Part shown: positions 1-64,000 of the stretch, piece by piece | How positions within the stretch are numbered: the stretch's first letter is position 1 | Layout: each line of letters opens with the position of its first letter | Assembly (NCBI GenBank): GCA_013288305.1 | Contig: JABDCD010000001.1 | Location: 4,923-68,922 of the forward strand | From: Alphaproteobacteria bacterium | GTDB lineage: Bacteria > Pseudomonadota > Alphaproteobacteria > Rickettsiales > SXRF01 | DNA length: 64,000 nt | Direction of reading: 5' to 3' | Notes under the pieces: generated by a model | The model's input: only the letters and a program-made list of their open reading frames with translations | Told to the model about the DNA's origin: nothing | Databases searched by the model: none | Translations under genes and position numbers: made by a program

Positions 1-1122
1 GAGATGAGCTTCGTGACCCAAGAGGATGTTTTTGCTGCCATCGAGCCGGTACTGCACGGCGTCTTCACCGAGTTCGGCGGCGATAAAAAAGTAACGCCCG
101 CCCCGTTCCCGCGCATGACCTATAAAGACGCCATGCTGAAATACGGCAGCGACAAGCCGGACTTGCGCAATCCCATTGAAATCGTCGATGTGACGGAAGA
201 ATTTAAACATGAAACCGTTACCTTTAACGCCTTCCGTAAGATCATCGAAGCAGGCGGCGTCGTGCGCGCCATCGCGGCGCCGAAAACCGGCAAGCATCCG
301 CGCAGCTTTTTCGACAAGCTCAACGACTGGGCCACGGAAGAAGGCGCCCCGGGGCTGGGCTATGTCATCCTCGAGCATCCCGAAGGCATGGACGAGCATA
401 CGGGCGGCGGCAGGGTCGTGGGCAAGGGACCGATCGCCAAATTCATCCCCGATACCGTGCTGGCGAAAATCGCCGAGAAGGCCGGCGCGAAAGGCTACGA
501 TACGCTGTTCTTTGCCTGCGACAACCCCTCGCTGGCGGCAAAATTCGCTGGAAAAGTTCGCACCAAGCTCGGCGAGGAATTAAAGTTGCTCGAAAAAAAC
601 GTGTTCAAATTCCTCTGGGTCGTCGATTTCCCGTATTTTGAATATGACGAGGAGGAGAAAAAAATCATCTTCTCGCACAACCCGTTTTCCATGCCGCAGG
701 GCGGGATGGAGGCGCTCACTACCAAAAACCCGCTCGACATTTTGGCCTATCAATACGACATCGTGTGCAACGGCGTCGAGCTTTCGAGCGGCGCGATACG
801 AAACCACAAGCCGGACATCATGTACAAAGCCTTCGAAATCGCGGGTTACGGGCCGGAGGTGGTAGACCGCAAATTCGGCGGCATGATCTCCGCCTTCAAA
901 TTCGGCGCGCCGCCGCATGGAGGTCTCGCGCCGGGCGTCGACCGCATGGTCATGTTGCTCGCCGACGAGCCCAACATCCGCGAGGTCATCGCCTTCCCGA
1001 TGAACCAGAAGGCCGAGGATTTACTGATGAACGCCCCCGCTCCCGCCGATGAAAAACAGTTGCGCGAATTGCATTTGCAGTTAAGTCCGAAAGCGAAGCA
1101 GATATTGGTGGGGGAAGCATGA
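1..1122 (+). CDS. aspS: aspartyl-tRNA synthetase, C-terminal part (5' end lies outside the window)
   Basis: The ORF is open from the window edge. It has a class II aaRS motif-3 region, [19 protein letters not shown]...IREVIAFP, and [10 protein letters not shown] typical of AspRS. Confidence 0.93.
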
Positions 1123-1763
1123 AGAAAAAATCCGCGCTTTCCCGCGTATCCGACGACCAGGTCAGCCGCCTGGTGTTGCAACTGCGTGGCCACAAAGTGA
1201 TGCTCGATTCCGATCTGGCGGCGCTATACGGCGTTCCAACACATAGGTTGAATGAATCCGTTAAACGTAACATCGAGCGTTTTCCAGAAGATTTTATGTT
1301 TCAGCTTACACATCAAGAAGTTGATAACTTGATATCGCAAATTGCGATATCAAGTTTAGAGGATAATCAATCGGTTAGGAACTTGAGGTCGCAAATTGCG
1401 ACCTCAAGTCTGATTAACAAGAATAATCAAATAGTTGATGGCTCTATACCGCGATTTACGACCAAAAATGATGCATATGGTGGTCGCCGCAAGCTCCCCT
1501 ACGCCTTTACCGAGCAGGGCGTGGCCATGTTATCCAGCGTACTTCGCAGCCCGCGCGCGGTGCAGATGAACATCGCCATCATGCGCGCCTTTGTGAGCCT
1601 GCGTGGGATGATGCGCTCGCAGGATACCATCAAGCAGGAGCTGGCGTCGCTGAAGCGCCAATACAAGGATCATGACAATCAGATCAAAACCATTTTCCTG
1701 CTGATCGATGAGATCATGGCGCCGCCGCCGCTGCCTAAGAAACACAAGATCGGTTTTATTTAG
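1119..1763 (+). CDS. ORF6N/KilA-N-type DNA-binding domain protein
   Basis: [17 protein letters not shown]...[20 protein letters not shown] and [22 protein letters not shown] are typical of ORF6N proteins. Its start overlaps the aspS stop (ATGA). The central segment is AT-rich. Confidence 0.8.
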
Positions 1764-1771
1764 CGTAGGCT

Positions 1772-2710
1772 ATGCGTATCGCCCTCATCCAACTCACCAG
1801 CGGTGCAAACATCGCCGCCAATATTGCTAAAATCGAAACGCTGGTGAAACAGGCAGCGGGGCAGGGGGCCGAGCTTGTCGCGCTGCCGGAGAATGCATTC
1901 TACATGCGCGCTGAGGGGGAGGCTGCCGCACCGAAATATACGCAAGTTGAACATCCCGGCGTCGCCGCCGCGGCGCGGATGGCGAAGGAAAATCATATAT
2001 GGCTGTTGGCGGGAAGTGTGGCGGTAAAAAATGCTGAGTGCACAGGGCTGAGTGCAGAGGAAGAAAATAATCCGGGACTTAGCACTCAGCACTCAGCACT
2101 CACTTACAACCGCTCCATTCTCTTCAACCCCGAGGGTGAAATCGCCGCGCAGTACGATAAAATTCACCTCTTCGATGTCGATGTCGGCGACGGGCAGACC
2201 TACCGCGAATCGGCGAGGATATTGCCGGGGGAGAAGGCGGTGGTGGTAAGAATGGATGTGGAGAGATGGAGATGTGAAGATGTGGTAAAAAAAGAAAATT
2301 CTCTTTCTTCACATCCCCACATCCTCACATCCCCACATCCCGCCCTCGGCCTCACCATCTGCTACGACCTCCGCTTCCCGCAGCTATACCGCGCGCTGGC
2401 CAAGGCGGGGGCGCAGATTCTCGCCGTGCCGTCGGCGTTTACGGTAGTGACCGGCGAGGCGCACTGGCACGTGCTGCTGCGCGCACGCGCCATCGAGAAC
2501 GGCTGCTTCGTCATCGCCCCGGCGCAAACCGGTACGCACCCGGGCAACCGCAAAACCTACGGCCATTCGCTCATCGTCGACCCCTGGGGAAAAATCCTGG
2601 CCGACGGCGGGACGGAAGAGGGAGTGGTTATGGCTGAGATTGATCTGGATGAAGTAAAGCGCGTCCGAACGAAATTGCCCAGCCTGGAACATGATAGGGA
2701 GTTTGCTTGA
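1772..2710 (+). CDS. carbon-nitrogen hydrolase (Nit/nitrilase superfamily) carrying two in-frame repeat insertions
   Basis: [21 protein letters not shown] and [18 protein letters not shown] give the Glu-Lys-Cys CN-hydrolase signature. It is interrupted at 2033-2103 and 2254-2340. Confidence 0.88.
2033..2103. repeat. tandem-heptamer-arm hairpin, family B (GCTGAGT), in frame in the Nit hydrolase
   Basis: gctgagtgcacagggctgagtgcagagg / loop aagaaaataatcc / agcactcagcactcagcactcac. Confidence 0.85.
2254..2340. repeat. tandem-unit-arm hairpin, family A (GGATGTGG), in frame in the Nit hydrolase
   Basis: ggatgtggagagatggagatgtgaagatgtgg / loop taaaaaaagaaaatt / cacatccccacatcctcacatccccacatcc. Confidence 0.88.
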
Positions 2711-2770
2711 CAGAAGGTTAATATCTGCTAGCAATGTTGCCCCGCCTCTAAACTAACGACAGGAAAATTT

Positions 2771-3370
2771 ATGGCTCTCCCGCAACGTTACAATATCGAT
2801 TTTGGTCAATATAATCCCGTGAAAGAGACGCTGGGCGACCTTCTACTCGTTTTCAGAGAAATGTACGAGGTTATCGAAAATTGGGATGTTATGGAAGCGA
2901 ATGCAGTGAAACAGGAAGCAATAATGCGAGATTGTGGGGCAATGGAATTTAATCCACGTCCGGGGGAGAGCATCTCCATGTTGCGCAAGCTGCAAAGTGA
3001 CCTGGTCGGTCCCAGGCATATGGATAGGTTGCAGATCAAGGAATTAGCGGGGCGCTGGGAGTCATGCCTAGATAAACTGCTCGGATTTTATCAGGGTAGA
3101 GAAAACCGTCCGGGGGGATTTGCCAATGCACAAGAGGCTGCATCCCTGTTCGATTTCTTGTGGCTTCCCGGTTCAGGGGTGCCACGTCCTGAGGAATCGC
3201 CTTTGCACCGGTTACTTGATGTTGCCTGCGAGATTCGCAATCAACAAGTGGAGTTTGACAGGCACGGAGATTGGTCATGTTCGGGGAAAACTATACGCGA
3301 ATTGCTATATGCTATTCATACCGATATAGCAGCCGATATTCCGAAAGCTAAAAAAGAGGTCACTAGATAG
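2771..3370 (+). CDS. hypothetical protein (orphan, AT-shifted)
   Basis: 199-aa ORF with no motif I recognise. G+C is lower than in the neighbours. It converges on ubiG with an 8-nt overlap. Confidence 0.5.
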   Translation: MALPQRYNIDFGQYNPVKETLGDLLLVFREMYEVIENWDVMEANAVKQEAIMRDCGAMEFNPRPGESISMLRKLQSDLVGPRHMDRLQIKELAGRWESCLDKLLGFYQGRENRPGGFANAQEAASLFDFLWLPGSGVPRPEESPLHRLLDVACEIRNQQVEFDRHGDWSCSGKTIRELLYAIHTDIAADIPKAKKEVTR

Positions 3371-4223
3371 CTTTCCTCCCCGCCACCATATAATTCACCG
3401 CCAAATCCCCCGCATCCAGCCGCCATTCAAACGTCAGCGGATTCATCGCCATCCCGGTCATTTCCAGTATCTCGATATGATGATGGCGCAGATGGGCGCA
3501 GAGTTCCGACGGCCGCAGGAATTTATGCCAGTCATGCGTGCCGACGGGCAGCAAGCCGCACACATATTCCGCGCCGAGAATAGCCAGGGCGAAGGATTTC
3601 GCCGTGCGGTTGAGCGTGGAATAGATGATGAGTCCGCCCGGCTTCAGCAGCGCGCAGCTTGCCGCCACGAACGCCTCGACATCGGCGACATGCTCGATGA
3701 TTTCCAGCGCCAGCACGACGTCATATAGTGCTGAGTGCTGAGCGTTAAGTAGCGAGTTGTTTTTTTTCTCAGCACTCAGCATTGTGCACTCAGCACTTAA
3801 CTCCTCCACCGCCGCGCACCGATAATCAATCTCCAGCCCGCCCCGCTCGGCATGAAGCCTCGCCACCGCGATGTTTTTTTCCGAAGCGTCGATGGCGGTG
3901 ACGCGTGCGCCCAGCCGCGCCATCGGTTCGGCGATCAGCCCGCCGCCGCAGCCGATGTCTAAAAGGCGTAAGCCTTTTAGGGGATGTGGGGATGTGGGGA
4001 TGTGGGGATATGAGGATGAAGCCCTATCGTCTTTTTTCTCCACATCTCCACATCTCCACATCTCCACGTCGCGCTTCGATATCTGCTCCACTATCCACCC
4101 AATCCTTATCGGATTCATCCGATGCAGCGGCTTGAATTTGCCCTGCGGATTCCACCATTCCCCGGCGATGCGCGAGAAGCGCTCGATCTCGTCCTTATCG
4201 ACAGTGCTTGTGGCAGTAACCAT
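3363..4223 (-). CDS. ubiG: ubiquinone biosynthesis O-methyltransferase carrying two in-frame repeat insertions
   Basis: EIERFSRIAGEWWNPQGKFKPLHRMNPIR, the SAM motif LLDIGCGGGLIAEPMARLG, and LKPGGLIIYSTLNRT. Confidence 0.9.
   Translation of the reverse strand: MVTATSTVDKDEIERFSRIAGEWWNPQGKFKPLHRMNPIRIGWIVEQISKRDVEMWRCGDVEKKDDRASSSYPHIPTSPHPLKGLRLLDIGCGGGLIAEPMARLGARVTAIDASEKNIAVARLHAERGGLEIDYRCAAVEELSAECTMLSAEKKNNSLLNAQHSALYDVVLALEIIEHVADVEAFVAASCALLKPGGLIIYSTLNRTAKSFALAILGAEYVCGLLPVGTHDWHKFLRPSELCAHLRHHHIEILEMTGMAMNPLTFEWRLDAGDLAVNYMVAGRKAI
3727..3797. repeat. family B hairpin, in frame in ubiG
   Basis: agtgctgagtgctgagc ... T-run loop ... ctcagcactcagcattgtgcactcagcact. Confidence 0.85.
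3980..4067. repeat. family A hairpin, in frame in ubiG
   Basis: ggggatgtggggatgtggggatgtggggatatgagg ... ctccacatctccacatctccacatctccac. Confidence 0.88.
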
Positions 4224-4273
4224 AATGGTGCTATTGTCCTGCGCAATGATTTCTCAAAAAGGAACTATAACCT

Positions 4274-4660
4274 ATGCCCGGGCAAAAGCCGAATCTAAAA
4301 ACGATGCTGTGGGAACCCCTGGCGCAGGAGGCGTGGACGCTGGGCGATAAGCTGGTGCGCCGGGTATTCGGCGCAGCGGAAGGCTGGGAGAAGCGCCGCG
4401 ACATCGTGAAGAACAATTACGACCTCGGCGTGCGCTACCTCAAAGACGGCTATGTGGGCGATGCCATGTTCCGCTTCAAGCTCGTGACCTGGCTCGACCC
4501 CAGCCATGCCGAGGGCTGGTACGGCCTGGGCGCCGCGTATGTTGCCGGCGGCAAGCAGGCGGCGGCGGAAAAAGCGCTCAAAAAAACCCTGGAGATCAAA
4601 CCCGATTATCCGGAAGCGTCGCAACTGCTGGCAACCCTCGAAGGCAACGCTGCGCAATGA
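4274..4660 (+). CDS. tetratricopeptide-repeat protein
   Basis: TPR-like repeats: GDAMFRFKLVTWLDPSHAEGWYGLGAAYVAGGKQAAAEKALKKTLEIKPDYPEA. The start is uncertain; 4313 is an alternative. Confidence 0.65.
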   Translation: MPGQKPNLKTMLWEPLAQEAWTLGDKLVRRVFGAAEGWEKRRDIVKNNYDLGVRYLKDGYVGDAMFRFKLVTWLDPSHAEGWYGLGAAYVAGGKQAAAEKALKKTLEIKPDYPEASQLLATLEGNAAQ

Positions 4661-5109
4661 CGGAAATAACCCTCCGCCCCGCCACTGAATCCGAGGCGAA
4701 AATACTTACAGCGATACATCAAGAATGCTTTCCAACTTATTGGAGTATAAATTCATTTAATGATTTCTTCTCCGTGGACGGAACGCTGGCGCTGCTAGCT
4801 GAAAATCCCCATGCTGTCGGCATGATGGTCTACCGCCTCCACCATGAGCAGGCCGATATTATCACCATCGCCGTCCGCCCTGCCTGCCGCCGCCGCGGCA
4901 TCGCCCGTGCCCTGCTGGCGCAGGCCATGCAGACCATGGCCTCACGCGGCGTAAACGCCATCTTCCTCGACGTCGAGGACGGCAACGTCGCCGCGCTGCA
5001 ACTCTATGAAACGCATGGCTTTACCGTCATCAACCGCCGCAAGCACTATTATAAGCAAAAGGACGGAAGTTTCACGGATGCGCTTGTCATGACGCGGAAA
5101 TTAAGTTAG
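4657..5109 (+). CDS. rimI: ribosomal-protein-alanine N-acetyltransferase (GNAT)
   Basis: GNAT motif A, IAVRPACRRRGIARALL, and a RimI-like length. Its start overlaps the upstream stop (ATGA). Confidence 0.8.
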   Translation: MTEITLRPATESEAKILTAIHQECFPTYWSINSFNDFFSVDGTLALLAENPHAVGMMVYRLHHEQADIITIAVRPACRRRGIARALLAQAMQTMASRGVNAIFLDVEDGNVAALQLYETHGFTVINRRKHYYKQKDGSFTDALVMTRKLS

Positions 5110-5189
5110 TGGTCAGTGGCCGGTTGTCAGTGGCCAGTCAGACAGCCAGTTTCGCGCCCTTACTGACCACTGGTCACTGATCACTGGAC
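5110..5189. repeat. hairpin family C (GTCAGTGGCC), intergenic rimI|lysC
   Basis: tggtcagtggccggttgtcagtggccagtcag ... ctgaccactggtcactgatcactggac. It starts directly after the rimI stop. Confidence 0.8.
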
Positions 5190-5199
5190 ACTACAAATT

Positions 5200-6429
5200 A
5201 TGGCACTCATAGTTCAAAAATTCGGTGGCACCTCGGTGGCCGACATCGGGCGCATCAAAAACGCCGCGGCCAAGGTCAAAAAAGAACTCGACCTCGGCAA
5301 CCGGGTCGCCGTCGTCGTCTCGGCGATGGCGGGCGTGACCAACCAGTTGGTAAAATTTGTCGAGGAGCTGTCGCCGCTGACGACGGACGAAGCCTGGCGC
5401 GAATACGATCAGGTGGTATCGTCCGGCGAGCAGGTGACGAGCGGGCTTCTGGCGCTGGCCTTGCACGAGATGGGCATCCCGGCCTGGTCGTTCGCCGGCG
5501 GGCAGGTTCCGCTCAAGACCGACATCGTCCACGGCAAGGCACGCATCCACAGCATCGACGCCCAGGCGATCCATAAAGCGCTGGATAACGGCATGGTCGC
5601 CGTCGTCGCCGGGTTCCAGGGCATCACGCCCGACGGCCGCATGGCGACGCTGGGGCGCGGCGGCTCGGATACCTCGGCGGTGGCGTTGGCCGCGGCGCTC
5701 CATGCCGACCGCTGCGATATTTATACCGACGTCGACGGCGTCTACACCACCGACCCGCGCATCGTGCCGGGCGCGCGCAAGCTCGATAAAATCGCCTACG
5801 AGGAAATGCTGGAGATGGCCTCGCTCGGCGCCAAGGTATTGCAGACGCGCTCGGTCGAGATGGCGATGAACCACGGCGTGGTGGTGCAGGTATTGTCCAG
5901 CTTCGCCGACGCGCCGGGAACCTTATTGGTCAAGGAAGAGGAGTCTATGGAACAGCAAAAAATCACCGGCATCGCCTACAGCCGCGACGAAGCGCGCGTC
6001 ACCCTCACCGGCGTACCCGACAAGCCCGGCGTGGCGGCGGGCATTTTCGGGCCGCTGGCCGAAGCCAACATCAATGTCGATATGATCGTCCAAAACATCG
6101 ACGAGATCGGCCGCGTCACCGACATGACCTTCACCGTCGGCAAGGCCGATCTCGACCGCGCCATCGCCGCCCTCGAAAAAGCCCGCCCCGTGCTGCAATA
6201 TAAGGACCTCACCGCCGACAAAAACGTCGCCAAGATTTCGGTGGTCGGCGTCGGGATGCGCAGCCACGCCGGCGTGGCTTTAGACATGTTCAAAACGCTG
6301 GCGGAAAAAGGCATCAACATCCTGGTCATCTCGACCTCGGAAATCAAGATCAGCGTGCTGATTGCGGAGGAGTATACGGAGTTGGCCGTCCGCGCGCTGC
6401 ATCAGGCGTTTGGGCTGGAGAAGGCGTGA
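5200..6429 (+). CDS. lysC: aspartate kinase
   Basis: MALIVQKFGGTSV, GRGGSDTSAVALAAAL, DVDGVYTTDPRIV, and C-terminal ACT domains. Confidence 0.95.
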   Translation: MALIVQKFGGTSVADIGRIKNAAAKVKKELDLGNRVAVVVSAMAGVTNQLVKFVEELSPLTTDEAWREYDQVVSSGEQVTSGLLALALHEMGIPAWSFAGGQVPLKTDIVHGKARIHSIDAQAIHKALDNGMVAVVAGFQGITPDGRMATLGRGGSDTSAVALAAALHADRCDIYTDVDGVYTTDPRIVPGARKLDKIAYEEMLEMASLGAKVLQTRSVEMAMNHGVVVQVLSSFADAPGTLLVKEEESMEQQKITGIAYSRDEARVTLTGVPDKPGVAAGIFGPLAEANINVDMIVQNIDEIGRVTDMTFTVGKADLDRAIAALEKARPVLQYKDLTADKNVAKISVVGVGMRSHAGVALDMFKTLAEKGINILVISTSEIKISVLIAEEYTELAVRALHQAFGLEKA

Positions 6430-6435
6430 GGAAAC

Positions 6436-6912
6436 TTATCTCCCTTGATGTCTAAAGGGACTGGTTTTTTCCTGCCCGGTTGCCGCTCTAAGCAAAATAC
6501 CAAAACTCTGTATGGCATCAGGAGAAAGTTTTTCTGATAATTGATCGAGGATTTCTTGGGCTTTGTCCGAGCTTAGAAATTTTTTGTCCATTGTGGTATT
6601 GCGCGGAGGAGATTGTGCAGGCATTTTCAATGGATATAGTTTTTCTGACTTCAGAGCGTTCTGTATATTGAAGGACGAAAACAAGATGTCTGCTAATAGA
6701 GCGTGGATTTGATTATTGGCGGTATCCAAATTTTGCGTCAGTTTGCTGATGGTGGCAGCGAATTGCCTATAGCGTACCGCGGAGTCTTTACTTCCGCTGA
6801 GGAGGATTGGATTCTCCAAACTATGCAACAAATCATTTAAATTATAACGTCGAAGATTGTATTTTTTTCTCTTTTCATCTTCTGGGTCAACATCGGTTCT
6901 TGGGGTTGCCAT
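6436..6912 (-). CDS. hypothetical protein (orphan, AT-rich)
   Basis: 158-aa ORF in a clearly AT-rich stretch. No motif I recognise. Confidence 0.45.
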   Translation of the reverse strand: MATPRTDVDPEDEKRKKYNLRRYNLNDLLHSLENPILLSGSKDSAVRYRQFAATISKLTQNLDTANNQIHALLADILFSSFNIQNALKSEKLYPLKMPAQSPPRNTTMDKKFLSSDKAQEILDQLSEKLSPDAIQSFGILLRAATGQEKTSPFRHQGR

Positions 6913-7010
6913 CGCTGTATCTTTCCTTGAACAATTAAATCCTACCGCTAGTATAGCCTGACAATGTTACGTATTTTTTAATAAATTTCAATAAAAATAT
7001 TAACACAACT

Positions 7011-8135
7011 ATGACTAACCATTTAAATTCTCTGTGGCGGCGCGGCGCCCACTTCCTTGGCTGCCAGTACGCCATCATGGGCGGGGCGATGTCGTGGGTT
7101 TCCGAGCGCAACCTGGTGGCGGCGCTTTCCAACGCCGGGGCGTTCGGTGTGATTGCCTGTAGTTCAATGTCGCCGGAATTGCTGGATAAGGAGATTACTG
7201 AAACCAAAAAACTTCTTACTTCCCCCTCCCCCGGTCGGGGGGAGGGCCGGGGAGGGGGTGACAAGGGAAATATTACTCGTGAAGCCCCCTCCCTAACCCT
7301 CCCCCCTGCAGGGGGAGGGGACAAGGTGCCCTTCGGCGTCAACCTCATTATCATGCACCCGCAGATGGATGCGCTCATCGAAGTCTGCAAAAAGCACAAC
7401 GTCTCGCACGTCGTGCTGGCGGGCGGCATTCCCAAGGATGGCTGGATCAAGGCGATCAAGGCCTATGGGGCGAAGGTGCTGTGCTTCGCGCCATCGGCCA
7501 TCATCGGCCGCAAGCTGGTGCGCCTCGGCGCCGACGCGCTGGTGATCGAGGGCATGGAGGCGGGCGGCCATATCGGCCCGGTCTCGACCTCGGTGCTGGC
7601 GCAGGAAATCCTGCCGCACATGAAAGACGTGCCGGTGTTCATCGCCGGCGGCATCGGCCGCGGCGAGGCCATCGCCGCCTATCTCGAAATGGGCGCATCC
7701 GGCGTCCAGCTGGGCACGCGCTTTGTCTGCGCCACCGAGTGCATCGCCCACCCGAACTTCAAGGAATGCTTCATCCGCAGCCAGTCGCGCGATGCCATCC
7801 CCTCGGTGCAGATCGACCCGGATTTCCCGGTCATCCCCGTGCGCGCCATCGCCAACAAAGCCACCGACGCCTTCACCCGGATGCAGCACGAAGTCATCGC
7901 CGAATTCAAGAGCGGCAAGCTCGATAAAAAAGAAGCGCAGCTCAAGATCGAACATTTCTGGGCCGGCGCCCTGCGCAAAGCCGTCATCGACGGCGACATC
8001 GAGTACGGCTCAGTCATGGCCGGCCAGAGCGTCGGCATGGTCAGCAAAATCCAGCCGGTGAAGGAGATTCTGGAGGAACTGATCGGGCAGGCGGAGGAGT
8101 ATATTACCGGGCGAAACTTAATCCCCAAAAAGTAA
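7011..8135 (+). CDS. NAD(P)H-dependent flavin oxidoreductase / nitronate monooxygenase family (FabK-like) with an in-frame repeat insertion
   Basis: GGAMSWVSERNLVAALSNAGAFGVIA, ALVIEGMEAGGHIG and FIAGGIGRGEAIAAYLEMGASGVQLGTRF. The insertion is at 7221-7326. Confidence 0.85.
   Translation: MTNHLNSLWRRGAHFLGCQYAIMGGAMSWVSERNLVAALSNAGAFGVIACSSMSPELLDKEITETKKLLTSPSPGRGEGRGGGDKGNITREAPSLTLPPAGGGDKVPFGVNLIIMHPQMDALIEVCKKHNVSHVVLAGGIPKDGWIKAIKAYGAKVLCFAPSAIIGRKLVRLGADALVIEGMEAGGHIGPVSTSVLAQEILPHMKDVPVFIAGGIGRGEAIAAYLEMGASGVQLGTRFVCATECIAHPNFKECFIRSQSRDAIPSVQIDPDFPVIPVRAIANKATDAFTRMQHEVIAEFKSGKLDKKEAQLKIEHFWAGALRKAVIDGDIEYGSVMAGQSVGMVSKIQPVKEILEELIGQAEEYITGRNLIPKK
7221..7326. repeat. two tandem CTTGTC-(C)nTCCCC hairpin modules (family E), in frame in the NMO-like gene
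   Basis: tccccctcccccggtcggggggagggccggggagggggtgacaagg and ccccctccctaaccctcccccctgcagggggaggggacaagg. Confidence 0.85.
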
Positions 8136-9338
8136 CATTTGCCGATTGTCCGTGGCTTTTTGTCTTTTTTTCTTTTGTTGCGTTGGTTTTCTGATTGGAA
8201 GAAATGCGCGTATCATATTTTTACGCGCTTTATATCCGCCTTCTATCAGTTTGATTAAATCCATCTCTACCAATGCATTAATATCTCTTGATATGGTTTT
8301 AGGAGTTTTTTTTGCATAATCTGCAGCTAAATCCGCTGTTAGTTTACTGAGTTGTGCTTTTGGAACAGGTTTGTCAGCCTTCGATAAGGCAAGTACTAAA
8401 GTACGCCTTCTTTTACCTGAGTTAGAATTATCGTTCCGAAATTGAGTATGAACAAAATTAGTCCACGTCACGTCAATTTGTTGTTCCCGTATAACGTCTA
8501 TTTGCTCCTTTAATTGCTCAACAAATCCCGTAACTGCATATTGAATAAAAGGCAATAAATCACCCCCAGACTTACTCGCTACATCTAACTGTCTGTAATA
8601 CTCTGTTCGTGTAAGGTTATAATAATTACTCAAAAGATGGGCTGCATCAGAGGGAACTCCAGATTCCATTAAAAATTTTAGCTCTAATAATCTGGCTGTT
8701 CTTCCATTGCCATCGCCAAAGGGATGTATCCATACAAAGTAAATGTGAGCCACTATAGCCTTGATAATACCATAAACGATTTCATTTCCTGCATTGGTAG
8801 CGAAAGTAGTCCCGTTCATCCATTTGCAAAATTCATTGACCAAATAAGGGCAATCCTCTGGAGGGGGACAGCGGTACCTGCCTACAACACGCGAGTCTTT
8901 GCGAATTTCACCAGGAATTACATCTTCTCCAACCGCTAGCTCGCTAAGAATCTGGCTATTAAAATGTGCGAGTAAATCTGATGATAAAGGAACGATTTCT
9001 CCCTTTTTAATTGGCTCTAAAACTCCGCCGAACGCAGACAAAATGTTTTGTATTTCTTTTATTAGGTATTCTCTAGAACGGGGTAAATGAAGCGTTCCAT
9101 CCAACGATTTCAAAACCTCTTCTTCTGATAGAGTATTGCCTTCTATCGCAGTTGTAGCAAATGCACCTTTAGCCAGATAAAGTCTGTGCAGTTTTTCTGC
9201 CGTGTCCGGACGCAATGGAATACCGGCAATATGCTCGCATTTAGATTGAGCTTCTCCTAGGGCTAACCATAAATGTGGAGATGCAGGTTTAAGATCAATA
9301 TTGAATGTAATCCAAGGATGTGTTTTTTTATATATCAT
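8118..9338 (-). CDS. Fic family protein (AMPylase-type) with a C-terminal winged-helix-like tail
   Basis: Canonical Fic motif HPFGDGNGRTAR. An N-terminal inhibitory-helix motif, TTAIEG, fits [ST]xxxE[GN]. The gene is AT-rich. Confidence 0.88.
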   Translation of the reverse strand: MIYKKTHPWITFNIDLKPASPHLWLALGEAQSKCEHIAGIPLRPDTAEKLHRLYLAKGAFATTAIEGNTLSEEEVLKSLDGTLHLPRSREYLIKEIQNILSAFGGVLEPIKKGEIVPLSSDLLAHFNSQILSELAVGEDVIPGEIRKDSRVVGRYRCPPPEDCPYLVNEFCKWMNGTTFATNAGNEIVYGIIKAIVAHIYFVWIHPFGDGNGRTARLLELKFLMESGVPSDAAHLLSNYYNLTRTEYYRQLDVASKSGGDLLPFIQYAVTGFVEQLKEQIDVIREQQIDVTWTNFVHTQFRNDNSNSGKRRRTLVLALSKADKPVPKAQLSKLTADLAADYAKKTPKTISRDINALVEMDLIKLIEGGYKARKNMIRAFLPIRKPTQQKKKRQKATDNRQMLLFGD

Positions 9339-9516
9339 AATATATGGCCTCCTTAATGTCCGATGAAATGTCTAACACCGTTAGTCATTAATATTTTGAT
9401 ATTAAACACAAATATATATTATATAATAAAAAATGTCCGCATCGATGTCCATATAATAGTCCAATACAATATTCAAAACAAGTAATGACATTGCATATGT
9501 ACTGAAAGCGCATTGA

Positions 9517-9525
9517 TGTTATAAT
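9517..9525 (+). promoter_or_regulatory. candidate extended -10 (TGTTATAAT) upstream of ptsP
   Basis: TGnTATAAT lies 6 nt before the GTG start. I saw no clear -35. Confidence 0.3.
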
Positions 9526-9531
9526 CTTTGC

Positions 9532-11799
9532 GTGCCACGCATAAAAAACACCAAAATCCAGACCTCCTCGCCGCTGCTGTTGCTGCGGCAGATACGCGAC
9601 GTCATGGCGCAGGCGGCGGACGCGCAGGCGCGGCTCGACCAGGTGGTAACCATCATCGCCCGCGGCTTTTCCTCCGAAGTCTGCTCGGTCTATCTGCTGC
9701 GCGCCGGGGACATTCTCGAACTCTATGCCAGCCAGGGTTTGAAAAAATCATCGGTGCATTTGACGCGTTTGCAGGTTGGGCAGGGGCTGGTCGGCTCGAT
9801 TGCCGCCAGCGCCGCGCCGCTCAACCTCGCCGATGCGCAGTCGCATCCCAAATTCGAATACCGCCCGGAAACCGGCGAGGAAATTTACAACTCCTTCGTC
9901 GGTGTGCCGATCCTGCAGGGCGGCAAGGCCATCGGCGTGCTGGTCGTGCAGGGCAAGGCGGCGCGGGAATATTCGCCCGACCAGGTTGAAGTATTGCAGA
10001 CGGTAGCGATGGTGCTCTCCGAGCTGGCGATGTCCGGCCAGTTCGTCGACCGCCAGGAAATCGCGACGGCGACCGGTGGGCTGGTGGCGCAGCAGCTGGC
10101 GGGCGTCCGCCTCGCCCCGGGCATGGCCAAGGCCGTGGCCGTGCTGCATCAGCCGCAGCTGGTCATCACCCAATATGTCTCCGCCGATCCCGACCATGAA
10201 AAAGAGCGCTTCGAGAAAGCACTGCGCTCCCTGCAGGAATCGTTCGACCATTATATCCAATCTTCAGGACTTTCCGAGGACGACGAGCATCGCCAGATCA
10301 TCGAAACCTACCTACTCTTCACACAGGATCGCGGCTGGATTGCCCGCATCAACGAAGCCGTCGTCTCCGGCCTCACGGCGGAAGCGGCGGTGCGCAAAGT
10401 GCAGGAGGAACTCCAGGCGCGCATGAGCCAGATGGCCAGCCCCTACATCAAGGAACGCATCCAGGACCTCGAGGATTTATCGAACCACCTGTTGCAGGCG
10501 CTGCTGGGAAAACCCGTCGTTCCCAAGCCGCACGATCTGCCGGAAAGCTTCATCCTCGTCGCCCGCTCCATCGGCCCCGCCGAATTGCTCGATTACGATC
10601 ACAAGCGCCTCAAGGGCCTCATTCTCGAAGAAGGCTCGATCACCTCGCACACCGCGGTCATCGCCCGCGCCATGGATATTCCGGCCCTGGCCAAGGTGGA
10701 AAAAGCCACCACCGTCATCCGCCCCGGCGACACGGTGATCTTGGACGCCGAGGGCAACCAGGTCTATGTCCGCCCCAGCCCCGAGATCGAACTGGCGATG
10801 AACCGGCACATCGACCAATACGCCGTGCGCGCCGCCGAGTATGAGGGCCTGCGCGACGCCCCGGCGGTGACGCGTGATGGTGTGCGCATCTCGCTCAATG
10901 TCAATGCCGGATTATTTGTCGATAGCAAATCCGTGCTGCAGGCCGGCGTTGACGGCATCGGCCTCTACCGCACCGAACTGCCTTATATGACCTCGCCCAC
11001 TTTTCCCGACGTAGAAACCCAGGCGGCGCTCTATGCGTCGATGTACGCGCAACTGCCGGGAAAGCGCGTTATCTTCCGCAGCTTCGACATCGGCGGCGAC
11101 AAGAAAGTGCCCTATCTCCACGCCGGCGAGGAGGAAAACCCGGCCATGGGCTGGCGCGCCACCCGCATCGGCCTCGACCGCCCGGGCATCCTGCGCACGC
11201 AGTTCCGCGCCCTGATTAACGCCAGCGCCGGGCAGCCGCTCTGGGTCATGTTCCCCTTCATCGCCCAACTATCGGAATTCGATGCCGCCAAGCATTTACT
11301 GGAGCAGGAGCTGGAGACCGCCGAAACGCGCCCGTCTTCGCTCAAAGTCGGGCTGATGCTGGAGATTCCCTCGATCCTGTGGCAACTCGACGCGCTGATG
11401 CAACATGCCGATTTCGTCTCTATCGGCAGCAACGACCTAATGCAGTTTTTATTCGCCTGCGACCGCGGCGCCGCGCACATGGCCGACGCTTACGACACGC
11501 TGTCGCCGGTGATGCTGCGCGTCGTGCACGAGGTGGTAAGCAAAGCGCAGGGCCATAATGTCGAGGTCAGTTTCTGCGGCGAAATGGCGCGCCGCCCGCT
11601 CGACGCGCTGGCGCTGCTGGGGGTAGGCATCCGCAGCCTCTCGGTCTCGGCATCGGGCATCGGCCCCCTCAAGGCGATGATCCGCAGCTTGACACTGTCC
11701 GAACTTACCGATTATTTGCATTACCTGCTGCAATCCAATGAGCCGACGGTGCGCCATTGGCTGGCGGCGTATGCCAAAGATCACGGGATAGTGGTATAA
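9532..11799 (+). CDS. ptsP: phosphoenolpyruvate-protein phosphotransferase PtsP (EI-Ntr), GAF + EI domains
   Basis: N-terminal GAF region (EVCSVYLL...GLVG), EI histidine region GSITSHTAVIARA, and C-terminal SIGSNDLMQF. The start codon is GTG. Confidence 0.93.
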   Translation: MPRIKNTKIQTSSPLLLLRQIRDVMAQAADAQARLDQVVTIIARGFSSEVCSVYLLRAGDILELYASQGLKKSSVHLTRLQVGQGLVGSIAASAAPLNLADAQSHPKFEYRPETGEEIYNSFVGVPILQGGKAIGVLVVQGKAAREYSPDQVEVLQTVAMVLSELAMSGQFVDRQEIATATGGLVAQQLAGVRLAPGMAKAVAVLHQPQLVITQYVSADPDHEKERFEKALRSLQESFDHYIQSSGLSEDDEHRQIIETYLLFTQDRGWIARINEAVVSGLTAEAAVRKVQEELQARMSQMASPYIKERIQDLEDLSNHLLQALLGKPVVPKPHDLPESFILVARSIGPAELLDYDHKRLKGLILEEGSITSHTAVIARAMDIPALAKVEKATTVIRPGDTVILDAEGNQVYVRPSPEIELAMNRHIDQYAVRAAEYEGLRDAPAVTRDGVRISLNVNAGLFVDSKSVLQAGVDGIGLYRTELPYMTSPTFPDVETQAALYASMYAQLPGKRVIFRSFDIGGDKKVPYLHAGEEENPAMGWRATRIGLDRPGILRTQFRALINASAGQPLWVMFPFIAQLSEFDAAKHLLEQELETAETRPSSLKVGLMLEIPSILWQLDALMQHADFVSIGSNDLMQFLFACDRGAAHMADAYDTLSPVMLRVVHEVVSKAQGHNVEVSFCGEMARRPLDALALLGVGIRSLSVSASGIGPLKAMIRSLTLSELTDYLHYLLQSNEPTVRHWLAAYAKDHGIVV

Positions 11800-12362
11800 A
11801 TGACTGCAGAATCATACAACGACATCGGCCAACTCCTCCGCCGCGCGCGAGAGGAGCTGCGGATGCCCCTGGAGGAGGTATCGCGCGCGCTGCATATCCG
11901 TATGCGTTATCTCGACGCGCTGGAATGCGGCCGGCTCACCGAATTGCCGGGGTTGTCCTACGCTAAGGGCTACCTGCAGGCCTATGCCGCCTATGTTGGG
12001 CTGGACCGCGACGAAATCCTGCGCCGTTTCGAAGAGGTGGAAAACCTGCTGGGGCGCCGCGGCTTTTATTTCCCGCAGGTATTCCGCAAGGATAAAACGC
12101 CCAGCCGCTCTATCGTCTGGGGCGGACTGGCCGGCGCTGTGCTCGCCTATGCCTTCTGGCTGGCGGTGCTGCAGCCGCCGCAGATGGCCATCTCGGTCGT
12201 CGAGCCGTTTTCCGACAAAAAGGCCGAAGCCGCGGCGGTTTCAGCGGATGTCGCTTGCCTTAAGCCCCGGCCGCTATACTATCCGCCCTGTACGATGCCG
12301 TGGCAGCCGGGGTTCAGCCTGGTGTCGCTGCAGGCGCGGATGAAATTACCGTGGACGAAACC

Positions 12363-12366
<4 letters not shown>
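11800..12366 (+). CDS. RodZ-like helix-turn-helix membrane protein
   Basis: HTH segment [36 protein letters not shown], followed by a TM segment [20 protein letters not shown]. It abuts the ptsP stop. Confidence 0.7.
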
Positions 12367-13617
<1,251 letters not shown>

Positions 13618-13628
<11 letters not shown>

Positions 13629-14943
13629 ACTCCAGCCCGTCCGCGGTACGCACGATATTTTGCCGGAGGAATTCGAGAAATTCCACGCCGTGGTGACGCG
13701 CGCGCGCGAACTCGCTACGCTGTACGGCTTCCGCGAAATGGCGACGCCGATTTTCGAAGCGACGGAAGTGTTTTCGCGCTCGATGGGCGAAACCTCCGAT
13801 GTAGTGAGCAAGGAAATGTTCACCTTCCAAACCAAAGGCGAGGAAAGCGTCACGCTCCGCCCCGAATTTACGGCGGGCATCGTGCGCGCCTTTCTCTCCA
13901 ACGGAATGCAGCAACATCTGCCACTTAAATTATTCTCCACCGGCTCCTTGTTCCGCTACGAACGCCCGCAAAAAGGCCGCCAGCGCCAGTTCCATCAGGT
14001 GAATTTTGAGTGGCTGGGGGATGATAGCTGGGAAGCGGATGTTGAATTGATCTGTCTTGCCGGACATTTGCTTTTTAGTTTGTCAGGTAAAAAAGGCTGT
14101 ACACTGCTTATCAATACATTAGGAGATCAGGAAAGCCGCGCACGATATCGCGAGGCTCTAGTAGGATATCTCGCCCCATATACCAAAGAATTATCAGAGG
14201 ACAGTCAACGACGGCTTGCCACCAATCCGCTACGCATCCTCGATTCCAAAAGTCCCCAAGATAAAAAAATTATCGATGGTGCTCCCCAAATAACGCATTA
14301 TTTGAATGAATCAGCACGTAAACGCTTCAATACGGTACATGAGGCGCTGAGCCAAAAGGAAGTGCCTTTTTTCCAATCAGTAAAAATTACCCCTTCTTTG
14401 GTGCGTGGGCTTGATTACTATACCGACACAGTTTTTGAATTTGTGGCTGAAGCGGGTGAATTAGGTGCACAGAATACTGTGCTTGCAGGTGGCCGTTATG
14501 ACGGACTGGTGGAGCAGATGGGTGGAAAGCTCACGCCTGCGATTGGCTTTGCCGCGGGCATTGAGCGTTTGTTGTTATTAACGCACGAATTAAAATGGTC
14601 CAAGCTGAATGATATCAGCATAGTGGTTCTACCGTTTGAGGAAATAGAACCTAATGTTGTTTTGTATATAGCTGCGAGTTTACGAAACAGATTGCTGGGT
14701 TGGCATTTACATACAAAAAGAAGATGTACTGTAGAAATAGCATGGCGCGGTAGCGTTAAGAAACGAATGGAACGTGCGGCTCAAAGTGATGTAACACATT
14801 TGATCCTTTTACCTCCTGAAGAGGCAAATCGAGAATCATGCATTATCCGATACATGAAAATACATGAACAACAGGAAATAAAGATTGCTGACCTGTTTGA
14901 CACGGACAAGCTCGCAAAACTATTAGAAATACCAACGAAATGA
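13618..14943 (+). CDS. hisS: histidyl-tRNA synthetase (compositionally chimeric)
   Basis: [28 protein letters not shown] and [10 protein letters not shown] are the class II motifs. Start chosen at MSPKLQ, with AAGGAG 8 nt upstream. Confidence 0.92.
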
Positions 14944-16010
14944 GCTTCTCCGATCGCCTCGACACGCTGGTGCGGCGCCACCAGGAATTGAACGACCTGC
15001 TGGCGGGCGGGCAGGTCAGCGGCTCCGATTTCGCCAAATATTCCAAGGAATATGCCGACCTCACGCCGCTGGTGGGAACTATCCTGGCCTATCAGGGCGC
15101 GCAAAAATCGCTCCTGGACGTGAAGGCTATGATGGCCGACCCCGCCTGCGACGCCGAGATGAAAAAAATCGCCGAGGAGGAGATGCACGACATCCAGCAC
15201 GCGCTGCCGGAGCTGACGCGCGCCGTGCAGCTGGCGCTGTTGCCCAAGGATGCCGCCGACGAGAAAAACGCCATTCTTGAAGTTCGCGCCGGAACGGGCG
15301 GCGAGGAAGCGGCGCTGTTCGCTGCCGATCTGTTCCGCATGTATCAGCGTTACGCCCAGAATCAGGGCTGGAAATTCGAGGTGCTGTCGGTATCCGAATC
15401 CGGCGTCGGCGGCACCAAGGATGCCTCGGCGGAAATCACCGGCAAGGGCGTCTTCGCCCGGATGAAATTCGAATCCGGCGTGCACCGCGTGCAGCGCGTG
15501 CCCAAAACCGAGGCGCAGGGGCGCATCCACACCTCCGCCGCCACCGTCGCCGTGTTGCCCGAGGCCGAGGAGGTGGACATCCACATCGAGGACAAAGACC
15601 TGCGCATCGACGTCTTCCGTTCCAGCGGCCCCGGCGGCCAGTCGGTCAACACCACCGATTCGGCCGTGCGCATCGTGCACCTGCCGACCGGCCTCATCGT
15701 CCAGCAGCAGGACGAAAAATCGCAGCACAAGAACAAAGCCAAGGCGCTCAAAGTCCTGCGCGCGCGGCTGTATGAGATGGAGCGCGAAAAGCTGGCCAGC
15801 GCGCGGGCGGCCTCCCGCAAGGAAATGGTCGGCTCGGGAGACCGCTCCGAGCGCATCCGCACCTATAATTTCCCGCAGGGCCGCGTCACCGACCACCGCA
15901 TCAACCTCACCCTCTATAAAATCGACGAGGTAATGAACGGCGATCTTTCCGAATTCACCGATGCATTGATTGCCGAAGACCAGGCCAGGCAGCTGGCTGA
16001 ACTCAGCTGA
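14940..16010 (+). CDS. prfA: peptide chain release factor 1
   Basis: GGQ motif in [24 protein letters not shown] and an RVPKTE tripeptide-anticodon region. Its start overlaps the hisS stop (ATGA). Confidence 0.96.
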
Positions 16011-16011
16011 T

Positions 16012-16962
16012 ATGCAAAATACCCCTTTGCAATTCCCCTTTTTTTCTGCTAAAGACGCTTTGCGCGATGCGGTAAGGTCGCTCGCGCGGGCCCGGATTGA
16101 AACGGCGTCGCTGGATGCAAGGTTATTGCTCCAGCATGTTTTGAACATAAGCCATGAACGGTTGCTGGCCGATGAAAAGCTGGCATTGATGCCGTTTCAA
16201 GAAGCGGATTATCAGGAGTTGGTTAAAAAGCGCTGCCTTCGTAGGCCGGTCGCGCAACTTATCGGCAAGCGCGAGTTTTATGGCCGGACGTTCAAGGTGA
16301 CGGAAGATACGCTCGATCCGAGGCCGGATAGTGAAACGCTGATCGAGGCGGTGCTGGAATGGGTCAATGGTCATAGGTCACGGGTCATGGGAAAAGAAAA
16401 ATTACCCATGACCTATGACCCAAAACCCATGACTATTCTCGATCTAGGCACGGGAACCGGCTGTTTGCTGCTGACGTTGCTGAAGGAATATGAAAATGCC
16501 AAAGGAGTTGGCGTGGATATTAGCGAAGCGGCGCTGAATGTGGCGCAGGAAAATGCGGAAAGCTTGGATGTGCGGGAACGCGCGGAATTTGTGCATTCGC
16601 ATTGGGATCAAAACATAGAAGGAACATTCGATATTATCGTCGCCAACCCCCCTTATATTCCAACCAATGCCATCGCCGCGCTGGCGCCGGAAGTGGCGCA
16701 GTATGAACCGAAACTCGCGCTCGATGGCGGCGCGGACGGGCTGGAATGCTACCGCGCCATCCTGCCGCCATTGCCGCGATTGCTGGCTGCCGGCGGGTTT
16801 GCCGCCTTTGAGATCGGGCAGGGGCAGGAAGAAGACGTAAAAGAATTAGTTGCTAGTTGCCAGTTGCGGGTTGCTGGCATCAAGAAAGATTTAGGAAATA
16901 TTTCTAGATGCATATTGGTACGGAAATCAGGCAATAACCAGCAACTGGCAACTAGCAACTAG
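16012..16962 (+). CDS. prmC: release-factor glutamine N5-methyltransferase (HemK) carrying repeat-derived segments
   Basis: SAM motif ILDLGTGTGCLLL and catalytic IVANPPYI. It starts 1 nt after the prfA stop. Confidence 0.9.
   Translation: MQNTPLQFPFFSAKDALRDAVRSLARARIETASLDARLLLQHVLNISHERLLADEKLALMPFQEADYQELVKKRCLRRPVAQLIGKREFYGRTFKVTEDTLDPRPDSETLIEAVLEWVNGHRSRVMGKEKLPMTYDPKPMTILDLGTGTGCLLLTLLKEYENAKGVGVDISEAALNVAQENAESLDVRERAEFVHSHWDQNIEGTFDIIVANPPYIPTNAIAALAPEVAQYEPKLALDGGADGLECYRAILPPLPRLLAAGGFAAFEIGQGQEEDVKELVASCQLRVAGIKKDLGNISRCILVRKSGNNQQLATSN
16361..16433. repeat. tandem-heptamer-arm hairpin, family D (GTCATGG), in frame in prmC
   Basis: gggtcaatggtcataggtcacgggtcatggg / loop aaaagaaaaatta / cccatgacctatgacccaaaacccatgac. 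Confidence 0.87.
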
Positions 16963-16973
16963 CAACTAGCAAC
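16849..16973. repeat. heptamer-arm inverted repeat, family F (GCYAGTT), spanning the prmC 3' end
   Basis: gttgctagttgccagttgcgggttgctggc ... ccagcaactggcaactagcaactagcaactagcaac. The arms are about 50 bp apart, and the stop codon lies inside the right arm. Confidence 0.8.
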
Positions 16974-16991
16974 AAAACGGAGTTAACATTC

Positions 16992-17456
16992 ATGAGAAGA
17001 AGACCCACCAACAACGGAAGCTATAGCAACAACAACCAGCACAAGCGCCCGCAGCGCTACCAGCAAAACGGTGGCGGCGAACATCGTTCAGCCCATCACA
17101 ATTCCGGCAACGGCCACCGCCCACGCCGCAATTACGGCGCCGCGCGCGAGAAATACCTGGCGCAGGCGCGCGACGCGTTGGCCTCCGGCGACCGCGTGCT
17201 GGCCGAGAATTATTTCCAACATGCCGATCATTGCTACCGCATGATGGTCGAGGAAGGCCAGACGCGCCCGAATTACACGCCGCCGCCGCAACAAGGCGAT
17301 GAAGCGTCCGCCCCCGCCGTCCCGGCCGAAGGCAACAGCGAACATTTCCCTCCCGAAAACACCAACCAGCTCCCCGCCTTCATCACCGCAACGCACGAAC
17401 TCCCCGGCCAACCCCAACCCGCCGACCCGGTAATTGTGCAAAGCTGGGAGGAATGA
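16992..17456 (+). CDS. DUF4167 domain protein
   Basis: AREKYLAQARDALASGDRVLAENYFQHADHCYRMM is the conserved DUF4167 core. The position after prmC is typical of Alphaproteobacteria. Confidence 0.8.
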   Translation: MRRRPTNNGSYSNNNQHKRPQRYQQNGGGEHRSAHHNSGNGHRPRRNYGAAREKYLAQARDALASGDRVLAENYFQHADHCYRMMVEEGQTRPNYTPPPQQGDEASAPAVPAEGNSEHFPPENTNQLPAFITATHELPGQPQPADPVIVQSWEE

Positions 17457-17461
17457 TTACC

Positions 17462-17513
17462 CCCGCACTTGTTGCGGGATCCGGTTCCAAACCCCTCGTT
17501 CAGTGGGGTTTTA
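17462..17513 (+). terminator. two tandem hairpins after the DUF4167 gene (terminator-like repeat)
   Basis: cccgca-cttgt-tgcggg, then aaacccc-tcgttcagt-ggggttt followed by T. It shares gcgggRtccggtt with the element at 61269-61324. Confidence 0.45.
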
Positions 17514-17578
17514 CAGCAAGCAGCTCTTTCCGTGCGGCATTCCGCCATCAGGCGCTATTTTTGCTAATACAATAATCC

Positions 17579-17607
17579 TTGACACCGCGAATTTTTGCTA
17601 ATACAAT
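17579..17607 (+). promoter_or_regulatory. sigma70-like promoter of brnTA (TTGACA-17-TACAAT); the ATG is 7 nt after the -10
   Basis: TTGACA at 17579-17584, a 17-nt spacer, then TACAAT at 17602-17607. The -10 sits inside the second copy of a 19-bp perfect direct repeat, atttttgctaatacaataa (17557-17575 and 17591-17609). Confidence 0.55.
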
Positions 17608-17613
17608 AAATAC

Positions 17614-17898
17614 ATGAAGATCACGTATGATCTGAAGAAAAACGCCGCCAATATGGCCAAGCACGGCGTTTCATTCGAGGATGCGTACGAGTTTGATTAT
17701 GCCGATTTTGCCGGCTGCCAATATAAGATCGACAGGCGAAGGGATTATGGCGAAGTGCGCTGGATAGCCACCGGCTATCTTCATAACAGGTTGCATGTGC
17801 TTTGTTATGTGGAAAAATTTAATGGTATCCGCGCCATCAGTTTTCGTAAAGCCAACGAAAGGGAAAGGAAAAAATATGAAAAAAGATCAGTACATTGA
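17614..17898 (+). CDS. brnT: BrnT family toxin (DUF497)
   Basis: YDLKKNAANMAKHGVSFEDA...RWIATGYLHNRLHVLCYVE...IRAISFRKANERERKKY. Confidence 0.85.
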   Translation: MKITYDLKKNAANMAKHGVSFEDAYEFDYADFAGCQYKIDRRRDYGEVRWIATGYLHNRLHVLCYVEKFNGIRAISFRKANERERKKYEKRSVH

Positions 17899-18181
17899 AT
17901 ATGAAGATGGAACGCGCGTGCTTCTGGATGAAGACGACGTGCCGGAACTGACCGACGAGGATTTTAAAAGGATGGTGCCGTTCAGCGCGCTACCCAAATC
18001 GCTGCGGCGCAAATTGTCGGCCATACAAAGCCGAGGTCGCCCGCGCTCGAAAGCGCCCAAGAAGATGATCGCCTTCCGCTTCGCGCCGGATTTGCTTGCC
18101 CACATCAAGGCGTCAGGCCGCGGCTATAACGCCCGCGTCGAGAAACTGCTGCGCCAGGCGTGGGAGCAGGGGTTACTGTAG
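17876..18181 (+). CDS. brnA: BrnA family antitoxin (DUF4415-like)
   Basis: It overlaps the brnT 3' end by 23 nt. Contains GRPRSKAPKKMIAFRFAPDLLAHIKASGRGYNARVEKLLR. Confidence 0.8.
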   Translation: MKKDQYIEYEDGTRVLLDEDDVPELTDEDFKRMVPFSALPKSLRRKLSAIQSRGRPRSKAPKKMIAFRFAPDLLAHIKASGRGYNARVEKLLRQAWEQGLL

Positions 18182-18988
18182 CCCCAGCAAACAACTCTCC
18201 CCCGTGCGGCATTCTTTCACTAGCGTGGCGGTAAGCGGGGTGAGCAGGAACGTCGTCTCCACTTTGATGGGAATGAGCCGCTCGTCGTCGCTGAAATAGA
18301 CAGTGAGCGTCGGTTCCCGCGGGTCGAAATCGGCCAGTTCGGAATCGGTGAAACCGGCCAGCAGCTTCCTCCGCAGCCCGGCCTTGATGACCGGCGTCTT
18401 CACGCCATTGTAATGGATGGCGGTTCTGCCTTCGATGCTGAAATCCGCCTGCGTTAGCCGGTTGCCGTCATAAACGTTGATGCTGAACGCATTTTTCCTG
18501 TTTTTCTGCGCTTCCCACACCCCCTGCCGCATTCCGAGCAAAAAGCTGAGCGGATCGATAGCGTCTTTTTTCATGCGGCTAGGCACTTCCGGGCGCTTGG
18601 CATGGGTTTCCGGCGGGATTTGTTCTTCCTCAAGCAGGCCGTCCTTATACATCAGCTTGATGTAATGCTTCTTTTTCTTGGTCTGGTAATGGGTTTCGTA
18701 GGTAATCTGCGGATAGGAAAAATGCCCGCCGCTGCCCTCCGCCGTCGTGTGGCTCCTGTGTTTTACGAACAAATTGACCAGCCCGGAGGAGGCAATATCG
18801 GCCGTGATAGCATAATGCTCCGGCGTCTGCATGGCCTCGATACCCATCGTCCCAAGCGGAATTCCGCCGAACCGGCATTCATAGATTCCTTTGAAATTGA
18901 CCGGCGCCAAAGCCTCCTCAGCCCAAGCGTGGCAGGGGTATAATAAGGTTATAACGAGGATATTGAAAAAACGGCGTTTCATGACCAT
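18173..18988 (-). CDS. DUF3108-like secreted protein
   Basis: N-terminal signal peptide ([14 protein letters not shown]), [10 protein letters not shown], and [17 protein letters not shown]. Confidence 0.6.
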
Positions 18989-18993
18989 ATATA

Positions 18994-19076
18994 AATCCTG
19001 CGGCGCGTGAAACGCGAGCGCAGGATCTCAGCGATGATGCAAGATCCTGTGCCTCGCCTGCGGCTCGCACAGGATT
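18994..19076. repeat. bipartite ATCCTG hairpin repeat, upstream of clpB
   Basis: aatcctgcggcgcgtgaaacgcgagcgcaggatc + gatcctgtgcctcgcctgcggctcgcacaggatt. Confidence 0.85.
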
Positions 19077-19084
19077 GATACAAT

Positions 19085-21682
<2,598 letters not shown>

Positions 21683-21688
21683 TTTTTT

Positions 21689-21785
21689 CTTGTCATCCTC
21701 GGGCCTGACCCGAGGATCCATCCAAAAAATTTACCGCGCTCATGGAGTTTTGATGGATGGTCGGGTCAGGCCCGACCATGACAAA
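21689..21785. repeat. CTTGTCA-hairpin inverted pair (family L), after clpB
   Basis: cttgtcatcctcgggcctgacccgaggatccatcc ... ggatggtcgggtcaggcccgaccatgacaaa. Confidence 0.85.
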
Positions 21786-21789
21786 TGGA

Positions 21790-23172
21790 TTACGGCAAAT
21801 TCATCGCCAGTTTGCCGCCGCTGGGCTGCGGCAGCGAGGCCAGCTGCGCCTCGATGTGCTTTATATTAGTGCGGAAGGCCACGAGTTCCTTCCCGGCCAG
21901 CACCTCGCCGGTTTTGAATTTGATGCCCGCGGGGTTGACCTGTTCGCCGCTCACCAGGATTTCATAATGCAGATGCGGGCCGGTGGCCATGCCGGTCTGG
22001 CCGACATAGGCGACGACCTGCCCTTGCCTGACGTGGCGCCCCGGTGCGATGCCTGACGCGAAATGGCTGATATGGGCATAGGCGCTGGCATAGGTGCCGT
22101 TATGCTTGATGCGCAGGTAATTGCCGTAACCGCCCTTGATGCCCGCCACTTCGACCGTTCCGTCCCCGGCGGCATAGATCGGCGTGCCGACGGGCGCGGC
22201 GAAATCGACGCCGCGATGCATCCGGCTATACCCCAGGATCGGATGGTTGCGCATACCGAAGCCTGAGGAAATACGCGCCCCGTTAACCGGCGTGCGTAAC
22301 AGCGCCTTGCGGACGCTTTCACCTTTTTGGTTATAATAATCGGCGCGGCCGTTTTTATCGACGTAGCGGTAGATTTTCATCTCGCGGTCGCCCAAATCCA
22401 GCTCGGCGAACAGCACGTTGCCATGCCCGGCCACCGTGCCGCTCTCGGTTTGCAGCCGCTCGAACAATACGTCCATCCCGTCGCCGCGCTGGATGTCACG
22501 CTGGAAATCGACGTCATAACTGTAAGCGGCGATAAGCTCTTCCAGCAGCGCCGCCGGAATGCCGGAGTCGACGCCGGTTTCATAAAGGCTGCTGTCGATG
22601 CGTCCCCCGGCGCGCGCCAGTTTGCGCTCCAGCGGCAGGTCTATTTTATGAACGGCAAACGTTCCGTTCTGGCGCACCAGATGCAGCGACGAAATGGGCG
22701 ATATGGGCAGGCTCAAATGGGTAATCACCGGCGTTCCCGCGCCATCGGGACTGCGGTCGAGCCTGAGCGAAACGTCCTGCCCGACATCGAGCTTGCGCAC
22801 GTTATATACCGGTCGGATGGCGTCGACGGCGCGCTGCGCCTCGTCATACGAGACGCCGGCATCGGTCAGTATATTGATCAGCGTATCGCCGTTTTCAACC
22901 TTGAGATCGAGCGACAGCGGGTAAATGATCGCCGGGGTTTCATGGTGGACAGGCGCCGCTGCAGCAACCGTAATTTTCGGCGTGAATGCGGCCATAATGG
23001 CGGCAGGCGCTCGCTCGGCGATTACCCAGGGGGCGGAAGTAAATGCGGAAAAAAGCGCCGACGCGCAGCAAAAAACAACGAGAACGCCGCTGGAAATCCG
23101 GCGAATGCGCCGCTTCGTCACCGAGCGGGAGACGGCTTTGACCGGGTAAAACGCCTCGTAACTGAGCCTCAC
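21790..23172 (-). CDS. M23 family peptidoglycan metalloendopeptidase
   Basis: HRGVDFAAPVGTPIYAAGDG and GMATGPHLHYEI. There is an N-terminal membrane anchor. Confidence 0.88.
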   Translation of the reverse strand: MRLSYEAFYPVKAVSRSVTKRRIRRISSGVLVVFCCASALFSAFTSAPWVIAERAPAAIMAAFTPKITVAAAAPVHHETPAIIYPLSLDLKVENGDTLINILTDAGVSYDEAQRAVDAIRPVYNVRKLDVGQDVSLRLDRSPDGAGTPVITHLSLPISPISSLHLVRQNGTFAVHKIDLPLERKLARAGGRIDSSLYETGVDSGIPAALLEELIAAYSYDVDFQRDIQRGDGMDVLFERLQTESGTVAGHGNVLFAELDLGDREMKIYRYVDKNGRADYYNQKGESVRKALLRTPVNGARISSGFGMRNHPILGYSRMHRGVDFAAPVGTPIYAAGDGTVEVAGIKGGYGNYLRIKHNGTYASAYAHISHFASGIAPGRHVRQGQVVAYVGQTGMATGPHLHYEILVSGEQVNPAGIKFKTGEVLAGKELVAFRTNIKHIEAQLASLPQPSGGKLAMNLP

Positions 23173-23311
23173 CCCACTATGGCTTGACGAAATAATAACG
23201 CTACCCCCTACCTATGGTGTCGCCGCAATGGCAAACGAGTAATCTAATTTCAGTATATTGCCAATAGGATAATAAAAGGTTTAGTTTTTTGGCTTTCGCT
23301 CCAGATTGTGC

Positions 23312-23340
23312 TTGACGTAGCGCCGGAGCAACACTAGATT
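23312..23340 (+). promoter_or_regulatory. candidate str-operon promoter (TTGACG-17-TAGATT)
   Basis: A hexamer pair with 17-nt spacing about 115 nt upstream of rpsL. No other support. Confidence 0.35.
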
Positions 23341-23453
23341 ACGCGCCTCCGCTAAAGCAGGGCGATACTGCTGGCGAGTTTCGTATTAAAATACAGAATG
23401 TTACAGCAAGTCGCCCTGAATAACGCAAAACGATTTTTTATATAAGGAATAGT

Positions 23454-23828
23454 TTGATGCCAACCATCAATCAGTTGGTCCGCAGCCCTCGCCGTGCCGT
23501 TGCCAGGCGCAACAAGGTGCCGGCATTGCAGGCCTGTCCGCAGAAACGCGGCGTATGCACGCAGGTGAAAACGGTGACCCCGAAAAAGCCGAACTCGGCG
23601 CTGCGCAAAGTCGCGCGCATCCGGCTCACCAACGGCCACGAAGTATTCGGCTACATCCCCGGCGAAGGCCACAACCTGCAGGAACACAGCGTCGTGCTGA
23701 TCCGCGGCGGCCGCGTCAAGGATTTGCCCGGCGTGCGCTACCACATCATCCGCGGAACCTTGGATACGCAGGGTGTCAAGAACCGCAAGCAATCGCGCTC
23801 GGCCTATGGCGCGAAGAGACCGAAATAG
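23454..23828 (+). CDS. rpsL: 30S ribosomal protein S12
   Basis: MPTINQLVR...[19 protein letters not shown]. Confidence 0.98.
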
Positions 23829-23838
23829 GGGATGAGTT

Positions 23839-24216
23839 ATGGTTGCGTCGAATATTAAACCGACTGTTTCAGTGACTAATTTTTTGAATGCACACTGGAT
23901 CTTGCGAAGAACGAAGGAAGTAGTGGGAACCGCTGAGGAACAACCTTATCTTGTCGATACTACCGATTTACCTCAAATGAGTGAAAATGAACGAGATCAA
24001 TTTGAGCACATGCTCGATGGTGTGCCCATTTCCCAAATTGGTGGGGGACCGGGCTCGGTTAAAACTACTATTGGCGGGTTTGGATTAGCCGCAAAAGAGA
24101 AGATAGTTGCTCTGGTTCATCCGTCTGAAGAGGTTCTTCCTTTTGACGGCGATCAGAGGCCTCTTCGTTTTGAAGGCGATCAGGGATTCCAGCAAACCGG
24201 AACAAGGTCCAGATAA
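23839..24216 (+). CDS. hypothetical protein (AT-shifted orphan between rpsL and rpsG)
   Basis: 125-aa ORF with GGGGA 7 nt upstream of the ATG. It fills the whole rpsL-rpsG intercistronic space. Confidence 0.55.
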
Positions 24217-24232
24217 TCAGGAGTTTATTATT

Positions 24233-24703
24233 ATGTCACGTCGTCACGCCGCACAAAAACGCCAAGTGTTACCGGATGCCAAATTCGGCGATCTGGTACT
24301 CACCAAGCTCATCAACACCATGATGTATAGCGGCAAGAAATCCGCCTCCGAGGCGATTTGCTACGAAGCGCTCGATATCATCAAGAAAAAAACCAGCGCC
24401 GACCCGCTGAAATTTTTCCACGATGCGCTCAATAACATCAAGCCCTCGATCGAAGTGCGCTCCCGCCGCGTCGGTGGCGCAACCTACCAGGTGCCGACCG
24501 AAGTGCGCGAAGAACGCCGCCTCGCGCTGGCGCTGCGCTGGCTGATCGAAGCCGCCCGCGCCCGCAAGGAAAAAACCATGCGCGACCGCATCGCCAATGA
24601 ACTCATGGACGCGGCGAATGGAAGAGGCGGGGCAGTTACGAAACGCGAAAATACGCACAAGATGGCGGAAGCGAATAAGGCTTTCAGTCATTATAGGTGG
24701 TAG
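24233..24703 (+). CDS. rpsG: 30S ribosomal protein S7
   Basis: [20 protein letters not shown]...[20 protein letters not shown] lies upstream. Confidence 0.97.
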
Positions 24704-24707
24704 ATCA

Positions 24708-24839
24708 AATCCTGCGAGCCGTGAGGCTGCGCAGGATCAAATAGAAAGAAGAGTTATGAAGGTTGTATTTTTGAATCAAATTGACGGGAGGATCCCGTGC
24801 TCACGTCTTTTGCATATGCAAAAGCCGCGCCACGGGATT
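24708..24839. repeat. ATCCTG hairpin plus a variant ATCCCGTG hairpin, rpsG|fusA
   Basis: aatcctgcgagccgtgaggctgcgcaggatc at 24708-24738; gatcccgtgctcacg...gccacgggatt at 24791-24839. Confidence 0.8.
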
Positions 24840-24845
24840 TGAAAT

Positions 24846-26920
<2,075 letters not shown>

Positions 26921-26921
<1 letters not shown>

Positions 26922-26954
26922 ATCCTGTGGGCCGCGAAGCGGCAGCACAGGATC
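26921..26954. repeat. ATCCTG hairpin 1 directly after the fusA stop
   Basis: aatcctgtgggccgcgaagcggcagcacaggatc. Confidence 0.85.
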
Positions 26955-26961
26955 TGGGAAA

Positions 26962-27123
26962 ATGATGAGTGAAATTGTAGAAAAAGGATTGGAAGATCGA
27001 AAAGATAAATTTGGAATTTCTGAACGCGAAGCCCGTGAAATGTACGAGCGGATGCGGATGAAATATCCGGAGTTTCCAATAAAAGAATGGGAAAAGTTGA
27101 CTAAAAAAGAACTAAACAACTGA
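26962..27123 (+). CDS. hypothetical small protein (53 aa, my own translation; below the ORF-track cutoff)
   Basis: It translates as [53 protein letters not shown]. It is AT-rich and sits between the two hairpin halves at 26921-26954 and 27128-27157. The SD is weak. Confidence 0.4.
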
Positions 27124-27127
27124 ACGA

Positions 27128-27157
27128 GATACTGCGCAGGCTTCGCCTCGCAGGATT
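27128..27157. repeat. ATCCTG hairpin 2 (degenerate), upstream of tuf
   Basis: gatactgcgcaggcttcgcctcgcaggatt. Confidence 0.8.
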
Positions 27158-27175
27158 GAAACGAGGAGCACAATT

Positions 27176-28366
27176 ATGACCAAAGAGACCTTCAAACGTA
27201 CGAAGCCGCATTGCAATATTGGCACGATCGGGCACGTGGATCACGGGAAGACGAGCCTGACGGCAGCCATAACAAAAGTCCTGGCCGAGACCGGCAAGGC
27301 GAAATACACCGCCTACGACCAGATCGACGCGGCCCCGGAGGAAAAGGCGCGCGGCATTACGATTAATACGGCGCACGTCGAGTACGAAACCGACAAGCGG
27401 CATTATGCCCATGTCGATTGCCCGGGCCACGCCGACTACGTGAAGAACATGATCACCGGCGCCGCGCAGATGGACGGCGCTATATTAGTAGTCTCTGCCG
27501 CCGATGGCCCTATGCCGCAAACCCGCGAGCACATTCTATTAGCCAGACAGGTCGGCGTCCCCGCCATCGTCGTGTTCTTGAACAAATGCGACATGGTCGA
27601 TGACCCCGAACTGCTGGAACTGGTCGAGATGGAAGTACGCGAGTTGCTCAACAAGTATAAATTCCCCGGCGACACCATCCCCATCATCAAGGGATCGGCT
27701 ACCTGCGCCCTGGAAGGCAAGTCCCCCGAACTGGGCCATGATGCCATCTTGAAGCTGATGGAAGCGGTGGACAGTACCATTCCCCAACCCGAACGCCCGC
27801 TGGACAAACCCTTCCTGATGCCAATCGAAGACGTGTTCAGCATCTCCGGCAGAGGTACTGTCGTCACGGGCCGCGTCGAGCGCGGCATCGTCAAGGTCAA
27901 CGAGGAAATCGAGATCGTGGGACTAAGGCCCACCCAGAAAACCGTCTGCACCGGCGTCGAAATGTTCCGCAAGCTGCTCGACGAAGGAAGAGCGGGTGAT
28001 AACGTCGGCATTCTCCTCAGAGGCACCAAGCGCGAAGAAGTCGAACGCGGCCAGGTGCTGTGCAAGCCGGGCAGCATCACCCCGCACACCAAGTTCACCG
28101 CGGAGATCTACGTGCTGACCAAGGAAGAAGGCGGAAGACATACTCCCTTCTTCAGCAACTACCGCCCGCAATTTTACTTCCGCACCACCGACGTCACCGG
28201 CAGCCTGACCCTGCCCAAAGGCGTCGAGATGATCATGCCCGGCGACAACGTCACCATCGAAGCCACCCTCATCTCCCCCATCGCTATGGAGGAGGGATTG
28301 AGGTTTGCTATTCGTGAGGGTGGTAGGACCATTGGGGCTGGGGTCGTGGCCAAGGTCGTGGAGTAG
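27176..28366 (+). CDS. tuf: elongation factor Tu
   Basis: [28 protein letters not shown] and NKCD. Confidence 0.98.
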
Positions 28367-28374
28367 GAGGAGTT

Positions 28375-28656
28375 ATGATTGAATCTAACAATAAGAGGGA
28401 AACTGCGCTGGTAAGACGCATAAAAGCTGCGACTGATCCGGCGAAACAATCCGAATTTCCACTTGATAAGGCTTTAGTGTTGAATGCCGCGCTTCAGCCT
28501 ATTGCTGAAGCAGTAGACGCACTTTCTGAAAGAGTGCGGCAGATCGAGTCTCATCTCGGTATTGAGCCACCGAGTACTGCAAGTGCCACCGATTTTTTAA
28601 GAGACCGTAGAAAAGCTGAGAAACGTGGTCTTGGCACTAACGGAACAGCTAGGTAA
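28375..28656 (+). CDS. hypothetical protein (AT-shifted orphan between tuf and rpsJ)
   Basis: 93-aa ORF with AGGAGG 5 nt upstream of the ATG. Its stop is 3 nt before the rpsJ ATG. Confidence 0.6.
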
Positions 28657-28659
28657 TTT

Positions 28660-28977
28660 ATGCAAAACCAGAAAATCAGAATTTGGCTCAAGGCTTTCGA
28701 CCACCGCGTGCTCGACCAGAGCACGGCGGAGATCGTGAGCACGGCCAAGCGCACCGGTGCAAATGTGGTGGGGCCGATTCCGCTGCCGCGCCGCATTCAG
28801 CGTTATACGGTCAACCGCTCGCCGCACATCGACAAGAAATCGCGCGAGCAGTTCGAAATCCGCACGCACAAGCGCCTGATCGACATTCTCGATCCGACGC
28901 CGCAGACGGTCGATGCGCTGATGAAATTGGATTTGGCCTCGGGCGTGGATATTAAGATTAAGGCGGAGGCGGCTTAG
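28660..28977 (+). CDS. rpsJ: 30S ribosomal protein S10
   Basis: [18 protein letters not shown]...[23 protein letters not shown]. Confidence 0.98.
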
Positions 28978-28981
28978 TACT

Positions 28982-29039
28982 AATCCTGTGGGCGCGAAGC
29001 GCAGCACAGGATCCTGCGCAGGCTTCGCCTCGCAGGATT
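28982..29039. repeat. bipartite ATCCTG hairpin repeat, rpsJ|rplC
   Basis: aatcctgtgggcgcgaagcgcagcacaggatcctgcgcaggcttcgcctcgcaggattt. Confidence 0.88.
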
Positions 29040-29055
29040 TTGAGAGGAAAGAATT

Positions 29056-29793
29056 ATGAGAACCGGACTGATAGCGAAAAAACTGGGCATGACGACCGTC
29101 TATGGCGACGCGGGCGAGGAAACGCCTGTGACCGTTTTGCAGGTGGAAAACTGCCAGGTCGTGGCGCAGAAGACTTTAGGCAGAGACGGCTATACCGCCG
29201 TGCAGCTGGGCGTCGGCGTGGCCAAGGCAAAAAACACCAGCAAAAGTTTGCGCGGTCATTATGCCAAGGCCAAAGTCGAACCCAAGCGCAAGCTCGCCGA
29301 ATTCCGCGTCGCCGAAAACGCGATTCTCGAGCCGGGCGTCGAGCTCGTCGCCAGCCATTTCGTGCCGGGACAATATGTCGATGTCTCCGGCGACACCGTC
29401 GGCAAGGGCTTCGCGGGCGTGATGAAGCGCTGGAATTTCGCCGGGCTGGAAGCGTCGCACGGCGTGTCGGTATCGCACCGCTCGCACGGATCGACCGGCC
29501 AGCGCCAGGATCCGGGCCGCACCTTCAAAGGCAAGAAAATGGCCGGGCACATGGGCACGCGCCGCCGCACCGTGCAGAATCTGGAAATCATGCAGGTCGA
29601 TGACGAGCAGGGCGTGATCATGGTCAAGGGCGCCGTGCCGGGCGCAGAAAACGGTTACGTGCTGGTCAAGGACGCGGTCAAAAAAGGCGCGCACCCGAAA
29701 GCGCCGTATCCGGCGGGTCTTCGGCAAAGTCCTGTGAGCGCCGAAGGCGCTGCACAGGATCCAGCGCAAGATACTCAGGAGGCCAAAAACTAG
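29056..29793 (+). CDS. rplC: 50S ribosomal protein L3 (C-terminal tail reads through a repeat)
   Basis: [16 protein letters not shown]...[13 protein letters not shown]. Confidence 0.97.
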
Positions 29794-29826
29794 ATCCTGC
29801 GCAATCGCAGAGCGATTCGCAGGATT
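29728..29826. repeat. bipartite ATCCTG hairpin repeat, rplC 3' end|rplD
   Basis: agtcctgtgagcgccgaaggcgctgcacaggatc lies in frame in rplC, followed by gatcctgcgcaatcgcagagcgattcgcaggatt. Confidence 0.88.
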
Positions 29827-29841
29827 TGTACGGAGATAATT

Positions 29842-30459
29842 ATGAAAACCAAAGTCATCACACTGGAAAACAAAGCCGCGGGCGAGATCGAACTCTCCAA
29901 GGAGATTTTCGGCCTCGACGTGCGGCAGGACATTCTGCACCGCATGGTCGAGTGGCAGCGCGCCAAAAAACAGGCGGGCACGCACAAGACGAAAACCATC
30001 AGCGAAATTCAGGGCACCACGAAAAAGCCGTGGAAGCAAAAAGGCACCGGCAACGCCCGTGCCGGCAGCTTGCGCTCGCCGCAGTTCCGCGGTGGCGCTA
30101 CGATTTTCGGCCCCGTCGTGCGCAGCCATGCGCAGGGCCTCAACAAAAAATTCCGCAAGCTGGCGCTCAAAATGGCGCTCTCGGCCAAGCACAAGGAAGG
30201 CGCGTTGTTCATCTTGGAGAACGCGCAGATGAAAAAACCGCAGACCAAGGCCATCGCCGCGTCGTTCAAGAAAAACGGCTGGGACAAGCCGCTCATCATC
30301 GACGGCACGCTGGACGTGGCCTTCGCCAAGGCGGCGCGCAATATCAAGCATGTCGACGTGCTGCCCGGCATCGGCGCCAACGTCTACGACATCCTGCGCC
30401 ACAAGCAGCTGGTGCTGACCAAGGATGCCATCGCGCAGCTGGAAGAGAGGCTCAAATGA
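29842..30459 (+). CDS. rplD: 50S ribosomal protein L4
   Basis: [25 protein letters not shown]. Confidence 0.97.
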
Positions 30460-30797
30460 AACTCGGACGCAAAAAGAAAGATGCTACAGCCGCCGCCCCG
30501 AACGCGCGCGCCTATCATTACGACATTATCGTCTCGCCGGTGATAACGGAGAAATCCACCGCCGCCTCTGAGCATAACAAGGTGCTGTTCAACGTGCATC
30601 TGGACGCCAGCAAGGCCGACATCAAATCGGCGGTGGAAGCGCTGTTCAACGTGAAAGTCGCCAAGGTCAACACGCTGGTGCGCCAGGGCAAGACCAAGCG
30701 TTTCAAGAACGTCATGGGCAAGCATTCGGACGTCAAAAAAGCGATCATCACGCTGGTCGCAGGCCAGACGATTAATTTAGAGGGCGGAGCGAGATAA
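30456..30797 (+). CDS. rplW: 50S ribosomal protein L23
   Basis: [14 protein letters not shown]...NKVLFNV. Its start overlaps the rplD stop (ATGA). It is the 3' part of the long track ORF 29826..30797. Confidence 0.93.
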
Positions 30798-30798
30798 C

Positions 30799-31626
30799 AT
30801 GGCACTCAAATCATTCAAACCCACCACCGCCGCGCAGCGCCAGCTGGTCATCGTTGACCGCTCGGAGTTGCATAAGGGCAAGCCGGTCAAGACGCTGACC
30901 GAAGGCTACAACAAATCCGGCGGGCGCAATAATAACGGGCGGCTGACGGCTTTCCGCGTCGGCGGCGGGCACAAAAAAGCCTACCGCGTCATCGATTTCA
31001 AGCGCCGCAAATTCGACATGCCGGCGGTAGTCGAGCGGCTGGAATACGACCCCAACCGCACCTGTTTCATCGCGCTGATCAAATACCAGGACGGCGAGCA
31101 GGCCTACATCATCGCGCCGCAGCGTATCGCCATCGGCGACAGCGTCATCTCGTCCGACAAGGCCGACATCAAGCCCGGCAACGCTATGCATATCAAAAGC
31201 ATCCCCGTCGGTACCATCATCCACAACGTCGAAATGAAGGAAGGCAAAGGCGGCCAACTCGCGCGCGCCGCCGGAACCTATGTGCAGCTCGTCGGCAAGG
31301 ACGGCGGCTTCGCGCAGGTCAAGCTGCGTTCGGGCGAAGTGCGCCAGATTCGCGGCGAATGTTTGGCCACCATCGGCGCGGTCAGCAATCCCGACCATCA
31401 GAACATCGTCATCGGCAAGGCCGGACGCTCGCGCTGGCTAGGCATCCGCCCATGCGTGCGCGGCGTCGCCATGAACCCGGTCGACCATCCGCACGGCGGC
31501 GGCGAAGGCCGCACCTCCGGCGGCCGCCACCCGGTAACGCCGTGGGGCAAAGGCACCAAGGGCACCAAGACGCGCTCGCGGAAAAAGAAGAACAAAATGA
31601 TTCTCAAGAATCGCCACGGCAAATAG
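30799..31626 (+). CDS. rplB: 50S ribosomal protein L2
   Basis: [15 protein letters not shown]...[14 protein letters not shown]. Confidence 0.98.
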
Positions 31627-31636
31627 GGAGTAAATT

Positions 31637-31933
31637 ATGGCACGTTCAGTTTGGAAAGGCCCGTTCGTCGATGGCTATCTGCTCAAGAAAGCGGATGTGG
31701 CACGCGCGTCGGGAAAGAACCAGATTATCAAGACCTGGTCGCGGCGTTCGACGATTCTGCCGCAGTTCGTGGGGCTGGTGTTCGGCGTTTATAACGGCAA
31801 GAAGTTTATTCCGGTGTCGGTGAACGAAGACATGATCGGCCACAAGCTGGGCGAGTTTGCGCCGACGCGCATCTTCATCGCCCACAGCGCGGCGGAGAAA
31901 AAGTCGGACAAACCGGCGGAGAAGAAGGATTAG
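31637..31933 (+). CDS. rpsS: 30S ribosomal protein S19
   Basis: [18 protein letters not shown]...[11 protein letters not shown]. Confidence 0.97.
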
Positions 31934-31937
31934 TATC

Positions 31938-32016
31938 AATCCTGTGAGCCGCGAAAGCGGCTGCACAGGATCAAAGGTAACAGATCCTGCGCAATCGCTT
32001 CGCGATTCGCAGGATT
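31938..32016. repeat. bipartite ATCCTG hairpin repeat, rpsS|rplV
   Basis: aatcctgtgagccgcgaaagcggctgcacaggatc + gatcctgcgcaatcgcttcgcgattcgcaggatt. Confidence 0.9.
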
Positions 32017-32028
32017 AGGGAGAAGAAT

Positions 32029-32514
32029 ATGAGCAAGAAAAGTTTAGAGCGCCAACTGGAGGCAACGGAAGCCAAAGCGGTCATCAACCGCCTGCGCATT
32101 TCGCCGCGCAAGTTGAACCTGGTGGCGGGCTTGATCCGCGGCATGGATGTCAGCAGCGCGCTGACGCAGCTTTCTTTCAGCGGCAAGCGCATTGCCAATG
32201 ACGTGCGGAAGGGGCTGCAATCGGCCATCGCCAATGCCGAGAATAACCATAATCTGAACGTCGATTCGCTCTATGTGAAAGAGGCCTATGTCGGCAAGAA
32301 CATCGTCATGAAGCGCATGCACACGCGCGGCCGCGGCCGCTCGGCGCGCATCTTGAAACCGTTCGCCAATTTGACGCTGATCGTGCGCGAGCGCGGCGAG
32401 GAAAGTATCAATCCTGTGAGCCGTAAGGCTGCACGGGATCAAGCGAAAAAGTCGAAAGATCCTGTGCAGCGCAAAAAGCGCTCACAGGATTCAAAGAAAA
32501 AGGAGTCCAACTAA
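32029..32514 (+). CDS. rplV: 50S ribosomal protein L22 (long repeat-derived C-terminal tail)
   Basis: [20 protein letters not shown]. The tail from about 32404 is encoded by ATCCTG hairpins. Confidence 0.95.
32410..32491. repeat. bipartite ATCCTG hairpin repeat translated as the rplV C-terminal tail
   Basis: aatcctgtgagccgtaaggctgcacgggatc + gatcctgtgcagcgcaaaaagcgctcacaggatt. Confidence 0.88.
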
Positions 32515-33227
32515 TGGGTCAGAAAGTAAACGCAATCAGCTTCCGCGTCGGCGTCAACAAGAATTGGGATTCGCGCTGGTACGCCAATGATGCCAATTAT
32601 GCCGACCGGTTGCACGAGGATCTGCAGATCACCAAGTATCTGAAAAAGACGCTCGATGCCGCCGGCGTGAGCAAAATCGTCATCGAGCGCCCGACCAAAA
32701 AGGCGCACGTCACGATCCATACGGCGCGTCCCGGCGTGGTGATCGGCAAGAAGGGCGCCGACATCGACAAGATCAAAAAGGACCTCGCCCAATTCACCAA
32801 GGACGAGATCCACGTCAACATCGTGCCGGTGCCCAAGCCCGAGCTGGACGCCACGCTGATCGCCGAATCCGTGGCGCAGCAATTGGAAAAGCGCGTCGCC
32901 TTCCGCCGCGCCATGAAACGCGCCGTGCAGTCGTGCCTGCGTTTGGGCGCGCTCGGCATCCGCATCAACGTCAGCGGCCGCCTCGGCGGCGCCGAAATCG
33001 CGCGCATGGAATGGTACCGCGAGGGCCGCGTGCCGCTGCACACGCTGCGCGCCGACGTCGATTACGGCGTCGCCGAAGCCAAAACCACCTACGGCGTCAT
33101 CGGCGTCAAAGTATGGGTGTTCAAGGGCGAGATCATCGGCAAGAAAAAAGACACGATACATGAGGAACCGGCGGTGGCGAATGAAAATCTGCCGCCTGTG
33201 GAACCGACGCTGGAAACCAAGGAATAA
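32514..33227 (+). CDS. rpsC: 30S ribosomal protein S3
   Basis: [24 protein letters not shown]; KH domain. Confidence 0.98.
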
Positions 33228-33239
33228 CGAGCAACGCAT

Positions 33240-33653
33240 ATGATGAGTCCTAAAAAAACCAAGTACCGCAAGGCGCATAAAGGCCGCATCCGCGGCAACG
33301 CCAAGGGCGGCTTTACGCTGAATTTCGGCGAGTATGGCTTAAAAGCCCTGCAGCCGGAGCGCGTCACGGCGCGGCAGATCGAGGCGGCGCGGCGCGCCAT
33401 TTCGCGCCACGTCAAGCGCGTCGGGCGCATGTGGATCCGCATATTCCCCGACCTGCCGGTGACCAAAAAACCGGCCGAAGTGCGCATGGGCAGCGGCAAG
33501 GGCAGCGTGGAATTCTGGGCCTGCCGCGTCGAGCCGGGCCGCATCATGTTCGAGATCGACGGCGTGCCGGAAGCCGTGGCGCGCGAAGCGTTCGACCGCG
33601 CCAGCGCCAAGCTGCCGATCAAGACCAAATTTGTTGCCAGATTAGCGGAGTAA
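33240..33653 (+). CDS. rplP: 50S ribosomal protein L16
   Basis: [13 protein letters not shown]...[12 protein letters not shown]. Confidence 0.97.
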
Positions 33654-33656
33654 ACT

Positions 33657-33941
33657 ATGAAAATCGCCGAATTACGCGCCAAGAGCGCCGAAGAATTGAA
33701 AGACCTGGTGCTGTCGCTCAAGAAAGAACAGTTCAACCTGCGGATGCAGGCGGCCACCGGTGCGCTGGAAAATAAAGGCCGCTTCAAGATCGCCCGCCGC
33801 ACCATCGCGCGCGCGAAAACTTTATTGGGTGAAACGCCGGGAGCGGTGAAGGCTCCGTCTGCGCCTAAGGCCAAGACTGAGAAAAAGGCTGCGCCGGAGA
33901 AGGCCAAAAAGACCGTAAAAGCCAAGAAAGAAAAGGAATAG
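33657..33941 (+). CDS. rpmC: 50S ribosomal protein L29 (Lys/Ala-rich C-terminal extension)
   Basis: ELRAKSAEELKDLVLSLKKEQFNLRMQ. Confidence 0.93.
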   Translation: MKIAELRAKSAEELKDLVLSLKKEQFNLRMQAATGALENKGRFKIARRTIARAKTLLGETPGAVKAPSAPKAKTEKKAAPEKAKKTVKAKKEKE

Positions 33942-33944
33942 CCT

Positions 33945-34175
33945 ATGCCGAAACGAGTATTGACCGGAGTCGTCGTCAGCGACAAGAACGAGAAAACGGT
34001 GACCGTGCGCGTTGACCGCCGCATGTCGCACCCGATTTACAAAAAAACCATCCAGCGCTCGAAAAAATACGCGGCGCACGACGAGAAGGAACAGTTCAAG
34101 GTCGGCGACAAGGTACAGATCATCGAATCCAAGCCCATCTCCAAGACCAAGCGCTGGGCTGTGGTGTATGAATAA
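33945..34175 (+). CDS. rpsQ: 30S ribosomal protein S17
   Basis: [21 protein letters not shown]...HPIYKK. Confidence 0.97.
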
Positions 34176-34241
34176 TAGGTTCTAGGTGCTAGAGGCTAGG
34201 TTCTAGTTTTAACTAGCACCTAGAACCTAGCCCCTAGCACC
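34176..34241. repeat. tandem-heptamer-arm hairpin, family G (TAGGTTC), rpsQ|rplN
   Basis: taggttctaggtgctagaggctaggttctag tttt aactagcacctagaacctagcccctagcacc. Confidence 0.88.
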
Positions 34242-34264
34242 TTAATGAAAAAACAGAGGAATTT

Positions 34265-34633
34265 ATGATACAGCAACAAACCAATCTCGAAGTCGCCGAC
34301 AATTCCGGTGCGCGGCGTGTGATGTGCATCAAGGTATTGGGCGGTTCGCAGCGGCGGTACGGCTCGGTCGGCGACGTCATCGTCGTCTCGATCAAGGACG
34401 CCATTCCGCGCGGCAAGGTCAAAAAAGGCGAGGTGCACAAGGCCGTCATCGTGCGCACGCGCCGCGATATCCGCCGTCCCGACGGCAGCACGATCCGTTT
34501 CGACAAGAACGCAGCGGTGCTGCTCACGGCGCAAAACGAGCCGATCGGCACGCGCATCTTCGGACCCGTAACGCGCGAACTGCGCGCCAAGCAGTTCATG
34601 AAGATCGTGTCGCTGGCGCCGGAGGTATTATGA
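34265..34633 (+). CDS. rplN: 50S ribosomal protein L14
   Basis: [28 protein letters not shown]. Confidence 0.98.
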
Positions 34634-34690
34634 GGTTCTAGGGACTGGGTTCTAGGTTCTAGTAGCACCTAGCCCCTAGAACCTAGCACC
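34634..34690. repeat. family G hairpin, rplN|rplX
   Basis: ggttctagggactgggttctaggttctag tagcacctagcccctagaacctagcacc. Confidence 0.88.
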
Positions 34691-34712
34691 TAAATTTATA
34701 AGGAATGAGAAA

Positions 34713-35033
34713 ATGACAAAGGCAAAGTTTAAAGTAAAAAAAGGCGACGAAGTCATCGTCATCGCCGGCCGCGAAAAAGGCAAAAAGGGTAAGATCACGC
34801 AGGTGATCACCGAGTCGTCGCGCGTCGTCGTCGAGGGTGTCAACAAGGTGAAGCGCCACCAGAAACCGTCCAAGCTTTCCGGCGGCGGCATCGTCGAGAA
34901 AGAAATGTCGCTGCACGTGTCCAACGTCATGCTGCTCGACCCCAAATCGGGCAAGGGCACGCGCGTCGGCTATAAAATCGAAGGCGAGCGCAAGCTGCGC
35001 ATCGCGCGGAGTTCAGGAGCACCAATCCTGTGA
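34713..35033 (+). CDS. rplX: 50S ribosomal protein L24
   Basis: KVKKGDEVIVIAGREKGKKGKI; KOW motif. Confidence 0.96.
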   Translation: MTKAKFKVKKGDEVIVIAGREKGKKGKITQVITESSRVVVEGVNKVKRHQKPSKLSGGGIVEKEMSLHVSNVMLLDPKSGKGTRVGYKIEGERKLRIARSSGAPIL

Positions 35034-35083
35034 GGCGTGAGCCTGCACAGGATCCTGTGCAGTCGCTTCGCGCCTCGCAGGAC
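35024..35083. repeat. bipartite ATCCTG hairpin repeat, rplX 3' end|rplE
   Basis: aatcctgtgaggcgtgagcctgcacaggatcctgtgcagtcgcttcgcgcctcgcaggact. Confidence 0.85.
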
Positions 35084-35108
35084 TAAGTAAATAGAGAAGG
35101 AAAAGAAT

Positions 35109-35711
35109 ATGGCTAAAACAAATGCAATGAAAAAAGATCCTGCGCCGCCTGGCGGCTCGCAGGATAAATACACGCCGCGCCTCCAGGCCGCCTACGAAAA
35201 AGAGGTGCGTGCGGCGCTGCAGAAGCAGTTCAATTACAAGAACGCCATGCAGGTGCCCAAGCTCGACAAAATCGTCATCAACATGGGCGTCGGCGAAAAC
35301 GTCAACGACAGCAAAACCATCCAGGCGGCGGTCAGCGACATGACGTTGATTGCCGGCCAGAAGCCGCTCATCACCAAGTCGAAAAAAGCCATCGCCAGCT
35401 TCAAGCTGCGCGAAAACCTGGCCATCGGCTGCAAGGTGACGCTGCGCAAGCAGAAGATGTACGAGTTCCTTGACCGGCTGATCAACACCGCCCTGCCGCG
35501 CGTGCGCGATTTCCGCGGCGTGAAAAACAACAGCTTCGACGGCCGCGGCAATTACGCGCTCGGCCTCAAAGAGCAAATCGTGTTCCCCGAGATCAATTAC
35601 GACAAAATCGATCAGGTGCGCGGTATGGACATCATCATCTGCACCACCGCGGGCACCGACGCCGAGGCGAAGGCATTGCTCACCGGCTTCAACATGCCTT
35701 TCATTAAATAG
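35109..35711 (+). CDS. rplE: 50S ribosomal protein L5 (N-terminal extension contains a translated hairpin repeat)
   Basis: [13 protein letters not shown]...[17 protein letters not shown]. There is no ATG downstream of the repeat at 35136-35165, so the repeat must be translated. Confidence 0.95.
35136..35165. repeat. single ATCCTG hairpin inside the rplE 5' coding region
   Basis: gatcctgcgccgcctggcggctcgcaggat, which encodes [10 protein letters not shown]. Confidence 0.85.
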
Positions 35712-35728
35712 AGACGAGTGAGGTGAAT

Positions 35729-35986
35729 ATGTCGATCAATGTCAGTAAAGCGAATGAGCAGATGGAACAGGATTTGCCACTATACCCGGAGAGGCAAAAA
35801 GATGAAAGCTGGGTAGCTTATGTTGAGAACGGTCAGGATGGAGTCAAGAGATTTGGTTTCCATAAAGATAGGGATAAACTATATGCGGCATTGCATAAAA
35901 AAGGCTATACGGATGCTCAGCTGCTGGTCAGCCGTTTCATGCCGCGTGACGACAGTCCTATAGAAGAATATCTTTTGAATAGATAA
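35729..35986 (+). CDS. hypothetical protein (AT-shifted orphan between rplE and rpsN)
   Basis: GAGGTG lies 5 nt upstream of ATG 35729; the track alternative is GTG 35723. 85-87 aa with no motif I recognise. Confidence 0.55.
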   Translation: MSINVSKANEQMEQDLPLYPERQKDESWVAYVENGQDGVKRFGFHKDRDKLYAALHKKGYTDAQLLVSRFMPRDDSPIEEYLLNR

Positions 35987-36004
35987 TTTTAAAGAGAGGT
36001 TATT

Positions 36005-36310
36005 GTGGCTAAAAAAAGTTCGATCAATAAAGGTAAAAACCGCGACAAGCTGGTGAAAAAATTCGCCGTCAAGCGCGCTGCGCTCAAAAAAATTATTATG
36101 AAGCGCGACCTGGCGTTCGACGAGCGCCTGCAGGCCCAGATCGCATTGTCGAAACTGCCGCGCAACAGCAGCAAAGTGCGCCACCGCAATCGCTGTGAGC
36201 TGACCGGCCGCGCGCGCGGCACCTATCGCAAATTTAAATTATCGCGCATCAAATTGCGCGAACTTGGCTCGTTCGGCCGCATTCCGGGGTTGACGAAAGC
36301 GAGTTGGTAG
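36005..36310 (+). CDS. rpsN: 30S ribosomal protein S14
   Basis: GTG start. [25 protein letters not shown]. Confidence 0.96.
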
Positions 36311-36318
36311 AGAGTGTA

Positions 36319-36393
36319 AATCCTGTGAGCCGCGAGGCTGCACAGGATCTAGGAAAAAGAGATCCTGCGCAATCGCATGGCGATTCGCAGGAT
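36319..36393. repeat. bipartite ATCCTG hairpin repeat, rpsN|rpsH
   Basis: aatcctgtgagccgcgaggctgcacaggatc + gatcctgcgcaatcgcatggcgattcgcaggat. Confidence 0.9.
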
Positions 36394-36413
36394 GTAACGA
36401 AGGAGAAGATACT

Positions 36414-36812
36414 ATGTCAATGAACTATAGATTAGCCGACATGCTCGCTCTGATCAAGAACGGCCAGCAGGCTCGCCTTGCCACGGTGCGCTGCCAGGCG
36501 TCGCATTTTCTCGGCGACGTGCTTGACGTACTCAAGAACGAGGGCTTCATCAACGATTACCGCCGCGTCGACCTCGAAAACAACAAGTCCGAATTCGAGA
36601 TCGATCTGAAATACCACGAGGGTGAGCGTGTGATTAAGGAAATCAAGTGCATCTCCAAGCCGGGACGGCGCGTCTATTACAAAATCTCGCGCCTGCCGAA
36701 ATTTTTCAACGGGCTGGGCATCGCCATTTTGTCCACCTCCAAAGGCGTGATGTCGGATTTCGACGCCCGCGTCGCCGGGGTGGGTGGTGAGATATTGTGC
36801 AGTGTGTTTTAG
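36414..36812 (+). CDS. rpsH: 30S ribosomal protein S8
   Basis: ADMLALIKNGQQA...GIAILSTSKGVMSD. Confidence 0.97.
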   Translation: MSMNYRLADMLALIKNGQQARLATVRCQASHFLGDVLDVLKNEGFINDYRRVDLENNKSEFEIDLKYHEGERVIKEIKCISKPGRRVYYKISRLPKFFNGLGIAILSTSKGVMSDFDARVAGVGGEILCSVF

Positions 36813-36816
36813 TTTA

Positions 36817-36873
36817 AATCCTGCGAGCCGCAAGGCTGCGCAGGATACTGTGCAGGCTTCGCCTCACAGGATT
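36817..36873. repeat. bipartite ATCCTG hairpin repeat, rpsH|rplF
   Basis: aatcctgcgagccgcaaggctgcgcaggatactgtgcaggcttcgcctcacaggattt. Confidence 0.88.
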
Positions 36874-36889
36874 TGTAAAGGAGAATAAA

Positions 36890-37423
36890 ATGTCAAGAGT
36901 AGGCAAACAGCCGGTAGCAATCCCTCAAGGCGTCACCGTTACGGTGACCGGCCCGGACGTCGCCGTCAAGGGCGGCAAGGGTGAACTCAAATTCCGCCTG
37001 GCGCCGGAAGTCACCGTCGAAGTCAAGGACGGCAAGGCCTGGGTCAAGCCCGTGAGCAAAGCCGCCCGCGCCCGCATGATGTGGGGCACGTCGCGCCGCC
37101 AGCTTGGCAACATGATCGAAGGCGTGTCGAAAGGCTTCACCACGCGCATGGAAATCCAGGGCGTCGGCTTCCGCGCCAGCGCCGATAAAAATTATCTCAG
37201 CATGGCGCTGGGCTTTTCGCACGAAATCAAATACGCTATTCCCGCCGGCATCGAAATCAAATGCGCCAAGCCGACCGAAATCACCATCAGCGGCTCCGAC
37301 CGCAAGCTGGTCGGCCAGGTCGCCGCGGAAATCCGCTCGCTGCGCAAGCCGGAGCCCTACAAGGGCAAGGGCGTGCGCTATGAAGGGGAATATGTGAGAA
37401 TGAAGGAAGGGAAGAAGAAATAG
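36890..37423 (+). CDS. rplF: 50S ribosomal protein L6
   Basis: [17 protein letters not shown]...[11 protein letters not shown]. Confidence 0.97.
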
Positions 37424-37427
37424 CTTA

Positions 37428-37520
37428 AATCCTGTGAGCCGCGTAAGCGGCTGCACAGGATCATGTAAAACTATTAAAAATGAAAGGATCCTGCGCAACT
37501 GCTCCGCAGTTCGCAGGATT
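37428..37520. repeat. bipartite ATCCTG hairpin repeat, rplF|rplR
   Basis: aatcctgtgagccgcgtaagcggctgcacaggatc + 24-nt AT-rich spacer + gatcctgcgcaactgctccgcagttcgcaggatt. Confidence 0.9.
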
Positions 37521-37529
37521 GATGGAAAT

Positions 37530-37889
37530 ATGACCCAATCCGTAAAATCCAAAGCCCTGTTCGCCCGCCGCAAGCAGCGCGTGCGCACGCACATCAAGAA
37601 GCATGGCCGTGTGCGCCTCAGCGTGTTCCGTTCGGGCAAGCATATCTATGCCCAGCTGATCGACGACGGCAAGGGCGTCACGCTCGCCGCCGCCTCGTCG
37701 CTGGAAAAGGGCAAAAAAGGCAAAGCGGGCGCTACCATCGAATCGGCCAAGGCTGTGGGCGAAGCGATCGCCAAGGCAGCGCAGAAAGCCAACGTCAAAG
37801 AAGTCGTGTTCGACCGCGGCGGCTACCTCTTCCACGGGCGCGTCAAGGCGCTGGCGGACGCGGCGCGCGCCGGCGGATTATCATTCTAA
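37530..37889 (+). CDS. rplR: 50S ribosomal protein L18
   Basis: [13 protein letters not shown]...[18 protein letters not shown]...[20 protein letters not shown]. Start chosen downstream of the repeat at 37428-37520. Confidence 0.95.
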
Positions 37890-37901
37890 CGGAGAAATAA
37901 A

Positions 37902-38477
37902 ATGGCACGTGAACAACGCAACGAAGAACGCAAAGACCGTGAAGGCAGCGAGCTGATCGACAAATTAGTGTCGATCAACCGCGTCGCCAAGGTGGTGAAG
38001 GGCGGTCGGCGCTTCGGTTTCGCGGCGCTGGTCGTCGTCGGCGACGGCAAGGGCAAGGTCGGCTACGGCTCGGGCAAGGCCAAGGAAGTCTCCGACGCCA
38101 TGCGCAAGGCGCTCGACGACGCCAAGAAAAAAATGGTGCGCATCCCGCTACGCGAAGGCCGCACGCTGCACCACGATCTCTATGGCCGCTTCGGCGCCGG
38201 AAAAGTCATCATCCGCACCGCGCCCGTCGGCACCGGCATTATCGCCGGCGGCCCGATGCGTGCCGTGTTCGAGGCACTGGGCGTGCAGGATGTCGTCGCC
38301 AAGTCGGTCGGCACCAGCAACCCGCACAACATGCTCAAAGCCACCTTCAACGCGCTGCACGACATGCGCTCGCCACGCGCGGTGGCCGCCAAGCGCGGCA
38401 AAAAAGTCGGCGAAATCGTCGAACGCCGCGAGGGCAAACCGGCGGAGGAGAATAATAATAAGGAGAAGAAAGCCTAG
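37902..38477 (+). CDS. rpsE: 30S ribosomal protein S5
   Basis: [32 protein letters not shown]. Confidence 0.97.
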
Positions 38478-38484
38478 GCGTCGT

Positions 38485-38573
38485 CGCCCGAATCGCTCTT
38501 GCGATTCTAGGGCGAACTAGAAACTGGATCCCCCTAGAATTTTGCAAGGGCAAAATTCGGAGGATGACGGAAA
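38485..38573. repeat. degenerate two-hairpin element, rpsE|rpmD
   Basis: cgcccgaatcgctcttgcgattctagggcg and ccccctagaattttgcaagggcaaaattcggagg. The stems are imperfect. Confidence 0.55.
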
Positions 38574-38594
38574 TTGATAATAAAGGAATGCAGT

Positions 38595-38879
38595 ATGACA
38601 AGTGAAGCAGCAAAAAAAGAAACCAAGCCGAAAACGGCAAAGCCCGTTGCGGAAAAACCCGCACCGAAAAAACCTGAGGTAAAAAAAGCTCCCTCCGGTG
38701 CAACGGTAAAGATAACGCAAACCACCGGCAGCATCGCGCGCCGCTGGGACCAGGAAGCGACGCTGATCGGGTTGGGCCTGAACAAGCGCCATAAGACGCG
38801 CGTGCTGCAGGATACGCCGGAAGTGCGCGGCATGATTTATAAGGTACGGCATTTGGTGAAGGTGGAGGCAGTTCAATGA
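38595..38879 (+). CDS. rpmD: 50S ribosomal protein L30 (Lys/Pro/Ala-rich N-terminal extension)
   Basis: VKITQTTGSIARRWDQEATLIGLGLNKRHKTRVLQDTPEVRGMIYKVRHLV. Confidence 0.9.
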   Translation: MTSEAAKKETKPKTAKPVAEKPAPKKPEVKKAPSGATVKITQTTGSIARRWDQEATLIGLGLNKRHKTRVLQDTPEVRGMIYKVRHLVKVEAVQ

Positions 38880-39253
38880 GCAAACTCAAGCCCGTTCCTC
38901 CTGCATTTGAAGTGGTTTTCAGTGGAATTGAAAAACCGTTAAACACACGTTCTGTTCGTGGCGGAACATTTGCTGAACAGTTGGCAGCGGGACACATGGA
39001 AGATGCCTACCTACACCTGAAATATTCCGAGCGTGTTAGCGGGATTGATATAGATAAGGTACTGGCGCCATTGAGGGATGCTTTAGAAAATATCTACGAA
39101 AGAATTAGTTTAACATATCATATGGGTACCATAATGTCAGCCGCGCAGCCAGGTCAAAAGCCATTGGGTTCTATGGTTGAAACATTTGATGAGGCCATAA
39201 GATTACGGCTAGACCGCTATTTCCCAAAAGAACAAGTAAGAGCACGAGGATAA
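38876..39253 (+). CDS. hypothetical protein (AT-shifted orphan between rpmD and rplO)
   Basis: Its start overlaps the rpmD stop (ATGA), with GGAGG 9 nt upstream. Its stop is 4 nt before the rplO ATG. 125 aa with no motif I recognise. Confidence 0.6.
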
Positions 39254-39257
39254 TTTT

Positions 39258-39722
39258 ATGCAACTCAACGAACTCAAATCCAATCCCGGCTCGCACCATC
39301 GCAAGATGCGCGTGGGTCGCGGCATCGGCAGCGGCAAGGGCAAAACCTGCGGCCGCGGCGGCAAAGGACAAACCGCGCGCACCGGCGTGCGCATCAACGG
39401 CTTCGAGGGCGGCCAGACGCCGATCCATCGCCGCCTGCCCAAGCGCGGCTTCAACAACCCGACGCGCAAGGAAATCGCCACCGTCAATCTCGGCGCCATC
39501 GAAAAAGCCATCACCGCAGGCAAACTCGACGCCAAGAAGGACATCAACCTGGACGCGCTGAAAGCCGCCGGATTGCTGCGCAAAAATGCTTCGGAAGTCA
39601 AACTGCTGGCCAAGGGCGAACTGAAAGCTAAGATTTCGCTGCACGTCAATTTTGCGTCTGAAGGCGCGAAGGCTGCGGTGGAGAAGGCGGGTGGCAGTGT
39701 CGTCATGAGTCATGGGTCATGA
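39258..39722 (+). CDS. rplO: 50S ribosomal protein L15 (last codons lie in a repeat arm)
   Basis: [21 protein letters not shown]. Confidence 0.97.
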
Positions 39723-39785
39723 GTCATGGGGTTCAAGCGATTCACTCATGACCAATGACCAAAAACCCATGACCCACTTATGACC
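39702..39785. repeat. family D hairpin spanning the rplO 3' end and the secY start codon
   Basis: gtcatgagtcatgggtcatgagtcatgggg ... ctcatgaccaatgaccaaaaacccatgacccacttatgacc. Confidence 0.88.
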
Positions 39786-41126
39786 ACCTCCGCCGCTGAA
39801 CGTCTCGCCGCCAACATGAATTTCGGGGTGTTCTCGCGCGCCACCGACCTGAAGAAGCGCCTGTGGTTTTTGCTGGGCGCGCTCATCGTCTGCCGCATCG
39901 GCACCTACATCCCCGTCCCCGGCATCGACCCGCACATCCTGGCCGAAATCTACGCCAAGCAGCAGGGCGGCGTGCTCGGCGTGTTCAACATGTTCACCGG
40001 CGGCGCGCTGTCGCGCATGAGCATTTTCGCGCTGGCCGTCATGCCCTATATCTCCTCCTCCATCATCATCCAGATCCTGACCGTCGCCGTGCCGCACCTG
40101 GCCACACTCAAAAAAGAAGGCGCGGCGGGCTACCGCAAGATCAACCAATATACGCGCTACGGCACGGTGGTGCTGGCCGCATTCCAGGGTTACGGCATCG
40201 CGGTGGGCCTGCAGGGCATGAGCGGTGCGCACGGCTCGGCGGTGATCGACCCCGGCGCGTTTTTCCTGTTCACCACGACGATAACGCTGGCCGGCGGCAC
40301 GCTGTTTTTAATGTGGCTGGGTGAGCAGATCACGGCGCGCGGCATCGGCAACGGCATCTCGATGATCATCTTCACCGGCATCATCGCCAACCTGCCCAAC
40401 GCCATCGGCCGGACATTGGAATTAGGCCGCACCGGCGTCATCTCGACGCCGTTCATTTTCCTGATTATTATCATCGTGCTGGGCTTGATCGCCTTCATCG
40501 TCTTCATGGAGCGCGCCCAGCGCCGCATCGTCGTGCAATACCCCAAACGCCAGCAGGGCAATAAAATGTTCGGCGGCGAAGCGACGCACATGCCGCTGAA
40601 ACTCAACACCTCCGGTGTCATCCCGCCCATCTTCGCCAGCTCGATTCTGCTGTTTCCGCTCACCATCGCCAGCTTCCATGCTAACGGCGGCACCGGCATC
40701 CTCGCCACCCTGAGCAGCTATCTCGCGCACGGCCAGCCGCTCTACATCGCCTGCTACGTCGCACTCATCGTGTTTTTCAGCTTCTTCTACACCTCCATCG
40801 TGTTCAACCCGGCCGAAAAAGCCGACGACCTCAAAAAAGGCGGCGGCTTCATCGCCGGCATCCGCCCCGGCCAGCAGACGGCGGAATATCTCGATTACGT
40901 GCTGACGCGGTTAACCGCGGTGGGCGCGCTTTACATCGCCCTGGTCTGCGCCATGCCGGAACTCTTCGTCGCTAAATATTCCGTGCCGTTCCAGCTCGGT
41001 GGCACCGGCCTCATGATCGTCGTCAACGTCACCATCGATTTCGTGACGCAGGTGCAGTCGCATCTCTTCGCGCACCAATATGAGGGCTTGATCAAAAAAG
41101 CGAAGCTGAAAGGGAGACTCAAATGA
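39780..41126 (+). CDS. secY: preprotein translocase subunit SecY
   Basis: [28 protein letters not shown]; 10-TM pattern. The ATG lies inside the right arm of the repeat at 39702-39785. Confidence 0.96.
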
Positions 41127-41794
41127 AGATCATTCTTTTAGGGCCGCCGGGCGCCGGCAAAGGCACGCAAGCGGATATTCTCAGGAAGAAGCTCAACATC
41201 GGCAAAATCGCTACCGGCGACATGCTGCGTGAGGCAGTGGCATCCGGCACGCCGCTGGGCAAGCAGGTGCAGGACATCATGGCCAAGGGCCATCTCGTGC
41301 CCGACAAAACGATGATCGATGTGCTGTTCGGCCGCATCCACAAGGCGGATTGCGCGCTGGGCTTTGTCCTCGACGGCTTTCCGCGCACGCTGGCGCAGGC
41401 CGAGGCGCTCGATAGGGCACTGGCCTTTGAGGACGCCGCTATCGACCGCGTCATCGAGTTAAAGGTGGATGACGAAAAGCTGATGAAGCGCATTGTCGGC
41501 CGCTATGCCTGCGCCAAATGCGGCGCCGGCTATCACGACAGCTTCAAGCGCCCGATGCAGGCGGGCGTGTGCGACGCCTGCGGCAGCAAGGAATTTATCC
41601 GTCGCGAGGATGACAAGGCGCAGACGGTGGCCAAGCGTCTGGAGACCTACCATATGCAGACCGAGCCGCTGCTCCCCTATTACCGCGTGCAAGGTAAGCT
41701 ACTGAGTGTCGACGGCATGGCGGAGATCGAGGAAGTAGCCCGGCAGATCGACGAAGTGATGGGAATGGGTAAAAAAAATGCGAAAAACAGTTGA
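41123..41794 (+). CDS. adk: adenylate kinase (Cys4 zinc-lid type)
   Basis: ILLGPPGAGKGTQA, and a lid with CAKCG...CDACG. Its start overlaps the secY stop (ATGA). Confidence 0.96.
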   Translation: MKIILLGPPGAGKGTQADILRKKLNIGKIATGDMLREAVASGTPLGKQVQDIMAKGHLVPDKTMIDVLFGRIHKADCALGFVLDGFPRTLAQAEALDRALAFEDAAIDRVIELKVDDEKLMKRIVGRYACAKCGAGYHDSFKRPMQAGVCDACGSKEFIRREDDKAQTVAKRLETYHMQTEPLLPYYRVQGKLLSVDGMAEIEEVARQIDEVMGMGKKNAKNS

Positions 41795-41840
41795 CGCGGC
41801 CGTAAATATGACTAAAATCCCCATTCCTTTTAACAAAATC

Positions 41841-41915
41841 GGGATTGGGGATTAGGGATTAGGGATTGGAAAATAATGATTTTTTCCCAATCCCCAATCC
41901 CCAATCCCCATCCCC
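41841..41915. repeat. tandem-heptamer-arm hairpin, family H (GGGATTR), adk|rpsM
   Basis: gggattggggattagggattagggattgg / aaaataatgatttttt / cccaatccccaatccccaatccccatcccc. Confidence 0.9.
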
Positions 41916-41930
41916 TAAAAAGAGGTTTCT

Positions 41931-42308
41931 GTGGCTCGTATCGCTGGCGTAAATATTCCCTCGGCCAAACGGCTCGACATCGCGCTGACCTATATTCACG
42001 GCATCGGCCACGTCAAGGCCGCCGAAATCTGCAAAAAGGCCGATCTGGGAGCGGAAAAACGCGTGCATCAGCTGACCGAATCGGAAGTCAGCCGCCTGCG
42101 CGAAATCATCGACCGCGACTACACGGTCGAGGGCGACCTGCGCCGCGAAGTGTCGATGAACATCAAGCGCCTGGTCGATCTCGGCTGCTACCGCGGCCTG
42201 CGCCACCGCAAAAAACTGCCCACCCGCGGCCAGCGCACGCATACTAATGCGAGAACCCGCAAGGGCAAGGCAAAGCCGATTGCGGGCAAGAAGATAGTTA
42301 CGAAGTAA
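41931..42308 (+). CDS. rpsM: 30S ribosomal protein S13
   Basis: GTG start. [10 protein letters not shown]...[26 protein letters not shown]. Confidence 0.96.
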
Positions 42309-42312
42309 AATT

Positions 42313-42404
42313 GGATGTGGGGATGTGGAAGGATGTGGAGATGTGGGGAATAAGAAAGATTTTTTCTTTCTCCACATCCCCACATCTCCATCTCCCCACA
42401 TCCC
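42313..42404. repeat. family A hairpin, rpsM|rpsK
   Basis: ggatgtggggatgtggaaggatgtggagatgtgggg / aataagaaagattttttctttc / tccacatccccacatctccatctccccacatccc. Confidence 0.9.
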
Positions 42405-42418
42405 TCTAGGAGTTTAGA

Positions 42419-42847
42419 ATGGCCAAAGAAGCAACCGCAACCAAAGACGCCGCCGCCCCCGCCGCCGGTCCGGCGAAAATTAAAAAGAAAGAGCGCAAGA
42501 ACATCACCACCGGCGTGGCGCATGTCAACGCCTCGTTCAACAACACCATCGTCACCATTACGGACACGCAGGGCAACACCGTGGCATGGTCGTCGGCCGG
42601 GCATCACGGTTTCAAAGGCTCGCGCAAATCGACGCCTTACGCCGCGCAGGTCACAGCCGAGAGTGCCGGAAAGAAAGCGCAGGAGCACGGCATGAAAACG
42701 CTGGCGGTCCTGGTCAAAGGCCCCGGCTCCGGCCGCGAATCGGCCCTGCGCGCGCTGCAGGCGGTAGGTTTCCAGGTCACGTCGATTAAAGACGTCACTC
42801 CCGTGCCGCATAACGGTTGTCGGCCGCCGAAAAGACGGAGAGTTTAA
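42419..42847 (+). CDS. rpsK: 30S ribosomal protein S11
   Basis: [19 protein letters not shown]...[18 protein letters not shown]. Confidence 0.97.
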
Positions 42848-42853
42848 GAAGAC

Positions 42854-42919
42854 GTACCCGGTACACGGTACTCGGTACCCGGTGAAGATTTTGAGTACCG
42901 TGTACTGAGTACCATGTAC
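42854..42919. repeat. tandem-heptamer-arm hairpin, family I (GGTACNC), rpsK|rpoA
   Basis: gtacccggtacacggtactcggtacccggtg / aagattttga / gtaccgtgtactgagtaccatgtac. Confidence 0.88.
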
Positions 42920-42940
42920 GACTTAATTTTAGGAGCAAAC

Positions 42941-43948
42941 ATGTTAGCAAAAAACTGGCAAGACCTGATCAAACCGTCGAAGCTCGATATCGCGGCTTCC
43001 AAAAGCAACCCGCGCCAGGCGACGATTGTGGCCGAGCCGCTGGAGCGTGGCTTCGGCCATACGCTGGGCGTGGCGCTGCGCCGCATCTTGCTGTCGTCGC
43101 TGCAGGGCGCGGCCGTGACCTCGGTCAAAATCGAGGGCGTGCTGCATGAATTCTCATCCGTCCCCGGCGTGCGCGAGGACGTCACCGACATCATCCTCAA
43201 CATCAAGGAACTGCGCCTCAAGGCCGGAAGCGGCGACAAAAAGCGCATCACGCTCACCGCCAGCGGCCCCGGCGAAGTCAAGGCCGGCGCCATCGACGGC
43301 GATGTCGAGATCATCAACAAGGATCACGTCATCTGCACGCTCGACAAGGGCGCCAAGCTTAACATGGAAATGACCGTCGAAACCGGCAAGGGCTACGTCC
43401 GCGCCAGCAAGCAGAGCGACGCCGCCATCGGCCTCATCCCGGTCGATGCGCTGTTCTCGCCCGTGGTCAAGGTATCGTACAAGGTCGACAACGCCCGCGT
43501 CGGCCAGATCACCGACTACGACAAACTGTCGATGACAGTCGAAACCGACGGCTCGATGACGGCCGAGGACGCCGTGGCGCTGGCCGCACGCATCCTGCAG
43601 GATCAGCTGCAGCTCTTCATCAACTTCGAGGAATCGAAGCTGGAGAAAAAAGAAGAAGCCAAGCCCGAGCTGCCCTTCAGCCCGTACCTGCTCAAGAAGG
43701 TCTACGACCTCGACGAGCTTTCCGTGCGCGCTACCAACTGCCTCAAGAACGACAATATCGTCTATGTCGGCGACCTCGTGCAGAAGACCGAAAGCGAAAT
43801 GCTCAAGACGCCCAATTTCGGCCGCAAATCGCTCAACGAAATCAAGGAAAAACTGGCCAAGATCGGCCTCAAGTTCGGCATGGAAGTCACCGGCTGGCCG
43901 CCCGAGAATATTGAGGAGTTGGCGAGGAAGTATGAGGATCCGTATTGA
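42941..43948 (+). CDS. rpoA: DNA-directed RNA polymerase subunit alpha
   Basis: [15 protein letters not shown]...[18 protein letters not shown] lies 6 nt upstream of ATG 42941. The track start 42914 lies inside a repeat arm. Confidence 0.95.
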
Positions 43949-43953
43949 GTATA

Positions 43954-44013
43954 AATCCTGTGAGCCGTAAGGCTGCACAGGATCCTGCGCAATCGCTTGG
44001 CGCTTCGCAGGAT
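43954..44013. repeat. bipartite ATCCTG hairpin repeat, rpoA|rplQ
   Basis: aatcctgtgagccgtaaggctgcacaggatcctgcgcaatcgcttggcgcttcgcaggattt. Confidence 0.9.
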
Positions 44014-44032
44014 TTGAACTAGGAGAAATAAA

Positions 44033-44509
44033 ATGCGCCATCAAATGAGCGGCCGTAAACTCGGCAGAAAAAGCGGCCATCGCAAGGCGATGTTCATGAA
44101 CCTCGCGCAGGCGCTGATCAAGCACGAGCAGATTTCGACCACCCTGCCCAAGGCCAAGGATCTCAAGCCCGTCGCGGAAAAGCTGGTGACGCTGGCCAAG
44201 CGCGGCGGCTTACATGCCCGCCGCCAGGTGCTGGCGACGCTCAAGGATGCGGCGCTCACCGAAAAATTATTCTCCACCCTCGCCGAGCGTTATAAAACGC
44301 GGCAAGGCGGCTATACCCGCGTGCTCAAGGCCGGTTTCCGCTACGGCGACAAGGCGCCGATGGCCATCATCGAATTCGTCGACCGCGACGAATCCGCCAA
44401 GGGCAAGGATTCCGGGCCGGTTGAGACTGCGCCGGCTGAACCCGTCACGCTCGGACTCAAGACGGATACGGATAAGCCGGCTAAAACCAAGAAAGCAAAA
44501 GCAGCATAA
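44033..44509 (+). CDS. rplQ: 50S ribosomal protein L17
   Basis: [44 protein letters not shown]. Confidence 0.97.
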
Positions 44510-44513
44510 TTTT

Positions 44514-44626
44514 CTTGTCATTCCCGCGAAGGCAGGAATCCAGCAAAAGCGCCATGGGCGCGGTATAGAATTCTTCTGCGCCGCAGACGCGGCGCGCTGG
44601 ATTCCCGTTTTCACGGGAATGACAGG
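44514..44626. repeat. CTTGTCA-hairpin inverted pair (family L; ATTCCC-N8-GGGAAT cores), rplQ|crcB
   Basis: cttgtcattcccgcgaaggcaggaatccagc ... gctggattcccgttttcacgggaatgacagg. Confidence 0.87.
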
Positions 44627-44656
44627 GTTTGACATTTGCCCTTTGACATTTGATGA

Positions 44657-45052
44657 TTGCCTATGAATTTCCTCCCCCTCATGTACGTCGCCATCGGCGG
44701 GGCGTTCGGCTCAATGTGCCGCTATGTGGTCGGCGTCTGGGTCGGCGTGGTCAACCCCACCGGCTTTCCCTTCGGGACGCTCGTCATCAATGTCAGCGGC
44801 TCGTTCCTGATGGGGGTGTGGATCGGCGTCATGGTGCTGGTGCTGCCGGAAAAATCGAAGGACATGCACCTGCTGATGGCCATCGGCGTGCTCGGCGGCT
44901 ATACAACCTTTTCCACCTTCTCGCTCGAATCCTACCTGCTCATCGAAAAAGGCCTGTGGCTGCAGGCGGCGGCCTATATCTTCGGTTCGGTCATCGTCTC
45001 CATCGCCGCTTTGTTCGCCGGCATGTGGCTGATGCGTTCGCTCAATGGATAA
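44657..45052 (+). CDS. crcB: fluoride ion channel CrcB/FluC
   Basis: AIGGAFGSMCRY...FPFGTLVINVSGSFLMG...GGYTTFSTFS. Confidence 0.9.
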   Translation: MPMNFLPLMYVAIGGAFGSMCRYVVGVWVGVVNPTGFPFGTLVINVSGSFLMGVWIGVMVLVLPEKSKDMHLLMAIGVLGGYTTFSTFSLESYLLIEKGLWLQAAAYIFGSVIVSIAALFAGMWLMRSLNG

Positions 45053-46034
45053 AATTATTATCACTGAAGCCGACGGCGGCATCCGCCTCGACCGCTGGTT
45101 CAAGCGCCATTATCCCGGACTGCAACATGCGTGGCTCGAAAAAAACCTGCGCAAGGGATTGATTCGCGTGGGCGGCAAAAAAGCGAAATCGTCAGACCGG
45201 GTAGAAATAGGGCAGGTGGTAGATATCAAATGCCCGATGCCGGATGTCACAAAAAATTCCCCGAATCCTGAATCCCGAATCCTGAATCCTGATGACATCC
45301 GCATGATCCAAAATGCCGTCCTCTATAAAGACGCCAACCTCATCGTCCTGGGCAAGCCATACGGCCTGGCGGTGCAGGGCGGCAGCAAAATCGTCAAAAG
45401 CATCGACGGAATGCTCGACGCCCTGCGCGACGGCGGCAAGGAACGCCCCAAGCTCGTCCACCGCCTCGACCGCGACACCAGCGGCTGCCTGGTGCTGGCG
45501 CGCAGTGCCAAAGTCGCCACGGCCATCATGCATCTTTTTTCCTCCCGCCGCGTCGAAAAAACTTATTGGGCGCTGGTCAATAACGCGCCGCTGCCGCCGG
45601 AGGGCGTCATCAACCTGCCGCTCTTAAAAAAAGAAAATCCCAAAGCCAGCGGACGTGCTGGCGGCCCCGAAGGAAGGGACTACGAAATCGTGCAGGTCAA
45701 CGAGGAAGGCCAGAAAGCGACCACCGAATACCGCGTCATCGACCAGCTCGCGCGCAAATTCGCGCTGGTCGAGATGAAGCCGCTCACCGGCCGTATGCAC
45801 CAGCTGCGCGTCCATATGTCGGCCATCGGCTGCCCCATCGTCGGCGATCACAAATATGGCGGCGGCACCGAAGACGCCCGTTCGCTGGGCGTCGAAAACA
45901 TCCTGCATCTTCATGCGCGGCGCATCGTCATCCCGGCCTTGCCTGGCGGCAAGAAAGTCGATGTCCTGGCACCGCTGCCCGACCATATGCGGCGCAGTTT
46001 CAAAGCACTGGGGCTGGACGTTCCGAAGAAATGA
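45045..46034 (+). CDS. RluA-family 23S rRNA pseudouridine synthase (S4 domain + catalytic domain) with an in-frame repeat insertion
   Basis: Catalytic HRLDRDTSGCLVLAR and GRMHQLRVHM. The insertion at 45242-45300 lies between the S4 and catalytic domains. Confidence 0.88.
   Translation: MDKIIITEADGGIRLDRWFKRHYPGLQHAWLEKNLRKGLIRVGGKKAKSSDRVEIGQVVDIKCPMPDVTKNSPNPESRILNPDDIRMIQNAVLYKDANLIVLGKPYGLAVQGGSKIVKSIDGMLDALRDGGKERPKLVHRLDRDTSGCLVLARSAKVATAIMHLFSSRRVEKTYWALVNNAPLPPEGVINLPLLKKENPKASGRAGGPEGRDYEIVQVNEEGQKATTEYRVIDQLARKFALVEMKPLTGRMHQLRVHMSAIGCPIVGDHKYGGGTEDARSLGVENILHLHARRIVIPALPGGKKVDVLAPLPDHMRRSFKALGLDVPKK
45242..45300. repeat. GAATCCY x4 tandem heptamer flanked by the inverted repeat ggatgtcac/gtgacatcc-like, in frame in the pseudouridine synthase gene
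   Basis: ggatgtcacaaaaaattccccgaatcctgaatcccgaatcctgaatcctgatgacatcc. Confidence 0.75.
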
Positions 46035-46693
46035 AACCTATGACACAAACCGTATACATAAATGGCAAAACCCTGGTAACGCCCGGCAAGCAGCCTTTGG
46101 CCGTGCCGACGCAAGCGCTGGCCGAGGCGATTGCCGCCGAGTGGCAGGCGCACAAAAAATTCAATCCGGGCAAAATGCCCCTCACCACCCTTGCCTATAC
46201 CGCCATCGACCGCATATGCGGCCATGAAGCGCAGATTATCGAAGCCCTGCTCGTCTATGTCGATACCGATACGCTGAGTTACCGCGCCAGCGGCTCGGAA
46301 AAACTGTACCGACAGCAGGAAGCCCAGTGGAACCCCATCCTCGCCTGGGCGGAGAAAAAATTCGGCGCTGCATGGGAAACCACCACCGGCGTCATGCCGC
46401 TGGAACAACCGCCGTCGCTGCATAAAGCCCTACAAACCTGCTTGCAAAAAATGAACGCCATGCAGCTTTCGGCGGCCTGCCTGCTCGCCTCCGGCCTGTC
46501 GTCGCTGGCGCTGGCGCTGGCGGTGCTGGAAAAACATGTGGACGCCGCCGAAGCCTTCCGCCTATCCAGGCTCGAAGAAGACGCCCAGGCCGAGCAATGG
46601 GGCCGCGATCCCGAGACGCAGCAGCGCGCCCGGCGTTTACGGGAGGAAGTGTTAACGGCGGAACGTTTTTTAGGCTTGCTTGAGGGGCCATAA
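46031..46693 (+). CDS. ATP12 family F1-ATPase assembly chaperone
   Basis: AEAIAAEWQAHKKFNPGKMPLTTLAYTAIDRI. Its start overlaps the upstream stop (ATGA). Confidence 0.8.
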   Translation: MKPMTQTVYINGKTLVTPGKQPLAVPTQALAEAIAAEWQAHKKFNPGKMPLTTLAYTAIDRICGHEAQIIEALLVYVDTDTLSYRASGSEKLYRQQEAQWNPILAWAEKKFGAAWETTTGVMPLEQPPSLHKALQTCLQKMNAMQLSAACLLASGLSSLALALAVLEKHVDAAEAFRLSRLEEDAQAEQWGRDPETQQRARRLREEVLTAERFLGLLEGP

Positions 46694-46732
46694 ATTGCTT
46701 ACCTTCCTCCTGAACTTCGAGGGACAAAACCT

Positions 46733-48340
46733 ATGGCTCTGATCCGAAAAAAATCGTCTCCCGCCGATGCGTCGCCGGAGGCGTCCAAAGGCAGCAAGCC
46801 GGTGCGCAGCAGCACCATCATCGGCGAGCTTGAGCATAAGCGCGACCGCGCCCGCGAAGGCGGCGGGCAGGCGCGCGTCGAGGCGCAGCACAGCAAGGGC
46901 AAGCTCACCGCGCGCGAGCGGCTGGAAGTGCTGCTCGATCCCGATTCCTTCGAGGAATACGACATGTTCGTCGAGCATCGCTGCACTCATTTCGGCATGG
47001 AAGCCAACAAAACCCCGGGCGACGGCTGCGTCACCGGCCACGGCACCATCAATGGCCGCCTCGCCTTCGTCTACAGCCAGGATTTTACCGTCTTCGGCGG
47101 CAGCTTGTCGGAAACCAACGCGCTTAAAATCTGCAAAATCCTCGACATGGCGATGAAAACCGGCGCGCCGGTCATCGGCCTGTGCGATTCCGGCGGCGCG
47201 CGCATCCAGGAAGGCGTCGATTCGCTCGGCGGCTATGCCGAAATTTTCCAGAGAAATGTTCTGGCCAGCGGCGTCATCCCGCAGATTTCCGTCATCATGG
47301 GGCCCTGCGCCGGCGGCGCAGTCTATTCCCCGGCGCTGACCGATTTCATCGTCATGGTGCGCGGCACCAGCTATATGTTCGTCACCGGCCCCGAGGTCGT
47401 AAAGACCGTCACTCATGAAATCGTAACGCAGGAACAACTCGGCGGCGCCGATACGCATACGCATAAAACCGGCGTCGCCGATCTCGCCTATGCCAACGAC
47501 ATCGAGGCGCTGCTGCAGACGCGCCGCATGTTCAATTTCCTGCCGCTGTCGAATAAATCCGGCGTGCCGGTGCGCCCGACCAGCGACCCCGCCGACCGCA
47601 TCGAAATGTCGCTCAACACCCTGGTGCCGGAAAACGCCAACCGCGCCTACAACATGAAGGAGCTGATCGAGCGCGTCGCCGACGAGGGGGATTTTTTCGA
47701 GATACAGCCGGATTACGCCAAGAACATCATCACCGGCTTCGGCCGCATGGAAGGCCACACGGTGGGCTTCGTCGCCAACCAGCCGATGCAACTCGCCGGC
47801 TGCCTCGACATCGACTCGGCGCGCAAAGGCGCGCGCTTCGTGCGTTTCTGCGACGCCTTCAACATCCCCATCGTCACCTTCGTCGATGTGCCGGGCTTCA
47901 TGCCGGGGACGTACCAGGAACATAACGGCATCATCAAGCACGGCGCGAAATTATTATACGCCTACGCCGAAGCGACCGTGCCCAAAATCACCGTCATCAC
48001 CCGCAAAGCCTATGGCGGCGCCTATGACGTCATGAGTTCCAAGCATCTGCGCGGCGACCTGAATTACGCCTGGCCCAGCGCCGAAATCGCTGTGATGGGC
48101 CCCAAAGGCGCCGTCGAAATCATCTTCCGCGGCAAGTTCAAAAGCGAAGAAGAAGAGCAGAAGCTGATCGACGACTACCGTGCCAAGTTCGCCAGCCCCT
48201 TCGTCGCCGCCAGCCGCGGCTTCATCGACGACGTCATCCGCCCGCAAAACACCCGCTGGCGCATCTGCCGGTCGCTCGCCGTCCTGCGCGACAAGGACGT
48301 CAAAAATCCGTGGAAGAAGCATGACAATTTGCCGTTGTGA
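46733..48340 (+). CDS. pccB: propionyl-CoA carboxylase beta subunit (acyl-CoA carboxyltransferase)
   Basis: [28 protein letters not shown], and [26 protein letters not shown]. Confidence 0.92.
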
Positions 48341-48456
48341 GGCCAAATAAAATGCAGACAGTTGAAACCGGAATCTCGTATGACGAAACTCCTTGCGTTG
48401 CCTGACGCTAATGTGTATAATGAATATAATCTATACACATAAACAGAGAATACATT

Positions 48457-48750
48457 ATGCGCACCAATATCATCGTCAATGACCGTCTGATGAAACAGGC
48501 CATGCAGCTATCCGGTCTGCATACCAAAAAATCGGTGGTGGAGGAAAGCCTCAAGCTTTTCGTGCAAATGCAGAAGCAAAAAAAGCTTTCCGCGTGGTTC
48601 AGAATACGTGGCAGGCAAAAGAGCGGACAGCCTTTGCCACAACCAGATCGGCTTTTGGCGCTTGCCGGGTCCATTAGTGATGAGGACGCTAATGGTATGA
48701 TGCGCGTTATTTATGAAGATCGTTCTGCGGATTGGGATGCGCGTACGTGA
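48457..48750 (+). CDS. vapB: VapB-type antitoxin (type II TA) with a C-terminal extension
   Basis: MRTNIIVNDRLMKQAMQLSGLHTKKSVVEESLKLFVQMQKQ. Confidence 0.75.
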   Translation: MRTNIIVNDRLMKQAMQLSGLHTKKSVVEESLKLFVQMQKQKKLSAWFRIRGRQKSGQPLPQPDRLLALAGSISDEDANGMMRVIYEDRSADWDART

Positions 48751-49148
48751 CGGGCTGCATCCTTGATAGCGATGTGCTCATCCAGTTGCTTCGTAAAGAC
48801 GCGAAAGCTGTCGGCGATATTGCATCTATCCCCATCCCGGCGCGCCACACCACTATCATTACCTGCTCTGAATTATTGTACGGCGCCTATAATTCCGCCG
48901 CTGTGGAAAGAAATCTTGCTGTTACGCACCAGCTATTGAATGAATTAACCATCTTGCCGCTAACTTACGAATGCTGCGAACAATACGGCGCGTTAAAAGC
49001 GTTGCTTCGCAAGCGGGGCATCACCATCGGCGACAAGGACTTATTGATTGCCGCTATTGCCGTCAGCCATAATCTTCCGATTTTTACTTATAATCTGCGT
49101 GACTTTGGGCGCGTTCCCGGCTTAAAGTTGCACCCGTTATCACGCTAA
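48732..49148 (+). CDS. vapC: PIN-domain ribonuclease toxin VapC
   Basis: ILDSDVLIQLL...DLLIAAIAVSHNLPIFTYNLRDF. The start is uncertain: TTG 48732, or GTG 48747 which overlaps the vapB stop. Confidence 0.78.
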   Translation: MGCAYVTGCILDSDVLIQLLRKDAKAVGDIASIPIPARHTTIITCSELLYGAYNSAAVERNLAVTHQLLNELTILPLTYECCEQYGALKALLRKRGITIGDKDLLIAAIAVSHNLPIFTYNLRDFGRVPGLKLHPLSR

Positions 49149-49162
49149 GAGGGACATAAGCC

Positions 49163-51154
49163 ATGTTCTCTAAAATCCTCATCGCCAATCGCGGCGAAAT
49201 CGCCGTGCGCATCATGCGCACGTGCAAGAAGATGGGCATCCGCACAGTGGCGGTGTATTCTGAGGCCGACACCAACGCGCTGCATGTGCGCGAGGCTGAC
49301 GAGGCGATTTACATCGGCCCCAGCCCATCGATCAAAAGTTACCTCAACATCGACAGCCTTCTCTCCGCCATCGACCATAGCGGCGCCGAGGCGGTGCATC
49401 CCGGCTACGGATTTTTGTCGGAGAACGGCGAGTTCGCCCGCCGCCTGGAGCACGCCGGTATCACGCTGATCGGCCCCAGCGCCGAGGCCATACGCCTGAT
49501 GGGCGACAAGATCGAATCGAAAAAAATCGCCATCAAGGCTGGAGTGTCCAGCGTCCCCGGCACGCTCGACGTCGTGACCTCCGACGAAGAAGCCAAACGC
49601 ATCGTCAAGGAAATCGGCTTCCCGGTAATGATCAAAGCGGCGGCCGGCGGCGGCGGCAAGGGGATGCGCGTCGCCCGCAACGAAAAAGAATTGCATGACG
49701 GCCTCATTTCTTCCGCCTCCGAGGCAACGTCGAGCTTCAAGGATGGCCGCGTTTTCATCGAGCGCTTCTTCGAAAATCCGCGCCACATCGAAATCCAGGT
49801 GCTGGGCGACAAGCACGGCCACACGCTGTGGCTGGGCGAACGCGAATGCTCCATCCAGCGCCGCCACCAGAAGGTGATCGAGGAAGCGCCGAGCAGTTTC
49901 CTCGACGACAAAACCCGCAAGGCCATGGGCGAACAGGCCGTGTCGCTGGCCAAGGAGGTCGGCTATTATTCCGCCGGCACCGTCGAATTCATCATGGATC
50001 AGGACAAGCGCTTTTATTTCCTCGAAATGAATACGCGCCTGCAGGTCGAACACCGCGTCACCGAACTCGTCACCGGCATCGACTTGGTCGAGCAGATGAT
50101 CCGCGTCGCCGCCGGGGAGGAACTTTCCTTCACCCAGAAGGACGTCAAGCTGCACGGCTCGGCGCTGGAAGCCCGCATCTACGCCGAGGATCCGCGCCGC
50201 GCCTTCCTGCCCTCCACCGGCCGCATCACACGCTACCTGGAACCGGAAAACATGGAAAACGTGCTCATCGACACCGGCATTTACGAAGGCGGCGAAGCCA
50301 GCATGTTCTACGACCCCATGGTGGCCAAAGTCTGTTCCTACGGCGAAACGCGCGACGAGGCCATCGAGACGCTGAAGGAAGCGCTGTCGGCCTTCATCAT
50401 CGAGGGCATCTCGCATAATGCCAGCTTCCTCGAAGCCATTCTCGCCCACCCGCGCTTCGCCGCCGGCGACATCTCGACCAATTTCATCGAGCAGGAATAT
50501 CCCGGCGGCTTCATCGGCGCCGAGATGACCAGCGAAAGCACGAAAGTATTTCTCGGCACGGCGATCACCGTTTTCCTGCGCGACGCCGAGCGCGCCGCCC
50601 GCATCAGCCAGCAATTGCCCGGCCGCGAACGCGCCATCGGTGCGCACTGGGTCGCCAATGTCGACGGCGAGGATTACCCGGTCTATGTCCGCCACGACCA
50701 GGACCAGGGCTATTTCATCACCCACAACCGCAAGCTGATCTCGGTGAAAAGCGCGTGGAAGCTGGGCCGCCGCCTGTTCCAGGCCACCGTCAACGGCAAG
50801 CCGGTCAGCGTGCAGATCAAGCATCTCGAAGAGGGCTACGTGCTGACCTACGGCGGCTCCGACGTGACGGTACGCGTGCGCACGCCGCGCGTCGCCGAGC
50901 TGGCGCAGTTCATGCCCAAGCCGCAGGACCAGGGCAAAAAGAAAAACCTCGTCGCCCCCATCGCCGGCCTCATCGTCAGCATGAAGGTGAAGCAGGGCGA
51001 GCCGGTCAAAGCCGGGCAGGAGCTGGTGGTGATCGAGGCAATGAAAATGGAAAACGTCATCTACGCCGACCGCGACACCACGGTAGAAAAAATCTGCGTC
51101 GCCGACCGCGACAGCGTGCAGGTCGACCAGGTGCTGATAGAGTTCGCGGCGTGA
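49163..51154 (+). CDS. pccA: propionyl-CoA carboxylase alpha subunit (biotin carboxylase + BCCP)
   Basis: MFSKILIANRGEIAVRI, KAAAGGGGKGMR, and the biotinylation site EAMKMEN. Confidence 0.93.
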   Translation: MFSKILIANRGEIAVRIMRTCKKMGIRTVAVYSEADTNALHVREADEAIYIGPSPSIKSYLNIDSLLSAIDHSGAEAVHPGYGFLSENGEFARRLEHAGITLIGPSAEAIRLMGDKIESKKIAIKAGVSSVPGTLDVVTSDEEAKRIVKEIGFPVMIKAAAGGGGKGMRVARNEKELHDGLISSASEATSSFKDGRVFIERFFENPRHIEIQVLGDKHGHTLWLGERECSIQRRHQKVIEEAPSSFLDDKTRKAMGEQAVSLAKEVGYYSAGTVEFIMDQDKRFYFLEMNTRLQVEHRVTELVTGIDLVEQMIRVAAGEELSFTQKDVKLHGSALEARIYAEDPRRAFLPSTGRITRYLEPENMENVLIDTGIYEGGEASMFYDPMVAKVCSYGETRDEAIETLKEALSAFIIEGISHNASFLEAILAHPRFAAGDISTNFIEQEYPGGFIGAEMTSESTKVFLGTAITVFLRDAERAARISQQLPGRERAIGAHWVANVDGEDYPVYVRHDQDQGYFITHNRKLISVKSAWKLGRRLFQATVNGKPVSVQIKHLEEGYVLTYGGSDVTVRVRTPRVAELAQFMPKPQDQGKKKNLVAPIAGLIVSMKVKQGEPVKAGQELVVIEAMKMENVIYADRDTTVEKICVADRDSVQVDQVLIEFAA

Positions 51155-51157
51155 ACC

Positions 51158-52393
51158 ATGGCTGACGTTGCGGTGAAAATCGATTCTTCAACAGAGGCTC
51201 AGAATCCAGGGTCTGAATCCGAATCGCCTATCTATAGTACAGGCGTTCTGCCCTATCAGGCGCTCAAGGAGATGGTGAAGAGCGGCGAAATTAAGACGGA
51301 AATTCTTACTGAAATTATTGAAGATCAGATTCAACCCGCCAGCATCGACTTGCGATTGGGACATTTTGCCTATCCTGTAGATACCAGTTTTCTTCCGGGG
51401 TCAGGTATAAAAGTACTGGAAAAAATGCGACAACTGGATGAGCGCTTTGACGATTTTAAAATCGACCTGAGATCGGGCGCGGTTCTTGAAAGAGGAAGGG
51501 TATATGTCATTCCTCTTTTGGAAGAGGTCAATTTAAAGAGCAGTATGAAAAGTGAAATGCGGGGATTTGCCAATCCCAAAAGCTCCACGGGCAGGCTCGA
51601 TATTCTTACGCGTTTGATCACTGATGAAGGCACTAAGTTTGACCAGGTAAGAAGTGGCTACGAAGGAAAACTCTATGTTGAAGTGGCGCCACGCAGCTTC
51701 AGTATTATTGTTAAAACGGGCACCTGCCTCAACCAATTGCGATTTCGTCGTACCCGAGGTGCTGAATTACAGGCTATTACCTCGGAGAAATGGAAAAGCC
51801 TTCTCGAAAGTGGGCAAATTGCCTACACCCAAGATAACCAAAAACAGTCTAGTGAAGAGACCGGGAAGCTACGCTTTACTATTGATTTGCAAGGATCGGG
51901 GGCGGAAGGGGAGATTGTTGGATGGCGAGCCAAAAAACATGCTAAACGCATTGATCTGGCAAAAATCAACCATTACGACCCGCTCGATTTTTGGGAGCCT
52001 ATCTGCTTCCACAAAAGCGCCTCACTTATCCTCGACCCGGATGAATTCTATATTTTGATGACCAAGGAAGCCATCGCCGTGCCGCCCGATTATGCTGCCG
52101 AGATGCTGCCGTACGACACCCGCGCTGGCGAATTCCGCGTACATTACGCCGGGTTTTTCGATCCCGGCTTCGGCTGGGACGCCCTCACTGGCAAGGCGGG
52201 TAGCAGCCGCGGCGTCCTCGAAGTCCGTTCGCACGAAGTGCCGTTTTTATTGGAGCACGGCCAAACCGTTGGTTGGCTGCGCTATGAACGCATGATGGCC
52301 TGCCCGGATAAACCTTATGGTCAGGGCATTAGCTCAAATTACCAGAACCAAACGCTCAAACTCGCCAAGCAGTTCCGGGCGATGAGCGCCTAG
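51158..52393 (+). CDS. 2'-deoxycytidine 5'-triphosphate deaminase (DCD, two-domain PF06559-like) family protein
   Basis: IQPASIDLRLG, GAVLERGRVYVIPLLE, ANPKSSTGRLDILTR, and PRSFSIIVKTGTCLNQLRFRR. The gene is AT-shifted. Confidence 0.75.
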   Translation: MADVAVKIDSSTEAQNPGSESESPIYSTGVLPYQALKEMVKSGEIKTEILTEIIEDQIQPASIDLRLGHFAYPVDTSFLPGSGIKVLEKMRQLDERFDDFKIDLRSGAVLERGRVYVIPLLEEVNLKSSMKSEMRGFANPKSSTGRLDILTRLITDEGTKFDQVRSGYEGKLYVEVAPRSFSIIVKTGTCLNQLRFRRTRGAELQAITSEKWKSLLESGQIAYTQDNQKQSSEETGKLRFTIDLQGSGAEGEIVGWRAKKHAKRIDLAKINHYDPLDFWEPICFHKSASLILDPDEFYILMTKEAIAVPPDYAAEMLPYDTRAGEFRVHYAGFFDPGFGWDALTGKAGSSRGVLEVRSHEVPFLLEHGQTVGWLRYERMMACPDKPYGQGISSNYQNQTLKLAKQFRAMSA

Positions 52394-53607
52394 TGGATAC
52401 GCGCCGGCTCCGGCTTATATTCTTTTAGAATGGCGCCGTATAGCTCGCTGCCCAGTAACTCTTTCATACGCTTTGACCGCTCATATTGCCTGATCAGTTT
52501 TTCATGCCCCCTGGGATCGTTCTTGGGATTAGGAAGGTCATAGCTGGTTGCTTTTACAGTCTCCAGTTTTTCATTCAGCAATCTATCCTCCAGCGCCTTA
52601 TGGGCAAAACAAGGCTTGCCGCCGTCCCTGTCGCGCCCGCGCACGGCATCGACGAGCGCCGCCATGCTGACAGCCATGCTGACAAAAGGATCGGCATCCA
52701 CGCCGGGAAGGCGATTTTCGATACGGGTTTGATCGAACACTTCTTGCGGATGATTGGCGCCGTAGGCTTTTACGATGCGTACGGAAATGGGAAGCCTGCC
52801 GCGATTATTCTTGGCATCTTCATATCTGTTGTGACCTGTGCTGATCCCAATGCCGTTAGGTGTGGAATTATTGGCATGGATGCGCCATAGCGATTCCTCC
52901 GTTGGCAGCATTGAAATGGCTGCTTCGTTTTGCACTTCGAGCAAAGCATGGGCGCAGCGATACAGCAGATCATGATCAGTGCCGAAGACATTGCGGTTTT
53001 TATCGTCATACAGGCTGACATTGATGTGTAGCGCCGAAGTCAGGTCGCCGTAATTCTCATATTTTGTATTGGACTTTTTGGCGATCTCGCTGCCTCGATA
53101 GGGACGGACGCTGAAATTGGGCTCTATGTAAGGCGCTCTGTCATTGCTGATTTGCGTCAGGCAGGTAGTATGGAGAAGCGCATCTTTCAGCGCCTGTTTT
53201 TTAAGCAGGTGAGTAACGTGGGCTACCGCTTCGGGCCTGAAGGCCGCGCTGTTGAATCCCTGCTTTCGATCTGCCGGCTCGGCAATATTGATTTCGTATT
53301 GCTCCGGAACCATGGGCTGGCTGCGCCCCGGCAATCCAAGCCCGCCTATCGCCTCGTAACCTGTTTTTTCAAGATATTTTTTTCCATCCGCCAGTGTATC
53401 TATAAGCATTTGATTGAGACCGGGTAAATAAATCCGGCGGGCTATGGGTCTTTTATGCTCGTCTTCAGCCATGAATTCCAGCTCGATAGCCGAACGCACA
53501 TATAGGCCGCGCGCCGCCAATTCTTTCTTATATTCGCCAATGCGCTTCAGCGCTGTTTTTTGCAGCTCCGTTAAATTCGAAAAATCGATGTCGCGGGTTT
53601 TTGCCAT
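52390..53607 (-). CDS. divergent glutamine-synthetase-fold ligase (catalytic domain only)
   Basis: GS catalytic motifs appear in the expected order: IELEFMA, SALHINVSL, SVRIVKA, TRIENRLPGVDADPFV, and a C-terminal ELLGSELYGAILKEYK. No N-terminal beta-grasp domain is visible. The gene is AT-rich. Confidence 0.6.
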   Translation of the reverse strand: MAKTRDIDFSNLTELQKTALKRIGEYKKELAARGLYVRSAIELEFMAEDEHKRPIARRIYLPGLNQMLIDTLADGKKYLEKTGYEAIGGLGLPGRSQPMVPEQYEINIAEPADRKQGFNSAAFRPEAVAHVTHLLKKQALKDALLHTTCLTQISNDRAPYIEPNFSVRPYRGSEIAKKSNTKYENYGDLTSALHINVSLYDDKNRNVFGTDHDLLYRCAHALLEVQNEAAISMLPTEESLWRIHANNSTPNGIGISTGHNRYEDAKNNRGRLPISVRIVKAYGANHPQEVFDQTRIENRLPGVDADPFVSMAVSMAALVDAVRGRDRDGGKPCFAHKALEDRLLNEKLETVKATSYDLPNPKNDPRGHEKLIRQYERSKRMKELLGSELYGAILKEYKPEPARIH

Positions 53608-53767
53608 GGTATCTATGATCTTAGGCTATGATTATTAATATATCTTTTTATTCGTAAAATATATCGCCTTTTCCCCTTCCTGGCCATTTCTACTGCTCTT
53701 ATACTCATCCTTGAATGACCACCACCGCTGGCCGGAATGATTAACTAAACATTAAAAAAGTCAAAAA

Positions 53768-54205
53768 ATGTCAAGAAAATTGAGAACAAAACAGATAAAA
53801 GCGGCACGGCTGGTATTGGAAAATTACTCCGCTAATGGCATCGCGCGTGAACTTAAAATACGCCCGGAAACACTATCGCGTTGGAAAAAACTTCCCGCTT
53901 TTAAGAAAATAATAGAACAGGTTACGCAAAGTGAACTGGAGGAGGCGCGTTGTCAATTTGTGCATCTGGTCGATGCTTCGTTAGCGGCATTATGGTCGGT
54001 TGTCAAAGGGAGGCATTGCGATCCGGTTCGCCTCAAAGCCGCTTTAAGCGTGCTCAAACTGGCCGGAATCGAGCGCATTTCGGTGCCCAACGTGTCCGAA
54101 ACGGTGGATAACGCGCCCAAACAGGAGCAAAACGCGCCCGCAAGCGCGGCACCTAATGAAACGCCCGGCCAAACTCCTCCCGCAGCATCCTGTCGAATGT
54201 TGTGA
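53768..54205 (+). CDS. hypothetical protein with an N-terminal HTH-like segment
   Basis: [21 protein letters not shown] resembles a helix-turn-helix. The C-terminus is low-complexity and overlaps the lipB 3' end by about 50 nt. Confidence 0.45.
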
Positions 54206-54893
54206 GCGAAACATCGGCGCCCAGCGCCTTAAGCGACGTCACGCCCGCGTCGGCAATGCCGCAGGGGACGATGCCGCCGTAATGCGACAGGTCAGGATGG
54301 ACGTTGACCGAAATGCCATGATACGCCACCCATTTGCGCACGCGGATGCCGATGGCGGCGATTTTGGCTTCCCCAAAATCAGGTATCGGGTATCGGGCAT
54401 CGGGTATCAGTATTTTTTTTTCTGATTCCTGATTCCCGATTCCTGATTCCCGATTTACCCAAACGCCCACCCGCCCCTCGTGCGTAAACCCTTCCACGCC
54501 GAAGCGGGCAAGCGTGGCGATAATCCATTGCTCCAGCGTATGTACGTACGTACGTACGTCGCGCCCGCGCCGGTTGAGATCGAGCATGGCGTAGGCGACG
54601 CGCTGGCCGGGGCCGTGATAGGTGAATTGCCCGCCGCGGCCTGAGGGGTAAACCGGAAAGCGGGCATCGAGCAGGTCGGCGGCATTGGCGCTGGTGCCCG
54701 CCGTGTAGAGCGGCGGATGCTCCAGCAGCCACACCATCTCCGCCGCCCGCCCGGCCAGAATATCCTCGACCCGCCGCTCCATCGTTTCGACGGCAGCGGG
54801 GTAATCGACCGGCGCGGTGGATATTTTCCATTCCAATCCCCCCTCCCCTTGAGGGAGGGGGTTAGAGGGAGGGGACTTTGTTATTATATTCAT
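54153..54893 (-). CDS. lipB: octanoyltransferase LipB carrying repeat-derived insertions
   Basis: [23 protein letters not shown], and [17 protein letters not shown]. Start set at ATG 54893; TTG 54836 is an alternative. The track start 55004 would overlap the tRNA. Confidence 0.88.
54379..54453. repeat. tandem-heptamer-arm hairpin, family J (GGTATCG / GGAATCR), in frame in lipB
   Basis: tcaggtatcgggtatcgggcatcgggtatcag / T-run loop / ctgattcctgattcccgattcctgattcccga. The arms are only partly complementary. Confidence 0.75.
54838..54876. repeat. family E module (CCCCTCCCC hairpin) in the lipB 5' region
   Basis: cccccctccccttgagggagggggttagagggaggggac. Confidence 0.75.
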
Positions 54894-54976
54894 AGAAAGG
54901 AGATTTTTGTAACGCTTGCCAAAAGACGCATATTGGCCTACATAACTCGCTCTTGTCAATAAAGCCCAACGGATAT

Positions 54977-55061
54977 GCGGCCGTGGCGGAATTGGTAGAC
55001 GCACTACCTTGAGGTGGTAGCGCCGCGAGGCGTGGAAGTTCGAGTCTTCTCGGCCGCACCA
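54977..55061 (+). tRNA. tRNA-Leu (anticodon GAG), CCA encoded
   Basis: I folded the cloverleaf by hand. Acceptor GCGGCCG/CGGCCGC, anticodon stem CTACC/GGTAG with loop TTGAGGT, a long variable arm, and T-arm GGAAG TTCGAGT CTTCT. Confidence 0.9.
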
Positions 55062-55071
55062 CCCGTTTCCC

Positions 55072-55092
55072 CCGCGCCTTTGGCGCGGTTTT
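55072..55092 (+). terminator. rho-independent terminator after tRNA-Leu
   Basis: ccgcgcc-ttt-ggcgcgg followed by tttt. Confidence 0.6.
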
Positions 55093-55207
55093 GCGAAACG
55101 GAGTGTCCGCCGTCGAAGTCCCCCGAAGCCCCTTGGCGTAGGGGGAAGCTATCGAGCGTTTAGCGAGATAGCAAAGGCGGACTGGTAAATCCAGGAAAGA
55201 ACGCACC

Positions 55208-55690
55208 TTATCCCGCGATCAGCCTTAAATTCTCCAGCACCTTGGGGTCGGCCGTGTCGTCGTCATAGGTGAATTCGACGTCGTCCTTGGTGCGCACCTT
55301 GTCGGTGCGCTTGAACTTGCCGTCGACGAAGGCGCCGTCTTCGATGGTGATGGCTTCGTGCATGATGATGCCCTCGACGTTGCACGACGCGAAAAGCTGC
55401 ACGATCTTGGCGCGGATCAGCCCGCGGATCTTGCCGTAGGCGAGCACGGTGTTGGCCATGATTTCGCCCTTGATGAAGCTCTGCTCGCGCAGCGTCAGCG
55501 TGGTGCAGCGGATATTGCCGTCGAGCGTGCCGTTGAAGTCGATATTGCCCTCGCTGACGATATTGCCCAGGATGCTGACGTCCCGGGTGATGATCGACGG
55601 GATGGCGTCTTTCTTGCCGCTGGCGGCGGGGCGGGAAGTCACGGTGGCTTGGGTGGTGCTGTTATTCTTCAGAAACATAATGGCCTGCAT
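55208..55690 (-). CDS. bactofilin family cytoskeletal protein
   Basis: Repetitive beta-helix pattern: ILGNIVSEGNIDFNGTLDGNIRC...IKGEIMANTVLAYGKIRGLI...VEGIIMHEAITIEDGAFVDG. Confidence 0.85.
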   Translation of the reverse strand: MQAIMFLKNNSTTQATVTSRPAASGKKDAIPSIITRDVSILGNIVSEGNIDFNGTLDGNIRCTTLTLREQSFIKGEIMANTVLAYGKIRGLIRAKIVQLFASCNVEGIIMHEAITIEDGAFVDGKFKRTDKVRTKDDVEFTYDDDTADPKVLENLRLIAG

Positions 55691-56768
55691 CTAAGAAGTT
55701 GGCGGGATTCATGGGATGGTCGTGGTAGCGCACTTCGTAATGCAGGTGCGGGCCGGTGCTGCGCCCGGTCGAGCCCTGGATGCCGATGACATCGCCCTTA
55801 TGCACGGTCTGGCCTTCCTTGACCCGGATTTCGCTCAAATGGCCGTAACGCGTGGTGATGCCGAAGCCGTGGTCGATGTCGACGGCATTGCCGTAAGCGC
55901 CGCTGATACCGGCGAAAGCCACCGTGCCCTCGGCCGTGCTGTATATTTTGGAGCCGGTCGGCCCGGCCAGGTCAAGCCCGGAATGAAAAGCGAGATGGCC
56001 GGTGAACGGATCGATGCGGTGGCCGAACGGGCTTTGCGGCTCGGCGTCGGCGATGGGCTTGCCTAGCGGCAGGTTGCCCACGATCTGGCGCAGGACGGCC
56101 AGCTTGTCGAGATTGCCGTACATGGCGTATTCCTGTGACGACATCGCCGCCGGGATATACGGCCCGCCTTCGGATTTCGCGTTTGCGGCGGGTTTGCCCT
56201 CGGTAGCCTGTTTGCCGCCGTTGAGTTCGTGCTTCAAGTCTTCCACCTTGAGGCCGGTCTGGCGGATGACCGATTCGAGATCGCTGATGCGCCCCGACGT
56301 TTTATCGCTGACGCGCCGGATGATCGCATCGGTATTGGTTTTGAGCTCCATGACCTTATGTTCGAGAAACGCGATGCGCGCAAACATCTTGTTATGGTCG
56401 AGCGACGACAGGGTATACATCGGGTCGCTGAGCGAGGTGACGGTCGGATTGCCGGGCGCGTTGGCGTTGACATTCGTAAGTTCGGAGGTGGGGAACATGG
56501 TGTTGAAATTGGTATCGACGCGGGCGCTGGCGACGGAGCGCAGCGTCTGGCGCTGTTCCTTGAGCACGGAGCGCGCCGCCATGAAACTTCCGGTCGAATA
56601 GGACGCCCAGCATACGCCGAAGATGAGCAAGGCCAGCGTCACGAACTGCGTTTTTCCGCCGACAGGGAGATGTTTTACTTTGCGTTCGGAGATGATGATG
56701 ATGTTGCGCTTGGGAAACCAACGCTTGAAATACTCGGCTAAAGCCGCGACGGAAGAAATCATCCGCAT
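55662..56768 (-). CDS. M23 family metallopeptidase (membrane-anchored, coiled-coil linker)
   Basis: FHSGLDLAGPTGSKIYSTAEG and GSTGRSTGPHLHYEV. It overlaps the downstream bactofilin start. Confidence 0.88.
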   Translation of the reverse strand: MRMISSVAALAEYFKRWFPKRNIIIISERKVKHLPVGGKTQFVTLALLIFGVCWASYSTGSFMAARSVLKEQRQTLRSVASARVDTNFNTMFPTSELTNVNANAPGNPTVTSLSDPMYTLSSLDHNKMFARIAFLEHKVMELKTNTDAIIRRVSDKTSGRISDLESVIRQTGLKVEDLKHELNGGKQATEGKPAANAKSEGGPYIPAAMSSQEYAMYGNLDKLAVLRQIVGNLPLGKPIADAEPQSPFGHRIDPFTGHLAFHSGLDLAGPTGSKIYSTAEGTVAFAGISGAYGNAVDIDHGFGITTRYGHLSEIRVKEGQTVHKGDVIGIQGSTGRSTGPHLHYEVRYHDHPMNPANFLDAGHYVSEE

Positions 56769-56795
56769 AGTTTACCTCAGGTTGTTCAACGCAAA

Positions 56796-58142
56796 TCAGG
56801 AAGTTCCCTCCGCCTGGCGCTCAAGCGCCGCTGCGAAAAAACCATCCACCCCGTCTTGGTGCGGGTTTAGCCACAGGTACGAAACCTCATCCGTTTTATC
56901 CGTGGCGCTTGTCTTATCCCATATTTTTTTAGCGCAGACAACCCTGAAATTATTTCCGCTTTTTAAGAACTCCGTGATTTGTTTTTCATTTTCATTTTTC
57001 AAAATCGAGCACGTCGCGTAAATCAACCGCCCACCGGGCTTCACCAGCCGCGACGCGCTTTGCAGAATGGATTGCTGCAGCGCCAGCACCTCCTCCAAAT
57101 CTTTTTTTGTGAAGCGCCATTTTAAATCCGGATTGCGCCGCCACGTGCCCGTTCCGCTGCACGGCGCATCGACCAGTACGCGGTCGGCGCTGGCTTTGTG
57201 GCGCTTGATGAACGCGTCATGCTCGGAGGTGAGCACATGCGTCTGCACGTTATCGACGCCCGCGCGCCGGAGCCGCTGCACGATCTGCTCCAGCCGTTTT
57301 TCCGAATTATCCCAGGCCAGGATGCGCCCTTTATTTTGCATCGCCGCCGCCATCGCCAGCGTCTTGCCGCCTGCACCCGCGCAAAAATCGATGACTTTCA
57401 TTCCCGGCTTCGCATCGACCAGCAGCGCCACCATCTGCGAGCCTTCGTCCTGCACTTCGAAATGTCCCTGCTTGAACGGCGCCGAGGTAAAAATCGGTCC
57501 CCGCTTGGAAAGCCGCAGGCCGATGGGCGACAGTGCCGTCGGCACTGCCTCGAAACCTTCCTTGTGCAGATCGCTCTGTAATTGCTCGCGCGTCGTCTTC
57601 AACGTGTTGACGCGCAGGTCGGTCGGCGCCTGCTCATTCAGCGCGAGCAACGCTTTGTCAAAATCATCGCCCAGGCTCTGGCGCAACATGGGTTCCATCC
57701 ACTCGGGATAATTGAGTCGAATATGCGAAGGCATATTCGACTCATCCCCGCGAAGGGGGGGATCTCGTGCAGCAAGCTCCTCGCAGCGCTTCATCTCCAT
57801 CGGCGTCAATCTAGGCAGGGAATATTTACTGTCCTGCGTAATCGCATCCAACGCGCTCACCGTATAATCCCTGCGCAGCATCAAAGCAGTCAAGACGATG
57901 GCGCGCGCATGAACGGGCGATTTCAGTTTTTCCTTGAGCCACCATTCCAGCGATGCTTTGTGTCGTAAGCACCAATACACCAACTCCCCTACATACGCCC
58001 GATCCTTCGAGCCGATATAGCGATGCGATTTGAAATGCTGCTCAAGCAGCTTATCGGCGGGAAAGCGTTTTTCCGACTGCCATGCGATGAAAATCTGTTC
58101 GAGCAACTCGATGGCCGATTGAACGCGGGAGCCGGGGGTCAT
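56796..58142 (-). CDS. rsmB: 16S rRNA (cytosine-C5)-methyltransferase RsmB/Sun family
   Basis: VIDFCAGAGGKT, DRVLVDAPCSGTGTWRRNPD and ATCS. Start chosen at MTPGSRV, downstream of the repeat at 58148-58216. Confidence 0.88.
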   Translation of the reverse strand: MTPGSRVQSAIELLEQIFIAWQSEKRFPADKLLEQHFKSHRYIGSKDRAYVGELVYWCLRHKASLEWWLKEKLKSPVHARAIVLTALMLRRDYTVSALDAITQDSKYSLPRLTPMEMKRCEELAARDPPLRGDESNMPSHIRLNYPEWMEPMLRQSLGDDFDKALLALNEQAPTDLRVNTLKTTREQLQSDLHKEGFEAVPTALSPIGLRLSKRGPIFTSAPFKQGHFEVQDEGSQMVALLVDAKPGMKVIDFCAGAGGKTLAMAAAMQNKGRILAWDNSEKRLEQIVQRLRRAGVDNVQTHVLTSEHDAFIKRHKASADRVLVDAPCSGTGTWRRNPDLKWRFTKKDLEEVLALQQSILQSASRLVKPGGRLIYATCSILKNENEKQITEFLKSGNNFRVVCAKKIWDKTSATDKTDEVSYLWLNPHQDGVDGFFAAALERQAEGTS

Positions 58143-58147
58143 GAGGA

Positions 58148-58216
58148 GTGCCTTGTGCTTAGTGCTTTGTGCCTTGTAAGAAAATAACGAATTACTAGCC
58201 ACAAGGCACGAGGCAC
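58148..58216. repeat. tandem-heptamer-arm hairpin, family K (GTGCYTT), guaB|rsmB
   Basis: gtgccttgtgcttagtgctttgtgccttgt / aagaaaataacgaattactag / ccacaaggcacgaggcac. Confidence 0.85.
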
Positions 58217-58220
58217 ACTC

Positions 58221-59735
<1,515 letters not shown>

Positions 59736-59992
59736 TCATCAGGATTCTGCGGATGCGACATTCCGGCAACGCTATGAGGCGTAGATGATTTTCTCGAAAA
59801 AAAATGCTATATAAACGCAATTTTTACTTTATTATGCCTATGATTCTTATTATATAAGAGTCGTTTTGTTAACAATGCATAGGGTGTTTATGATTTTTAT
59901 CATTACAAAACAAGGATTTAAAAACAGGTTCGTGACGTTTCTCTGCCGCGAGCCTTAGAGTAGCAACATTTTCATAGAATGGACCATACGCG

Positions 59993-61264
59993 ATGAAAAA
60001 CAACACCTCCGAACCTCCGGGTTCCCGCCTCGAGCTTTCTCCCCAACTGGCAAGACGTTCCAACGTCATCTCCCTACCCACACCTCTTATCAGCGAAGAC
60101 TATTCGCCCGACCGCAGCTACCGCTCGGTCGACGACATGGTGCATGAGCTGCGCCCGGAAACGCCGGTGCAGTGCCTGCGCCCGGCGACCATCGTGGCCA
60201 CTGCCAAGCGCTTCTTGAAAGCCTTTCCTGGCGAGGTGATGTACGCCGTCAAAACCAATCCCGACCGCCGCGTGCTGGCCTATCTGGCGCGCGCCGGCGT
60301 CACGCATTACGACGTGGCGTCGCTGTCCGAAATCAAGCTGGTGGCCGATGCGCTGCCCGGCGCTGAGATGCATTTCATGCACCCGGTCAAGAGCCGCGAA
60401 GCCATTGCTGTCGCTTACGACGAATACGGCATCCGCGACTTTTCGCTCGATACGCATGAGGAGCTGCAAAAAATCCTCGACGTCACCGGTCATGCCACCG
60501 ACCTCAACCTCTATGTCCGTCTGGCCATTCCCAATGACGGCGCGGCGATGAGCCTGGCCGGGAAATTCGGCGTGCCCCTCGCTGAGGCGGCGGAATTGCT
60601 GAAAGCCACACGCGAAGCGGCCTATCATCTGGGCGTATGTTTCCATGTCGGCTCGCAATGCATGAAGCCCGACGCCTATATTTCCGCTGTCCAGCTCGTC
60701 GCCGATGTGCTGGCGGAAAGCAACGTCCGCCTCGATATCTTTGATATCGGCGGCGGCTTCCCGTCGATCTATCCGGGCATGACGCCGCCGCCGCTGTCGA
60801 ACTACATGCGGGCGGTCAAGAAAGCGCTGAAGCTCCATCCCACGCTCGCCGAATGCCAGGTGGTATGCGAACCGGGGCGCGCGCTGGTGGCCGAAGGCGG
60901 CTCGGTCGTCGCCCGCGTCGAAGCGCGCAAGGGCAACATGCTCTACATCAACGACGGCATCTACGGCAGCCTGTTCGACGCCGGAACGCCCGGCTTCGTC
61001 TTCCCGGTCAAGGCCATGCGCCCGGGCGGCACCTTGTCGCAGGAGCTGGCGGAATTCGGCTTCTTCGGCCCGACCTGCGACAGCCTCGACGCCATGAAAG
61101 GCCCGTTCCACCTGCCCAGGGACATCGCCGAAGGCGACTGGATCGAGATCGGCCAGCTCGGTGCCTACGGCGCCACCATGCGCACCAGCTTCAACGGCTT
61201 CTACTCCGACCTCACGGTTGAGGTGGCGGACAAGCCGATATTAAGCGTGACGGGTGTCAACTGA
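59993..61264 (+). CDS. PLP-dependent ornithine/lysine decarboxylase (group IV, alanine-racemase fold)
   Basis: YAVKTNPDRRVL carries the PLP lysine. Also DIGGGFP, EPGRALVA, and GPTCDSLD. Confidence 0.88.
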   Translation: MKNNTSEPPGSRLELSPQLARRSNVISLPTPLISEDYSPDRSYRSVDDMVHELRPETPVQCLRPATIVATAKRFLKAFPGEVMYAVKTNPDRRVLAYLARAGVTHYDVASLSEIKLVADALPGAEMHFMHPVKSREAIAVAYDEYGIRDFSLDTHEELQKILDVTGHATDLNLYVRLAIPNDGAAMSLAGKFGVPLAEAAELLKATREAAYHLGVCFHVGSQCMKPDAYISAVQLVADVLAESNVRLDIFDIGGGFPSIYPGMTPPPLSNYMRAVKKALKLHPTLAECQVVCEPGRALVAEGGSVVARVEARKGNMLYINDGIYGSLFDAGTPGFVFPVKAMRPGGTLSQELAEFGFFGPTCDSLDAMKGPFHLPRDIAEGDWIEIGQLGAYGATMRTSFNGFYSDLTVEVADKPILSVTGVN

Positions 61265-61268
61265 TTAT

Positions 61269-61324
61269 CCCCGCCGAATGGCGGGGTCCGGTTTTAGCCC
61301 CGCCCTAGGGCGGGGCTTAATTTT
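61269..61324 (+). terminator. two tandem GC hairpins plus a T-tract after the decarboxylase gene
   Basis: ccccgcc-gaat-ggcgggg, then gccccgcc-ctag-ggcggggc followed by ttaatttt. Confidence 0.6.
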
Positions 61325-61335
61325 AGGAGAATGTA

Positions 61336-62409
61336 ATGAAGCAAAACATTAAAGCTGTTGCTAAATCTAACCAGACCCCGCAACAAGTGCGGGGAGTAAA
61401 GCACAACCTGCTCACCAACCCCGTCGAGCATATCGACATCACCTCATTCGACGCGCGGCCGATCATCGACCAGATGCGCCGCATGTCGTTCACCTCGCGC
61501 GACCTCGCCAAGGCTGCCGAGATTTACAACATGATGCTGGCGGATAAAAAATGCAGCGTCATCCTGACGCTGGCCGGCTCTACCTCTGCGGGCGGCTGCA
61601 TGAGGCTCTATGCCGACCTTGTGAAGTTCGGCATGGTCGATGCCATCGTGGCAACGGGTGCCTCCATCGTCGATATGGATTTCTTCGAGGCGCTCGGTTT
61701 TCGCCACTATCAGGGCAGCCCGTTCGTCGACGACAAAGTCCTGCGCGAAAATTACGTCGACCGCATTTACGACACCTATATCGACGAAGAACAGCTCCAG
61801 TCCTGCGACCACACCATCAAAAAAATCGCCGATTCCCTGCCGCCCAAGCCCTATTCCAGCCGCGCCTTCATCCGCGAGATGGGCAGGTGGCTGACTAAAA
61901 ATTCCAAGAAAAAAGATTCGCTGGTTGAACTTGCATACCGCCATGACGTGCCGATTTTCTGCCCGGCCTTCACCGATTCTTCCGCCGGTTTCGGCCTCGT
62001 CGTGCACCAGGCCAAAAATCCCAAAAAGCACATGACCATCGATTCCGTGGCTGATTTCCGCGAGCTGACCGACATTAAAATCAAAGCCGGCACCACCGGC
62101 CTGCTCATGATCGGCGGCGGCGTGCCGAAAAATTTTGCGCAGGACACCGTCGTCTGCGCCGAAATCCTCGGCAAGGAAGTCGACATGCATAAATACGCCG
62201 TGCAAATCACCGTCGCCGATTCGCGCGATGGCGCCTGCAGTTCGTCTACGCTTAAGGAAGCCTGCAGCTGGGGCAAGGTGGACACCGCCTATGAACAAAT
62301 GGTCTTCGCCGAAGCCGGAAGCGTATTGCCGCTGCTGGCCAGCGACGCCTATCACCGTGGGCATTGGAAGAAACGCACCAAGAGAAATTTTGCAAAGCTG
62401 TTTTCATGA
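61336..62409 (+). CDS. deoxyhypusine synthase-like protein (homospermidine-synthase-like)
   Basis: LTLAGSTSAGGCMRLYADLVKFGMVDAIVATGASIVD and GGGVPKNF. Confidence 0.82.
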   Translation: MKQNIKAVAKSNQTPQQVRGVKHNLLTNPVEHIDITSFDARPIIDQMRRMSFTSRDLAKAAEIYNMMLADKKCSVILTLAGSTSAGGCMRLYADLVKFGMVDAIVATGASIVDMDFFEALGFRHYQGSPFVDDKVLRENYVDRIYDTYIDEEQLQSCDHTIKKIADSLPPKPYSSRAFIREMGRWLTKNSKKKDSLVELAYRHDVPIFCPAFTDSSAGFGLVVHQAKNPKKHMTIDSVADFRELTDIKIKAGTTGLLMIGGGVPKNFAQDTVVCAEILGKEVDMHKYAVQITVADSRDGACSSSTLKEACSWGKVDTAYEQMVFAEAGSVLPLLASDAYHRGHWKKRTKRNFAKLFS

Positions 62410-63641
62410 AAAAACCTTCCGCCAAAACCAAATCCCTCATCGCCAAGGGACGCAAATATTATACGCACGCCTACAAGCCGCGCGAAATGATTCTGGCGCG
62501 CGGCGTCGGCGCGATGGTGTGGGACGTGGACGGCAACGATTATATCGATCTCGGCGCGGGCATCGCCGTCACCGGCCTTGGCCATCATAATAAGGATTTG
62601 CTGAACGCGCTCACCGCACAGGCGAAAAAACTCTGGCACACCAGCAATATTTTCTTCACCGAACCGCCGATCCTGCTCGCCGAGGAACTGGTCAAAGCCT
62701 CGCGTTTCGCCAAGCGCGTGTTCTTCACCAACTCAGGTACCGAGGCCAACGAAGCGGCGATCAAGCTGGCGCGCAAATACGCCGCCGACAATGGCCGCCC
62801 GCCCGAGCGCCGCGAGATTATTTCCTTCACCGGCTCGTTCCACGGGCGCACGCTGGCGGCGGTCACGGCCACCGCCCAGCCCAAATACCATCTCGGTTTC
62901 GAACCGCTTCCGCCCGGTTTCCGTTATTGCAAATTCAACGATTTCGACGCCATCGCCAAAATGGTGAACGAAAACACCTGCGCCGTCATGCTCGAAGTCG
63001 TGCAGGGCGAGGGCGGCATCGTGCCCGCGGCAGCAGGCTTCGTGAAGCACGTGCAGGAACTCTGCCGCAAGCATGACGCGCTGCTCATCCTCGATGAAAT
63101 CCAGTGCGGCATGGGGAGATGCGGAAAATTATTCGCCTACATGGTAGAAAGCGGCGTCACGCCCGATGTGGTAACGCTGGCCAAATCCCTGGGCGGCGGC
63201 ATCCCCATCGGCGCCATGCTGGTCGGGAGCAAAGTGGAAAACACCTTTCAGTTCGGCAGCCACGGCTCGACCTTTGGTGGCAACCCTTTGGCCTGCGCCG
63301 TCGCCCGCGTCGTACTCAAAAAATTGCAGACCCCGGCGCTACAAAAAAACATCCGCGAGCGCGGCAAGCAGCTGGTATCGGCGCTAACCGCCATCAACAA
63401 GCAACATAAATTCTTCGCCGAAATCCGCGGCCGCGGCTTAATGATCGGCGCGGAACTGGCCGAACGCTATAAAGGCAAAGCCGGCGACATCACCGATTGC
63501 GCGCGAAGCCACGGTGTCCTCATCCTTCAGGCTGGCCCCAACGTCCTGCGCTTCTTGCCGCCGCTCACTATCACCGAGAAGGAGATGAAAGAGGGGACGG
63601 CAAGGCTTGTTCGTGCTATAAAAGCGTATCTTTCTAAATAA
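62406..63641 (+). CDS. astC: acetylornithine/succinylornithine aminotransferase (class III)
   Basis: FTNSGTEANEAAIKLARKY, LDEIQCGMGRCG, and TLAKSLGGG carrying the PLP lysine. Its start overlaps the upstream stop (ATGA). It is followed by astA. Confidence 0.85.
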   Translation: MKKPSAKTKSLIAKGRKYYTHAYKPREMILARGVGAMVWDVDGNDYIDLGAGIAVTGLGHHNKDLLNALTAQAKKLWHTSNIFFTEPPILLAEELVKASRFAKRVFFTNSGTEANEAAIKLARKYAADNGRPPERREIISFTGSFHGRTLAAVTATAQPKYHLGFEPLPPGFRYCKFNDFDAIAKMVNENTCAVMLEVVQGEGGIVPAAAGFVKHVQELCRKHDALLILDEIQCGMGRCGKLFAYMVESGVTPDVVTLAKSLGGGIPIGAMLVGSKVENTFQFGSHGSTFGGNPLACAVARVVLKKLQTPALQKNIRERGKQLVSALTAINKQHKFFAEIRGRGLMIGAELAERYKGKAGDITDCARSHGVLILQAGPNVLRFLPPLTITEKEMKEGTARLVRAIKAYLSK

Positions 63642-63655
63642 AAATGGGTTTTCCC

Positions 63656-64000
63656 ATGCTCCTCATCCGTCCCGTCGCCCTCTCCGATCATGCTGAAATC
63701 CTGGCGCTGGCGCGCGAGGCGGGAATCGGCATGACGTCGCTGCCGCCGGATTCAGAGGTACTGGAGCGCAAGATCGCGCGGTCGGTGGCGAGTTTTTCGG
63801 GGCTTGCGGAAGCCGAAAAAGACGAGAGTTTTTTATTCGTCCTCGAAGACGCCGAAAAGAAAAAACTGGTCGGCACCTGCGGCATCGTTGCCCATGTCGG
63901 CCTGCGCCATCCGTTTTATTCCTACAAGCTCTCAACTATCGTGCAGGCATCGGGAAACTTAGGCATTTACTCGCTGCAGCGCGTGCTGCACATGGTCAAT
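63656..64000 (+). CDS. astA: arginine N-succinyltransferase, N-terminal part (runs off the window)
   Basis: My own translation, MLLIRPVALSDHAEILALAREAGIGMTSLPPDSEVLERKIARS...FVLEDAEKKKLVGTCGI, aligns with my recollection of the E. coli AstA N-terminus. ATG 63644 is an alternative start. Confidence 0.85.
   Translation, partial: MLLIRPVALSDHAEILALAREAGIGMTSLPPDSEVLERKIARSVASFSGLAEAEKDESFLFVLEDAEKKKLVGTCGIVAHVGLRHPFYSYKLSTIVQASGNLGIYSLQRVLHMVN

What the first reader, a model, noticed from the sequence alone, without database searches (positions are those of the whole stretch)
52390..53607. Glutamine-synthetase catalytic domain without the N-terminal beta-grasp domain
The motif order matches GS type I:
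- IELEFMA resembles the EPEFF strand.
- SALHINVSL resembles the HxHxSL metal and ammonium site.
- PISVRIVKA resembles the RSASIRIP region.
- TRIENRLPGVDADPFV resembles RIEVRFPDxxANPYL.
- The C-terminus ELLGSELYGAILKEYK resembles the GS C-terminal helix.

The protein starts only about 40 residues before the first motif, and the region around the adenylylation/Tyr loop is highly diverged. It is AT-rich and divergent. It could be a gamma-glutamyl or other amide ligase acting on a non-canonical substrate.
Basis: partly seen in the sequence, partly recalled or inferred. Interest (0 to 1): 0.55.

Follow-up and report, generated by a model that had tools for sequence, protein, structure and literature searches.

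The report
Stand-alone glutamine-synthetase-like ligase, no N-domain
This gene encodes a rare, fast-evolving relative of glutamine synthetase that keeps the ATP- and metal-dependent ligase machinery but has lost the parts that bind ammonia, so it probably joins a glutamate-like acid to some other, still unknown, amine.

Summary
Window 52390-53607 (-) is a real 405-aa gene. It hits Pfam Gln-synt_C just above threshold (27.5 vs 24 bits). Its family profile aligns to canonical GlnA from residue 101 onward (HHalign 99.85%, E 1e-30), and its AlphaFold model (pTM 0.85) matches type I glutamine synthetases (Foldseek E 4e-14).

No member has the beta-grasp N-domain. All six GS metal ligands and the phosphate- and glutamate-binding arginines are conserved. 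The ammonia-handling parts are gone: H271 is replaced by Asn, the Glu327 flap by Ser, and Asp50'/Ser53' are absent. It is therefore very probably an active ATP-dependent carboxylate-amine ligase, but not a glutamine synthetase.

The family is very rare and known only from uncultured Alphaproteobacteria. In at least ten other loci it sits antisense between tgt and queA. It evolves far faster than its neighbours, and one locus preserves a deleted remnant of a replaced allele. More distant domain relatives occur as modules of giant proteins on integrase-bearing islands.

The substrate is unknown. I rate it a new variant of a known kind, of moderate interest.

The parts
52390..53607 (-). GS-like gene: 405 aa, Gln-synt_C domain only, soluble, pI 8.8
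   Evidence: ORF. Pfam Gln-synt_C at 27.5 bits. AlphaFold model pTM 0.85. Foldseek best hits are GS type I. No hydrophobic segment.
53473..53484 (-). E42-L-E44-F, equivalent to the GS E129/E131 metal ligands (the 'EPEFF' strand)
   Evidence: HHalign. E42 and E44 are conserved in all full-length core members.
53353..53355 (-). E85, the probable equivalent of GS E212 (n1 metal ligand)
   Evidence: Aligned to E212 when a short-loop family member is the master sequence. The column is E in 41 and D in 3 of 46 sequences. With the window protein as master, the alignment instead puts E212 opposite the inserted loop.
53305..53352 (-). 16-residue insertion (residues 86-101) in the beta-hairpin between the E212 and E220 equivalents; it is variable or absent in relatives
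   Evidence: Alignment gaps. pLDDT is below 50 for residues 89-95.
53293..53301 (-). Q103-Y-E105, equivalent to GS Q218-N-E220 (metal ligand)
   Evidence: HHalign. E105 is invariant in 46 of 46 sequences.
53011..53028 (-). H194-I-N196-V-S198-L. H194 corresponds to GS H269 (metal ligand). N196 replaces H271 (an ATP-site residue). S198 corresponds to S273.
   Evidence: hmmalign of canonical GlnA onto the family profile. N (or S) at this position marks the clade without the N-domain, whereas the ~450-aa GS-like proteins have H.
52882..52893 (-). S239-L-W-R242, equivalent to GS N-S-Y-K-R321 (binds the glutamate alpha-carboxylate)
   Evidence: R242 is invariant in the core family.
52858..52866 (-). 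S248-T-P250, in place of GS E327-A-P; the catalytic flap glutamate is lost
   Evidence: hmmalign aligns GlnA E327 to S248. In the ~150-protein table only two short, distant fragments (P0127, P0141) have Glu here, and no core member does.
52777..52779 (-). R277, equivalent to GS R344 (ATP phosphate binding)
52687..52725 (-). R295-I-E297-N-R299-L-P-G-V-D-A-D-P, equivalent to GS R355-I-E357-V-R359-F-P-D-x-x-A-N-P (ATP and acyl-phosphate arginines plus a metal ligand)
   Evidence: This is the most conserved block of the family. Mapping.
53608..53767 (.). AT-rich (35% GC) divergent intergenic region upstream of the gene, with three weak sigma-70-like matches on the minus strand
   Evidence: Composition. 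The promoter scan found 4 sites in the 2.1-kb region against 2.3 expected, so this is not significant. No Rfam element was found.
53768..54205 (+). Divergent 145-aa HTH ORF resembling a phage terminase small subunit; it belongs to the same low-GC patch and overlaps the 3' end of lipB by 53 nt
   Evidence: phrog_7344 E 1.3e-11. Pfam HTH_Tnp_1_2 at 27.7 bits, just below the 27.9-bit cut-off. GC 50.9%.
51158..52393 (+). dcd (dCTP deaminase, 411 aa), convergent with the GS-like gene; the two stop codons share the palindrome CTAG (52390-52393)
   Evidence: Pfam DCD_N, DCD and DCD_C. Overlap checked.

Best explanation
The gene encodes a stand-alone, soluble enzyme of the glutamine-synthetase (carboxylate-amine ligase) fold. 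It most likely uses the GS chemistry. Two divalent metals and ATP activate a glutamate-type carboxylate as an acyl-phosphate, which an amine then attacks to give an amide.

The amine is not free ammonia. The protein lacks the beta-grasp N-domain, which in GS comes from the neighbouring subunit, closes the active-site funnel and supplies the ammonium-site residues Asp50' and Ser53'. It also lacks the Glu327 flap and His271.

Without the N-domain it cannot build the GS ring active site (inference). It should therefore present an open beta-sheet cradle, as PafA and gamma-glutamylcysteine ligase do, and could accept a bulky amine or a peptide-borne or protein-borne partner.

It is an accessory gene rather than a nitrogen-assimilation gene. 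Seven relatives' loci show a canonical glnA about 3 kb from the GS-like gene; three more contigs end before that distance. The GS-like gene diverges much faster than its neighbours and has been replaced by a distant allele at least once.

What is shown: the fold, the domain architecture, retention and loss of specific catalytic residues, rarity, genomic contexts and allele turnover. What is inferred: catalytic activity, acyl-phosphate chemistry, a monomeric open site, and a non-ammonia acceptor. The substrate and the cellular role are unknown.
For: Fold and homology:
- Pfam Gln-synt_C is the only family hit in all 18 members.
- The family profile hits only GS chains and lengsin in the PDB.
- HHalign to GlnA and GS-like proteins gives 99.85% probability, E 1e-30, starting at GlnA residue 101.
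- The AlphaFold model has pTM 0.85, and the top 50 Foldseek PDB hits are all GS or GS-like ligases.

Catalytic residues kept across the clade:
- E42/E44 correspond to E129/E131.
- E85 corresponds to E212.
- E105 corresponds to E220.
- H194 corresponds to H269.
- R242 corresponds to R321.
- R277 corresponds to R344.
- R295/E297/R299 correspond to R355/E357/R359.

Ammonia-specific elements lost:
- No N-domain in any member.
- H271 is replaced by N196, and E327 by S248.

Not the housekeeping GS:
- A canonical glnA is seen in seven relatives' loci, preceded by glnB in six of them.

Accessory, fast-turnover behaviour:
- GS-like proteins are 30-59% identical where tgt is 66-97% identical.
- L001 and L085 have tgt 97% and queA 90% identical, but their GS-like proteins are only 43% identical. 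L085 also carries an internally deleted remnant of the L001-type allele.
- The window copy sits at a different site, in a lower-GC patch beside a phage-derived HTH gene.

Precedent: PafA is a GS-derived ligase whose open cradle accepts protein substrates (PMC3511204).
Against: - There are no biochemical data and no co-transcribed partner gene that would point to a substrate.
- His271 contributes to nucleotide binding in GS. Its replacement by Asn could mean altered nucleotide use or a different reaction, such as phosphotransfer only.
- Model confidence is low in several loops around the putative acceptor site (pLDDT below 50 at residues 89-95, 150-156, 178-186 and 261-270), so the 'open cradle' was not examined at atomic level.
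- Oligomeric state was not tested.
- The E85-to-E212 equivalence depends on which family member is used as master sequence in the alignment.
Confidence: 0.65

Rival explanations
1. It is a conflict or effector-type enzyme. In this reading the open GS-fold ligase modifies a macromolecule (protein, peptide or nucleic-acid base) of a host, prey, competitor or phage, as PafA ligates Pup to lysines. This is a more specific version of the best explanation, not an exclusive alternative.
For: - It diverges very fast relative to its neighbours, and an allele has been replaced, leaving a remnant.
- Its distribution is patchy and very rare.
- It is a singleton with its own AT-rich upstream region; no Rfam element was found there and promoter-like matches are not above chance.
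- The window copy lies in a lower-GC patch next to a phage-derived terminase-small-subunit-like HTH gene.
- Distant relatives of the same N-domain-less domain are modules of 750-2,860-aa proteins with weak ankyrin, EF-hand, ELM1-like and M48 hits.
- Some of those giant proteins lie on integrase/AlpA/primase islands.
- The lineage has MAG relatives labelled Rickettsiales, one on a contig of about 2 Mb.
Against: - The protein has no signal peptide, no recognisable secretion signal and no adjacent immunity-like or chaperone gene.
- No secretion system lies in the 64-kb window.
- PADLOC gives no hit, and viral contigs hold no family member.
- The core family mostly tracks tgt phylogeny (Spearman 0.78) and keeps one chromosomal slot, which suggests a resident cellular function.
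- The giant proteins are only distant relatives (about 75-90 bits to the family profile) and form a different subgroup, with W at position 248 and mostly S at position 196.
Confidence: 0.25
2. It is a small-molecule gamma-glutamyl-amine (or other amide) synthetase for catabolism or detoxification, functionally like PuuA, GlnA3, GlnA4 or the 1-naphthylamine GS-like enzyme, acting on a polyamine or another amine.
For: - Known GS-like paralogues that have lost ammonia specificity are mostly gamma-glutamyl-amine ligases.
- 1-naphthylamine GS (8x6z, 8wwu) and the GS-like structure 5dm3 are among the Foldseek hits.
- NCBIfam gives weak hits to type III GS and to gamma-glutamylputrescine synthetase.
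- The nearest ~450-aa relatives share the IENRLPG motif.
- Polyamine-type genes (Orn/DAP-decarboxylase-like and deoxyhypusine-synthase-like) lie 6-9 kb away in the window.
Against: - Every characterised gamma-glutamyl-amine ligase I know of keeps the N-domain and the oligomeric ring (my own knowledge). This clade lacks it.
- No amine transporter, gamma-glutamyl hydrolase, oxidase or dehydrogenase is adjacent in any of at least 13 loci examined.
- The polyamine genes are separated from the gene by unrelated genes and are absent from the relatives' loci.
- Allele replacement and very fast divergence are unusual for a catabolic enzyme.
Confidence: 0.25
3. It is functionally tied to queuosine or 7-deazaguanine tRNA modification. 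For example, it might amidate or glutamylate preQ1 or a Q precursor, or act in salvage. The basis for this idea is that the core family sits between tgt and queA.
For: - The tgt(-) | GS-like(+) | queA(-) arrangement, or the observable part of it on short contigs, recurs in ten distinct loci. Eight show both flanks (L001, L002, L003, L083, L085, L086, L093, L094); L084 and L092 show the queA side, and L087, a second contig with the same protein as L086, shows the tgt side.
- The GS-like proteins at these loci are only 30-59% identical to each other.
- It persists in L093, where the flank beyond tgt differs.
- preQ1 carries a primary amine, the kind of acceptor a GS-like ligase could use (my inference).
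Against: - The gene is on the opposite strand from tgt and queA, so it is not co-transcribed with them.
- queA-tgt adjacency is itself common (my own knowledge), so a gene inserted between them would be carried along passively.
- L094 holds two further unrelated genes in the same gap and L085 holds a dead allele. The gap therefore behaves as an insertion site.
- The window copy lies between dcd and lipB, with no tgt or queA within 64 kb.
- Distant members of the clade lie elsewhere.
- No preQ1 riboswitch or other Rfam element was found at any locus.
- The nearby tRNA is tRNA-Lys(UUU), which is not a Q substrate.
Confidence: 0.1
4. It is a genuine but minimal glutamine synthetase that assimilates ammonia.
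For: - The fold and all six metal ligands are those of GS.
- JGI annotates one fragment as 'glutamine synthetase'.
Against: - The N-domain that carries D50'/S53' is absent.
- The E327 flap and H271 are replaced.
- A canonical GlnA that is 88-93% conserved is seen in seven relatives' loci, with PII alongside in six of them.
- NCBIfam GS models score 14 bits or less, against cut-offs above 400 bits.
Confidence: 0.03
5. It is a catalytically dead relic or a purely regulatory or structural pseudo-enzyme.
For: - It diverges fast, has several low-confidence loops and carries an insertion in the catalytic hairpin.
- One dead allele exists in L085.
Against: - About a dozen catalytic positions are invariant or nearly so, in proteins that are otherwise only 30-48% identical and across a clade of well over 100 clusters. 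That argues for selection on catalysis.
- Intact full-length ORFs are present in all loci examined.
Confidence: 0.05

Closest known systems
Type I glutamine synthetase (GlnA; Pfam Gln-synt_N + Gln-synt_C; e.g. PDB 4lnf, 8ufj, 1f52)
   Same: - The catalytic-domain fold is the same (Foldseek E 4e-14).
- The strand and motif order is the same.
- All six metal ligands are kept, as are R321, R344, R355 and R359.
- The NLF and ...DA(D/N)P(F/Y) motifs and the C-terminal helix are shared.
   Different: - There is no beta-grasp N-domain, so D50'/S53' are absent and there is presumably no ring-type shared active site.
- H271 is replaced by Asn, and the E327 flap by Ser.
- There is no adenylylation Tyr loop.
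- The E212-E220 hairpin carries a 16-residue insertion.
- Identity to GS chains in the structural alignments is only about 15%.
- The gene coexists with a canonical GlnA in relatives' genomes.
GS-like gamma-glutamyl-amine ligases (PuuA, GlnA3/GlnA4, 1-naphthylamine GS NpaA1 as in 8x6z, 5dm3) and the ~450-aa alphaproteobacterial 'glutamine synthetase family proteins' that share the IENRLPG motif
   Same: - These are GS paralogues that have moved away from ammonia towards other amines.
- They share the R-I-E-N-R-L-P-G-x-D motif.
- They appear among the fold hits, and NCBIfam gives a weak GGputSyn hit.
   Different: - All of them retain the N-domain (about 450 aa) and H271 (H-x-H-x-S). The window family has neither.
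- No catabolic partner genes lie next to the window family.
Pup ligase PafA / deamidase Dop (Pfam Pup_ligase) and gamma-glutamylcysteine ligases (GshA; GCS2/YbdK)
   Same: - They have the carboxylate-amine ligase fold without a GS-type N-domain.
- The active site is an open beta-sheet cradle.
- Chemistry proceeds through an acyl-phosphate on a glutamate carboxylate.
- In PafA the substrates are proteins (PMC3511204).
- This is what the window protein is proposed to work like.
   Different: - No sequence-level membership was found. Pfam at E up to 10 (window protein) or up to 1 (all 18 members) reports only Gln-synt_C.
- The family profile at E up to 1 hits only GS and lengsin chains in the PDB.
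- There is no Pup, proteasome or Mpa context.
- The window family is much closer to GS proper.
Phage 'amidoligase' proteins (Pfam Amidoligase_2-type; BFVD hits such as A0A6J5MP31)
   Same: They are a distant branch of the GS-like amidoligase fold and have no N-domain. They are discussed as candidate nucleobase or peptide modifiers (PMC8989533).
   Different: - The structural similarity is weak (TM 0.33 or lower, E about 5e-4).
- There is no Pfam hit to that family.
- No family member was found in 2.9 million viral contigs.

Membership tests
Glutamine synthetase type I (GlnA) | Gln-synt_C catalytic domain | tested here: met
   PF00120 scores 27.5 bits against a 24-bit cut-off for the window protein. 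All 18 family members hit it, best E 1e-19. HHalign gives 99.85% probability. The fold matches GS type I.
Glutamine synthetase type I (GlnA) | N-terminal beta-grasp domain (Gln-synt_N), which supplies Asp50'/Ser53' to the neighbouring subunit's active site | tested here: not met
   No PF03951 hit in any of 18 members at E up to 1. The alignment to GlnA begins at GlnA residue 101 and query residue 12. No separate N-domain ORF was detected in the window by tblastn with full-length GlnA.
Glutamine synthetase type I (GlnA) | Six metal ligands: E129, E131, E212, E220, H269, E357 | tested here: met
   They correspond to E42, E44, E85, E105, H194 and E297. The E85-to-E212 match is supported only when a short-loop family member is the alignment master.
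Glutamine synthetase type I (GlnA) | ATP, phosphate and glutamate residues: H271, R321, R344, R355, R359 | tested here: inconclusive
   R242, R277, R295 and R299 are conserved, but H271 is replaced by Asn196, a substitution characteristic of the whole clade without the N-domain.
Glutamine synthetase type I (GlnA) | Glu327 flap, which handles ammonium deprotonation and closes the active site | tested here: not met
   GlnA E327 aligns to S248. No core member has Glu here; in the ~150-protein table only two short, distant fragments do.
Glutamine synthetase type I (GlnA) | NCBIfam equivalog score for GlnA (TIGR00653, PRK09469) or type III GS (TIGR03105) | tested here: not met
   The best hit is TIGR03105 at 14 bits against a cut-off of 469.6. 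There is no hit to TIGR00653.
Glutamine synthetase type I (GlnA) | Dodecameric double ring with active sites shared between subunits | not testable with these tools
   Only a monomer model was possible. Absence of the N-domain makes the GS-type interface unlikely, but that is inference.
Gamma-glutamyl-amine ligases (PuuA / GlnA3 type) | Full-length two-domain GS architecture with the equivalog profile (NF045547 GGputSyn) | tested here: not met
   NF045547 scores 11.6 bits against a 650-bit cut-off. The N-domain is absent.
Gamma-glutamyl-amine ligases (PuuA / GlnA3 type) | Genomic association with amine catabolism genes (gamma-glutamyl hydrolase, oxidase or dehydrogenase, transporter) | tested here: not met
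   None is adjacent in the window or in at least 12 other loci.
Pup ligase / Dop (PF03136) and GCS2 / GshA carboxylate-amine ligases | A match to the family's own sequence profile | tested here: not met
   Pfam at E up to 10 (window protein) or up to 1 (family) reports only Gln-synt_C. The PDB profile search returns only GS and lengsin chains.
Pup ligase / Dop (PF03136) and GCS2 / GshA carboxylate-amine ligases | Open, monomeric beta-sheet cradle that accepts a macromolecular or bulky partner | not testable with these tools
Known anti-phage defence proteins (PADLOC-DB) | A match to a defence-system profile | tested here: not met
   There are no PADLOC hits for the window protein or for the giant relatives P0067 and P0083.

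The most novel reading that the evidence does not exclude
The domain defines an uncharacterised clade of open-cradle GS-fold ligases used in biological conflict: protein-modifying or nucleic-acid-modifying amidoligases.

- Single-gene versions are swapped between lineages at a fixed chromosomal slot (tgt|X|queA) in small-genome uncultured Alphaproteobacteria.
- Distant versions are deployed as warheads in giant multi-domain proteins on integrative islands.

If so, the window gene would be a new type of effector or defence enzyme that installs an ATP-dependent amide (for example a glutamyl-type) modification on a foreign or host macromolecule.
Probability: 0.2. Interest if true: 0.8.

Novelty: new variant of a known kind. 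Interest (0 to 1): 0.45.

Why it matters
Glutamine synthetase is one of the best-studied enzymes. Its active site is built between subunits, using the N-terminal domain of the neighbour.

This is a coherent natural clade: at least about 55 clusters at 50% identity with E<1e-30, and well over 100 at lower scores. It has discarded that domain, the ammonia flap and His271, while keeping every metal and phosphate ligand under strong constraint. That points to a different substrate logic on the same chemistry.

The only characterised precedent I am aware of is PafA/Dop, where this logic led to protein tagging.

The gene's behaviour suggests an accessory, possibly conflict-related role that no annotation captures:
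- extreme rarity;
- fast divergence;
- a caught-in-the-act allele replacement;
- domain relatives inside giant island-borne proteins.

All members are labelled 'hypothetical protein' or wrongly labelled 'glutamine synthetase'. Identifying the acceptor would add a new reaction to the GS superfamily. It would also correct mis-annotation that could distort nitrogen-metabolism inferences from MAGs.

Tried and rejected
- Paralogy with the other ~406-aa low-GC ORF at 8118-9338: rejected. That ORF is an unrelated Fic/SoFic protein.
- Direct PDB sequence search with the single protein: no hits. Only the family profile reached GS.
- BFVD viral fold search: only weak amidoligase-like hits, TM 0.33 or lower.
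- Third protein search with a profile of distant N-domain-less members: swamped by canonical GS candidates, with only 4 hits and nothing new.
- Cluster look-ups for source names: all 'hypothetical protein' or unnamed.
- Literature: no paper in the held library describes this family. The key classification paper (Iyer et al. 2009, PMC3268129) is not held, so I cannot exclude that the clade is mentioned there.
- A riboswitch or other RNA link to queuosine: none found at nine loci or upstream of the window gene. The tRNA near the tgt block is tRNA-Lys(UUU), not a Q-tRNA.
- Island boundaries for the low-GC patch: no flanking direct or inverted repeats of note. tRNA-Leu (54977-55061) is separated from the patch by lipB.
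- Promoter and terminator scans around the gene: not above the shuffled expectation.
- Phage origin of the family: no member in IMG/VR.
- The 'YDLP' at residues 357-360 as an adenylylation site: rejected. The Tyr is not conserved, and the segment aligns to a later part of GS.
- The 298-aa extra gene in L094: no informative PDB match.

Full report
**1. The observation**

The ORF at 52390-53607 on the minus strand (405 aa, ATG start) exists as described.

Pfam reports a single family, Gln-synt_C, at 27.5 bits against a 24-bit gathering cut-off. The hit covers only residues 186-322. NCBIfam GS models score 14 bits or less against cut-offs of hundreds of bits. The single sequence finds nothing in the PDB. 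On its own, then, the protein is a borderline hit.

The family-level evidence is decisive.
- Eighteen homologues align well (alignment A1), and all 18 match Gln-synt_C and no other relevant family.
- The family profile finds about 30 GS chains in the PDB, the best being B. subtilis GS 4lnf at E 2e-7. That alignment runs through the C-terminal helix.
- A profile-profile comparison with canonical GlnA plus GS-like proteins gives 99.85% probability, E 1e-30. The alignment starts at query residue 12 and GlnA residue 101, which is the first helix of the catalytic domain.
- The AlphaFold model (pTM 0.85, mean pLDDT 76.6) matches type I GS structures best (M. mazei 8ufj, E 4e-14, TM 0.55). Next come GS-like amide ligases such as 1-naphthylamine GS and 5dm3.

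'AT-rich' is true only in relative terms. The gene has 51.3% GC against a window mean of 57%, and GC3 of 0.57 against 0.68-0.88 in most neighbours. The adjacent dcd and HTH ORFs are low as well.

**2. Active-site anatomy**

I aligned canonical GlnA onto the family HMM and ran two profile-profile alignments. Together they give this mapping, in S. typhimurium GS numbering, which I know from the GS literature:

| Window residue | GS residue |
|---|---|
| E42, E44 | E129, E131 |
| E85 | E212 |
| Q103-Y-E105 | Q218-N-E220 |
| H194 | H269 |
| N196 | H271 |
| S198 | S273 |
| R242 | R321 |
| S248 | E327 |
| R277 | R344 |
| R295, E297, R299 | R355, E357, R359 |

The E85-to-E212 match appears when a short-loop member is the alignment master. 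With the window protein as master, its 16-residue hairpin insertion shifts the alignment. Column 85 is E or D in 44 of 46 sequences, and column 105 is E in 46 of 46.

All six metal ligands are therefore retained, as are the arginines that hold ATP, the acyl-phosphate and the glutamate alpha-carboxylate. Three things are missing:
- the whole N-domain, which in GS comes from the neighbouring subunit and carries Asp50' and Ser53' of the ammonium site;
- the Glu327 flap;
- His271.

Strict conservation of the chemistry residues, in proteins that are otherwise only 30-48% identical, argues for an active enzyme. Loss of every ammonia-specific element argues that it is not a glutamine synthetase.

**3. 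How big and how rare the family is**

- A word-indexed search of 5.8 billion proteins found only 19 relatives. None has a functional name apart from one fragment that JGI calls 'glutamine synthetase'.
- Among 185,579 species-representative genomes, only three carry a full-length member. All three are MAGs labelled 'Alphaproteobacteria bacterium'.
- 241 million metagenome records yielded one more, and 2.9 million viral contigs yielded none.
- An exhaustive HMM search of 1.84 billion cluster representatives found 55 clusters at E<1e-30 and 173 at E<1e-10.
- Most hits down to about 80 bits are 330-430-aa proteins that begin at the catalytic domain. Most of them carry N or S instead of H271, and almost never Glu at the E327 position.
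- Canonical GS-like proteins of about 450 aa, with H-x-H-x-S, appear only below that.

The N-domain-less architecture is thus a coherent and sizeable, if sparsely sampled, clade. The window protein belongs to its core group, and its nearest relative is 48% identical.

EF-G places the window's organism among uncultured Alphaproteobacteria. NCBI labels some of its relatives 'Rickettsiales bacterium', one of them on a contig of about 2.05 Mb.

**4. Genomic context**

In the window the gene is convergent with dcd, and the two stop codons share the palindrome CTAG. It is divergent from a 145-aa HTH ORF that resembles phage terminase small subunits (phrog_7344, E 1.3e-11). lipB and tRNA-Leu follow. 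The rest of the window is core chromosome, and no secretion system is visible.

In ten other distinct loci the core-family gene sits on the opposite strand in the tgt-queA gap.
- Eight loci show both flanks: L001, L002, L003, L083, L085, L086, L093 and L094.
- L084 and L092 show the queA side. L087, a second contig with the same protein as L086, shows the tgt side.
- In most of these loci the gene overlaps the 3' end of queA by a few bases (4 nt where gene calls are available).
- A canonical glnA is seen about 3 kb away in seven loci, preceded by glnB in six of them.
- The trio persists in L093, where the flank beyond tgt differs.

More distant N-domain-less members are singletons in unrelated housekeeping neighbourhoods. 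No Rfam element such as a preQ1 riboswitch accompanies the gene. The tRNA near the tgt block is tRNA-Lys(UUU).

**5. Evolutionary behaviour**

Across eight loci, tgt is 66-97% identical, queA 55-90%, and the GS-like protein 30-59%. GlnA is 88-93% identical.

GS-like identity broadly follows tgt identity (Spearman 0.78), so descent is mostly vertical but very fast. There is one striking exception. L001 and L085 have tgt 97% and queA 90% identical, but their GS-like proteins are only 43% identical.

L085 explains why. Between tgt and its GS-like gene lies an in-frame remnant made of two pieces:
- the upstream region and first ~33 codons of the L001-type allele (89% nucleotide identity);
- fused to its last 11 codons (97% identity).

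The divergent full-length allele follows two bases later. This is direct evidence that one allele was displaced by a distant one.

L094 carries two additional unrelated genes in the same gap, so the gap behaves as a cargo site.

**6. Distant relatives in giant proteins**

The same N-domain-less domain occurs as a module in proteins of 750-2,860 aa. Their other regions are mostly unannotated, with weak ankyrin, EF-hand, ELM1-like and M48 hits.
- Two such genes (P0067 and P0083) are adjacent, next to a DUF4011/AAA_11 helicase, with an excisionase-like HTH_17 gene and an integrase 1.4-2.6 kb downstream.
- Another (P0096) is cargo on an integrase/AlpA/PriCT-primase element.

PADLOC has no model for them. 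They form a separate subgroup, with W at position 248 and mostly S at position 196. They are suggestive for the window gene but not probative.

**7. Interpretation**

Best explanation (confidence about 0.65): a stand-alone ATP-dependent, two-metal carboxylate-amine ligase. It uses GS acyl-phosphate chemistry on a glutamate-type carboxylate, with an acceptor other than ammonia. Without the N-domain the active site should be an open cradle like that of PafA, which accepts protein substrates (PMC3511204).

Whether the acceptor is a small amine (about 0.25), a macromolecule in a conflict or effector setting (about 0.25), or a queuosine-related base (about 0.1) cannot be decided from sequence.

Two readings are unlikely:
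- a bona fide GS, because the ammonia elements are lost and a canonical GlnA is present in relatives' genomes;
- a dead relic, because the catalytic residues are under constraint.

**8. Comparison with known families, and novelty**

By profile and fold the domain is a divergent member of the Gln-synt_C superfamily. It fails the defining tests for GlnA: no N-domain, no E327, no H271, and equivalog scores far below threshold. It also fails the tests for PuuA-type ligases: no N-domain, no equivalog score and no catabolic context. It has no sequence membership in the PafA/Dop, GCS2/GshA or phage amidoligase families.

It therefore probably works like an open-cradle amidoligase while descending from GS proper. 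I found no description of this clade in the held literature.

I rate it a new variant of a known kind, with interest 0.45. The architecture and residue pattern are clean, and the allele-turnover evidence is unusual. No substrate or phenotype can yet be assigned.

Noticed in passing
window 8118-9338 (-): A 406-aa Fic-domain protein in the lowest-GC patch of the window (GC 39%, GC3 0.30). It is a strong match to the PADLOC SoFic defence protein (E 5e-63) and is probably a horizontally acquired defence or toxin gene. A Fic gene also lies near the distant GS-like member P0035 in L090.
   Followed up: partly
window 54365-54460 (inside the lipB coding sequence, - strand), with a related 21-mer at 45268-45288: A 96-nt palindromic repeat made of GAATC(A/G)GG-type units sits in frame inside lipB. 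It folds into a long hairpin (-36.6 kcal/mol, z = -4.9). A related copy lies inside the pseudouridine synthase ORF. It looks like a dispersed palindromic element that inserts into coding sequences, reminiscent of Rickettsia palindromic elements.
   Followed up: partly
window 53768-54205 (+): A 145-aa HTH ORF resembling phage terminase small subunits (phrog_7344, E 1.3e-11). It is divergent from the GS-like gene, and its low-complexity C-terminus overlaps the 3' end of lipB by 53 nt. It may be a remnant of a mobile element or a domesticated regulator.
   Followed up: partly
window 51158-52393 (+): dcd (411 aa, dCTP-deaminase-like) also has unusually low GC (49.8%, GC3 0.53). Yet it is packed 3 nt after the high-GC propionyl-CoA carboxylase alpha gene. 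The low-GC stretch therefore spans dcd, the GS-like gene and the HTH ORF (about 51.2-54.2 kb).
   Followed up: no
L085 2918-3111: An internally deleted, in-frame remnant of an L001-type GS-like allele: the 5' part is 89% and the last 11 codons 97% nucleotide-identical to L001. It lies immediately upstream of a full-length allele that is only 43% identical, while the flanking tgt and queA are 97% and 90% identical to L001.
   Followed up: yes
L094 4117-5324: The tgt|GS-like|queA gap holds two extra minus-strand genes here, one of 298 aa (no informative PDB match) and one encoding a 97-aa hydrophobic protein. The gap therefore accumulates cargo.
   Followed up: partly
L082 7561-14527; L088 2158-5721: Giant proteins carrying the N-domain-less GS domain lie on integrative elements. 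P0067 (808 aa) and P0083 (1,508 aa) are adjacent, next to a DUF4011/AAA_11 helicase, with an HTH_17 gene and an integrase 1.4-2.6 kb downstream. P0096 (1,187 aa) is on an integrase/AlpA/PriCT-AAA_25 element that looks P4-like. They are candidate uncharacterised defence or toxin systems, and PADLOC gives no hit.
   Followed up: partly
window 59993-62409 (+): An Orn/DAP-decarboxylase-like gene followed by a deoxyhypusine-synthase-like (homospermidine-synthase-type) gene. This is a polyamine module 6-9 kb from the GS-like gene, and no link to it was established.
   Followed up: no
window ~48340-49160 (seen as L081 5350-6041): A VapB/PIN (VapC) toxin-antitoxin pair is inserted between the beta and alpha subunit genes of propionyl-CoA carboxylase.
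   Followed up: no
window 1119-1763 (+): An ORF6N-domain protein (the N-terminal domain of phage antirepressor/KilA-type proteins) lies between aspS and a carbon-nitrogen hydrolase gene. It is another phage-derived singleton in core chromosome.
   Followed up: no
window 55208-56768 (-) and 21790-23172 (-): A bactofilin gene overlaps an M23 peptidase gene, and a second M23 peptidase with a Csd3-like domain lies elsewhere in the window. This is a cell-shape module typical of curved or helical bacteria.
   Followed up: no
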